DNA of 64,000 nucleotides from Perna viridis. Its lineage: Eukaryota. Positions 1 through 64,000 of the stretch are shown piece by piece. The stretch lies in contig CM074516.1 in assembly GCA_037379345.1 (NCBI GenBank), positions 14,942,001-15,006,000 of the forward strand, given 5' to 3'. Numbering within the stretch: the stretch's first letter is position 1; each line of letters opens with the position of its first letter. The notes beneath the pieces are model-generated. The model was given only the letters and a program-made list of their open reading frames with translations. It was not told the origin of the DNA and did not search any database. Made by a program: the position numbers and the translations under genes.

Positions 1-699
1 TACAATGATGTAGAAATTACTAGATTATTTGACTGACATGTAAAACATTTTTTTGTCAACGTTTATAAATTCATTTCTTGAAGAAAATAGTATTTTTTTA
101 TAATTTAATATATATATATATAAAACCTTAAAGATTGCTAGATCAATGCATTTTTTTTCTATTTTCCTGGATATAAATGAGTCCGTAACCGGAAAAGTAT
201 TTGACGTCCACATTAAGCACATGCGCAGTAAAATAAATTTCGACCTGCCCCTTAGACACATTCATTTTTTAGTATGGCGTAAATGGCCGTGTAGTTCCGA
301 TTGGAACATGTATGCCAGCATTTCCGATCACACGCAAACTTCTGGTAAAACAGATTTTCAATCCCTAATTATCTGAAATGTGGTAATAGTTTTTTTATAG
401 ACTCTCATTCAGTAAAATTTAATTACTCCCGAAAGTGACATTGCAAATGGCAGCACTCAACCGACAATGTGACATGGTTGTCAGTTTCAATATTCAAAGT
501 ACAATGTATTTACGCTGTAACTTTATTATTTCAAAACTGTTGTTTTGAATATACAATGCCTAAATTGAGTGTAATAAAGCAGATGATACCGATTTAGGCC
601 TCTAAACGGCTCTATCTTTTGTCAAAGCAATGGTAGCCATGTTGCTTACGATTTGTACATTGAATTACACTGTCGTAAAAACTGTCGTCGCTGAGGTCA

Positions 700-1640
700 T
701 AAAAGGGGCTTTTCTAGAAATACTCGCCGAGTTGCTCATAAAAAAGCAAGTCCGGGATAGACGAAAGAGGATAAGAAAACTATGACACGTTGAACAAATC
801 AGTTTTCATGGAGCAGATGGATACACCGTAACGATCCAAAAATTCATGATGACGACCATAAAACTTCTGTAGTGATGACTTCAATCTTGTAGCGACATAA
901 TCCTGTTCCAGAAGCCCAATTATAAGAATTCTAGCGCGATACAAAATGTCTACGTAGTTACGGCAAGCTCTGGCATAACGTATGGGTTGTGATATAAAAA
1001 AAACTCCTTACTCAGGTACTGAAGGCATGTTGCTACAGATAAAAGGAAAGTTGACAGTTCTGAATGAAAAGTCATCACGTTTGTCATAATGTTTTGTCAA
1101 TTGTTTCCCTTACCACCAATATCTATGTGTAGGTCAAGATATGAAACTGACTTCACAGTGTCTGTAGTATCCTTCATCTCAAGTTCTTTGGGGTACATGT
1201 AGATGCGATGTATCAAATGCCCATAACTAGGATTGTTAAACTATAATACATCATCTATAAAGCGGAAACTGAGATTAAAGGATTTAGCTAAACGATGTTC
1301 TTTCGGATCCAATCAGCTATAAAATAAGACTCATAAGAGTGAAAGAATAGGTCAGCAAGTAGAGGAGCACAATTTGTTCTCATTGAAATGCCGATATTTT
1401 GTTGAAAAAAAAAACGCGTCCATCACACTGGACAAATATGTTTTCGATAAAAAATTCCAGCATTTTGAAAACATCTTCTTCAATATATTTGAAAGATAAT
1501 TTGGAATTATTTTTTACAAAGTATCAGGAATCTCTACCAAGAAATATATATTTGTATCTAACTGTACCATCCTTTTGACAACGATGTATAATATTTTTGA
1601 TTCGAGACTTTAACTGAGTATGGGGAAAGAAGTATAATTT
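700..1640 (-). pseudogene. Penelope-like retroelement reverse transcriptase remnant
   Basis: Decayed motifs such as MLEF.IENIFVQ, FRF/YIDDVL, PKELEMKDTTDT..SYLDL, IRYARACRNY, KFYGRHH. Homologous to the copy at 52190-53600. Many stops and frameshifts. Confidence 0.85.
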
Positions 1641-2899
1641 CAGGGAAATGCCACTCGTTTTATTTTTCGTTGTTTATATTTAAAGCAGGGCCTAAATTTT
1701 CGCGAAATGAAAAGGCACCTAGAAAATTCGGTCCTTTCCCCAATAAAAATCAAATGGTTGGTACATGTAGTCAACTGAAAGGTCAAGAAAACTATGACGA
1801 TAGGTTACATAAATTGGCTATAGCCATTAGCGGGTCCAGCAAATCACTTTAGGAGGATGAACACATTTCAATGCAAGCATTTACACAACAAAATACGCTA
1901 TTTTCATTTTTTTCAAATTTATAAGCCCAAACCCCCCATTGGAATCGCCTATGAAAGTCCTGTCTCATAAACAAAATATGCACCAACTGAAGCCCTTCGT
2001 AATGAGAATACAGCCATTGCAATCATAGGTTTTCGGAAAAATTAGTTACATTTGGATAAATAAACGAAAAATACATACATGTATATAAATATCATTGCAC
2101 GAATCGATAAATGTATTAAGCCTTTTGCGTTTATAAGCAACATGGAAGAAGTGCTTTCGAAATAAACGTTTCAGGTGAAGATTTCTTCATTACCACATTT
2201 CATTATAATACTACAAATGTACATGTAATAATAATAAAAATGACATGTAATAAACGTTAGCACGACATAAATAGCGGCAGCAAACCGATCTTGGCTATGG
2301 TCTGCACTTGTGAAAAAATTTTGATATCGTGCCTTTTTATGGTTAAAAAAAAGCCACCTATGATAGTGTGGAAACCTCCTTTTTGGAACCCCTTTTCCAA
2401 ACTTTCTGAATCGGCCGCACCAGGAACAAAAGTACAGAGAAAGGACATCGCCAATCTTTCAATCAATTATATGAACGAGCTCTAATTTCATCGAGCCTCA
2501 ACGGAATATAGACTTGGGAAAGGGGAAAGTGTAGCGTTTGTAACGATGCCCTTTAATATTTTTTTCACATACCCAATGTATCAAATAGATAAATATACTT
2601 TACTGTACAAAGGGAGATAATCATGAAACGCGTGGTGTGATTTAATTTGCCAAAAAAAAAGTAAAATATAAAAGTGCATTTTGAAAAAAGGGGTAACTTA
2701 TACGTATATACATGTACTTACATATAGAAGTCAAACTTTGGCATGGGGCATTAAAAATGTTGAAGTCTTGGTCACTGTTTTAAACTATCTCAAATTCATT
2801 ATCTTATTTCTACCGTTCTAGAACAATTTACATGTGTATTACACGTAGGATAGCATTTCTTCTAATACATGGCAATACATGTAAGAAGTCAGTTACTAG

Positions 2900-3483
2900 C
2901 ACAGGGGCTCGGTGAAATGTATTTTAAGAAACATATATGCTCGCTAGGCAATGGGAACCTCGGAAAAGGTCAAAAGGGAATTTACGTGTTGCTTACTGTC
3001 TTTTTACAAATTGGATTTTTTCTCGCCTTTTGGCTAATTTTTGATACCAAAATTGAGTTCATACGTAACGGTTCTCTTTCTGTAATAAACCTCCCCTACA
3101 GTCTAAACTTCTCTTTCAACATAGATTTTTCCTAGTTTTTTAACCAGATACCAGAAGACGGACACCTACTATGACCGGAAGTGAAGGTATTGGCGCTCGG
3201 TATTGTCTAAAATATTCATTCTTAGGGTATGTTCTTTACCAGAAATGAATGAAACGTACTTTTCCACATCTCATGCATGCAATTTTCATTTCTTAACTCA
3301 CCGTAAGAATGTATATTTTAGCAAAACATTATTTGGGTCGGTACTGGTACGTGTACTGGTTAAAAAATCCGATTTGTAAAAAGGCGGTAATCTACTCGTT
3401 AATTCCCTTTTGACTTTTTCCGAGGTTCCAATTACCTAGCGAGCATATATGTTTCTTAAAATACATTTCACCAAGCCACTGTG
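2900..3483. mobile_element. Non-autonomous TIR element (MITE), P-element-like (CA...TG ends, 7-bp TSD)
   Basis: ~120-bp imperfect TIRs (2900-3021 / 3362-3483), termini CACAG...CTGTG, flanked by direct TTACTAG at 2893-2899 and 3484-3490. Mirror copy at ~31438-32021. Confidence 0.85.
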
Positions 3484-3609
3484 TTACTAGTAAACAAATC
3501 AACCATATATATTGATAAATTTATGTTAAGTTACAGCTGTTGAACAGTCTGAATGGTACATGTAAGCATACCACAGTGATCTTTCTTGGCCTGAACGTCG
3601 AACCAGAAT

Positions 3610-3830
3610 ATGGTTTGTGTAAAAATACTGATGAAAAATTACAGATATCTAGTTCTTAGATTATAAAAATGTTAAGGAAAAGCATAAAATAGAAGATTTT
3701 GCATTGTGATGCAGCGTTTCGATTTCCTGGAAGCAAACCATAAAATGCAGATCGGTCCTCGGATTTCAATACGTTCTGCATTGGAAATTCCGGAACAGAA
3801 ACTGAACTAGAACGAGACTTACAAATCCTA
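3610..3830 (-). repeat. Interspersed repeat, diverged copy also at ~50650-50870
   Basis: Shared blocks ttgtaagtctcgttctagtt...aacgtattgaaatccga.gaccgatctgcatttta (31098-31180 in the mirror vs 50661-50745). Confidence 0.7.
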
Positions 3831-6479
3831 TTCCAGCAATACTATTCTGGTTGGCCAACAATATTAATTTATTAAAACACACTCGTTACTTACTCGCTAA
3901 GTGCTCAATAAATACACAATTGTCCACACACATGGAGTCGCGATGAAAATGTCCAGGAAATGACAAGAAAGAGTCACATAGTTTTAATTAGCACTCCAGC
4001 TAAGAATCATTGATATTTTGTTTGAATTGCCATAGTAAACAAAAAATAACATTCGGTTTTTCTTTAAATTATATAGAATGCACTTTTGATTTCAAAATTA
4101 AGGAAGATAACTCTGCGAAAGACACTCAAATACAAAAGAATCTATTGGATTTTCAATGTTGATTACCTTCTATGAGCAGACAGATGGGAATGAATAATTA
4201 CACATTTCACAATATAGACTCATAAAACAACTTAATTACAAAAATAGAAATATGTAGCTCTTTTTTTGGTGTATCACATTTTTCAGATTTTGCATGATGC
4301 TTACATTGACTACTACTTAAGCATTCTCAGTCTTTATTAGCACGTCACTTAAAAATTTTCATATGGCTACGAAAGAACAAGCAGGGATCGATTAAATAAG
4401 TATGGAATGTAACTTTATCTTACATATAAAGCTTCCAATTGAACAGATAACCTTCACGGAACAAATTAATAATTAAATAAGTCTTATTTAGAGTGGGAAT
4501 AAAATGATCATACATATATATGTAATAAGAAGCACGAGCTCTGGTGAGCTTTCGACCGACATAAGACGGAACTTAATTCAGTCCCTAGCAAGCCTATAAG
4601 GTTGCGGAGTGATATGTATACATCAGGTCTGCGGAGGATATTTGATGTGGAAGGGTATACAGGCTTGTGGAATAAAATGTTGTAAATCGGAAGCAACTAT
4701 GTAGATACAATACAATTTGTCGCGTAAAGATGAATTAATTTAGCAAAAGTGAATGTATATTTGAAAGTATTTATTCTCTTGCCGTGTGTTATGTTGGGAC
4801 CAGGATTGTAGCTTTTACTGGTACCAGTAAAGCAGGGCTAGTCTTTCCCCATAACGACATGTAAATAGGCAGTCTAACTTTTGTCATCTTGCCATATTCT
4901 GTTCATGCAATTACTTTTCACTGTGGCCGTATTTTACATCTAAATTTAGTGTTTTTCGACACAAAATGAATCTTTGATAATAGTCCCTTTTATCATTTGG
5001 TGTCAATGGTGGGTGTTACCGTCTTAATTTCAGACAGTAACTCAACTCCCACTTATATAAGTCAACGATAGTAATGTTCATTACAAAACTTCCGGCTCTA
5101 AATACCAGTCGTTTCATTGAATCTATATAATAATCCAGGCCCTTCGTCAATACATTTTATTGAGAGGTACAAATCTACCCTCAGGTTTTTTCTTCAGCGC
5201 ATTATATGCACATGATACCTCAGGTCCGTCTTCAAGACATTATGTACATAGTTATATTATCTCAGGTCCTTCAATACCTATGTATAGGTTACGTTTGGTA
5301 TCTAACTTATTCTGATTTGGAAACTATTTTAAGCGCACTTTTTGTGTGCGATGCGGCAAGGTTACCTGGGGAAACTCTGTACTTGGAAGCCATCCAACGA
5401 CTGTTGCTTGCAGTTATAGGGTTGTTGACGAGATTGTCAAAATGCATTGTTCATGGATTTTGTACATTTTATTTCATTGTATTACCTTTACACAGTATGA
5501 TATAATTACGTAATATCCCAAGGACAGATAGAACAAGATACTCCTTCAATGACAGTGCTTTGAATAAATGAAAATTATCTGATTTAATGTCTTTTATGTG
5601 CTTTATAAAGGTATTTGTTATTTATTCAATAATTTATTGTGTGTTATATTTCATGTATGGAGAAGACCTTGTGAGTTGAAATAACTCGTGTCTGATCCAA
5701 ATTTGTTTATTTGCAAATAAAAGATATTTAAACTAAAACTATGATGGTAAAGTGATTTGACCACAAATAAGAAAATATATTCAGTTGATCCACACTGAAT
5801 TATATACTCGATTACCTGAACTAAATTAAATATTACGGAACATCCCAGGTCTAACTCAAATATTCGGAATTAAAACAAAATAACATGAGCTTCTATTTTA
5901 AAGCTAGGAACAAAATGACGGAGGGTGGACAAGGAAAAATAAATCTTCTACGAAAAGAGAAAACGGGAATACCTAAAAGACTCAAATCAATTATAGCTCG
6001 TTCCATTTTGTTTCTCGTTTGAACATCTTTTTTCCCGTCGTCTTTTGTCAGAACAACATTACGAGAATGTTCCATTGAAAATACATTTCGCGTTTGGTCG
6101 TTGATAGTAAACGTCGACTGGCAGAATACTATTAGATCTTAGAAAAAAAAAGAATAACGAGGGCGGAGATGTAACTTAGCAAATCACTGTAAATGTAGCA
6201 GAGGCTTGTGACGTCATGATATCAGGGTGTTGAAGAAAATTTACATGCTGGAAATCACATTTTTACCAGAATTTTCCATTACGCCCATCATAGATCTTTC
6301 GGGAATAAACAAATATTGATATATGAGACTCCGATGACACGGTATTAGCAATAAATTCAGCGAAAAGACTTTTTCATGGGTACATTCTCGTGACATTGGA
6401 TATGCTTTGTACTTAATTTTATGATAGGACAGTACTTAGACATTATTGATTAAATTGTTATTGTTGAGAAAGGGAGGAA

Positions 6480-6784
6480 TGTATAATGATTTTAAGAATT
6501 AATATTGTCTATGTTAACTATAAATTGAATTATATGCATGTACGGGTAAACATGTACGGGTAAACTGGACACATAGAATGTTTATGTCCAGATTCACATT
6601 GATTGATGGATGTGTCTTATATAATTGAATAGTATATATATTTGAACATGTTGTATGTTCAGAGAGCTCGCTTTTACTCTTGAACATGTTGTATATTCGG
6701 AGAGCTCGCTTTTACTCTTGTAATAAACGTTACAGTCAGTTTTACTTGTCTTGGAATTATTCATCCGTACCAGATCCTACCACA
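6480..6784 (+). repeat. 5' LTR with 2 copies of a 38-bp tandem unit
   Basis: TGTATAATG...CTACCACA, TATA-like ttatataa ~6617, unit gaacatgttgtatattcggagagctcgcttttactctt x2, AATAAA 6722-6727. Immediately preceded by purine tract gagaaagggaggaa. Confidence 0.88.
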
Positions 6785-6790
6785 TATTTT

Positions 6791-6800
6791 TGGTGCCGTG
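6791..6800 (+). promoter_or_regulatory. Primer-binding site complementary to tRNA-His 3' end
   Basis: TGGTGCCGTG, 6 nt after the LTR end, is the reverse complement of ...CACGGCACCA (eukaryotic tRNA-His acceptor end). 10-nt match. Confidence 0.8.
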
Positions 6801-6860
6801 TCAGTTCGTTCCTGAAAGTAAGTCGCTTTAATGTTATGTTAGATTTTGTTTTCTGTTAAA

Positions 6861-7281
6861 ATGACTGACCAAAATCCAATTGATGGATTGACTGTACAAT
6901 CAGCTAGCTTGTCGAATTCAGTAAATGTACAAACAGTTCTTAACCGTATTAAACCTTTTTACGGGGATTCAAAAGATTTTAAAGGTTGGGTTAAGGCTCT
7001 AGAAAAACATGCTTTTATCAGTAAGATACCTGCTCATGAAATTAAACAATTAGCTGTCTTGACTTCTAAGGGTGATGTAAGTTACACTATTCAACGCAGG
7101 CTTACAAATTTTCCAGAAGAAACTTGGGAAGGGTTAAAGAAAGAAATGATACTGTTTCTGATGCTCATTTCGCGGTAAAAATGCTAAGAAGAATTAGGCA
7201 AAAACATGAGGAAAATGTTCAATTTTTTTCTGAAAGGTTAGTAAATTTGGCTGAGGAAGCATATGATGATCTGCCGGGGGG
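6861..7281 (+). pseudogene. gag: Gypsy-type gag (capsid) fragment, frameshifted and 3'-truncated
   Basis: IKPFYGDSKDFKGWVKALEK...TWEGLKKEM, then a frame change to DAHFAVKMLRRIRQKHEENVQFFSERLVNLAEEAY (Retrotrans_gag-like motifs). No nucleocapsid or pol follows. Mirror 27639-28059 (-). Confidence 0.85.
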
Positions 7282-7729
7282 AATTTTAATTTCAATAGTG
7301 AATGTATTATAGTCTTGTTATTGTCTACACACACTTTATTATGGTTGACTCAAACCAAGAATGGACTAAGATTCATGCTTCAAACAAATCATGTACCAAA
7401 TGTATTGCGGATAGCAAAATATTGATGTAAGGTTACATTTTTTATGTTCCTGATAAGTTGTGAAGTTATGGAACTAGAGAAAGTTTTTGCGAAAAATAAT
7501 TTAGTTGCAGTAGTGCGTGTTCATAGGTTCATAGGTCAAATATATTCTGGTCGATTTTTTTTTCTTCTGATGGTTTCTATAAAATCTTATTCTTTCTTTG
7601 ATATTCCCTAGATGCAAATTACTATTCACAGAACTTCACTTTTATTTTAATTGGTGCATACGTAATTTTATCTTTTGTTATTGTCAGCGCCATTTGTCGT
7701 TGCGTATATACGAGCAGTGGTCGGTTGTA

Positions 7730-7836
7730 TTTATTTAGTTGAAGCCGTTAGATATATGGCTCTATGGCAGTTTGCCGTTATTGTTTTATTTAGTTGAAGC
7801 CGTTAGATATATGGCTGTATGGCAGTTGGCCGTCAT
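7730..7836 (+). repeat. 55-bp tandem duplication inside the element
   Basis: tttatttagttgaagccgttagatatatggct.tatggcagtt.gccgt occurs twice (gaagc at 7741 and 7796). Confidence 0.9.
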
Positions 7837-8242
7837 TTGAACGTAGATAACGTTGTTTTTATGTTACAAGAGGTGACATTGTTGACCGAGGCAATAAGAA
7901 AACACAGAAATGCGTATGTAGTAATGAGGTGCATCGTGAAGTTTTGTGAAAAGTTATTAAGTTGCTCTGAATTGGTTATCCAGATTTTGATTTGGTGTTT
8001 CTTACCATTTAGTTATTTTAGGCATGTTTAGCGTGCTTAAATTTTGCCGAGCATACTTTCTTTTAAATGCATATATTTCATTGTTTTATTTTTTATTCAT
8101 TTTGAAATCATTAGTTATGTTTCCTTAAAGTTAACTAGAAAATGGTGGTTCAGATCGAATTCAGTTGAACTCGTTGGCATTTAGCCAAAGTTTTAGAAAT
8201 TATCTGTTGTTATAACATTGGGTTCGTGTATCATTTATGCAG

Positions 8243-9034
8243 ATGGCACCATCCTTTTGATCGTGTGATCCAGTCAAGTTGACGCTATTGGCAGCATATC
8301 TTATTCAACCCGGGAGAGGATTGCCGGACGTGAGCCAGACAGAGATCGATGAGGTGGAAGATCGCATGAGGCGATGGCAGAGAAGATATGGGCTGTGTGG
8401 TCGAAGGGAGACCCTCGCGCATTACCTGGCGGACAATGAAGCAATGTGGACCTGGCTGCACCGCCAGCCGACACCGACGACGATGGTAAACAGGGTGTTG
8501 AATGTGTTCATTCCCTTACACGAACTTTGTGTTATTTTCAGGAGTATTCTGCCTCCGGAAATTACAGGTATCATTTGGATGATGTCTCGTGGGGGTCATC
8601 CAGATCAGACGAAGGCTGAGCACAGGCGTCGGGTGCGAGATTGTAATTTTGAATTACAGATTGCGGTCGCGGCCTGTGTATCTTTCGATACTGATTTGGT
8701 TGATGAGCACTGCTTTCGGCCTGTGGCTATTCGGAGTCGCGTGGTATTCTTTCGGGCATACCATGGCATTCGGCGGAACAGACTGGCCATCAGGGAAGTG
8801 TACGAGGAGACCCTTCGCCATTGGGTGTCTCTCCACCACCCAAGAACAATTCACAAATTCCGTGAGTATTTGCGTGTTTCGGTACGGTTAAACACTTGTC
8901 GAGCCAACAGGTCCCATACTGCCAACCGCCTCCTGCTGCTGACCGCGGAACCATTTTGCGGACGCCGGCGTAATGATAGTAATGTGTTTCAACATTACTC
9001 TTTCCACTATACTAGTGTGACATTTGTCGAATAA
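8243..9034 (+). CDS. Orphan accessory ORF of the element (~263 codons, Arg/His/Cys-rich), premature TGA at codon 6
   Basis: Acceptor-like tttatgcag|ATG at 8243 is in frame with the 251-aa ORF: MAPSF*SCDPVKLTLLAAYL... GC content is markedly higher than the flanks. No family recognised. Confidence 0.65.
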
Positions 9035-9248
9035 AGAAATTGGTTTTTCCTACCATTCGTGTATTCTTTGTATTACTACTGATTTTAATTTTAGTTAGGC
9101 GTCACCCTCGCTTTCATGTTTGCGCCTTGTTATTATGGTCTTACTTTTGGAGTGGTTTAATTATTATGTCTGGCGCATATTTAGTCGTGTTCTTTTAATT
9201 GGTTAGTGTGTATAATTTTATTAGTTATTGGTCTTGTTTATTGTAGAG

Positions 9249-11243
9249 ATGGTGGTGTTCCATGTCGTTGTCTTCCTGCTCATTGGAAGTGGGGTAGGCG
9301 TTACGATTCATGAAAATGTAGTTTTCCAAAAGGTTAATACGGTCACCATGAGCAAGTCACAATGACTAGTTACGTTTGTCATAGATTTACAACCTTTTTA
9401 GTCCTTTCTAGATTCATTATCCATATATTTAGGTCAGGGTACCATTGCAGTTCGTCAAATGTTAAATTTAGCAGTTGATCGTACCAATCCTTTGTATGCG
9501 GAAGTGTTATCTGCTTATTCGTCACTTACTGTTGAAATTTCGAGATTAAATACTACTAAACAACTAATTCAAGATAGTTTCGTTGATTTTAGCATCTTAG
9601 GGGATAGAAGGAAAAGAAGCCTTATTCCAATCATAGGTAAAGCTTTAAGTTTTCTATTTGGTACAGTCTCTGAGTCTGATTTGAGTTCTGTTCGGCGCAG
9701 TATTGGTAATTTGGCCCGTAATCAAAACAAGATTACGCATGTAGTGTCCGAAAGTATCTCAATTTTAAATATTACGAGAAATGAGGTCTTCCAAAATAGG
9801 GAACGTTTGAATTCATTGGTCACTAAGTATAGGGGTCTCATAGGTCGTCTGCAAAACAATACTGAACTTTTAAAGAAACATATTGTAAGTGTAGAAAATT
9901 TCATGGTACTTAGTTTTCATTTGCGGGATTTAGTTAAAGAACTTCATTTTATGATTGAAAAAGGTTTAGTCTATTTAGATAATTTGAAACTTCAATTAAA
10001 CATGCTATCTTTAGGCCATTTATCACCATCACTTATTACACCTTCGGAGTTAAGACACCTATTACTGGACGTTCAAGGTCATTTACCTTCATTTTTACAA
10101 TTATCTTCCGATCCCAAAAAGGACTTGTGGAATTATTATAAATCTCTAACATGTTCAACTTTAATTCAAGATGATAAAATTTTAATTATTTTTTCTTTAC
10201 CTTTGCTTGATTATCAAGGAGAATTAGAAATTTTTCAGGCCCACAATTTACCTATTCCTATGATGTCTAATCGTATTGGTAGATTATCACTGATTGCGAA
10301 GTATAAATTAGAAAGTAATGCATTGGCAGTTAATAAGGCTAGAACGCAATATGTGTTGTTAACTTCAGATGAATTAAAACAATGTTCCAATCCATTAGTC
10401 GGATTTTGCAACATTAAAAGTCCAGTCTACCCAGTAAACTTAAGTAAGACATGTATCATTACTCCTTTCATGAAAAACAAAAATATCTTAAATACACGTT
10501 GCCAAACACTCATTTATCCTAATTCGATTCTACCTATGGCAGATCACATACGGGAAGGTCTTTGGGTAATAGCCACACAAAAAAAGATTAAGACTCTCTG
10601 TAGTTTGTCGTCATCCTTCCCAATTATCTACCACAAGAATAAATTCACCTATTGGATTAGAAAAGTTACAACTTCTTGTTCTGCTAATAGTGATTCTTTA
10701 ACACTTTTACCATATTACAAGGGTGAAGACCGTTTTCAAAGTTCACAACCATTAAAAAGATTAATTGAAATTTACAATGTGTCTGAATTCACAATATGGC
10801 ACCCTTTTCATTTAGCTTTGCCTAATGTTACTGTTGATGAGCTTCCTAACACATTGCAACATATGGAAACCATACCAATGGCGAATTTAATCAATCAGTT
10901 AAAAGATTTACGAACAATTGATACTAGTTTTCAAATTCCAAATTGGGGGTATGCAGGTATCTCATTGTTAACTGCCATATTAATTGGGGTTGGGATATTT
11001 TGTTATTGTCGACAAGCTCGTTTTTGCAGACATCCATGGTTGGCCAGAAAAAACAGAGGCAAGTCTGACGAACATGAAGCAGCTGAAAATGGATATAAAC
11101 TGGTCCCAACAATGTCGACAGATTCTGACTCTGGGTTACGTAATAGACGATACTGCGACTTAGACGAAAACAAAGTTGAACAAGTGGTCATGAAAACAGT
11201 CTCCAAGATATATTCTTCGTTCGAGACACAACACAATGGATAA
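9249..11243 (+). pseudogene. env: Envelope glycoprotein, baculovirus-F/errantivirus class I fusion type; disabled
   Basis: Signal peptide MVVFHVVVFLLIGSGVG from ATG 9249, in frame with the 594-aa ORF. Stops at 9363 (TGA) and 9399 (TAG). Furin site RRKR 9606-9617 followed by fusion peptide SLIPIIGKALSFLFGTV, heptad region, Cys-rich region, TM WGYAGISLLTAILIGVGIFCYC and cytoplasmic tail. Confidence 0.9.
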
Positions 11244-11309
11244 CAATTTTGCGGTGCTGCCAATTACCTGGAAGACGGCTATGGCAGCCTCACACAATGA
11301 ACGATACTA

Positions 11310-11550
11310 CATAATCATGGAGCGCAGTAGACGGTGTTAGTGAATTTGTAGCTGTATAACCGAACTTTTACAACTTGTAGTTGTATAACCGAACTTTTAC
11401 AATTTATAGCTGTATAATCGAACTTTTACATTATATAATCATGGAGCAGAGGAGAGCTGGAGCGCAGTTGACGGTGTTGGTGACTTTGTAACTGTATAAA
11501 CAAACGTTTACATTTGTAATCATGGAGCAGAGGAGAGCTGGAGCGCGGAT
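11310..11550 (+). repeat. Complex tandem repeats in element 3' UTR
   Basis: Units (tgtataaccgaacttttaca) x3 and (taatcatggagc...ggagcgc) x3. Confidence 0.85.
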
Positions 11551-11811
11551 GATTTGTAAATAAACTCATTGATCTGTTATTATATTATTGAACTTGATGT
11601 TCCAGTAACGATAGGATCGGAACTCATTTATCATCTTCATGCGGTGTCGGACATTGACATTCATCTTTATATAACTTTTCTCATTTGATTTGTGCCTAGT
11701 TTCTGGTGACGGATTTTTCAAAATAAACTTGACTGTCCACAATTAGGGAGTACTACCACAATGCAAGTACGGTTACCGGCCTGTTTGCTGAATTATCTAC
11801 GATAATTCTTT

Positions 11812-11830
11812 GAGAAAGGGAGGAAAAAAA
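11812..11830 (+). promoter_or_regulatory. Polypurine tract
   Basis: gagaaagggaggaaaaaaa directly before the terminal repeat. Same core as the tract at 6466-6479. Confidence 0.8.
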
Positions 11831-11832
11831 TA

Positions 11833-12251
11833 TGTGGTAGAGTCTGGTACGGATGAATAATTCCAAGACAAGTAAAACTGACTGCAACGTTTATTACAAG
11901 AGTAAAAGCGAGCTCTCCGAATATACAACATGTTCAAGAGTAAAAGCGAGCTCTCCGAATATACAACATGTTCAAGAGTAAAAGCGAGCTCTCCAAATAT
12001 ACAACATGTTCAAGAGTAAAAGCGAGCTCTCCGAATATACAACATGTTCAAGAGTAAAAGCAAGCTCTCTGAACATACAACATGTTCAAATATATATACT
12101 ATTTAATTATATAAGACACATCCATCAATCAATGTGAATCTGGACATAAAAATTCTATGTGTCCAGTTTACCCGTACATGTTTATCCGTACATGCATATA
12201 ATTCAATTTAGAGTTAACATAGACAATATTAATTCTTAAAGTCATTATACA
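11833..12251 (-). repeat. Inverted LTR with 5 copies of the 38-bp unit
   Basis: Reverse complement of 6480-6784 with about 10 substitutions over the full repeat and three extra tandem units. Confidence 0.92.
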
Positions 12252-12458
12252 TTCCTCCCTTTCTCAACAATAACAATTTAATCAAGAATGTCTAAGTACT
12301 GTCTTATCATATTTTCTCACCCAGCTGTTTAATGACAATCCATTAAGGATTTTAAATTCTCGGTTTGGTCACATTAACTTTAGTTGACGTATGCTTCCTA
12401 GTGGGTTTAGACCAATAATTGATTGAGATACTTTATGTTTTTTTAATATTGGTTGCAA

Positions 12459-12611
12459 ATGGATCTCCGATTTTGCACTTTGGTGTATTTTTTCTTGCAT
12501 TATAGATTAGTGAGTGCTGCGATTAGATTGAATGGTAACGGATATGAAGGAGTAATTGTAACTATAGCGGATCATGTACAAAATGATCCAACATTTCTGA
12601 CTCTAATACAG
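12459..12611 (+). CDS. CLCA: First coding exon of a calcium-activated chloride channel regulator (CLCA)-family gene; later exons not found
   Basis: Signal peptide plus IRLNGNGYEGVIVTIADHVQNDPTFLTLIQ (cf. CLCA1 [30 protein letters not shown]), ending at phase-0 donor CAG|GTAATT. Confidence 0.85.
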
Positions 12612-13544
12612 GTAATTAAATTAAATTATTATATAGATAGCAGTGATTTACCGAATGTTCCCAGTGTAAAACATTTCGATAATTAACACGGTGAAATAAA
12701 TTCGGTAATTTCACTCTCGGACTTTCTACCGCCAAAACGTCCTATAACGTCTCACCACGATTATCAATCCGCCGTTCACAAACTTTGAAATTAATGTTAG
12801 AAATAGCAACGAATAATAGAGAAAATCTATATGATAAATATGATAATCAGCTGGTTATCATGCATAGCCAAAATTGGATCCCTCGTGCGCACACTCATTT
12901 TATCTGGACGATCTTCTGCTCACTTGATCGTATTTAGGCACACAGACAGAAAGTTTATTTTAGTCTCACCTCTCATATACCAATATACAATAAAATATTT
13001 CATGAACATTACAGGTAATAAAATTACTTACAATCGACAGCCACCCTTGAAAGAGTTATGAGTGACTAATTATATACAACATAACTATCTACACTATTTT
13101 ACATAAAACATTCCTTGTATGAATTAAAATATCATGGCAGATTTTGACAGTGTAAAAACATGCATATTCATTTTTGAATAAAAGTAAAAAATAAATAATC
13201 ATTTGATAAATTCATAAAATCAGCATTAAAACAAGCTCGTTTAAATAGCCCACTTCGTAATTTGGCATGTAAAGGGCATACAAGTTCTCTATACAGTTAT
13301 TTATAATATATTCACATTCATAATAAAGATACTCTATTCTCGAGTGCGAAATCATCATATCTACCAGTTCCCATTTTTATGGATGCAACATCACATCTAA
13401 GTTTAAAATATGCACTTCTATATCTACCTAGCATATCTAAGCCTACATATTTCTTTAGATCATATATTTAGATAGAAATATACCTTTTTTGTATATGCAT
13501 TATAAGTGTTTATTTAAACCAAAAGATGCATATATTTTACCCTG

Positions 13545-13640
13545 TATCGCATACCCTATATCCCACCTCTAGATCTATATCGCATACCCTATATCACACA
13601 CCTAGACCTATATCGCATACCCAATATCGCACGCCTATAC
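13545..13640. repeat. ~33-bp minisatellite, ~3 copies
   Basis: tatcgcataccctatatc.cac...ctaga.cta repeated. Confidence 0.8.
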
Positions 13641-13656
13641 ACAGAACACAATTGAA

Positions 13657-13839
13657 GTATGGTTAAAATATAAGGTATAATGAACATGACATGTCAAAAT
13701 CTGTGGTATCAACCCCGAGTGGCTCGACCTATATCAACCCGCGGGCCGGTGGCCCTTGGGGTGATATAGCTAAGAAGTCTCGGGTTGATACCGCATGCGA
13801 TACAGATTTTGACATGTAGTAGTCAGTATTTACCATACT
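13657..13839. mobile_element. Short palindromic (fold-back) element, possibly Crypton-derived
   Basis: agtatggt...acatgtcaaaatctg...ggtatcaacccc / gggttgatacc...cagattttgacatgt...accatact, centred on gggccggtggccc. A similar hairpin lies at ~44185-44275. Confidence 0.65.
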
Positions 13840-14652
13840 GATTTTTAAACATTTTGTTTGTTTTAAGTTTACTATGGTCATTCCACATTATACCAATGTT
13901 GTGTATATGTAATGAAAGATTCATTTTCAATATATTTTTTTACATTTTTATCAAAAATATACTCTGTATTACAGAAAGGAGACATATTTAGCTCTCTAAA
14001 TTTACTATGAACTCTGAAATTCCCGATATAAATATTGTTATTACAACACTCATTAGACCATAAAATACCTATTTATTGATTCTGTTGTTACACATTTTTG
14101 TATACCTGGACCAAGTCCTAAAATACAAGATTTATATTTAGCTATTGACAAACTAAGTGACCGACTGGCAAACTTTGCCACACTTTGGCAGTCTGATTAT
14201 AATTAAAAAAATCCTTCAGTACTAACCCTAGGTAAGTATATTCATCAACAATTTCCAAGTGTTTAACATTAAATATAAAGCTGAAAGTTGATCTATTATA
14301 AAAATGACTAGCGCCTAAAAAAAAAACATTCTTTGATTTATCTATATTCACGACCAGATTATTGTAAACACACACCATACATTCAAAGTGTCTAATACAT
14401 TTTGCAGATCATTTTCAGTTTCTGCTAAGGAAAAAAAGAGAAGTATTCAATATATAACATATCTCCTCAGGTGTAATTTCACAATCTAGAATCTCATTAC
14501 AAGCTATATTATTCAAATTTAAATTAACCTTTTTGTGGTTTTGATTCAACATATTACATAAATTATTTCTCCTTTTATTCATGACAATATTTTAGCACAT
14601 GAAATTGATCCACCGATCAATTACTTCACTTGGAATTTTATTTCGACGTTCA

Positions 14653-14718
14653 TAGATCGCCTGAATATAGCTGAAATATTGCTCCTCGGGCGTTAAACCC
14701 CAACAAACAAACATACAA
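14653..14718 (+). mobile_element. 5'-truncated SINE 3' end with (CAAA)n tail
   Basis: atatagctgaaatattgct...gcgttaaaccccaacaaacaaac flanked by a 13-bp TSD atttcgacgttca / attccgacgttca. Confidence 0.75.
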
Positions 14719-14755
14719 ATTCCGACGTTCACTGCCGGTTACCAGATATGCATTT

Positions 14756-15810
14756 CAGTGTTCTAGCTAGGAATTGAAAATAGAGGGGCGCAGGGAAGAG
14801 GGCACTTCAACGCGTAGCATGTTTTTTTGTCAACAAAATAGGGACTTGATTTTGTATGTTTGTGTTAAGTCAGTAATTTGTATTCTTATTGCTTACCTGC
14901 CAACTTTTGAAAATGAAGGTCGCATCATAATTTGCAAACTGAGTAAATTTGACTGCATGATTAATATATGCATGATACCCTTATTGTATTGAAAGACCTT
15001 TCTCGGATGACCAAGTGCTTTTAGATTTTGAACACATATATATAGAGGTGATTATGCTGTTAATGTATTACTGTAGCCTTCAGATCCCCTATGAAAGAGT
15101 TAGGGAATTGGTTTTGATTTGATTAGTTCTTGTTTAATTAAGACTTGTTATAGTTCTTGCCGTGAGGCAGCCTGTCAACTAATTGAGGTGATAGGGGCGA
15201 GTGATTGTTTACATTTATGACATACTATGAGATGAAATGTTGCATGAAATGTTACAAATATTCAATATTGCTCCAATTAAATATCAAAATCTTAAGAAAG
15301 TAAAAGAAATATTATTTCCTTTAACTATTGCAATTACCACTTATGGAACATATCCTTTACTGTTGAAGATATAGAAAATTTTTAGAATATTGAAATTATA
15401 AGGGAGGTAACTGACATCTTGAATAAACAAACATGTGCAACATGCAATTGTTTACACCCGTAGTTCTACAAAATTTAGACCTTTTACCTTGAAAATATTT
15501 GTAAAATTAGTTGTGCAGTAGAAATTAATTGTTAACCAATGATTGTCTGTCCATAAAATTGTTATAGATCCAATCAGAATTCATTTTCTACTTGTCAATC
15601 ATTATCGGATAACCCTGGTCAGCTGATTGATCACCGATAATTGCCTGAGGTTTACTGGAGGGTAAATTACGACAGTATGTAGTTAATGAAGGTAACACTA
15701 TAGAGTGGACATCTTAAAGGGCCATTCAGGTAAATGTAAATGGACACTAGAGGGGTACTCAATAGGAGTAGAGGGGCGCGGGCGTGATAGGGGCCATAGC
15801 TAGGACACTG
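14756..15810. mobile_element. Non-autonomous hAT-like DNA transposon with 5-bp TSD
   Basis: TIR cagtgttctagcta / tagctaggacactg (1 mismatch), TSD CATTT at 14751-14755 and 15811-15815. The mirror copy 19133-20167 lacks the last 20 bp. Confidence 0.8.
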
Positions 15811-18800
15811 CATTTGATCCACTCTTTTTCCGCGCGACATAAATCATTCAAGAGAAAAGTAATGCTCTCGCCATTTCCAGGACTTATTGCCGATTCCGTC
15901 GATTAAGATGGTTTTGCAAGATGATTTTCGTGACATTTTAGATTTCACATTTTTTACAAAATTAATATACACTTTGTCGATTGAACTTTGAGTACTAAGA
16001 GTCTGCTTGCTCCATAGCGGAAATTACGTTGTAAATATCTGCTATAAAGCTCTTATCAGTAAGCCAGACAATAGGTAAGTTTCTAGTGTTATATTTTGTT
16101 ATTTATGTTGGCTTAGTATCGATGTCCGACTCGCCATTCGTAAGATCGACCTTCAAATTCATTTTCCACGTCAATAACGAAGTACTATCCTGCGCAAATC
16201 AAACTTATCTGCGACTCCAATACGCCTAATCAGATCCAGGCCTCTTATAACGTTTAAGTCCATGAAAGACATTTCATATAGGTTATCGACAATACATACT
16301 CGGGTGGAGACAAATGTATAGTCATGGTGTAACATGTTGCGACCATTTAAAATACAGCAACTAATCAAGAAGTCACAGCAAATGGTTCCATAGGAGTTGT
16401 TGCTCTTTAAGACTGTCAACTCCTCAATTTAATCCGGAAGGTCGGAACAACAACTTTTCCAGTCACCACAAAGATAAAACGTACTTACACCTGGAATAGT
16501 ATAGATTTGTGTCATTATGGTATCCAAGAAGACATCTATCTTGACAGTTACGGTAGCATTTTCCGGAGGTAAATAAACGACGCATACATAGAATACGTTT
16601 GATACGCACTGTTTGCCTTCGAACTGAATCCATAGAATTCCCTTTGTGCTGTCGTCCATTATCTGTACGTTATTATTCGTTTCCCATTAGAATACCGACG
16701 CTGCCTGATACGCATTTAGCTTGTACGTGAATATGACTTCTATTATAATCATATCATTTGTATCTGTTTATATCTATAATTCTAGAATTGATCAAATGCG
16801 ACTCCGCTATGCCCAATAGATCCAAATCACTTTGATTATTACATAACACAAAACATTTTATTTGTCACATATTTATACGCATGACTTGGTAGATAAAATA
16901 CCAATCAAATTTATTATAAATTAGATCATTAAAATCATCAAAAGCGAGGTTTTGACCCCCTTTTTTAATTTTTTATATTAGGAAGGTAAAACCTTAAACG
17001 TTCCAAAATAAACATAAATTCAAGCACCTTTCGATAATCGGGTACCATGTTTTGACCATCCCTATCGTAGAAAAAGCTGGAATTCTATTTGTGCTTGATC
17101 ATCGAAGCTATATGTAGATAGCGTTTCCTAAATGGCGTGGTTCTTAATCGCATTTTCAAAGTATACGACATTGAAGCTGCTATTAAACTGATTTTTGAGC
17201 TCCCGATTCTACATGCACAAACCATATATTAATCCTGTTACTACCCATAAGCATGCAGAACCCAGTTGACAGTACAGCGATTTTATTTAGAAAAATAACT
17301 GAAGTTCCTCCCGCCATTTAAATACCTGCATCATCTTGTCATGTTTCTTGTGATAGGTTCTATGAAGTACATAATTAAGTTCTGGTCGTAAATGACATAA
17401 ACATTATATGTATGTTATGAATCTTAATATATTAAACCATTGTTGTGATGTCAACCTTTTGTTACAACAGTGGATTTTTTTACGAATCGAATGGCCAAAT
17501 CAGCAAATCTTTGTTGGGTTTTCAACTAATCCCTTCTCAGTTTGTTTTTCACGAAATGACGTTTGATTACTCTCACTTTGCTTTGTAGTGATGACTTGTG
17601 ACTTAAAAGATCATTTGCCCATTAAGTACATACGTGTATTTGTCGAAGAAACCGTTTAGATCGTTTTTTTTTCTGAGTGTCTGGTGCGTGTACCCATGAC
17701 ATTTTTCTACCGACGAGCGTCATAGGCGAAACGAGTCATTAATTTAGATACGAGTCTCCCGTTTTCGGTGTATAAAATCAAAATGGTATGCTACCGCCAA
17801 AAGGGGTAATTAAAAGTTGTAGTTTCCTTTTATCGCGACAACCTTTAGCTTTCCATAAAATCTCTCGAATCCCTGTTCACGGACAAATCAACGGCTGGCC
17901 ACACTTACACACCATAATACTTTTATATGAAAAGGGCACTATACACTCACGTGCAAATAAATACGTAACGAAAATGATAATCTAAATTATGCATATGAAA
18001 AATATGTGCTTATAGAAAAAGTCAGACACATTGGGAAATGTCTGAAACATGCAAGTCAGAAACCCGCTAATCTGACAACATGATTTTATAAAATGAAATC
18101 TTTTCTATTTGAAATAACCATTTCGATATCTGTGTCACTAAATATTTTTGGTATTTTTTCAATACAACTATAGAAAATTGAGGTTTTACACTGCGTTTAT
18201 GAAATTTTAACTTGCTTAAAAAATGAAATAAAAATCTTCTAGATCTCTTTCTTTCTTGATTATTTTGGTACAAATTATAAAACTACCCTTTCGAAATCAT
18301 GGGATATTTCCTAACACGCGCAATGTCTAATTCCTACACAGACACTAACATCAAAATAGAGTGCATGTACTTTATTTCGTATAATATGAGGGTTACTTTT
18401 AAAGACCACATATGTATAAATGAAATATTTCCAGTCAGTTCTTTCTAAATTAGACAGAAATGGAGACAAACCTTTAAACTTTTTAATTTGACATTTTTAG
18501 AATATGACGTTCACAATACAAAATCGTGAAAATTGAAAATCAAAAAGTTCGAAATGTAATAACATGAAACAATGAAATAAGATAATTATGTGGAAGTAAA
18601 TTTTAAGTTCAATTCATAATTAAGATTTAGTAATGAAAATATAAAACACAACATATATATTAAGAAAACAATTTGTAATGATAAAATTGTTAAAAATAAA
18701 GTTTAAAGTCAATATAAAGTACCATAGCAAAGAAAAAATAAATATTTGATTAATCAGGATAGATAATGTCTATATTGATATCAGAATCTTAATATATTCC

Positions 18801-19078
18801 AGAATAAAACCTCGTGGTGTCAGACCGCTTTATAAATTTCAATACAGAATACAGGCAAAACTAATAAAAAAAATATAATTGGATCTCTGAAGAAGAATAT
18901 GCTCGTAGTCGCATTTTGAGAATGAATAGGAACCGTATATATTTTCTGACTTAAACAGATATTCGAAATATTGGATAGTTATATTAAATCTGCTTAGATT
19001 GAATATAGGGAAGTTCATATCATGAAAATGAATCATTATGTCTTATACAGTATCTGAACCAATCTACGCAACGATGCG

Positions 19079-19130
19079 TGTCCGAGCTGCTCATTTGCTT
19101 TTGTTACTTTGTATGTATTTTTTTAGTTAC
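19079..19130 (+). repeat. Fragment of Penelope-associated 3' repeat, cut at the arm-2 junction
   Basis: gtccgag.tgctcatttgcttttgttactttgtatgtat..tttagttac matches ~53446-53497 and ~60455-60507 (-). Confidence 0.8.
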
Positions 19131-22100
19131 TACTATCACGCCCGCGCCCCTCTACTCCTATTGAGTACCCCTCTAGTGTCCATTTACATTTACCTGAATG
19201 GCCCTTTAAGATGTCCACTCTATAGTGTTACCTTCATTAACTACATACTGTCGTAATTTACCCTCCAGTAAACCTCAGGCAATTATCGGTGATCAATCAG
19301 CTGACCAGGGTTATCCGATAATGATTGACAAGTAGAAAATGAATTCTGATTGGATCTATAACAATTTTATGGACAGACAATCATTGGTTAACAATTAATT
19401 TCTACTGCACAACTAATTTTACAAATATTTTCAAGGTAACAGGTCTAAATTTTATAGAACTACGGGTGTAAACAATTGCATGTTGCACATGTTTGTTTAT
19501 TCAAGATGTCAGTTACCTCCCTTATAATTTCAATATTCTAAAAATTTTCTATATCTTCAACAGTAAAGGATATGTTCCATAAGTGGTAATTGCAATAGTT
19601 AAAGGAAATAATATTTCTTTTACTTTCTTAAGATTTTGATATTTAATTGGAGCAATATTGAATATTTGTAACATTTCATGCAACATTTCATCTCATAGTA
19701 TGTCATAAATGTAAACAATCACTCGCCCCTATCACCTCAATTAGTTGACAGGCTGCCTCACGGCAAGAACTATAACAAGTCTTAATTAAACAAGAACTAA
19801 TCAAATCAAAACCAATTCCCTAACTCTTTCATAGGGGATCTGAAGGCTACAGTAATACATTAACAGCATAATCACCTCTATATATATGTGTTCAAAATCT
19901 AAAAGCACTTGGTCATCCGAGAAAGGTCTTTCAATACAATAAGGGTATCATGCATATATTAATCATGCAGTCAAATTTACTCAGTTTGCAAATTATGATG
20001 CGACCTTCATTTTCAAAAGTTGGCAGGTAAGCAATAAGAATACAAATTACTGACTTAACACAAACATACAAAATCAAGTCCCTATTTTGTTGACAAAAAA
20101 ACATGCTACGCGTTAAAGTGCCCTCTTCCCTGCGCCCCTCTATTTTCAATTCCTAGCTAGAACACTGAAATGCATATCTGGTAACCGGCAGTGAAGGTCG
20201 GAATTTGTTTGTTTGTTTGTTGGGGTTTAACGCCCGAGGAGCAATATTTCAGCTATATTCAGGCGATCTATGAACGTCGAAATAAAATTCCAAGTGAAGT
20301 AATTGATCGGTGGATCAATTTCATGTGCTAAAATATTGTCATGAATAAAAGGAGAAATAATTTATGTAATATGTTGAATCAAAACCACAAAAAGGTTAAT
20401 GTAAATTTGAATAATATAGCTTGTAATGAGATTCTAGATTGTGAAATTACACCTGAGGAGATATGTTATATATTGAATACTTCTCCCTTTTTTTTAGCAG
20501 AAACTGAAAATGATCTGCAAAATGTATTAGACACTTTGAATGTATGGTGTGTGTTTACAATAATCTGGTCGTGAATGTAGATAAATCAAAGAATGTTTTT
20601 TTTTAGGCGCTAGTCATTTTTATAATAGATCAACTTTCAGCTTTATATTTAATGTTAAACACTTGGAAATTGTTGATGAATATACTTACCTAGGGTTAGT
20701 ACTGAAGGATTTTTTTAATTATAATCAGACTGCCAAAGTGTGGCAAAGTTTGCCAGTCGGTCACTTAGTTTGTCAATAGCTAAATATAAATCTTGTATTT
20801 TAGGACTTGGTCCAGGTATACAAAAATGTGTAACAACAGAATCAATAAATAGGTATTTTATGGTCTAATGAGTGTTGTAATAACAATATTTATATCGGGA
20901 ATTTCAGAGTTCATAGTAAATTTAGAGAGCTAAATATGTCTCCTTTCTGTAATACAGAGTATATTTTTGATAAAAATGTAAAAAAATATATTGAAAATGA
21001 ATCTTTCATTACATATACACAACATTGGTATAATGTGGAATGACCATAGTAAACTTAAAACAAACAAAATGTTTAAAAATCAGTATGGTAAATACTGACT
21101 ACTACATGTCAAAATCTGTATCGCATGCGGTATCAACCCGAGACTTCTTAGCTATATCACCCCAAGGGCCACCGGCCCGCGGGTTGATATAGGTCGAGCC
21201 ACTCGGGGTTGATACCACAGATTTTGACATGTCATGTTCATTATACCTTATATTTTAACCATACTTCAATTGTGTTCTGTGTATAGGCGTGCGATATTGG
21301 GTATGCGATATAGGTCTAGGTGTGTGATATAGGGTATGCGATATAGATCTAGAGGTGGGATATAGGGTATGTGATACAGGGTAAAATATATGCGTCTTTT
21401 GGTTTAAATAAACACTTATAATGCATATACAAAAAAGGTATATTTCTATCTAAATATATGATCTAAAGAAATATGTAGGCTTAGATATGCTAGGTAGATA
21501 TAGAAGTGCATATTTTAAACTTAGATGTGATGTTGCATCCATAAAAATGGGAACTGGTAGATATGATGATTTCGCACTCGAGAATAGAGTATCTTTATTA
21601 TGAATGTGAATATATTATAAATAACTGTATAGAGAACTTGTATGCCCTTTACATGCCAAATTACGAAGCTGGCTATTTAAACGAGCTTGTTTTAATGCTG
21701 ATTTTATGAATTTATCAAATGATTATTTATTTTTTACTTTTATTCAAAAATGAATATGCATGTTTTTACACTGTCAAAATCTGCCATGATATTTTAATTC
21801 ATACAAGGAATGTTTTATGTAAAATAGTGTAGATAGTTATGTTGTATATAATTAGTCACTCATAACTCTTTCAAGGGTGGCTGTCGATTGTAAGTAATTC
21901 TATTACCTGTAATGTTCATGAAATATTTTATTGTATATTGGTATATGAGAGGTGAGACTAAAATAAACTTTCTGTCTGTCTGCCTAAATACGATCAAGTG
22001 AGCAGAAGATCGTCCAGATAAAATGAGTGTGCGCACGAGGGATCCAATTTTGGCTATGCATGATAACCAGCTGATTATCATATTTATCATATAGATTTTC

Positions 22101-22309
22101 TCTATTATTCGTTGCTATTTCTAACATTAATTTCAAAGTTTGTGAACGGCGGATTGATAATCGTGGTGAGACGTTATAGGACGTTTTGGCGGTAGAAAGT
22201 CCGAGAGTGAAATTACCGAATTTATTTCACCGTGTTAATTATCGAAATGTTTTACACTGGGAACATTCGGTAAATCACTGCTATCTATATAATAATTTAA
22301 TTTAATTAC

Positions 22310-22462
22310 CTGTATTAGAGTCAGAAATGTTGGATCATTTTGTACATGATCCGCTATAGTTACAATTACTCCTTCATATCCGTTACCATTCAATCTAATC
22401 GCAGCACTCACTAATCTATAATGCAAGAAAAAATACACCAAAGTGCAAAATCGGAGATCCAT
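22310..22462 (-). CDS. CLCA: Mirror copy of CLCA first exon
   Basis: Identical translation, donor at 22309. Confidence 0.85.
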
Positions 22463-23676
22463 TTGCAACCAATATTAAAAAACATAAAGTATCTAAATCA
22501 ATTATTGGTCTAAACCAACTAGGAAGCATACGTCAACTAAAGTTAATGTGACCAAACCGAGAATTTAAAATCCTTAATGGATTGTCATTAAACAGCTGGG
22601 TGAGAAAATATGATAAGACAGTACTTAGACATTCTTGATTAAATTGTTATTGTTGAGAAAGGGAGGAATGTATAATGACTTTAAGAATTAATATTGTCTA
22701 TGTTAACTCTAAATTGAATTATATGCATGTACGGATAAACATGTGCGGGTAAACTGGACACATAGAATGTTTATGTCCAGATTCACATTGATTGATGGAT
22801 GTGTCTTATATAATTGAATAGTATATATATTTGAACATGTTGTATGTTCAGAGAGCTTGCTTTTACTCTTGAACATGTTGTATATTCGGAGAGCTCGCTT
22901 TTACTCTTGAACATGTTGTATATTCGGAGAGCTCGCTTTTACTCTTGAAAATGTTGTATATTCGGAGAGCTCGCTTTTACTCTTGAAAATGTTGTATATT
23001 CGGAGAGCTCGCTTTTACTCTTGTAATAAACGTTGCAGTCAGTTTTACTTGTCTTGGAATTATTCATCCGTACCAGACTCTACCACATATTTTTTTCCTC
23101 CCTTTCTCAAAGAATTATCGTAGATAATTCAGCAAACAGGCCGGTAACCGTACTTGCATTGTGGTAGTACTCCCTAATTGTGGACAGTCAAGTTTATTTT
23201 GAAAAATCCGTCACCAGAAACTAGGCACAAATCAAATGAGAAAAGTTATATAAAGATGAATGTCAATGTCCGACACCGCATGAAGATGATAAATGAGTTC
23301 CGATCCTATCGTTACTGGAACATCAAGTTCAATAATATAATAACAGATCAATGAGTTTATTTACAAATCATCCGCGCTCCAGCTCTCCTCTGCTCCATGA
23401 TTACAAATGTAAACGTTTGTTTATACAGTTACAAAGTCACCAACACCGTCAACTGCGCTCCAGCTCTCCTCTGCTCCATGATTATATAATGTAAAAGTTC
23501 GATTATACAGCTATAAATTGTAAAAGTTCGGTTATACAACTACAAGTTGTAAAAGTTCGGTTATACAGCTACAAATTCACTAACACCGTCTACTGCGCTC
23601 CATGATTATGTAGTATCGTTCATTGTGTGAGGCTGCCATAGCCGTCTTCCAGGTAATTGGCAGCACCGCAAAATTG

Positions 23677-25671
23677 TTATCCATTGTGTTGTGTCTCGAA
23701 CGAAGAATATATCTTGGAGACTGTTTTCATGACCACTTGTTCAACTTTGTTTTCGTCTAAGTCGCAGTATCGTCTATTACGTAACCCAGAGTCAGAATCT
23801 GTCGACATTGTTGGGACCAGTTTATATCCATTTTCAGCTGCTTCATGTTCGTCAGACTTGCCTCTGTTTTTTCTGGCCAACCATGGATGTCTGCAAAAAC
23901 GAGCTTGTCGACAATAACAAAATATCCCAACCCCAATTAATATGGCAATTAACAATGAGATACCTGCATACCCCCAATTTGGAATTTGAAAACTAGTATC
24001 AATTGTTCGTAAATCTTTTAACTGATTGATTAAATTCGCCATTGGTATGGTTTCCATATGTTGCAATGTGTTAGGAAGCTCATCAACAGTAACATTAGGC
24101 AAAGCTAAATGAAAAGGGTGCCATATTGTGAATTCAGACACATTGTAAATTTCAATTAATCTTTTTAATGGTTGTGAACTTTGAAAACGGTCTTCACCCT
24201 TGTAATATGGTAAAAGTGTTAAAGAATCACTATTAGCAGAACAAGAAGTTGTAACTTTTCTAATCCAATAGGTGAATTTATTCTTGTGGTAGATAATTGG
24301 GAAGGATGACGACAAACTACAGAGAGTCTTAATCTTTTTTTGTGTGGCTATTACCCAAAGACCTTCCCGTATGTGATCTGCCATAGGTAGAATCGAATTA
24401 GGATAAATGAGTGTTTGGCAACGTGTATTTAAGATATTTTTGTTTTTCATGGAAGGAGTAATGATACATGTCTTACTTAAGTTTACTGGGTAGACTGGAC
24501 TTTTAATGTTGCAAAATCCGACTAATGGATTGGAACATTGTTTTAATTCATCTGAAGTTAACAACACATATTGCGTTCTAGCCTTATTAACTGCCAATGC
24601 ATTACTTTCTAATTTATACTTCGCAATCAGTGATAATCTACCAATACGATTAGACATCATAGGAATAGGTAAATTGTGGGCCTGAAAAATTTCTAATTCT
24701 CCTTGATAATCAAGCAAAGGTAAAGAAAAAATAATTAAAATTTTATCATCTTGAATTAAAGTTGAACATGTTAGAGATTTATAATAATTCCACAAGTCCT
24801 TTTTGGGATCGGAAGATAATTGTAAAAATGAAGGTAAATGACCTTGAACGTCCAGTAATAGGTGTCTTAACTCCGAAGGTGTAATAAGTGATGGTGATAA
24901 ATGGCCTAAAGATAGCATGTTTAATTGAAGATTCAAATTATCTAAATAGACTAAACCTTTTTCAATCATAAAATGAAGTTCTTTAACTAAATCCCGCAAA
25001 TGAAAACTAAGTACCATGAAATTTTCTACACTTACAATATGTTTCTTTAAAAGTTCAGTATTGTTTTGCAGACGACCTATGAGACCCCTATACTTAGTGA
25101 CCAATGAATTCAAACGTTCCCTATTTTGGAAGACCTCATTTCTCGTAATATTTAAAATTGAGATACTTTCGGACACTACATGCGTAATCTTGTTTTGATT
25201 ACGGGCCAAATTACCAATACTGCGCCGAACAGAACTCAAATCAGACTCAGAGACTGTACCAAATAGAAAACTTAAAGCTTTACCTATGATTGGAATAAGG
25301 CTTCTTTTCCTTCTATCCCCTAAGATGCTAAAATCAACGAAACTATCTTGAATTAGTTGTTTAGTAGTATTTAATCTCGCAATTTCAACAGTAAGTGACG
25401 AATAAGCAGATAACACTTCCGCATACAAAGGATTGGTACGATCAACTGCTAAATTTAACATTTGACGAACTGCAATGGTACCCTGACCTAAATATATGGA
25501 TAATGAATCTAGAAAGGACTAAAAAGGTTGTAAATCTATGACAAACGTAACTAGTCATTGTGACTTGCTCATGGTGACCGTATTAACCTTTTGGAAAACT
25601 ACATTTTCATGAATCGTAACGCCTACCCCACTTCCAATGAGCAGGAAGACAACCACATGGAACACCACCAT
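23677..25671 (-). pseudogene. env: Mirror copy of env
   Basis: Same two stops. 4 amino-acid differences in the 594-aa part (S/A, K/N, F/S, T/I). Confidence 0.9.
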
Positions 25672-25885
25672 CTCTACAATAAACAAGACCAATAACTAAT
25701 AAAATTATACACACTAACCAATTAAAAGAACACGACTAAATATGCGCCAGACATAATAATTAAACCACTCCAAAAGTAAGACCATAATAACAAGGCGCAA
25801 ACATGAAAGCGAGGGTGACGCCTAACTAAAATTAAAATCACTAGTAATACAAAGAATACACGAATGGTAGGAAAAACCAATTTCT

Positions 25886-26677
25886 TTATTCGACAAATGT
25901 CACACTAGGATAGTGGAAAGAGTAATGTTGAAACACATTACTATCATTACGCCGGCGTCCGCAAAATGGCTCCGCGGTCAGCAGCAGGAGGCGGTTGGCA
26001 GTATGGGACCTGTTGGCTCGACAAGTGTTTAACCGTACCGAAATACGCAAACACTCACGGAATTTGTGAATTGTTCTTGGGTGGTGGAGAGACACCCAAT
26101 GGCGAAGGGTCTCCTCGTACACTTCCCTGACGGCCAGTCTGTTCCGCCGAATGCCATGGTATGCCCGAAAGAATACCACGCGACTCCGAATAGCCACAGG
26201 CCGAAGGCAGTGCTCATCAACCAAATCAGTATCGAAAGATACACAGGCCGCGACCGCAATCTGTAATTCAAAATTACAATCTCGCACCCGACGCCTGTGC
26301 TCAGCCTTCGTCTGATCTGGATGACCCCCACGAGACATCATCCAAATGATACCTGTAATTTCCGGAGGCAGAATACCCCTGAAAATAACACAAAGTTCGT
26401 GTAAGGGAATGAACACATTCAACACCCTGTTTACCATCGTCGTCGGTGTCGGCTGGCGGTGCAGCCAGGTCCACATTGCTTCCTTGTCCGCCAGGTAATG
26501 CGCGAGGGTCTCCCTTCGACCACACAGCCCATATCTTCTCTGCCATCGCCTCATGCGATCTTCCACCTCATCGATCTCTGTCTGGCTCACGTCCGGCAAT
26601 CCTCTCCCGGGTTGAATAAGATATGCTGCCAATAGCGTCAACTTGACTGGATCACACGATCAAAAGGATGGTGCCAT
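25886..26677 (-). CDS. Mirror copy of orphan accessory ORF
   Basis: Same layout and same early stop. 7 amino-acid differences from copy 1. Confidence 0.65.
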
Positions 26678-29600
26678 CTGCATAAATGATACACGAACCC
26701 AATGTTATAACAACAGATAATTTCTAAAACTTTGGCTAAATGCCAACGAGTTCAACTGAATTCGATCTGAACCACCATTTTCTAGTTAACTTTAAGGAAA
26801 CATAACTAATGATTTCAAAATGAATAAAAAATAAAACAATGAAATATATGCATTTAAAAGAAAGTATGCTCGGCAAAATTTAAGCACGCTAAACATGCCT
26901 AAAATAACTAAATGGTAAGAAACACCAAATCAAAATCTGGATAACCAATTCAGAGCAACTTAATAACTTTTCACAAAACTTCACGATGCACCTCATTACT
27001 ACATACGCATTTCTGTGTTTTCTTATTGCCTCGGTCAACAATGTCACCTCTTGTAACATAAAAACAACGTTATCTACGTTCAAATGACGGCCAACTGCCA
27101 TACAGCCATATATCTAACGGCTTCAACTAAATAAAACAATAACGGCAAACTGCCATAGAGCCATATATCTAACGGCTTCAACTAAATAAATACAACCGAC
27201 CACTGCTCGTATATACGCAACGACAAATGGCGCTGACAATAACAAAAGATAAAATTACGTATGCACCAATTAAAATAAAAGTGAAGTTCTGTGAATAGTA
27301 ATTTGCATCTAGGGAATATCAAAGAAAGAATAAGATTTTATAGAAACCATCAGAAGAAAAAAAAATCGACCAGAATATATTTGACCTATGAACCTATGAA
27401 CACGCACTACTGCAACTAAATTATTTTTCGCAAAAACTTTCTCTAGTTCCATAACTTCACAACTTATCAGGAACATAAAAAATGTAACCTTACATCAATA
27501 TTTTGCTATCCGCAATACATTTGGTACATGATTTGTTTGAAGCATGAATCTTAGTCCATTCTTGGTTTGAGTCAACCATAATAAAGTGTGTGTAGACAAT
27601 AACAAGACTATAATACATTCACTATTGAAATTAAAATTCCCCCCGGCAGATCATCATATGCTTCCTCAGCCAAATTTACTAACCTTTCAGAAAAAAATTG
27701 AACATTTTCCTCATGTTTTTGCCTAATTCTTCTTAGCATTTTTACCGCGAAATGAGCATCAGAAACAGTATCATTTCTTTCTTTAACCCTTCCCAAGTTT
27801 CTTCTGGAAAATTTGTAAGCCTGCGTTGAATAGTGTCACTTACATCACCCTTAGAAGTCAAGACAGCTAATTGTTTAATTTCATGAGCAGGTATCTTACT
27901 GATAAAAGCATGTTTTTCTAGAGCCTTAACCCAACCTTTAAAATCTTTTGAATCCCCGTAAAAAGGTTTAATACGGTTAAGAACTGTTTGTACATTTACT
28001 GAATTCGACAAGCTAGCTGATTGTACAGTCAATCCATCAATTGGATTTTGGTCAGTCATTTTAACAGAAAACAAAATCTAACATAACATTAAAGCGACTT
28101 ACTTTCAGGAACGAACTGACACGGCACCAAAAATATGTGGTAGGATCTGGTACGGATGAATAATTCCAAGACAAGTAAAACTGACTGTAACGTTTATTAC
28201 AAGAGTAAAAGCGAGCTCTCCGAATATACAACATGTTCAAGAGTAAAAGCGAGCTCTCTGAACATACAACATGTTCAAATATATATACTATTCAATTATA
28301 TAAGACACATCCATCAATCAATGTGAATCTGGACATAAACATTCTATGTGTCCAGTTTACCCGTACATGTTTACCCGTACATGCATATAATTCAATTTAT
28401 AGTTAACATAGACAATATTAATTCTTAAAATCATTATACATTCCTCCCTTTCTCAACAATAACAATTTAATCAATAATGTCTAAGTACTGTCCTATCATA
28501 AAATTAAGTACAAAGCATATCCAATGTCACGAGAATGTACCCATGAAAAAGTCTTTTCGCTGAATTTATTGCTAATACCGTGTCATCGGAGTCTCATATA
28601 TCAATATTTGTTTATTCCCGAAAGATCTATGATGGGCGTAATGGAAAATTCTGGTAAAAATGTGATTTCCAGCATGTAAATTTTCTTCAACACCCTGATA
28701 TCATGACGTCACAAGCCTCTGCTACATTTACAGTGATTTGCTAAGTTACATCTCCGCCCTCGTTATTCTTTTTTTTTTCTAAGATCTAATAGTATTCTGC
28801 CAGTCGACGTTTACTATCAACGACCAAACGCGAAATGTATTTTCAATGGAACATTCTCGTAATGTTGTTCTGACAAAAGACGACGGGAAAAAAGATGTTC
28901 AAACGAGAAACAAAATGGAACGAGCTATAATTGATTTGAGTCTTTTAGGTATTCCCGTTTTCTCTTTTCGTAGAAGATTTATTTTTCCTTGTCCACCCTC
29001 CGTCATTTTGTTCCTAGCTTTAAAATAGAAGCTCATGTTATTTTGTTTTAATTCCGAATATTTGAGTTAGACCTGGGATGTTCCGTAATATTTAATTTAG
29101 TTCAGGTAATCGAGTATATAATTCAGTGTGGATCAACTGAATATATTTTCTTATTTGTGGTCAAATCACTTTACCATCATAGTTTTAGTTTAAATATCTT
29201 TTATTTGCAAATAAACAAATTTGGATCAGACACGAGTTATTTCAACTCACAAGGTCTTCTCCATACATGAAATATAACACACAATAAATTATTGAATAAA
29301 TAACAAATACCTTTATAAAGCACATAAAAGACATTAAATCAGATAATTTTCATTTATTCAAAGCACTGTCATTGAAGGAGTATCTTGTTCTATCTGTCCT
29401 TGGGATATTACGTAATTATATCATACTGTGTAAAGGTAATACAATGAAATAAAATGTACAAAATCCATGAACAATGCATTTTGACAATCTCGTCAACAAC
29501 CCTATAACTGCAAGCAACAGTCGTTGGATGGCTTCCAAGTACAGAGTTTCCCCAGGTAACCTTGCCGCATCGCACACAAAAAGTGCGCTTAAAATAGTTT

Positions 29601-32600
29601 CCAAATCAGAATAAGTTAGATACCAAACGTAACCTATACATAGGTATTGAAGGACCTGAGATAATATAACTATGTACATAATGTCTTGAAGACGGACCTG
29701 AGGTATCATGTGCATATAATGCGCTGAAGAAAAAACCTGAGGGTAGATTTGTACCTCTCAATAAAATGTATTGACGAAGGGCCTGGATTATTATATAGAT
29801 TCAATGAAACGACTGGTATTTAGAGCCGGAAGTTTTGTAATGAACATTACTATCGTTGACTTATATAAGTGGGAGTTGAGTTACTGTCTGAAATTAAGAC
29901 GGTAACACCCACCATTGACACCAAATGATAAAAGGGACTATTATCAAAGATTCATTTTGTGTCGAAAAACACTAAATTTAGATGTAAAATACGGCCACAG
30001 TGAAAAGTAATTGCATGAACAGAATATGGCAAAATGACAAAAGTTAGACTGCCTATTTACATGTCGTTATGGGGCAAGACTAGCCCTGCTTTACTGGTAC
30101 CAGTAAAAGCTACAATCCTGGTCCCAACATAACACACGGCAAGAGAATAAATACTTTCAAATATACATTCACTTTTGCTAAATTAATTCATCTTTACGCG
30201 ACAAATTGTATTGTATCTACATAGTTGCTTCCGATTTACAACATTTTATTCCACAAGCCTGTATACCCTTCCACATCAAATATCCTCCGCAGACCTGATG
30301 TATACATATCACTCCGCAACCTTATAGGCTTGCTAGGGACTGAATTAAGTTCCGTCTTATGTCGGTCGAAAGCTCACCAGAGCTCGTGCTTCTTATTACA
30401 TATATATGTATGATCATTTTATTCCCACTCTAAATAAGACTTATTTAATTATTAATTTGTTCCGTGAAGGTTATCTGTTCAATTGGAAGCTTTATATGTA
30501 AGATAAAGTTACATTCCATACTTATTTAATCGATCCCTGCTTGTTCTTTCGTAGCCATATGAAAATTTTTAAGTGACGTGCTAATAAAGACTGAGAATGC
30601 TTAAGTAGTAGTCAATGTAAGCATCATGCAAAATCTGAAAAATGTGATACACCAAAAAAAGAGCTACATATTTCTATTTTTGTAATTAAGTTGTTTTATG
30701 AGTCTATATTGTGAAATGTGTAATTATTCATTCCCATCTGTCTGCTCATAGAAGGTAATCAACATTGAAAATCCAATAGTTTCTTTTGTATTTGAGTGTC
30801 TTTCGCAGAGTTATCTTCCTTAATTTTGAAATCAAAAGTGCATTCTATATAATTTAAAAAAAAACCGAATGTTATTTTTTGTTTACTATGGCAATTCAAA
30901 CAAAATATCAATGATTCTTAGCTGGAGTGCTAATTAAAACTATGTGACTCTTTCTTGTCATTTCCTGGACATTTTCATCGCGACTCCATGTGTGTGGACA
31001 ATTGTGTATTTATTGAGCACTTAGCGAGTAAGTAACGAGTGTGTTTTAATAAATTAATATTGTTGGCCAACCAGAATAGTATTGCTGGAATAGGATTTGT
31101 AAGTCTCGTTCTAGTTCAGTTTCTGTTCCGGAATTTCCAATGCAGAACGTATTGAAATCCGAGGACCGATCTGCATTTTATGGTTTGCTTCCAGGAAATC
31201 GAAACGCTGCATCACAATGCAAAATCTTCTATTTTATGCTTTTCCTTAACATTTTTATAATCTAAGAACTAGATATCTGTAATTTTTCATCAGTATTTTT
31301 ACACAAACCATATTCTGGTTCGACGTTCAGGCCAAGAAAGATCACTGTGGTATGCTTACATGTACCATTCAGACTGTTCAACAGCTGTAACTTAACATAA
31401 ATTTATCAATATATATGGTTGATTTGTTTACTAGTAACACAGTGGCTTGGTGAAATGTATTTTAAGAAACATATATGCTCGCTAGGTAATTGGAACCTCG
31501 GAAAAAGTCAAAAGGGAATTAACGAGTAGATTACCGCCTTTTTACAAATCGGATTTTTTAACCAGTACACGTACCAGTACCGACCCAAATAATGTTTTGC
31601 TAAAATATACATTCTTACGGTGAGTTAAGAAATGAAAATTGCATGCATGAGATGTGGAAAAGTACGTTTCATTCATTTCTGGTAAAGAACATACCCTAAG
31701 AATGAATATTTTAGACAATACCGAGCGCCAATACCTTCACTTCCGGTCATAGTAGGTGTCCGTCTTCTGGTATCTGGTTAAAAAACTGGGAAAAATCTAT
31801 GTTGAAAGAGAAGTTTAGACTGTAGGGGAGGTTTATTACAGAAAGAGAACCGTTACGTATGAACTCAATTTTGGTATCAAAAATTAGCCAAAAGGCGAGA
31901 AAAAATCCAATTTGTAAAAAGACAGTAAGCAACACGTAAATTCCCTTTTGACCTTTTCCGAGGTTCCCATTGCCTAGCGAGCATATATGTTTCTTAAAAT
32001 ACATTTCACCGAGCCCCTGTGCTAGTAACTGACTTCTTACATGTATTGCCATGTATTAGAAGAAATGCTATCCTACGTGTAATACACATGTAAATTGTTC
32101 TAGAACGGTAGAAATAAGATAATGAATTTGAGATAGTTTAAAACAGTGACCAAGACTTCAACATTTTTAATGCCCCATGCCAAAGTTTGACTTCTATATG
32201 TAAGTACATGTATATACGTATAAGTTACCCCTTTTTTCAAAATGCACTTTTATATTTTACTTTTTTTTTGGCAAATTAAATCACACCACGCGTTTCATGA
32301 TTATCTCCCTTTGTACAGTAAAGTATATTTATCTATTTGATACATTGGGTATGTGAAAAAAATATTAAAGGGCATCGTTACAAACGCTACACTTTCCCCT
32401 TTCCCAAGTCTATATTCCGTTGAGGCTCGATGAAATTAGAGCTCGTTCATATAATTGATTGAAAGATTGGCGATGTCCTTTCTCTGTACTTTTGTTCCTG
32501 GTGCGGCCGATTCAGAAAGTTTGGAAAAGGGGTTCCAAAAAGGAGGTTTCCACACTATCATAGGTGGCTTTTTTTTAACCATAAAAAGGCACGATATCAA

Positions 32601-33282
32601 AATTTTTTCACAAGTGCAGACCATAGCCAAGATCGGTTTGCTGCCGCTATTTATGTCGTGCTAACGTTTATTACATGTCATTTTTATTATTATTACATGT
32701 ACATTTGTAGTATTATAATGAAATGTGGTAATGAAGAAATCTTCACCTGAAACGTTTATTTCGAAAGCACTTCTTCCATGTTGCTTATAAACGCAAAAGG
32801 CTTAATACATTTATCGATTCGTGCAATGATATTTATATACATGTATGTATTTTTCGTTTATTTATCCAAATGTAACTAATTTTTCCGAAAACCTATGATT
32901 GCAATGGCTGTATTCTCATTACGAAGGGCTTCAGTTGGTGCATATTTTGTTTATGAGACAGGACTTTCATAGGCGATTCCAATGGGGGGTTTGGGCTTAT
33001 AAATTTGAAAAAAATGAAAATAGCGTATTTTGTTGTGTAAATGCTTGCATTGAAATGTGTTCATCCTCCTAAAGTGATTTGCTGGACCCGCTAATGGCTA
33101 TAGCCAATTTATGTAACCTATCGTCATAGTTTTCTTGACCTTTCAGTTGACTACATGTACCAACCATTTGATTTTTATTGGGGAAAGGACCGAATTTTCT
33201 AGGTGCCTTTTCATTTCGCGAAAATTTAGGCCCTGCTTTAAATATAAACAACGAAAAATAAAACGAGTGGCATTTCCCTGAA

Positions 33283-34222
33283 ATTATACTTCTTTCCCCA
33301 TACTCAGTTAAAGTCTCGAATCAAAAATATTATACATCGTTGTCAAAAGGATGGTACAGTTAGATACAAATATATATTTCTTGGTAGAGATTCCTGATAC
33401 TTTGTAAAAAATAATTCCAAATTATCTTTCAAATATATTGAAGAAGATGTTTTCAAAATGCTGGAATTTTTTATCGAAAACATATTTGTCCAGTGTGATG
33501 GACGCGTTTTTTTTTTCAACAAAATATCGGCATTTCAATGAGAACAAATTGTGCTCCTCTACTTGCTGACCTATTCTTTCACTCTTATGAGTCTTATTTT
33601 ATAGCTGATTGGATCCGAAAGAACATCGTTTAGCTAAATCCTTTAATCTCAGTTTCCGCTTTATAGATGATGTATTATAGTTTAACAATCCTAGTTATGG
33701 GCATTTGATACATCGCATCTACATGTACCCCAAAGAACTTGAGATGAAGGATACTACAGACACTGTGAAGTCAGTTTCATATCTTGACCTACACATAGAT
33801 ATTGGTGGTAAGGGAAACAATTGACAAAACATTATGACAAACGTGATGACTTTTCATTCAGAACTGTCAACTTTCCTTTTATCTGTAGCAACATGCCTTC
33901 AGTACCTGAGTAAGGAGTTTTTTTTATATCACAACCCATACGTTATGCCAGAGCTTGCCGTAACTACGTAGACATTTTGTATCGCGCTAGAATTCTTATA
34001 ATTGGGCTTCTGGAACAGGATTATGTCGCTACAAGATTGAAGTCATCACTACAGAAGTTTTATGGTCGTCATCATGAATTTTTGGATCGTTACGGTGTAT
34101 CCATCTGCTCCATGAAAACTGATTTGTTCAACGTGTCATAGTTTTCTTATCCTCTTTCGTCTATCCCGGACTTGCTTTTTTATGAGCAACTCGGCGAGTA
34201 TTTCTAGAAAAGCCCCTTTTAT
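33283..34222 (+). pseudogene. Mirror copy of Penelope-like RT remnant
   Basis: Reverse complement of 700-1640. Confidence 0.85.
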
Positions 34223-36235
34223 GACCTCAGCGACGACAGTTTTTACGACAGTGTAATTCAATGTACAAATCGTAAGCAACATGGCTACCATTGCTTTGAC
34301 AAAAGATAGAGCCGTTTAGAGGCCTAAATCGGTATCATCTGCTTTATTACACTCAATTTAGGCATTGTATATTCAAAACAACAGTTTTGAAATAATAAAG
34401 TTACAGCGTAAATACATTGTACTTTGAATATTGAAACTGACAACCATGTCACATTGTCGGTTGAGTGCTGCCATTTGCAATGTCACTTTCGGGAGTAATT
34501 AAATTTTACTGAATGAGAGTCTATAAAAAAACTATTACCACATTTCAGATAATTAGGGATTGAAAATCTGTTTTACCAGAAGTTTGCGTGTGATCGGAAA
34601 TGCTGGCATACATGTTCCAATCGGAACTACACGGCCATTTACGCCATACTAAAAAATGAATGTGTCTAAGGGGCAGGTCGAAATTTATTTTACTGCGCAT
34701 GTGCTTAATGTGGACGTCAAATACTTTTCCGGTTACGGACTCATTTATATCCAGGAAAATAGAAAAAAAAATGCATTGATCTAGCAATCTTTAAGGTTTT
34801 ATATATATATATATTAAATTATAAAAAAATACTATTTTCTTCAAGAAATGAATTTATAAACGTTGACAAAAAAATGTTTTACATGTCAGTCAAATAATCT
34901 AGTAATTTCTACATCATTGTAGCATTAAATCCGTTTTGATAACAATTGTTGTTATTAAATGGTAGTTTGATCTAATATAAATGAGAAAATTAATAATAGG
35001 TTCTTTGTGGTTAGAAAAATATGTATGTTCATGGAAAAAATAACTTCGGATGCAGAGAGGAGAATTTCTTCCTGAAAAAAAAATTACAGGAATTGTAGTC
35101 ATATGCTACTCAAAGTAGTTCTATCTACCAGGTGACACTAAAAAAATTTGGTAAGATATCACTAGAAATAAAGAACAATAACTTTGTCAAGAATTTTGGC
35201 GCGGAACGAGGAGAATGTTAGAATCGAAGCGGTCAAAATTTCGGACAGATTATTTCGCATTATGCCTCAGAGGTTTTTTCTTATGTGTAACTAGAAAGGC
35301 TGAGTAGTACCGACTGATAGAGAAATAGCTGTCTTTGGCGTAACGCTAATGTTGCAGCACCTTTTTTCGCTAAAATTAACTTCGTGAATAGCTTAAGGAC
35401 TTTACTTGCAAACTTGAAATGTGTAGATTTATCAAATTATATAAAAAGGATCAATAATGCATAAATGTCCATGGAATAGCTAAATAATTGTCTTAAGTAT
35501 AACACATTTCATCTTTCGTGTAAGAATAATTCTGCGGAACCATTTAAATGGAATTCGTAAAAAAGCTGAATGGATTTTAACTTGCAAATGAGAAATGTGT
35601 CCATTGATCAAAGTGTATTTTGTTCTACAAATAATAACTAAATCATATATGAAATACATTGTTAATACATAAATGTCCATGGGATAACAAAATAAATGTC
35701 TTTGGTGTAACATAAATATTGCAATACTTTTTTTGTCAAAAAAAATCCCGTAAACAGTCTAAGGAATATTAAATTTGCAATTGAGAATAGCGTTAATTTA
35801 TCAAAACGGAAAATGTGTACAATGCGTATATTGATAAAAATATAATAACATATGTTGAAAAAGTATATAAACCTAATGATACACATTGTTGTCTTTGGCT
35901 TTGGTCTAACAAAAATTGTCTTGAGTATAACACAAAATAAAATGATATTCAATTACTGTAACAGTAAGAAGTGTTTGGTCTAACATATTTTATCATTTTA
36001 ATAAATTGTTTCCCGTTATACCAAGGACCGTTACACCCTGGACAAACCTGAGAAACATTCCGTTCAAAATTAAATAACTGCTCCCTAAACAAACGTGTCA
36101 TCAATATCTATCACTTATTGTGATATTTCAGTAGTGGGAATTATTTGATATATTTTTTCATTGAATTGAAATATATCAAAGACCGTAAAAAAGTTACACA
36201 GTCAATTGTACTCACCTATTTTGACTTTAAATCTA

Positions 36236-36749
36236 TGGCAAGCCAAAGTGGACAAAAACCAATATTTTGTAATATAAGAAAATGAAGTTGTAATATTACA
36301 AAATTACTTTTTTAATATTAGAAAAGATTTTTTCAATATTAGAATTCATTTTGTAATATTAAAAATACTTTTTCTAATATTACAAATTCGTGATTTAGTA
36401 ATATTATCAAACATCAGACATTTTGTAATATTACAAATTGAATTTGTAATATTAGACAATGAATTTGTAATATTAGAAAATGAATTTGTAATATTAGAAA
36501 ACTTTGCAATATTACAAAATCAGTCACATTTTTTAATATCACAAAATGATTTTTTTTATATTAAAAAATCATAATTGAATACAAGAAGTCCATTTTCTAA
36601 TATTAAAAATCTTTTTATTAATATTAGAAATTCAATCGTTTTTTTAATATTAAAAAGGAGTTTTGTAATATTAGAAAATGAATTTGTAATATTAAAAAAT
36701 CATTTTTTAATATTAGAAAATACTTATTTTTGTCCACTTTGGCTTGCCA
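36236..36749. mobile_element. MITE with ~23-bp TIR, TA TSD and AATATTA-rich interior
   Basis: ta|tggcaagccaaagtggacaaaaa ... tttttgtccactttggcttgcca|ta. Confidence 0.88.
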
Positions 36750-38603
36750 TATTAAATCACTCCAACATTTCTGCTCCTAAACATCGTCTGACATTTGATT
36801 ACATTGCATTATGGGTAAGTGAGAAATTATTTTTTGAGTTATTATTCGAAGAAAGACAACTCTTGCCCCTCACTAATCTTGTGTGTTATTCCAAAGACAA
36901 AAATTACGAAGGACAAGTTTAATGGCAAAGAAAATTAACATTTTTATATGAGATATTCATTTTTTGATTTTACAAAATCAAATTTACATATAAACTCGCT
37001 AAATTATTGGCTTTATGTGCAATATTTAATGCACTTTATGATTCCTAGACCATTGTAAAGACCAATCAAAGACTGAAGTCTTCAAAGTCGCTAATGGTCA
37101 AATATTCACTGTCACCGATTTTGGCTTACTTTCAACATCCGAAATGGTACAAATGCGATATCTCTAAAGTCGAATGACTTGGCTAAAATCTTGGTTCCCT
37201 TGATATTATTGCGTACTCTTTTCAATCATCCGGAAGAAGTTTAAACAGCTAGCAATGGCTATGCATGCATATGGATATCGGTGCCTAGATCATACATATG
37301 ACTTTTATATAATCAGTTGTAACGAGCCCCTGTGTTTGAATCGGAAACTGGGTAATATTACATAAATTTGATGCTAACCGATCATTTTATCTTTTAAAGT
37401 TAATTTCTCGTTCTAATACAAATAAAAAAAACACGCATAGACATGTGTATGGCGATCTTTGGGTCTCTTATGATATTGACTAGGGAACCTGTTTAGGAAC
37501 CAAATTAAGCAGCTGGCAATGAATATTCATAAATATCGGGGCGCGCTAATGTATATGACCTGCATGTATATAGTCATGTAACGAGGTTCTGTGCCTACGT
37601 CGGAAACTGGATAATGTTCAAAGCTAACCGATACTTAAGAGGTATATTTTATCTCGTATGAAGCTGGAACTATGACGTCATTACGGTAAACACGGCGAGG
37701 ATCTGCAGCATTACGTGGCGTATAACTACATATTTATGCAAATCATATGCGAATATTAAGTACTGAAATTAAGAGTGCAAGAAGACGCTAACAATATTAG
37801 CGACTTAAAATATGCAAAAATGTCTACTAATCAGGAAATCTTCTTATTACTGTACATGTGTATGTTATGATGTCATATATTTTTCCATCTTTAGGATAGA
37901 ACGTGCTAGAAAACGTAACTTTTGTATGTTTATTAAACAATTTCAGTCTACCAGCCTGCCGGGACAACACAATTGCACATTTTTTTTTAGAATGACTCGT
38001 ATAGGTTTGCACCAGAAATGTGTTTATCAATGAAACTAGATACGCCTTTCAGTATAGATTAGTCAATTTGGAACGTTTTTCGTTCATAGAATACTTAATA
38101 TATTGAATCAACACTATTATTATATTAATATTTCATATTGAAACTAAAGTTAGGATTTTCACAATTTTATTTTATTTTATTTTATTCTGATACAGTGACA
38201 TGCGGAAATTATGCTAATTTATGGTGATGTATAATGCACCACGTGTAACGAACGACATTTTACAGTAAATAACTTGATAATTTGTAGTAGTACCAAAGGG
38301 TACCACCAGGTTCATGTATGCAATCACCCATGTTAACTAACATACATGTATAAAATCAATTTTATAAGATGTTCACCTATGAAAATTTGTACATGACTCT
38401 ATGGTAACATGCATGTAGTGTTAAGCCAACGATTAAAATGTTTCTGCTTTAAACTTACATATGTTTTCGAAAGATAAAAAAAGACGGACGGCTGGTGTAA
38501 AAAGAAATAGCAATATCGGCATATACATGTATCTATGTTATCTGAAAATGAGGTATATGTGTGTCTATACAATAATTTAGGGACAGTTCAATTATCAGTC
38601 AAT

Positions 38604-38971
38604 TTACCGAGTATAAAGTGTTATTCCATTGTCATTATTTTCCATTAAGTTAGCTTCAACATCTGAAACAATTTCCACATCTTTCCAACGCTTGAATCGA
38701 ATTTCTAATTTTGTCTTTTCTGTAATTTTGTAAAAGTCTTTGCAAGCCAATAAGCTCTTAAAACGTTTTCTTGAAGCAGCTATTATGCATGACTTGAGAT
38801 AATTTTCTAGGTTATAAAGTTCGGCTTCTAAAAGTTTCTTCACTAGTTCTGGTGACGAAAAACTGTTTCCCGCGTTTTGAACCTCTTCCGACAGGAAGTC
38901 GTCTGCTCGTTTTAAAGTGTTTTTTGCCTGGTATTCAAATGCCATCGGCAGAATTCTGTGGACGTTTTCAG
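38604..38971 (-). CDS. BTB/POZ-domain protein, terminal coding exon B
   Basis: Acceptor cttttccag|CT. The splice gives in-frame ...EPMNTENVHRILPMAFEYQ...AELYNL...CI, typical of BTB/MATH-like proteins. Stop at 38604. Confidence 0.85.
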
Positions 38972-39979
38972 CTGGAAAAGTAAATTATAGATAGCTAAAA
39001 AACTGCTGCATGTAGGTTATATATTAAGCTGTGTGTTTGTAGCCAGTTTACATAAAATTTATATACATTTGGAAAAAAAATTTAAATGGCATGTTATTTG
39101 TGTTAGTAGTGAGTTTCTAGAATGTTTTTGAAATATGGTTCATAATACAAATAGACAGTCACAAGCTTCTTAATTAGAGGGTGATACTGGTTTACTTTCC
39201 AAACAATATAAAGGAGGTAGACCTAGGGTAAGGGACACAACTCTTACTAATCACTAGAACGTTTGTATTCACCATTTTACATCAATCTCATGTAAGCATC
39301 AAAGTAACTTGGACTGATTTCATTCTGTTTCAAATGAAAGTTTGATGGGCTTTGGTGAAATTGAATATGATACAAACATATCACTGATTTCAAGACTACG
39401 TCCCTTACCTAATGTCTACCTCCTTAAATCAACGAAAGTCTGCAACTATAGTAGCCAGATCATAAACATGGAAAAAATCATCAGTAATACACAACCTATG
39501 CTTAAAAAACTTCAAAGCTGCACGATATCTTCTTAATCTACAAAATGACCTTTTCCCTGTATTTTAGAAGATATCTGAGAACAATAGGACGTTAATTTAA
39601 TAAAACATTAAGTAATACCACTCCTCGTAATGTTGAAAAAAGGGGAATGGCGATTTGTTAAAAAAATTAACTCAAATACTGCATTTTGAAGTTTGCTGAA
39701 TATAATACATGTAACCTGTATTTTATGGTACTTAACAACTTCATGTATGCAAAGCTTCAAAAATACATATAATACATTGATCCGTTCTTAAGTTCTCATC
39801 TTAACAAGGACCTTTGTGTAAACCAGGGGTGCATGAAGATTATAAATGGGGTCCAACCAATAAATTTAAAGTCTCCAGGCCCATTTTCCCCAAAAATATG
39901 CAAACCAATTACATTTTCTTTAAACAAAACAGGGTTTCCTACCCCGAAACACTAAATACACCGGTGTAAAATTACTTAC

Positions 39980-40267
39980 TGTTCATTGGTTCAAGGACTC
40001 CGGGCATTGTACATCGTAGAAAATTTATCACATCTTTCCGTCTTCTACCCTTCATATATATTTCCTGTTCTCGTTGTCCTTGTACTGTCTTAGCCATTCG
40101 TTCAAATACAGGCGACTCACTAAAAAGTTCTTTTTTGTCGACCAAAAGCGACTTTCCCTCCACTACGAATCTGATTTCCGGTATATCCCGGCGTTCTGCC
40201 GCCCTTTTCATCCATGTTTCCGTTATGTCATGTTTTGATGACATTTGTTTAACGGCTTTACTCCAAG
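39980..40267 (-). CDS. BTB/POZ-domain protein, coding exon A
   Basis: Acceptor tttctttcag|, ATG at 40244, IRFVVEGKSLLVDKKELFSESPVFERM...FLRC, donor A|GTAAGT (phase 1). Confidence 0.85.
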
Positions 40268-43200
40268 CTGAAAGAAAAAAATATTGATGAAAAACCTTAC
40301 ATATGTACCATATGAAGCAAAGGAAAATTTCCCCGTTGAAATATTCTAAAGGGGAACTTCTTATTTAATGCTATGGTTGATACGCTTGTCCTACATTCTG
40401 TAGAGCACAGATCAACAACAGCTACTCGGTTTTTTTTTAATTTCTGCATTTTTTAACTTTGATCAAATCAAAATTTTGATCAAATGAATCACTTCAATAT
40501 ATTCTGTTTCTACCTTATATACTGAACGAATTTTCATATATATTAGCAGAACAAATAAAAATGTAGTAATTATGTCAATAGAAGTTATCGTGAATATTTT
40601 CTATCCTTGATGAATTAGGAATCCATTTCATCTTAATCCCCTAGCCTGCAGAGATGTATCAACGTTTTCAGTAATTTTTTTTCAAAATCAATGAATTAAA
40701 TCCAACTTATGCCCTTGTAAATCCGGAAGACATGCTCTCCATACTCAAAATATATTCGTCTTCTGTTTTGGATTATCAAAGAAGAATACTATCGGAAAAA
40801 ACGCATTAATTCTATGTTTCACCTGTAGAGAGTTTCTGTCTACTGATATATACGTTAGCCAATACTGAGGCAAACATTGAAAAAGTGACAATATTTAATT
40901 CCTCAAAGATATTCACATTCAAAAGGTATTGGTTTTAATAGGAAATGTCGATTTCAAAATATTGATCCGGAAAACGAAAACAATTACCAGAGCTTATCAA
41001 GGATAGCAAGTTTTAGTAATTACAGACAGAACAACGGAGCTATCGATAAAATTAAACAACACATTTCAATTTCAACGCAAAAGGCTTTAGAATTGGACTT
41101 AGGAATAGTAGCAAATATTAGCAATCTAAAAGTCGATACAATAACGGAAAGGAACACGAAAGATAATTGAATGACATTTCGTGTAACAGGATGTTCATTT
41201 CTTCTGCGATTCCTGCAGAAATGGGAAATCAATTAATGTCAAAGGAGGAAAAAATTGGTTGTTTCATATTTCTATGTGTTCTAATGATTATAGTAGGAGA
41301 GTCTCATAGACGACTGAATGAAGATCTGAATAAATGAGAAATGCTACATTTTTCTCCATATCACTGAATTAGCGATTGATACTCATAGGATATGTAAGTC
41401 TCGTCATGTGACTCCGTGATTTCATGAGAATGGGTCCTCATCTCCCATTCAAATGCATAGAGATTCATCATTAAAATAGCATTGATCTCAATGTTAAACG
41501 AAAAATATCTCTTTGAGAAAAAGGTACATGTAAGTTTCGCGACTGCTCCTTGCCGATTTCATAATTGACAAATTACTTAACCCATACATTGTAGGTAACT
41601 ATTGGCTTACCCGTTTCCATTGCTGATCTATGCAGTTTTCACTTATAACACAATATAAGCAACTTGAACATTAATGTGAAGTGTTTTGAAGACGATGTGG
41701 ATTATAAATAACCAAACTGAATCAAATTAAAGGGTAAAATGCATTTACTTGTAATATCCTTAAAGAAAATATTTTAAATTTTAACATGATTTGTTTACAT
41801 CTATAACCTACAGGAAAATGAATATGTCAATAAATATATTGAATTTATTGAGAAATTAAATGTATTTAAATCATAAATGTCAAAACAATATGATTAGTTA
41901 TTACCGACTGTAATTTAATTTCTTAAATCTTTCACGGTCATGAGAAATTACGTTTTAAAAGTTAAATCATTTGGTGACTATATCGTAACTTGGTCGTATG
42001 TCAAAATGCACTATACGCACCAAGAAACTGAAAAATGAATTATCCTTGTTTTTACAAAAGGGGTGTACTATGGTATATGTAAATTGTTTTACACTTCAGT
42101 GGCTGATATGGTTAAACGCAACAAATGCACCATCGTGTAACCCCTATAAAAATAGTAAATGTTTACTGAGATTACCAATAGGTCTTCAATTGGTGTAAAG
42201 ACACTCTAACGTAAGCTCTGAAAGGCCCCGACAACACAAGTTTGAAAATCAACGGTAATAGAATGATCCTTCAAATAAACTAAAAAGTCAAATACGTGTA
42301 ACGACACGTAGACACATTAATAACCATCATTGATTGACATTAGGGCGAAATCATTCATTTATAACCAGGTATCATGCTGCAAGCCAGGCAAACCACTTAG
42401 AAATAGTTGACAAATATCCGAAATCGACAGAAATAGATTAAAGCATCGAAAAATGACCAAGAACATGCTTTATTCATAAATTATTAGTTGAAAATTTTGA
42501 ATTGGATCTTGAACTTGTTATCTTAAAGCAATAAATTGTGCGATGATAAACAACGCTGGGCCAAAACAATTAAAAGAAATGAAATGTGGAAAAAATTAGT
42601 TCAACCGGAAACTTTAACATTTATTATAGCCGAACCTGCGTAAGGATACTCGTGTATCAAGAACCTTTAATTCAATTGACTGTAGACTAAAACTCAAAAT
42701 AAAATGTATTTCGGAAAAGTCAAGCCACGGAATAGATACAAGATCAAAGTAATTAAATATTGAAGTGTGCTACGATCAAAAACATGCCCACTTCGGGTAG
42801 AGGTTAAAATCAATCTTACCTCTCTAGAAATGGTATCTAAACTTTAATGAAATCAAACGCATTCTCAGGATAGAGATATGATTAAAAAATGCAATAGAGA
42901 ACCGTAGTGAATCATATGACTTAGCCACTTTGATTTAGTATCAAAGGAGTTACATTATTGTAGCAGGAAGGTGTATTGTTTGGTGGTCAGTCCATCCGGT
43001 AAGACGTCGGATTTAAAAGGAACATTTATGGTGAAATATACTAAATGGTCTAATAACGACCAGAATTGAGACTCAGTGGGCAATTTTACTTTGCCATGTT
43101 ACAGTACCTCACTTGTACATGAACAATCATGTATTAACGTTTTGTTTTGTTTTTTTGTTTTTTTTTTGTTTTTTTTTTTTTCTTGTTTCTGGTAAATTAC

Positions 43201-45969
43201 TATAAACATGCGATTTCTTAAAGCTATATAATATATCAACTACCTTCCGATTTTCATAAATTTCCGATTTTACTTTGAATTTCCTACTTAAGGGACTGAA
43301 GGAGTTTTGGGGACTTTAATCACAGAAACACAAAGGTTTTTAGTGTAGCTGTTACCTTGCGATTAGAGGTTAGCGTTAATTAAGACGGACTAAATTAACG
43401 AAACGCGAACCTGGCTGTGAACTTTTGAATTCCGTATTTGATACGAAGGGAAGTTTGAAAATTCCAGAAAGATACAGCAAATATCCAAAACCACCCTATT
43501 ACCAAAAGTACAATATTTCCAATATAAACTATTAGTTTTGATTCCACTGATTTGTTATTATCTGATACCTTTATTTTATAAAAATAAAATAAACAATATT
43601 TTAGTTAGTTCGTTGGAACCATATAAAGTAAAGTCAAGTAAGCTGTAACAATATCGTGAGCCGGGAACCATATTCGTGAGCATGCTATTCATATTTTAAA
43701 AGTCAATGCTTGATCCGCGTAGATTGTACTTAAAGGATTGAAAGGAACATGTACCTGGTATGGTTCTTCAATGCACGTGAAAAATAAACCAATACTGTTT
43801 GCTCATATAGACAGCTTTCTCGTAGGTCATACCAAATCAAGTTTATACAAACAGAAAATAACAACACTCAAATGCATTAGGCACAGGTACAACTAATGAT
43901 CATGCAAACAAGGAAGGGCGATAAGTCGATTTTTTGTTTGTTTGTTTGTGATTGTTAAACTTTACACACAACCGAAAATATTTTTTCAAAAAGTATCACC
44001 TATGGTAATAATACCAAAAAGATTAAGGGTTTCTCTGAGATTTCTCTCTTTCCTAACCCACTGAAGTACTTTTTGCTTGGTACTTAATTCATAATTCTAA
44101 CATTATTAATTTGACGTTCTGGATGCATTAACATTATTCAAGAAAATTGATAATATAGATACTAACTGGCTAATTCTGTATCTGCCATGGTATTGATTCG
44201 ACGTTGTCTGTATTGGTCCCGAGGACCTGTGGGCCGAGGGTGAATATAGCTGACCGAGAATCAATTCTGGCCCAATACAGAATCACCCAGTTCGTAACAC
44301 TCAAACAGTCCGTACATCTGGTCCGTATGACCAGTCTGTATGACATGCCAGTCTGTATGAAAATTTTGCAGACCCGGAAACAGGCAGTATATATACAAAA
44401 CGGGCCTATACGACTCTCCGTATTGGATCTGGAGAAAAAATGAAAAGGATGTTAACCGGGTGGATTTTCATAATATATATATCTATACGGACTATGGCTA
44501 CGTGAAGCGTATTTGATATGTCGTTTTGTAAAAAAAAATGTATAAAATTGTTAAACTTTCATCCTCTTCATGATTCTTAAGTGAGTCTGTACTGTATATG
44601 TACCATGAAAAAGGTAAATATATATGACTGTAAATGCTTATCTATTTAACCATTTATAAAATATGCGTGTTCATATTACTTACAAAGGGATTACGGCTTG
44701 TAGGAGGGCGTATATCTCAAACATTTCTCAATATGATCATTTTGAAAAAAAGTCTAAGACATTCAATTCAGATTTTTTCTTTGAAATGTCATAATGTTTA
44801 ATAACTACGAATGTTTGCTTAGCATGCAAATTAAGTTATTTAAGTATGACATTTATGAAAAAAAATAAAATACGATGTACAATGTATTTGATCTGGAATT
44901 TTAACATTTCGTCACACATTCTGAATGTACCTAAACTTGTTATTTCATTTAAACTGATGGTACATGTATGACTCAACCTATTTCAGTGGTGTTGGAACAT
45001 GTTTCATATATATCTTTGAAGTAGTATTATAGATATTGTAATTTTGAACGCAGGGTAGCGTGTATCCTTAAAAACTATGCCATAAGATTTATCCCCACTG
45101 GTGTAAGATTTCTTTCCAATTAGGTATATTAAATAAGGATCATAATGTTACATGTATATAAACCAAATGATGAGACATTTAAATCGACTATAGACATACA
45201 TCTTTACATAATTGGATGTAATAGTTGTATCTCTGAGAAACGAATATTTGATTTTTAAGATTTAGGATTTTAGCATGAATCTGGGCCTTACATTTTCTAA
45301 GAAAACTACAATTGACGACCTGCGAGAAGAGAAGAGAAAGGATCTCGATAACTACCACGAACTCACAGGTCACGAGAGCGCGCTAGAACAAAGGTCAGGT
45401 CGAAAGTTTCCTTCTACACCCCTACACGAAAAAAAACGAAGGATCCAAATTTCTATTGGAATCCATTAAAATTAATTGAAGACCAAGTATCAATTTTCCA
45501 GTGGCTGTGATTTTTAGTATCTGAGAAAAATGTTACGAAAATATTTCCCCGCCCACCCGACCTTCACCATTCTATATATATCGGCCGATTTTCATGCGTG
45601 CAACCCAGCCAAAAAATAGTTGTCTTCTCTCTTAAGGGTACAACTACTTGAAAAAACGAAAAGCGAACTGTAATAGGTAAAGACGGGGAGAGTAAGGTCC
45701 GGTCTGCAAAAAAAGTGTTTACCATGCATGCATTGCTATGATTAAATATTTAAGTGACAACTTGCGCTCGTCTTTAAAGGACGTTACGACATTGATTTTA
45801 CAAATCATGCAACTGTTTGTATTAGGCAAATAAGCTATCATATGAAAATACACAGTGAGTGAGCGTTATTAAGTGTTAACGTGCTTAACAAATTACAGTT
45901 TCGAGATTTGTCTGATTAAATTTTAATTGAAGAGATCCGTAGAGATAGAGGTATTCGTACAAATGTAAA

Positions 45970-46200
45970 CACAGGCAAAAACAGTTCTAATGAAATTCAC
46001 GTGATCAAACTTCACATGAAATTCACACAAATAAAATGAAGTTCAAGTGATTTTCACGTGTAATTCACTTCACATGATTGTCATGTGAATATTTCGTATG
46101 AATTATATGTAAAAGTCCGATTTATGTGAACTCCATCACACAATTTATTTGCTCACCGTGTGAAGTTCATGTGAAAATCATGTGAAATATTTTGCCTGTG
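45970..46200. mobile_element. MITE with CAC...GTG ends and tcacatga/tcacgtga motifs
   Basis: cacaggcaaaa ... ttttgcctgtg|ta. A second, truncated copy lies at ~50247-50460. Confidence 0.75.
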
Positions 46201-46974
46201 TATGAAAAAAAATTGTAAACTTAGCTTAATGGAAAGAAAGCAAGGAATTTATTTTCTATCATTTGAATTTTGTAATATTTTAACTCTCACCTCTTATAAA
46301 AAGACATTGGATTGATAGAATATGTTCAATGCCAATACAAACATGCAAAAAATTTTGAAAATGAAAGAAAAATCTTTTTAAAGTCTTTACAAGTTGGTGA
46401 CTTGAACCTCGTGAAGTTAATCGACAATAAGGCATAAAAGTAATTGGATAAAGCTCGAATTGTGTTAAATACGCTACATATAATATTTACCACAGTTATA
46501 TATAAACATGCTAGTCACAATAAATTATACATAATACGATTTAAAAAGATTGATTTGAGTACAATTACTATATGTTATATTATGTAAAACATACATGTAA
46601 AACCATGCCACATGCAATGTCTATCTACTATCTACTATGGTGTAAAGATCTACTTGTATACCAAGTTCTTACCTTCAAAAATCAAGAGTTAAACCTGAGA
46701 ACTTCCTTTAAAAAAAAACGAATTGAGTTTTAATTCATCAACAACGTATAAATATTGAATTGAACATTAGACGGTGATTTTTATAGATATCGTTATAAAT
46801 TGACATGCACGGATTTGTGATAAAAAATCGCACAGACCGTTGAACACGTTAATATCTATCGGATGCAAATTACAAAATGCTAAAGGTAACTAATGGGACA
46901 TGTAATGAGAGATTGATTTGATTTTCTGTTTCCAGCAGCATCACTAGGCAAGTTTCATTTTTCATTTATGGATC

Positions 46975-47157
46975 CAGTGGAGGTTCCAGTTACGGGTCCG
47001 GTGGGGGTCGCGGGGGATGGACCCCCTCTTTTTTGTTGAAAAAAAAATGTGAATCTCATGTAAAATTTTGGCAAAATGAGCAAATGATCCCTAATACTCC
47101 CGTTATTCTTGAATTTCTCTGGGACCTCATTTCCAAAATCTCTGGATCCGCTCCTTG
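46975..47157. mobile_element. GC-rich MITE (GGCGGATCCAG-type ends), second copy ~49066-49225
   Basis: cagtggaggttccag...ctggatccgctcc and agcggatccaagg...ctggattcacccctg, with poly-G/poly-C tracts. Confidence 0.6.
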
Positions 47158-47938
47158 TTATGAGAGGGGCAGCAGACTTATTAATATATTAAATATTTCC
47201 ACAACATTTTGATACATGTAACTAGTCAGACTTTACTGATAGGTGTTGTAATCACTCAGTACAGTTTTTAGTACATGAATTATATCGTATATGAGTTTTA
47301 AGAATGAAAGAATAAGTCGAAATAACCTGATGAAGTAATGAAATCATTTTTTTTTAACTTTCCGTGGTTTGTTTGGTTTTTTTTAACAACCAAAACATCC
47401 TTTAAACAGTTTAAAACGTCAACTTATTTTGACAAAAAAAATAAGCCTAGGTTACACCTGTTGAATTAAAAAGTCTTTTTTTACCATAATCCTAAATCTT
47501 AATTCCCCTTGGCACTGATCTATTATGTTAATATATTGAATTTAAAAATATTCATATTATTTAATTTAATCAGTGTAATTAATAATCAAAGAGTGTTAAC
47601 GAAAAAGGTCAATTGTTTAAATCAATCTAACTTTTGTTGAAAGTATTTAGATAAGAGGCTTAATTAACCCTCGTAATGTAACGTTGTTTCCTATTACTCA
47701 GATTTTAAACTTCAGTACAACTTATTTGGCGATAAGCAAACATACGTATTTATTTACCTACAAAGATAATTCGCAATGGGTAAATATTTTAATTCCCTAA
47801 CCTTTCGAACATTCCGGCCTGAACATGACACGGTATTCGTAAGACTGTAATAAATTTCAAATTCACAATTTAATTTAAGTTTAATGTTTAAAGGGTGTGA
47901 ATTAAAATAAAATCAAATAACTTTGCAGTTTCTTACCT

Positions 47939-48050
47939 TAATTTATTCCAAACCAATAAAATTTGTATTTTCCCATCGACGAAATGACACGGACAGGTAA
48001 GGGGACAAGCTAAAAATGTGATGACTTCGGTATGACAGTGCTTTTTATAT
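47939..48050 (-). promoter_or_regulatory. Candidate TATA box and non-coding first exon, possibly of the BTB gene
   Basis: Minus strand TATAAAAAG at ~48041-48049, followed ~100 bp later by AAG|GTAAGA donor at ~47938. Confidence 0.3.
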
Positions 48051-50959
48051 GACTAGAATAAATGATAAATGTGTTGACTTATCAAAACTTTTATCCAATA
48101 AAATTTATCATATATCGAAGGTGAATCTTTTCTCGTGAGACCGGATTAAGGGATTTTGCGTATAAACTGTTTTTTTTTTCAATTATTTACATGTGTATAC
48201 TGTGTAAAAGTGAATTTGACAGCTTTAGAGGAAAACTTGTGTAATGTAAACGCTGTTGAAGAGAAATTGACATCTTACGGTGAGAATCTGGTAAATAAAT
48301 TTTAATACTGTTATCGGTTGAAACCCATAGTAAGTGGGCATCTGTAAGAAACGTCTTACACATTGAGTATACCGAAACCAGTCCTGTTTAAACCAATGTA
48401 AATGTATTCCCCACATAATTATTGATTTAAACCTGTATAAAACGACATCAAACAAAATCGAAAATAGATTCATACTGAAACTGTCTGTATATACACAGGG
48501 TTTAATTTCTGTCTATATGAACTGATATATGAATTTTTCATGACTCATCTAAAATAGTATCTAATAAACAAAAATGGAAAATCGACAGCGACAACCCTTT
48601 AAATTATTGAATTTTAGAAATGAAAATGCAGCTAATCGTTTACACAAAAAAATCTTCAAAGTGGTAAGATCAACATCTCTTTCGCTTTGTTGCTATTAAC
48701 CAATTACAAATGAAAACAAAATATCTAATATACTCGACACTGTTTCAATGTGTGGATACATTATGTATACTTTTATGTACAATTTTCGCTTCTTTAATTC
48801 TTTCGTTATTTATATTGAAAATACGTCTGGAAATGTACGCTAAATTTCCTAATAGAAGTATTAAGAAAATGTTTACTTCCTAATTCATAAAGCTTGGTTC
48901 CCTTGACTACTCTTTCATAACGTGGTTAATTAAAATCTAAGTGTTCTGTAAAAGTAAAAATTTGATAAAAATGTGGGAGGCTCACAAACGGTGAAAAGAC
49001 ATTTAAATTACACTTTTCACATTTTACTCATTTTGATATTCCTTTTAAAATCAGATAGATTCCTTAGCGGATCCAAGGTGGGGTGGGGGGAGGGGAGAGA
49101 CGAAACCTTTGGTTGATACAGTTTGTTCATTTCATGTAAAATTTGAATTACCCCCCCCCCTACCCCCACCAATTTTTCTTGAATCCCTATGGACTTCTTA
49201 TCAAATTCTCTGGATTCACCCCCTGAGATTCATAACAATGTTCATGATCAGTAGCCATGAGAAACTAGAGACAATATCGCAGTAGCTGTAGATATAATTC
49301 AAAATCCACAAATCAAAATGTGGTTAATGAAAAAATGCAGTGAAATGTTACTTTGAAAAAAGGGGGAGGGAATCAAAACCAGTGAAATAATTACATGCAT
49401 ACATTTTAAATATATCTTTTGTTTCCATTTTGAAATGATATAGATTCATGACATTATTCAGTTGTTAATGAGAAACCAGAGACAATCAAAGTCGACATGT
49501 AGGTCATTATTGATCGCCATGAGAATGTCATGTTCATTTATAGAGACATTTTAATCTATCTTAATAAGCAGAAAATTTGTGATAATTGAGAAAAGAAAAC
49601 ATAAACCGCTTACCATGTCGTCGCTGAAACATGTCTTTTATGTAAATATTTCCCTAGATAAACACAAATAATTGAGTTTTTATATTTCTCTACGTCTAAC
49701 ATTCAAACGGCACTGCACTTAAATCGCCTTACGTTGGCCTTCTATAGAAAACACAATACAACCTGGTGTATTGTCCCGTATAAAGGGAACGAGTATTTAA
49801 ATTGATTAGACTATTCTTCGTTGAGTATAATACTTTTTAAATATAAACAATTCGATTTAATAAAAAGTGAAGGCTCCACGTGTTAAATCTTACTGAAGGG
49901 TTTTGTTGCAAAATGATAGATAAAAAGAGGACTATGAATGCCTTTTTGATGTTTATTTTAAGTTCGGAATTTAATTTCAATGGTTTGTAGAGACTTAAAA
50001 TCAGATATAATTTGAATTGGATATTCAGAGATAGTGAAGAAGTAGTGTTAAACACTTCATATAGTTTACATTCAAGATGTTTATTGTGCGTGTTACTTAT
50101 ATCATAATGTTGAACAGCGGTTTGAGACGATTGCGTTTTTCACTGTATCAGCTAGATTTCAAAGGTTCATGGAGATAAAGAGCGTTAGAGACGGTTTCTG
50201 TATACCAAGTACCAGTCCGAATAAAATTCAGTCACTGCCTATGGTACACAGGCAAATAATTTTCACGTGAAATCCATGTCAAACGAGCTTCACATGAAAT
50301 TCATGTGAACTTTACACGAAATTAAAGTTATTTTCACGTGAAATTCACTTGACACGAATTTCATGTGAAATAATCATGTAAATTTCGCGTGACGGCTTAT
50401 TTCACCTGAATTTCACATGAACTTTGTCACAAAGTTTATTTGTTTATTACGGTGACAATCATGTAAGGGTTACTTTTACTCCTAAATGTTCTATTTTCGG
50501 TTCTTCATCATTCCAATAACGAGATTTTTGTAACCGGACTAAATATTTGTCAGTATTTCCGTTGCATATTTTTCATCCTTTTTTAAGAATTTGATCGTAA
50601 TCAGTTTTGAGGTCAAGAGATTCATGTTATCAAATTGGGGAATGGGGATAACAATAGGGTTTGTAAGTCTCGTTCTAGTTTCAATTTCCCTTCCGGAATT
50701 TCCGGTAAAGAACGTATTGAAATCCGAAGACCGATCTGCATTTTATTGTGTACTTCCGGAAAATCCAAACGATGCTTCACAATGCAAAGTCTTCTATTTT
50801 ATGCTATTCTTAACATTTTTGTCCCTTGGAACTAGATATAAATCAGTACTTTTTATCAAAAAAGATACTTCGCTTATAATATTGAACTCAAAGCTATGTT
50901 AATGATGAATCTCCATACATTTGAATTGTATACTAGGACCCATTCTTACGAAACCACAG

Positions 50960-52152
50960 GGACACGTAACGAGACTTACATACCCTATTTGGTGACCATT
51001 GATCACAGTTTTCAAAAGCTGTTTTATTGTCACTTTGCTGTATACTGTTCATACACTGAAAAACAGCACTCCCGACTGCTGAAAGTTTTTCAAATCTCCT
51101 TTACGTAAGTGTTCTTGATGAATGGAATTAGGCAAAAGTCACAGGGTGCTATATCTGGACTGTATGCAGACTGTGGCAAAGTTTCAATATTGCACACCTC
51201 TATATATCCTGTATCATGCACAGGTGCACTGTCCTGAAATAACTTGATACCACGGGTACCAGTGCGTGGACAAACAGCTTTAATTTGTAGTGTTTAACCA
51301 CTTTTGTAGCATAAATGTTTCCTGTAACAGTTGAGCTTTTTGGTTTAAAAAATAGGGCGTACAATATTCTCTTCATCATCTTATTTCTTCATGCAACTTG
51401 AGGTCGTTCACCAATTTCTCCGTTCTATACCTTGTTCCCTGCTTTTGAATCCGGTTAAAAAATAAATCCAAGTTTCATCTCCTGTTATGATTTCATTGAG
51501 TCTACGAGGATCACAGTGTTCGTATTTTTAAAAAGTTTTTTTTTTGCACAATCAACCCGGTTCTGTTTTTGTTCATCGGTCATATGGGGTACTCATATTG
51601 CACAATTCTTGAGTAATTTTAGCTTTTTGTTAAATTGTAAACACTGCTTACGAATTTATCCATGAATATAAGGCTAACTTTTCAACCCTACAAATGTATA
51701 TCTTGCTCCTTGAGCTATCAGTTCTTTCACAATATGCACATCTTTTTTACAAAACCGGAAAGTGGCCGTCCAATTCTGGGATCGTCTTCTGTGGCCTCTA
51801 GTCCTGACTTAAAACGATGAAACCAACGTAACACTGTTGGAAAAAACCGGGCAGATGTGGCGTAAAATTGATCCAAATCATTTTTTATTTCAGTGGCCGA
51901 ACTTCCAAACACCACCCATAGTTTACAACATGCCATTTGTTCAACCGTAAAACCATTCTCTTTTACAGCCACTATATAATATCATCACGTGCAAATTGCA
52001 CAGTTGTTAGAATTAAACATGAAAATTCCATACAAAAATATAAGATTGTTTAGAGAAACAATAGAGATTTCATGGACATAAAAATGTTTAATTCTGTTAA
52101 TTTATAGAAATATACAAGATCAATGTTCAGAACTTTTTAAATACCCCTCGTA
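50960..52152 (-). mobile_element. Decayed mariner transposon
   Basis: TIR-like TACGAGGGG at 52152, HTH ...TVLRWFHRFKSGLEATEDDPRIGRP, VPHM..EQKQNRV, IITGDETWI, YSPDIAPCDF (~51145-51175). Frameshifts throughout. Confidence 0.88.
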
Positions 52153-52189
52153 TTGAATTAATAAGTTTTTTTACTGAGGTACCCTTTTC

Positions 52190-53600
52190 TACATGTCTTC
52201 CTACCACAACACTTGTTACTCCCGTAGTGGTATTAATTCAACGTGGATCCTGCAAAAAACTTAAAAGATCTTTTTGAGACAATTAGTGCAAGATTATTAT
52301 CAGAATATGATATCATCAAAACCTATGATTTTTCAACACTGTATACTCTAATCCCCATACTTTGTTTAAATCCCGACTTTTTGTTTCTGGAAAATTTTAA
52401 TACTGCCTTTTGTATTTCAAATTTGATCCTATAGCCCATAAAAATCGAATGGTGGCTCCCTAAGATCATACTTCTATTTCCAATACTCAGTTAAAATCCC
52501 GACTCGAAAACATTATACATCGTTGTTTTTTTCCAAAAAAAAAGATGGTACACCTAGATACACATATATAGTTCTTTGTAGAGATTTCTCATACTGTGTA
52601 AGAAATAACTCCAAATAAAGATGATTACAACATGCTGGAATTTTTAATCGACAATATATTTGTCCAGTATGATGGACGCATTTTTCAACAAACGGTCGGC
52701 ATTCCAATTGGAACAAATTGTGCTCCTCTATTTTGCTCCGACCTATACCTTCACTCTTATGTGGCTGACTTTAAAGCTGATCTGATCAGAAAGAAAGGAT
52801 ATTGTCTAACTAGATCCTTTAATCTCAAAATCAAAATTTAGTTTGTTTTCGCTATATAGATGTCGAATTATCTTTAAACAATTCTAATTTCGGGGATTTG
52901 ATAAATCGCATCTACCCCAAAGAAATTGAAATAGAGGATACTACAGACACTGTTAAGTCGGCCTCATATCTTGACCTACACTCAAAAATTGATGGTAAAG
53001 GAAACTATTGACCAAACTTTACGACAAACATGATGTCTTTTCATTCAGAATTGTTACTTTCATCTGTGACAAAATCCCTTCAGCACCTGGGTAAAGAGTT
53101 TTCATATCACAACGCATACGTTATGCCAGAGCTTGCCGTAACTACGCAGACTTTTTGTATCGCGCTATAATTTTAACAAATAGGTTTCTGGAGCAGGGTT
53201 TTGTTGCTACAAGATTGAAGTCATAACTATAGAAACTTTATGGTCGTTATCTTGAACTCGGGGATCGTCACGGAGTATCCATCTGCGCCATGAAAACTGA
53301 TTTGTTGAACGTGTCATAGTTTTCCTTTCCTCTTTCATCTACCCCGAACTTGACTTTTTATGAACAACTTGGCGGGTGTTTCTAGAAAAGCAGAGGACGC
53401 TTACCCTACTGGTGCACCTGGTCCATGCTCCCAGGTTTTAGTCGAGTCCGAGTTGCTCATTTGCTTTTGTTACTTTGTATGTATGATTTTAGTTACTTTA
53501 TATTCTTTGTTGTGTATGTCTGTTTTCTATGTCTGGTCTTTATCCCTGTATTACATTATTTCCATTACCGCTTTAACCTTGGTTCCCTTGATCATTCTTT
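52190..53600 (+). pseudogene. Penelope-like retroelement RT remnant with its 3' repeat
   Basis: IKTYDFSTLYT, MLEFLIDNIFVQYDGRIFQQTVGIPIGTNCAP, RYID, SASYLDL, IRYARACRNY. Followed by the gcttaccct.ctggtgcacctgg 3' region. Confidence 0.88.
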
Positions 53601-53869
53601 TCAGTATGGCGGTGGCATTCAATAGTCCTTTTACAAAGTTCATGATCAACGAATATCACGTAACATTACCATGTTAATGTGAAATATAAACGTAATTGCT
53701 TTTTGCATGTCGGCAATTGCACAAAGGCGGTGTTTTTCCTAAACATGTTGTGATATGTTTTCACAAAATCCTATTGGACGTGTTTTTATTGATACTTTTG
53801 TTTGAGTAAACAAAATGTACTAATAAGTTGATTTTGGTTTTGAACAAGCTTAAAGAAAAAGCGAATACT

Positions 53870-54245
53870 CTTTCGAGGTATATACAGCATGTTGTCTTTT
53901 GTTTAATTTGTAAAAGTGTTTGTATTCTGTATCTCTCTCAAGAGTTAAATCCCAATTAAACAGATTTATAAAGTTCGTTCTTGTTGTACTTCTCAACACT
54001 GTCCCAGGATAGGGGAAGAGTTGAGCGCCTACAAATACGTTTAAACCCACCACATATTTTGTGTACCTGTCCCAAACTAGGAACCTTATTTCATTTATTT
54101 TGGGCATTTTACAGCTTGTCTTATGGTACGGGTTTTGCCGATCATTGAAGACCGTGTGGTGATCTGTAAAAATTAAATTGTTCAATGCTTGCCCTTGGGT
54201 GGATGACTTTCTCGTTGGCAATTATACCACAACTTCTATTTTTTA
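53870..54245 (+). repeat. SINE-like interspersed repeat
   Basis: Motifs gagttgagcgc...tttaaacccaccacat...cctgtcccaa...tctcgttggcaattataccaca resemble common mollusc repeats (recognised from memory). Confidence 0.45.
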
Positions 54246-56411
54246 CATGTGAGGCTCTATGCTTGAGTGTGTCAAAATTCAAATTGTGTTATCACTTGCC
54301 CAAAGTAAACATAATTCGACATGCTGCGATCGTATAATTCTGCGATCATATCATGCTGCACTCCGCGAAGCTCTATATTTCCCGTATAAAGACGATGTTA
54401 TATTGTTACGCATAGTTTTGTTCGGTTTTTCAGATAAAAAAAAACGCTGAAGTGAAGGAAGAAATATTCGTTTTAAGTTGTCAAAATCGACAAAAAATAT
54501 TTGCCACCATTAAAAAGGTTCCATAAGATTACTTTCAATGCATTTGATCAGTTTTGAAAGTATCATCTTTTGTAGTAATCAATTTACAGCGATGTAATGA
54601 TAAACAATAACACTAATATGAACATTTTTGTCAGTACCATTTACAAAGTTATTTTAGAGGTAAAATAAAATATCAAATTACACACAAAAAACTCAAATTT
54701 GATTGGCGTTGTTTTTAATGCTACATTAAAGGTTTTAACGAGAGCTCTTAAAATACTAAAAAAAATACGAAAAAAATCGTACAAAAATTTACAAAAACTC
54801 GAAATTAGATGTGTATATATTACTTTAATATACCATCAAGAAACTCACAGTTGTGTTGTAAAACACATTTACAGTATGAAAAACAGAACCGGACAAGGGA
54901 ATCTTTCTTTATAATGGTCAGAAGTAGATGTATCTTGATGACATGTAACATGAGATTCATGCTACCATTGACATGAGAAATTAAATTATCAGTATGCTAC
55001 TGAAGGGAAATTAATCTATTTGTGATCAATCAGTTAAATTGGGACCATTTCAAAGAAAATTCGTAATTCTGAAAGACGCCGTCTCTTTAAATTTAAACCA
55101 GTGATGTCACGTACATGTTTGCTATTTCAAAGAGGCGACAATCAGTATGTAACCAGCATGAACTCGCTATTCTGCGTATTTGATTCGTGTTTTTTTAGTT
55201 TAAATTGTTCTCTACATTATTATAAGCTTCATTTTTTGTTGTCGCAATAGCCAAACGAAACATATATGTATTCAACGTGCAAACCTTCTATAGTGAGTGC
55301 TCTTATTGAAGTTTTTAATGTTTATATGCATACCAAATAGTTAAACAACAATTGCAAGCTTACAGTACTAAATTATTACTTATTCCCGTCCTAAATTTTA
55401 TCAAATCTAATTCCATTTGCACTATTTTTATCATCACAGTGAAATAATAAACCAAGTTAAAAAATGTAAATTTTTTTCACTACATGTATCTTTATTTTTT
55501 CCTATCTGAAATGAATTTAGGCATTCAAAAGTGTGCAAATCATAGTGAACACCAACTTCAATCAAGATTGTTTGACGAAATTGTCACTTTTAAGATTTGA
55601 GAGAAAAAAAAACGATATGGTGAAACTCAATAAAACCTTTAAAATAATATTAAATACCAAAGGTGTTCAATGCACCTTCAAGCCAGGATTGAAAGGCCCC
55701 GACACAAAAAAGGAAACTTGTAAAAAAAAAAAGAATGGAATGAATGCTAAAGATCAAGTGCAGATTAAATTATCGAAATAGCCTTAATAAAAAAAAAAAA
55801 CTATATATATTTTGCCTAGAATACACAACTTAATTATTTTGAAACATCTGCGACAATAAATTCCTCTGTTTGTATGTTTTTATTTACTATTTTGTTTTGT
55901 TTGTTTTTGATTGTTTGTTTTGGTTTGCTTATGAATGTTTAACATGTATGTACATGTATATTTTACAATTCTTAGTTCCTTAAACATTGAGAATGCATTT
56001 ATCAATAGTGAGGGCCTCAAAGTAAAATCTCAGAGTTGACCACATTGCGGAAATTTTAATGCCATATTTTAATACATTTTTTTACTACCGATAGGTCGAG
56101 AATTGTCATGTTTGCCAACTGGCAATTACTGCAAACTATGAAACAACTCAATTCAAATTATACCATTGCCGTGAACTTTAATTTAAAATATAAACCTTTT
56201 AATATCATTAGACCTTACTAATTAATAGAATAACAATTTCATTACACTTTCCTTATTTTAAACGATCCTTCTGCCTTTCTGATTTACGTTGAGTCCAACC
56301 ATTAGCATCTATTTTTGTCTTATGGCACATACACCAAAACAAAATAGTTTTCTTATGAAGAAAGCTACATTTTTATATTCAAATTATATTATTCGATTGT
56401 AGAATTAAATG

Positions 56412-56639
56412 AAAACTAGATTAATGGAAAATTTAGTTAAGTTTGAATATAGAAGTATAGTTTTGCGGTATAAAAAAATAGTCAAAGCAAAGTTTTGAAA
56501 AAGAGCAAATTTCAGATCTTAGAAAAAAAATGCTGATTTTCGCAATGCAACTCCAAATTATTTCTTTAATTCAACGACTTATTATAAATATGAATCAGAT
56601 CTTTAATCGTTTTCAACTAATGAAAAGAAAAAAAATGTA
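56412..56639 (+). repeat. 228-bp direct duplication, copy 1
   Basis: Matches 58718-58945 except for one base. Confidence 0.95.
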
Positions 56640-57869
56640 TTGTTCATTTCTTTTGTTCATGTCAGGTTTTCCTAAAATCATAAACGACATACTGCAGGTC
56701 AATAGAATTTATTCAAGTCTTGTCATATGTGTATACATGGATAAACTTAAACAAGAGTAAACAAGAGAGTTGTTGAGTAATTTTCCTTACACGCATTTTG
56801 TTTCTATTCTTATTTGGTTTTCCAACAGTATTAAAAGTGATTGAATTTTAAATCAACTGCTAGCCTTATAGTGTTTTTTTTTTTTACATGTATTAATCTC
56901 TACACATGGCTGTTTCAAAATGATGTTAATATACACGAAATGACAATTTTAAATCTATCTTCTAAACTATCAACAACATACGCTAGGTATTGAAAAATCG
57001 AAGTTTTATACATGTATATCTACTTTTCTTGACAATTTGTAATTCATATATGCTGCTGGTATTTCAAATGTCACTGAGTGTATGTACCGGCCATATGATT
57101 AGAATTATCTGATTCGAATAATATACATGTGTGAGATTGTTTTTTTTTAATATTTGCAGTGCATTGTATTACAAAATTACAAAATGTTTATTGCAAATGG
57201 TAGAGCCTCTTGGGGCTGGATTTGAGTTAATCTTCTATATAAGAAATATTTTGATTTAGTATTTATTCTGTTGAAGAGAATGTAATTCGTTAACACACTT
57301 GTGCATCGAATTTTTCAATATTTGATGAATGGAAAAGCACAAAATCCTGTCTCATAAAATCGGTGGAACCCAAACTACGATGAGTCAATTAAAATATTGT
57401 CAGGCGTTCTAACATTTAAATTTAAAGTACACAACTCTTTATACTAGTTTGCACACCTCACTATTTGAAACGATTATTTCAAACGCATCTTACAAACAAA
57501 AAATCAATCTATTATTCACGGATTTCATTTAACAAATACAAAGATATTTACATTAATTACAGAATGGATTTTTTTTTCAAGAAGAGATTGTTTAATATTT
57601 AATTTAATTTACATTTTACCTACCACAATAACGAGAAAATGAATATCTTTGTTACTTTTAAGATGATATTTTGGAGAATATTTTTTTACCTCTGATTACC
57701 TTCAAGATTTTGGACAAAATTTTTTAAAAGGTTGCCAAAATCAGCGTAGGATCAATTTAATACTTTATGAAGAAAGACCAAATTATCAAAAATTAAAAAA
57801 TATACTCTAAACAGCTTGAATTTCCCACCTGGCTTTTTTTAGTTACATTCTGTTACATTTTTACCTGCT

Positions 57870-58966
57870 GCCAAACACATATTTTCTATTTTTAGTGACG
57901 ACTGCCAGATATGTCTGCAGATAAAAATTCTCACAGACGTTCTAGGCATAGTACCTTAGGGAACATTCATTTCATGTTCTAAATGGGTTCTTATTGGTCC
58001 AATAGTGTCAGAGAAGAAGTATTTTGAAAGTAATAACATTAAATACAAAACTACCAGTTTTATATATAGTAAATTTCGATATGCTGTACACGTGTTTCAA
58101 GGTGTAAGCTCTCATCAACAGCATTAAAGTCAAATATGTAGGAAGATCATAATCAAAATATTAGTTGTATACAAGAAGTACTCATAACCAAAACTATCGA
58201 AAAAGGAAGCCAAATCCATCACCAAGAGGTTCTACCATATGCAATGCAAGGAATGAAGCCTCCGTGTTTAACGTATTTTAAAATTTGGAATACTGCAAGA
58301 TTTCATAAATAGGGTAGATAAAATATAATTCAGGGTCAGACAAGTCTGACTACTGCGTTGCAAAAATAGCAAAAATATGACCGAAAATGGCAATAACTCC
58401 AGAATGGATTTACAGATTTTCGGAAATGTTTAACAACAGATAGATCTCATCATGCTAAACACTTTAAGCCGATCAGAAAGGGGCTAGACCAAACGGTCAT
58501 AGAGATATATGCAAAAAATGCTGTCTGACCCCTATTTTCTATTTCAAGTAACAATAACCGTGTTTGTCCGCATATAAAACATCTCGACATCTCTTAAGGA
58601 AACAGACATTCATACCAAGTTTTTTTTTTTTCTGGTCCGAAATAGTCAGAGGAGAAATTTTGTTACAAAATCGTTAATTACTACGACGACGGCCGCAAAC
58701 TGATTTCAATAGCTCACAAAACTAGATTAATGGAAAATTTAGTTAAGTTTGAATATAGAAGTATAGTTTTGCGGTATAAAAACATAGTCAAAGCAAAGTT
58801 TTGAAAAAGAGCAAATTTCAGATCTTAGAAAAAAAATGCTGATTTTCGCAATGCAACTCCAAATTATTTCTTTAATTCAACGACTTATTATAAATATGAA
58901 TCAGATCTTTAATCGTTTTCAACTAATGAAAAGAAAAAAAATGTACTTGAGCCAGGTAAGCTCAAA
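57870..58966 (+). mobile_element. Non-autonomous Helentron/HINE-like remnant
   Basis: Core-repeat-like blocks (cattcat...tggtcc.aatag..cagag.agaa) at ~57960-58030 and ~58605-58660, then gacgacgg.cgcaaa.tgat...aatagctcac...ttgagc.cagg..agct end. Confidence 0.55.
58718..58945 (+). repeat. 228-bp direct duplication, copy 2
   Basis: See copy 1. Lies between atagctcac and cttgagccaggtaagct. Confidence 0.95.
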
Positions 58967-60361
58967 TGTTCCATCTGAAACTTCAACGTTTTGTTACTCA
59001 GTCACCGTCTTGGTCGATATCAAGGGTATTGATGAACCAAGAAGTCATAATTGTCTAACCACGAACTATTAAACAATATATTATTACAGAAATTTACATT
59101 TCGAAACCCCATTATAAATTGAGGCTACATTCCTTGTGTGAAACATGAAGCTCATTTCTAAGCTACAATAATTTTATTCCTTGAAATTCTATGGTAGAAC
59201 TTATCGATTCTGGTTTTGGCTCCTTATTTGAATTGCTTTTGGTTGTTAGTGCCTCTTGTATACAACGTAATTGTGAACTTCCTTATGATGCGTTTCAAAA
59301 TACTGATGAAAAGACTTATCTTTTTGAAGAAAGAGTACAGCATACCGAAATTCGCAATGTTTAGATAATTGATGTTTTTGTATTTTGTAACCATGAAAAT
59401 ACACACGTAACGTTTTAAAGTAAACAATAATATTCAAATATCTAAATGATTATTTTTCAAGTATTCAATTATATACCACAAGGAGGAATTGCGCTTCACT
59501 GTGACATACACATTTTCAATTGATGAACTTTAAACTTACAATATTATGTTTCATACATAATCAAATAGTATGTGGTAGGGTAAAAATGTTAAATATTCTA
59601 CGGATAATAGTCCGTACTTGATAAATATTTTGCAATACATATTTGAATGTATTTGAAAATTTCAGAGCGCTGTAATGTAAAATAGTCTGAAATTTTGCGT
59701 ATTTTGTTTTGTTTGTTTGTTTGTTTTTGTTTGTTTGTTTGTTTTGTTTGTTTGTTTTTTGTTATTATTTTCATTATTTTCCTTTTGTTTTTTGAGGGTT
59801 TTAAAAATAAACTAAAAATTCAACAAGTTATGAAATGGCCTTAAAGAACCAAATATAAATAAAATGACAAGAAAACAACACATAAGCCATCATTCCTGTA
59901 AGACATACCCTCTGGTGGTTTCAAATTCATAAAAAAGATTAATTTTTATAACTTTTGTGGTAAAGGAGTTTACAATTAACACTTTACTCAAAAGTCAAAA
60001 GTCATACATCATTAATTTATTTTGTGAAATTTGGTTATCAAGCTTTTTTGTTGTAATTTTTTTTTCTTTTTCACTGAAAAACAAATAAATTTATAAATAA
60101 AATCAGTCATATGTACCTACCCGAAACACTGAATTAAATCAGTGCTGGTCCCATAAACTTTATTTTATTTTATTTATTTTATAAGATGGCTATACAAAGT
60201 ATTACACACAAGTACGACATTTTTACTTGATTCTGAAAAAAAGTTTGAGGCTAAATTTCCAGACTTATTTAGCAATTAGGCATATTGTGGGGATCTCCAA
60301 TACATGGTTAGACTATATATGAATTGGTAACAACTGATGTAATTATGTTGTTAAAGAGTAA

Positions 60362-60552
60362 TCAAGGGAACCAATGTATAGCGGTAATCAAATGAATGTA
60401 ATCCAGGGACAAAGACCAGACATGGAAAATTGACATACACAACAAAGAACATGAAGTAACTAAAATCATACATACAAAGTTACAAAAGCAAATGAGCAAC
60501 TCGGACTCCACTAAAAACTGGGAGCATAGACCAGGTGCACCGGTAGGGTAAA
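60362..60552 (-). repeat. Solo copy of Penelope-associated 3' repeat
   Basis: Reverse complement closely matches ~53400-53595. Confidence 0.85.
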
Positions 60553-61371
60553 GAAATCTCATTCAATGTATAAATTGTATTCAACGAAATGGGCTTAATG
60601 TGGCTATGACAATTCCAGTGTGTTGAAGCGCCTTATAAATCCGTCTGTATATTTGTTTTGAACGGAATTAGTAGGCTGCATTTTATAGGAACCTTGATTT
60701 AACATATGCGTTATTAAAATGTGCGAAACATTGATCCTGGATTTTTAAAACAAAAACTTCTCGTAATTTGAATCGCAATAAGTATATTTAAACTCCGTTA
60801 AAAATACATTTAAGACTGAAAAACAAAACCCGCAGCTGCTGTTTTAATATAACAAACTAAAACACTCGAATTTCTGTTGAGAACATCTTAGATATCCACA
60901 TTTAAAAACAAAACAAAACAAAACAAAACGCATTATTTCTGAATACATTTCTTATTACATAAACGGGTATTTGGAATACACGCTTCCAGGCTGGAGCATA
61001 CTAAGTATGTGTATACTCGTGTGATCGATCGAACTCATTTGGGGGAGGGGGGGGGGCGATCAACCCTCTGTACAAATTAAAGATAAATTGTTTAACATCA
61101 TATTTATAGCTTCTCATTATGTAAACATAAGAATTATGCGTTATACAGGTATCAAAATTCAGAAATCATAGACATATTAAATAAGTTAGTGTATTCTCTA
61201 AAAACACTTTTATTTTTATTTTTTTTTATTATTATTATTTTCCCGAGCTGTTATGTTCTTGATATGAATTATCAACAATAATCTATGGATATTGGCTGTT
61301 GTGGAACTAAAAGTTTCATTATATGTCATCATTTCAGGTAAAAAGCAAGGCCATTTACAGACTTTGTAAAG

Positions 61372-61504
61372 CATATGGTTTGGATATTTATTTGGTCCAT
61401 CTTGTTGTTTCCAATCATGGGTTTGGGTATTTATTTGGTCTATTTTGTTGGTTCTGATCATGGGTTTGGATGTTTATTTGGTCCATCTTGTTGGTTCCGA
61501 TCAT
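61372..61504. repeat. 43-bp tandem repeat, 3 copies
   Basis: catgggtttggatatttatttggtccatcttgttggttccgat variants. Confidence 0.85.
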
Positions 61505-63369
61505 GTAAATGTCAAAGCAGTACAGTTACAATTGAAATACACGTGTAATTTTTAACATTTTGGGGTGTTACAATGCTCACCTCTTTACACCATTGATTAC
61601 TTTATTTTGTTTTTTGTTAAATACCAATATTCAATAAACGTCGTTTTTTAGTCTTGTCCTCTTTTGAGTTATTTAAGTTCCAAAGGTGTTAAATCGATGT
61701 TTATGTCATAGAAAGACCGAATAATGCAAAGATATATATATATACAAATATATATGTAAGTCTAAAGGATAGTACAACGATACCGATAAAGATATTAACA
61801 CACTATAACAAAGTATATAATGGGCAAATATACATATATTTCAAGTTTTGGTGTGATTTGATTGTGTCGCAAGATGGTGTCAATTATTTCAGGAATCAAT
61901 CTTTTCACAAAAAAGCTGCCTTTGAATTACCATTAGACACACGAACATATTTACATTAGGGAGATTTTAAAGCCTGCTGGTTTTTGGTATCCGATATAAA
62001 ATGAAAATCGTTTCTTTGTTTCATCAACACAGCTTAAAACAGAACCAAAAATTCCGGATAAAATAAAGCATCTAAACTACAGGTATCTCTGAAATTCAAA
62101 ATTAAATAAAATTGTCGAATGTTTCATAATTTTGGTGTTTAAAAATGATTTTGCTTTTTTTTTCATATTTCGAAACGTGGAATTAGTAGATAAACCAAGT
62201 GGTTTGTTACACTTCAGCATTTTAATTAATTTCTTCTATAGTCATTGATGGTTCTGTTAATCCGGGTAACAGTTTTTACCATTGGCCAGGACAACAGTGT
62301 CTTTCTCATATTTCGCAATTTTTCCCTTGATTCTCATTGGCTTATCGAAGTTCAAAATTAATGTTTTCGGGGTTTATCTAGAACAACGCTAACACCCAAT
62401 CGGAACTATACAGCCTTTCTCAATACACAGAAGAAAAAACAAACTATTTCATAGAGTAACGGAGATGACCGAGTAGTTCCGATGTAAAGATAAACCCCAT
62501 GAAAACCCGATCCAACGTGATCAGACGACTATCAACATTCATGGCGGCGTTTTTCATTCTGTGATTTGTATATGCACCGTTATTGTTGCGTAATGTAAAT
62601 CAGTTGTCGACTGTTCATTCGGTAAACAGTAAACTTATAACCTCTCGATACTATTAGATTATTTTTTTTTCAACCCCAATCGGTTACGAACTGTTTTGGG
62701 GCAGATATTCTGGTTATTTATTCTGTGGATCTGCCGTGCTGTTTGTGATGCATTAACGAATCGATTTTCTAAATAAATTAATCGGATGTGCCTGTCTTGA
62801 CGTAACGTCGTTTCACGTGGCCTCCCTCTCCGGGGACATTATCTAATTAAGATAATGTTTGTGCAATTTATTCATGTAATTATTTTATTTAATTTTGTTT
62901 TTCTAATTTGTCTTAGATGTGACCTTAACGAAAAAAAACAAAACAAAACAAAACAAGACAGCGGAAACACATTTATGTCTGCCATATCCTAAACTGTTCC
63001 CTAAATGACTGGCCATGATTTTGTCGGCTCAAATGTGGACAATGATAACAATATTCCGATCAAAATGTCATTTATTAAATAAAATGACGCAAACTATTAT
63101 TTACAGACAAAGGGAGTTAACTCACAATTAAAAATTCAGTAAGCGTCCTCAATAACAGCCATCCTATAAAAAACGTAGCGTACAAAAAGGCATAATTAGA
63201 AGTACAAAATCAATATAAAATCGTTATGGTGTATCCATCTGCACCATGTGAGCAAACTCAAACTGTGAGGAATTAACGCGATGCTTAGCTTATAACAATC
63301 ATACTCACATTGTGAGCACTCTCGTAATTAAAATCATACAAATTTACATATATACCTACTAGTAGGATG

Positions 63370-63936
63370 TCAATGAGTTGCTGTATATGAAACAGCAGAC
63401 CGCACACTTTTAAAATAATCCTTATCCCCAAATGGTTCAAATGAAATCCATCATGGCACAAAAATTCTAAGTTTTTCCAAAACCCACGGTGGTGCCAAAG
63501 TTTAAAGTTTTCATTCTTCTCCTATTAATTTTCCTTGTTTCTAAATCGTTGATCTCCTTTACTTTCTGGTTGTAACCAGGAAACGTCCTCTCTTCACAGC
63601 AAAGTAGAAGTTGCCCAATCACAACCGAGCAAATCTGAAGACCATAAACACAGAATGGAGCTGAGGAAAAATTCAATAGCAATTTGTTGAGCTGATCTAG
63701 ATTGAGTGGAGGCCTCCAATTTGTAAAAATATGATGTCCGGGGTGGAATAAAAAAACACAAGACATGAGGACGCTTGGTTTTGAAAAAGTTTCTTAAAAG
63801 TAAGACCTCCATGAGCTCGATAAGATGTTTTAAACTCTCTTGCGTCCAAACGTAAATTGTAAACATTGTCAAATGAATTAGCAAAACGACGAATAAAACT
63901 ATGTCCAAATAAAACGACCTTTAGTTCGGAGTCCAT
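63370..63936 (-). pseudogene. SGNH/GDSL hydrolase-like ORF, frameshifted (type carried by DIRS/Ngaro-class retroelements)
   Basis: VVLFGHSFIRR (block I), HGGL, PDIIFLQIGG (block III truncated), VVIGQLL, YNQKVKEIN, HHRGFW, DGFHLN (block V), spread over different frames. Confidence 0.75.
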
Positions 63937-64000
63937 GACACAACATAACCGGTTACTGCAACCTGAAGTTGGTTATTTAGTTTTCTCTCCTTTAGTAGCT

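What the first reader, a model, noticed from the sequence alone, without database searches (positions are those of the whole stretch)
6421..12310. Env-bearing Gypsy-like element bounded by INVERTED LTRs
Seen: a canonical LTR-PBS(His)-gag...env-PPT order, but after the PPT comes the reverse complement of the LTR, joined through aaaaatatgtggtag. The whole unit has 370/485-bp terminal inverted repeats (ATGATAGG...CTTATCAT) and a candidate 5-bp TSD ATTTT. Known: Metaviridae need direct R repeats for strand transfer, and inverted ends are typical of DIRS, which use a tyrosine recombinase and have no PBS or TSD. Inference: this is either an undescribed non-autonomous, panhandle-type retrovirus-like element mobilised as a unit, or a fixed aberrant reverse-transcription/template-switch product. 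Either way, two LTR promoters face each other across gag/ORF/env.
Basis: partly seen in the sequence, partly recalled or inferred. Interest (0 to 1): 0.9.

Follow-up and report, generated by a model that had tools for sequence, protein, structure and literature searches.

The report
Retrovirus-like insertion with two left ends
A dead copy of an envelope-carrying jumping gene was inserted with its end repeats facing each other, most likely through a copying slip; the same family made this kind of slip at more than a dozen other places in the genome, but no such copy has spread as a unit.

Summary
The inverted LTRs are real (365/479 bp, 97% alike), but the true ends are 6420 and 12311 and the family's target duplication is 4 bp, not 5 (here ATTT/TTTT). 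The element is a pol-less, broken copy of a mollusc-type F-env, tRNA-His errantivirus family whose members mostly have direct LTRs. Its PPT-to-inverted-LTR junction occurs only here and in a second copy made by an 18.6-kb inverted duplication, so it is not a mobile panhandle family. It is not a one-off either: 14 independent loci of this family are bounded by two inward-facing U3 ends (8 with a perfect 4-bp duplication), each with its own internal junction, about 6-8% of insertions. Here the junction joins the PPT end to the unprocessed U5 end, which points to a plus strand that jumped onto strong-stop DNA during reverse transcription, followed by integration through two U3 ends (inferred, about 0.68). 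The right end is bridged by contigs in four public samples; the PPT junction and an empty site were not seen in reads. The scan noted similar single cases in two fungal genomes.

The parts
6416..6419 (+). left target-site 4-mer ATTT
   Evidence: family duplication is 4 bp
6420..6784 (+). 5' LTR, 365 bp, TATG...CCACA; TATA-like 6618, AATAAA 6722, two 38-bp repeats 6642-6720, short imperfect hairpin near 6565-6593
6785..6790 (+). 6-nt spacer TATTTT between U5 and the primer-binding site
6791..6802 (+). primer-binding site for tRNA-His(GUG), 11 of 12 match
6861..7285 (+). 5' remnant of gag, frameshifted and cut by the deletion that also removed pol; the deletion junction is shared with L031, L032, L079 and L036
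7286..8076 (+). non-coding segment shared with other pol-less copies
8261..9034 (+). GC-rich 257-aa stop-to-stop frame upstream of env, function unknown; also open in L081 and L082
9249..11243 (+). F-type env, broken by in-frame stops at 9363 and 9399; RRKR furin-like site followed by a hydrophobic stretch; up to 42% identical over most of its length to mollusc retroelement env proteins
11809..11826 (+). polypurine tract ending GGAGGAAA, identical to normal copies up to the base where U3 should start
11827..11832 (-). inverted copy of the U5-PBS spacer (the unprocessed U5 end of the cDNA)
11833..12311 (-). complete LTR in reverse orientation, 479 bp, five 38-bp repeats; its U3 start forms the right end of the insertion
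12312..12315 (+). right target-site 4-mer TTTT (3 of 4 match to the left one)
22609..28500 (-). second copy of the whole element with the same flanks, 21 substitutions from the first, in the other arm of a large inverted duplication

Best explanation
A pol-less derivative of an F-env errantivirus was packaged and reverse-transcribed by an autonomous relative. Late in replication the growing plus strand reached the PPT/U3 boundary, where a strong-stop strand blocks the way. Instead of displacing it, reverse transcriptase jumped onto the free 3' end of a plus-strand strong-stop DNA that ended at the U5 spacer (tRNA already removed) and copied it backwards. The cDNA then carried a U3 attachment end on both sides, and integrase inserted it with the family's 4-bp duplication. 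With no direct R repeat at its 3' end the copy cannot do minus-strand transfer and is a dead end. Shown: layout, termini, junction at both intermediate boundaries, uniqueness of the junction, recurrence of two-U3-end insertions. Inferred: the template jump, integrase action, and the dead end.
For: (1) The junction is the PPT up to the last base before U3, followed by the reverse complement of LTR plus spacer from the tRNA/DNA boundary; the spacer normally follows only a 5' LTR or an unprocessed cDNA end. (2) In Ty3 a second-round plus-strand strong-stop DNA ends at U5 because the tRNA is gone, and such strands accumulate in particles (PMC5371799, section 6 read). (3) 14 independent loci have two inward-facing U3 ends: 8 perfect 4-bp duplications, 5 at 3 of 4, 1 at 2 of 4; P about 4e-15 for 8 of 14 at an assumed 34% GC. 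Three inward pairs 23-66 kb apart match at 2, 1 and 0 of 4 and serve as controls. (4) Flanks are not mirrored in 13 of 13 loci tested (2-8 of 20 identical), so the inverted arm stops at the LTR terminus. (5) L036, L087 and L110 also switch at the unprocessed U5 end; L110 has PPT, 101 nt of U3, then 726 of 730 nt of the LTR inverted. (6) The two LTRs share five minority alleles, a combination not seen in 32 other LTRs, so they are sisters. (7) The right end plus flank is bridged by single contigs in 4 of 4 runs laid (47 LTR bases in X10 and X2, only 25 in X1 and X3).
Against: The window's own duplication is imperfect (3 of 4; such a match arises by chance about 7% of the time by my arithmetic). 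No empty site was found in the assembly or in reads. No listed contig crosses the PPT junction, so the inverted layout as a whole rests on the assembly. The jump has at most 1-3 nt of A/T pairing, whereas the retroviral RT clamp needs at least one C or G (PMC3035444, abstract). End-joining of two cDNA pieces would give the same sequence. Two R/U5 sites (313, 356) differ between the LTRs at positions that vary in the family. Ty3-type PPT recycling is not shown for this family.
Confidence: 0.68

Rival explanations
1. Still a cDNA-stage product inserted through two U3 ends, but made by host end-joining: a cDNA broken or stalled at the PPT was ligated to the unprocessed U5 end of a second LTR duplex before integration.
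For: The A run is the plain sum of the two ends (3+4), as blunt joining would give; L036 and L087 join the unprocessed U5 end to unrelated pieces without microhomology. End-joining of LTR ends is known from 2-LTR circles (PMC7197481, passages).
Against: It needs a double-strand end exactly at the PPT/U3 boundary. Ten of the 14 loci are fold-backs or switches inside one LTR, some at local hairpins, which fits polymerase strand switching better.
Confidence: 0.13
2. A normal direct-LTR insertion was rearranged later by host replication: the fork switched from the PPT to the 5' LTR/PBS boundary, copied the 5' LTR backwards and rejoined at the target duplication, replacing the 3' LTR.
For: AAA at the PPT end can pair with TTT in the spacer; the two LTRs are sisters; the duplication would be kept.
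Against: That pairing predicts 5 A, not 7. Rejoining must land exactly on the terminus with almost no homology (CATA against CACA) in this locus, L033, L036 and L041. Host switches should sometimes overshoot into the flank; 0 of 13 do.
Confidence: 0.09
3. Two separate insertions in opposite orientation, fused by a deletion between the PPT of one and the PBS boundary of the other.
For: The spacer after the inverted LTR is what a genomic 5' LTR carries; the duplication is imperfect.
Against: Both breakpoints would fall by chance on reverse-transcription boundaries; the LTRs are sisters; 0.13 inward pairs within 10 kb are expected by chance against 9 independent ones found by exact motif.
Confidence: 0.04
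4. Assembly artefact: a chimeric or fold-back read flipped the 3' LTR.
For: The locus lies in a 99.7-99.9% identical inverted duplication that may itself be a false duplication; reads across the PPT junction were not seen.
Against: The two arms differ by 21 substitutions in the element, 6 inside the inverted LTR, yet share the layout; one arm-distinguishing site (13021) varies among public samples; the reverse U3 end next to the right flank is in four samples; chimeras do not make target duplications.
Confidence: 0.04
5. A non-autonomous panhandle element that replicates with inverted LTRs as a unit.
For: Inverted-end insertions with different target duplications exist at 14 loci.
Against: No junction is shared between loci with different flanks, apart from two short fold-backs at one hairpin; sister pol-less copies have direct LTRs; no internal complementary region or tyrosine recombinase was seen, which DIRS needs (PMC7192593, passages).
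Confidence: 0.02

Closest known systems
F-type-env 'ancient' errantiviruses (Ty3/gypsy, Metaviridae) of molluscs and annelids, PMC13524379
   Same: gag-PR-RT-IN order in longer family copies, Baculo_F-type env, tRNA-His PBS set several bases from the LTR, PPT, 4-bp duplication
   Different: This copy lacks pol, is broken in gag and env, has an extra frame before env, and has an inverted 3' LTR; the word 'inverted' does not occur in that paper's main text.
Aberrant retroviral proviruses from reverse-transcription errors (HIV-1 asymmetric LTRs and inversions, PMC9278108)
   Same: Integrated dead-end products of template switching; 2 of 78 distinct proviruses there carried inversions
   Different: The passages read describe 3' LTR deletions and genome inversions, not a whole LTR flipped to give two U3 ends; here such ends are germline-fixed at about 6-8% of loci.
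Auto-integration inversion circles of LTR retrotransposons (PMC7197481)
   Same: LTRs end up inverted relative to each other
   Different: Those are circles made by integrase joining a processed end to an internal site; here the internal U5 end is unprocessed and the unit sits in the chromosome with a target duplication.
DIRS-1 tyrosine-recombinase retrotransposons (PMC7192593)
   Same: Inverted terminal repeats facing each other across the coding region
   Different: DIRS needs an internal complementary region and a tyrosine recombinase; this family has a DDE integrase, PBS, PPT and target duplications, and inversion is the exception.

Membership tests
Ty3/gypsy errantivirus (family of origin) | gag, then pol in the order protease-RT-integrase | tested here: met
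   Pfam Retrotrans_gag (below cut-off), RVP, RVT_1, Integrase_H2C2 and rve in longer copies L044 and L078; pol is deleted in the window copy
Ty3/gypsy errantivirus (family of origin) | env of F type after pol | tested here: met
   Baculo_F hit in L081; the window frame itself has no Pfam hit, but many of its 82 homologues carry PF12259
Ty3/gypsy errantivirus (family of origin) | tRNA PBS after the 5' LTR and PPT before the 3' LTR | tested here: met
Ty3/gypsy errantivirus (family of origin) | direct LTRs | tested here: not met
   not met for this copy; met for most two-LTR family copies such as L031, L032, L035, L079, L080, L096
Ty3/gypsy errantivirus (family of origin) | short target-site duplication | tested here: inconclusive
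   3 of 4 at this locus with no empty site; 23 of 29 perfect at normal loci
Ty3/gypsy errantivirus (family of origin) | RT placed in the errantivirus clade by phylogeny | not tested
   no tree built
DIRS | tyrosine recombinase instead of DDE integrase | tested here: not met
   family pol carries rve and H2C2
DIRS | internal complementary region repeating both outer ends | tested here: not met
   self-comparison shows no internal copy of the termini
Mobile inverted-LTR (panhandle) subfamily | same internal junction at several sites with different flanks | tested here: not met
   2 full-length junction matches among 41 hits, both in the duplicated locus

The most novel reading that the evidence does not exclude
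This errantivirus lineage routinely turns a few percent of its cDNAs into two-U3-end insertions, and these are more than scars: copies such as this one, with facing LTR promoters or short hairpins, are kept as sources of double-stranded or antisense RNA that silence the family, and the short fold-backs are a route from LTR retroelements to MITE-like elements.
Probability: 0.12. Interest if true: 0.8.

Novelty: new variant of a known kind. Interest (0 to 1): 0.5.

Why it matters
It shows from germline fossils that a gypsy-type integrase accepts two U3 ends often enough to leave 14 loci in one genome, and it freezes short-lived replication intermediates (PPT boundary, unprocessed U5 end) at base resolution. 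Such copies are missed by LTR finders, which require direct repeats, and the short ones look like MITEs. They could also be natural hairpin or antisense triggers against their own family. The copy itself is dead and no new replication mode is shown.

Tried and rejected
Empty-site pattern in the assembly: no match. Reads: no empty allele and no listed contig across the PPT junction; most pieces and loose ends were not shown, so this is no evidence of absence; summed depths could not tell whether the large duplication is real. The motif for an unprocessed U5 end was at chance level genome-wide (64 matches against 74 in the control) and was not used for counts. A burst of MITE-like copies from one fold-back junction: only 2 loci. 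In-place flip of the 3' LTR between short inverted repeats: rejected, since the inverted copy carries the 5' spacer, not the target 4-mer. Auto-integration: rejected, since the inner U5 end is unprocessed. C7:49.58 Mb (L068) looked like an outward pair but is a solo LTR duplicated with its flanks. L098 first looked like the same junction but is PPT, a deleted 3' LTR, then a fold-back. L070, L071, L072 are truncated U3 starts with no partner in about 16 kb. The extra frame gave no Pfam, word-index or Atlas hit and one real-looking relative among 2 hits. No Rfam match in 1-35000. The LTR hairpin is only modestly stable (z -1.8). Nine paper searches found no description of gypsy insertions with two U3 ends; PMC8786324 (passages) says the locust Gypsy-25 has 'an inverted pair of LTRs', which I could not check without the figure. 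PMC8090852 (passages) was irrelevant; PMC1676259 is not held. Subscription and older retrovirus papers are not covered.
Full report
Observation. The repeats at the two ends are real: 6420-6784 and, reversed, 11833-12311 differ at 10 of 365 aligned sites, and the extra 114 bp on the right are three more copies of a 38-bp repeat. Between them lie a tRNA-His PBS, a gag remnant, a non-coding stretch, a 257-aa frame of unknown function, an F-type env with two in-frame stops near its start, and a PPT. The env homologues with names are from Mytilus, Haliotis, Argopecten, Lottia and Mercenaria, so the host is probably a marine mollusc (inference). Family copies show that the LTR runs TATG (older: TGTG) to CCACA and that the duplication is 4 bp: 23 of 29 normal loci are perfect at 4 bp and none at 5 bp (L040, L068 and the C5 long copy were left out of that script and are also perfect). 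The element is therefore 6420-12311 with ATTT and TTTT outside; an equally possible parse is a perfect ATTT with a right end one base short. The window also holds a second copy (22609-28500) because the region is an inverted duplication with arms of about 18.6 kb, 99.7-99.9% identical, around a 3.3-kb spacer.

Family. Longer copies carry gag, protease, RT, integrase and Baculo_F env between direct LTRs; all copies whose frames I mapped are interrupted. This fits the F-env errantiviruses of molluscs described in PMC13524379 (passages and supplement rows read: 10 mollusc elements with a His_GUG PBS, mostly set 8-21 bases from the called LTR end). The window copy belongs to a pol-less subfamily: its gag deletion junction is shared with L031, L032 and L079, which have direct LTRs, and with L036.

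Is the inverted layout a mobile unit? No. A search with the PPT junction gave 41 hits; only the two duplicated copies match across it. Every other PPT that I looked at is followed by a forward LTR start, except L098 and L095, where the 3' LTR is partly deleted.

Is it a one-off? Also no. Exact motifs for the U3 start gave 191 matches in 163 clusters. Ten clusters are inward-facing pairs bounding one unit (nine independent, since the window locus is duplicated), against 0.13 expected within 10 kb; one further cluster pairs an older LTR with L031, which has its own duplication, and was not fetched. Five more loci came from BLAST and PPT follow-up. The 14 loci and their flanking 4-mers: window ATTT/TTTT; L033 ATAG, L036 TCAT, L041 TGAC, L098 ACAG, L099 ACTT, L118 TAAC, L121 AATA and L110+L122 AAAA, all perfect; L106, L109, L119, L120 at 3 of 4; L111 at 2 of 4. 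One locus has two U5 ends with a perfect CTAT (L075); U5 ends were searched only for the younger subfamilies. Sizes run from 126 bp to 5.9 kb and junctions differ; only L106 and L111 fold back at the same hairpin. Flanks are not mirrored in 13 of 13 tested. Three inward pairs 23-66 kb apart do not share 4-mers. So about 6-8% of detectable insertions have two like ends; the count is rough because degenerate ends are missed on both sides.

Mechanism. Shown: the plus strand reads PPT up to the base before U3, then the reverse complement of spacer plus whole LTR, starting at the tRNA/DNA boundary. The spacer is not the target 4-mer, so this is not a 3' LTR flipped in place. In Ty3, a second plus-strand strong-stop DNA ends at U5 once the tRNA is removed and such strands accumulate (PMC5371799, section 6); that species is exactly what is inverted here. 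Inferred: the plus strand stalled where it had to displace a strong-stop strand, jumped to the 3' end of such a strand, copied it back to the U3 start, and integrase used the two U3 ends. The same logic covers L036 (full 3' LTR, unprocessed end, then 102 nt of inverted U3), L110 (whole LTR inverted from the U5 end), L033 (switch inside pol), the intra-LTR fold-backs, and, on the other strand, L075. The two window LTRs share five minority alleles found together in none of 32 other LTRs, as expected for one event; their 2.7% divergence lies within the 0.6-4.5% of five direct pairs. Against: the A/T-only joint does not meet the C/G requirement of the retroviral clamp (PMC3035444, abstract), host end-joining would give the same letters, and a later host template switch is not excluded. 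A weak hint for Ty3-type PBS inheritance is a one-base PBS deviation shared by three older copies (L098, L122, L131), but another tRNA could explain it. That the copy cannot transpose follows from established knowledge: minus-strand transfer needs a direct R at the 3' end.

Reality check. Contigs from four samples of three studies were laid on 11450-13400 (4 of 13 listed runs). In all four a single contig joins the reverse U3 end to the right flank (47 LTR bases in X10 and X2, 25 in X1 and X3, below the tool's 31-base rule); one run may be the source sample. No empty allele and no contig across the PPT junction was listed. The two assembly arms differ at 21 sites in the element and share the layout, and site 13021, which separates the arms, varies among samples, so a single chimeric read is unlikely.

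Comparison and novelty. It descends from an errantivirus and fails the DIRS tests. Inversions in proviruses are known (2 of 78 in PMC9278108, passages) and inversion circles are known (PMC7197481, passages), but nine searches of the held library found no account of recurrent two-U3-end gypsy insertions; a loose statement on locust Gypsy-25 (PMC8786324) could not be checked. Two earlier scan notes report single cases in fungi (unchecked here, read after I had formed my reading). Verdict: real, a dead aberrant insertion, member of a recurrent and apparently little-described class; new variant of a known kind; interest 0.5.

Noticed in passing
window 1-15790 and 19133-37689 (left arm extends 2,768 bases before the window): Inverted duplication with 18.6-kb arms, 99.7-99.9% identical, 3.3-kb spacer; real palindrome or two haplotypes assembled in tandem.
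   Followed up: partly
window 8261-9034; L081:4408-5223; L082:5188-5925: GC-rich near-orphan frame between pol and env in the young subfamily, largely absent from other copies; one relative (P0084, 65% over 66 aa) among 1.8 billion representatives.
   Followed up: partly
L031, L032, L035, L044/L081: Direct LTR pairs of single insertions often differ in length (362/403, 350/309, 553/313, 539/577) through repeat gains and losses, although substitutions are few.
   Followed up: no
family LTR starts: A young subfamily begins TATG instead of TGTG yet still inserts with clean 4-bp duplications, so the canonical terminal CA is not needed at the U3 end.
   Followed up: partly
window 6465-6480; L117, L119: The LTR carries an internal copy of the PPT about 45-60 nt from its start; in L117 and L119 a second U3 start follows it, suggesting it can prime.
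   Followed up: no
L087:3289-4016: LTR with unprocessed U5 end joined to 130 bp of inverted pol and no matching duplication.
   Followed up: partly
L075:2536-2980: 445-bp insertion with two U5 ends and a perfect CTAT duplication.
   Followed up: partly
L125:878-1290: Tandem array of at least nine LTR-start units, a satellite forming from the U3 end.
   Followed up: no
L034:5933-6411: Normal-ended insertion containing the same U3 hairpin fold-back as L041 inside it.
   Followed up: no
window 12625-12850: Very high-copy short repeat in the right flank (summed contig depth thousands of times the neighbouring flank).
   Followed up: no
window 36223-36741: 21-bp-period AT-rich tandem array.
   Followed up: no
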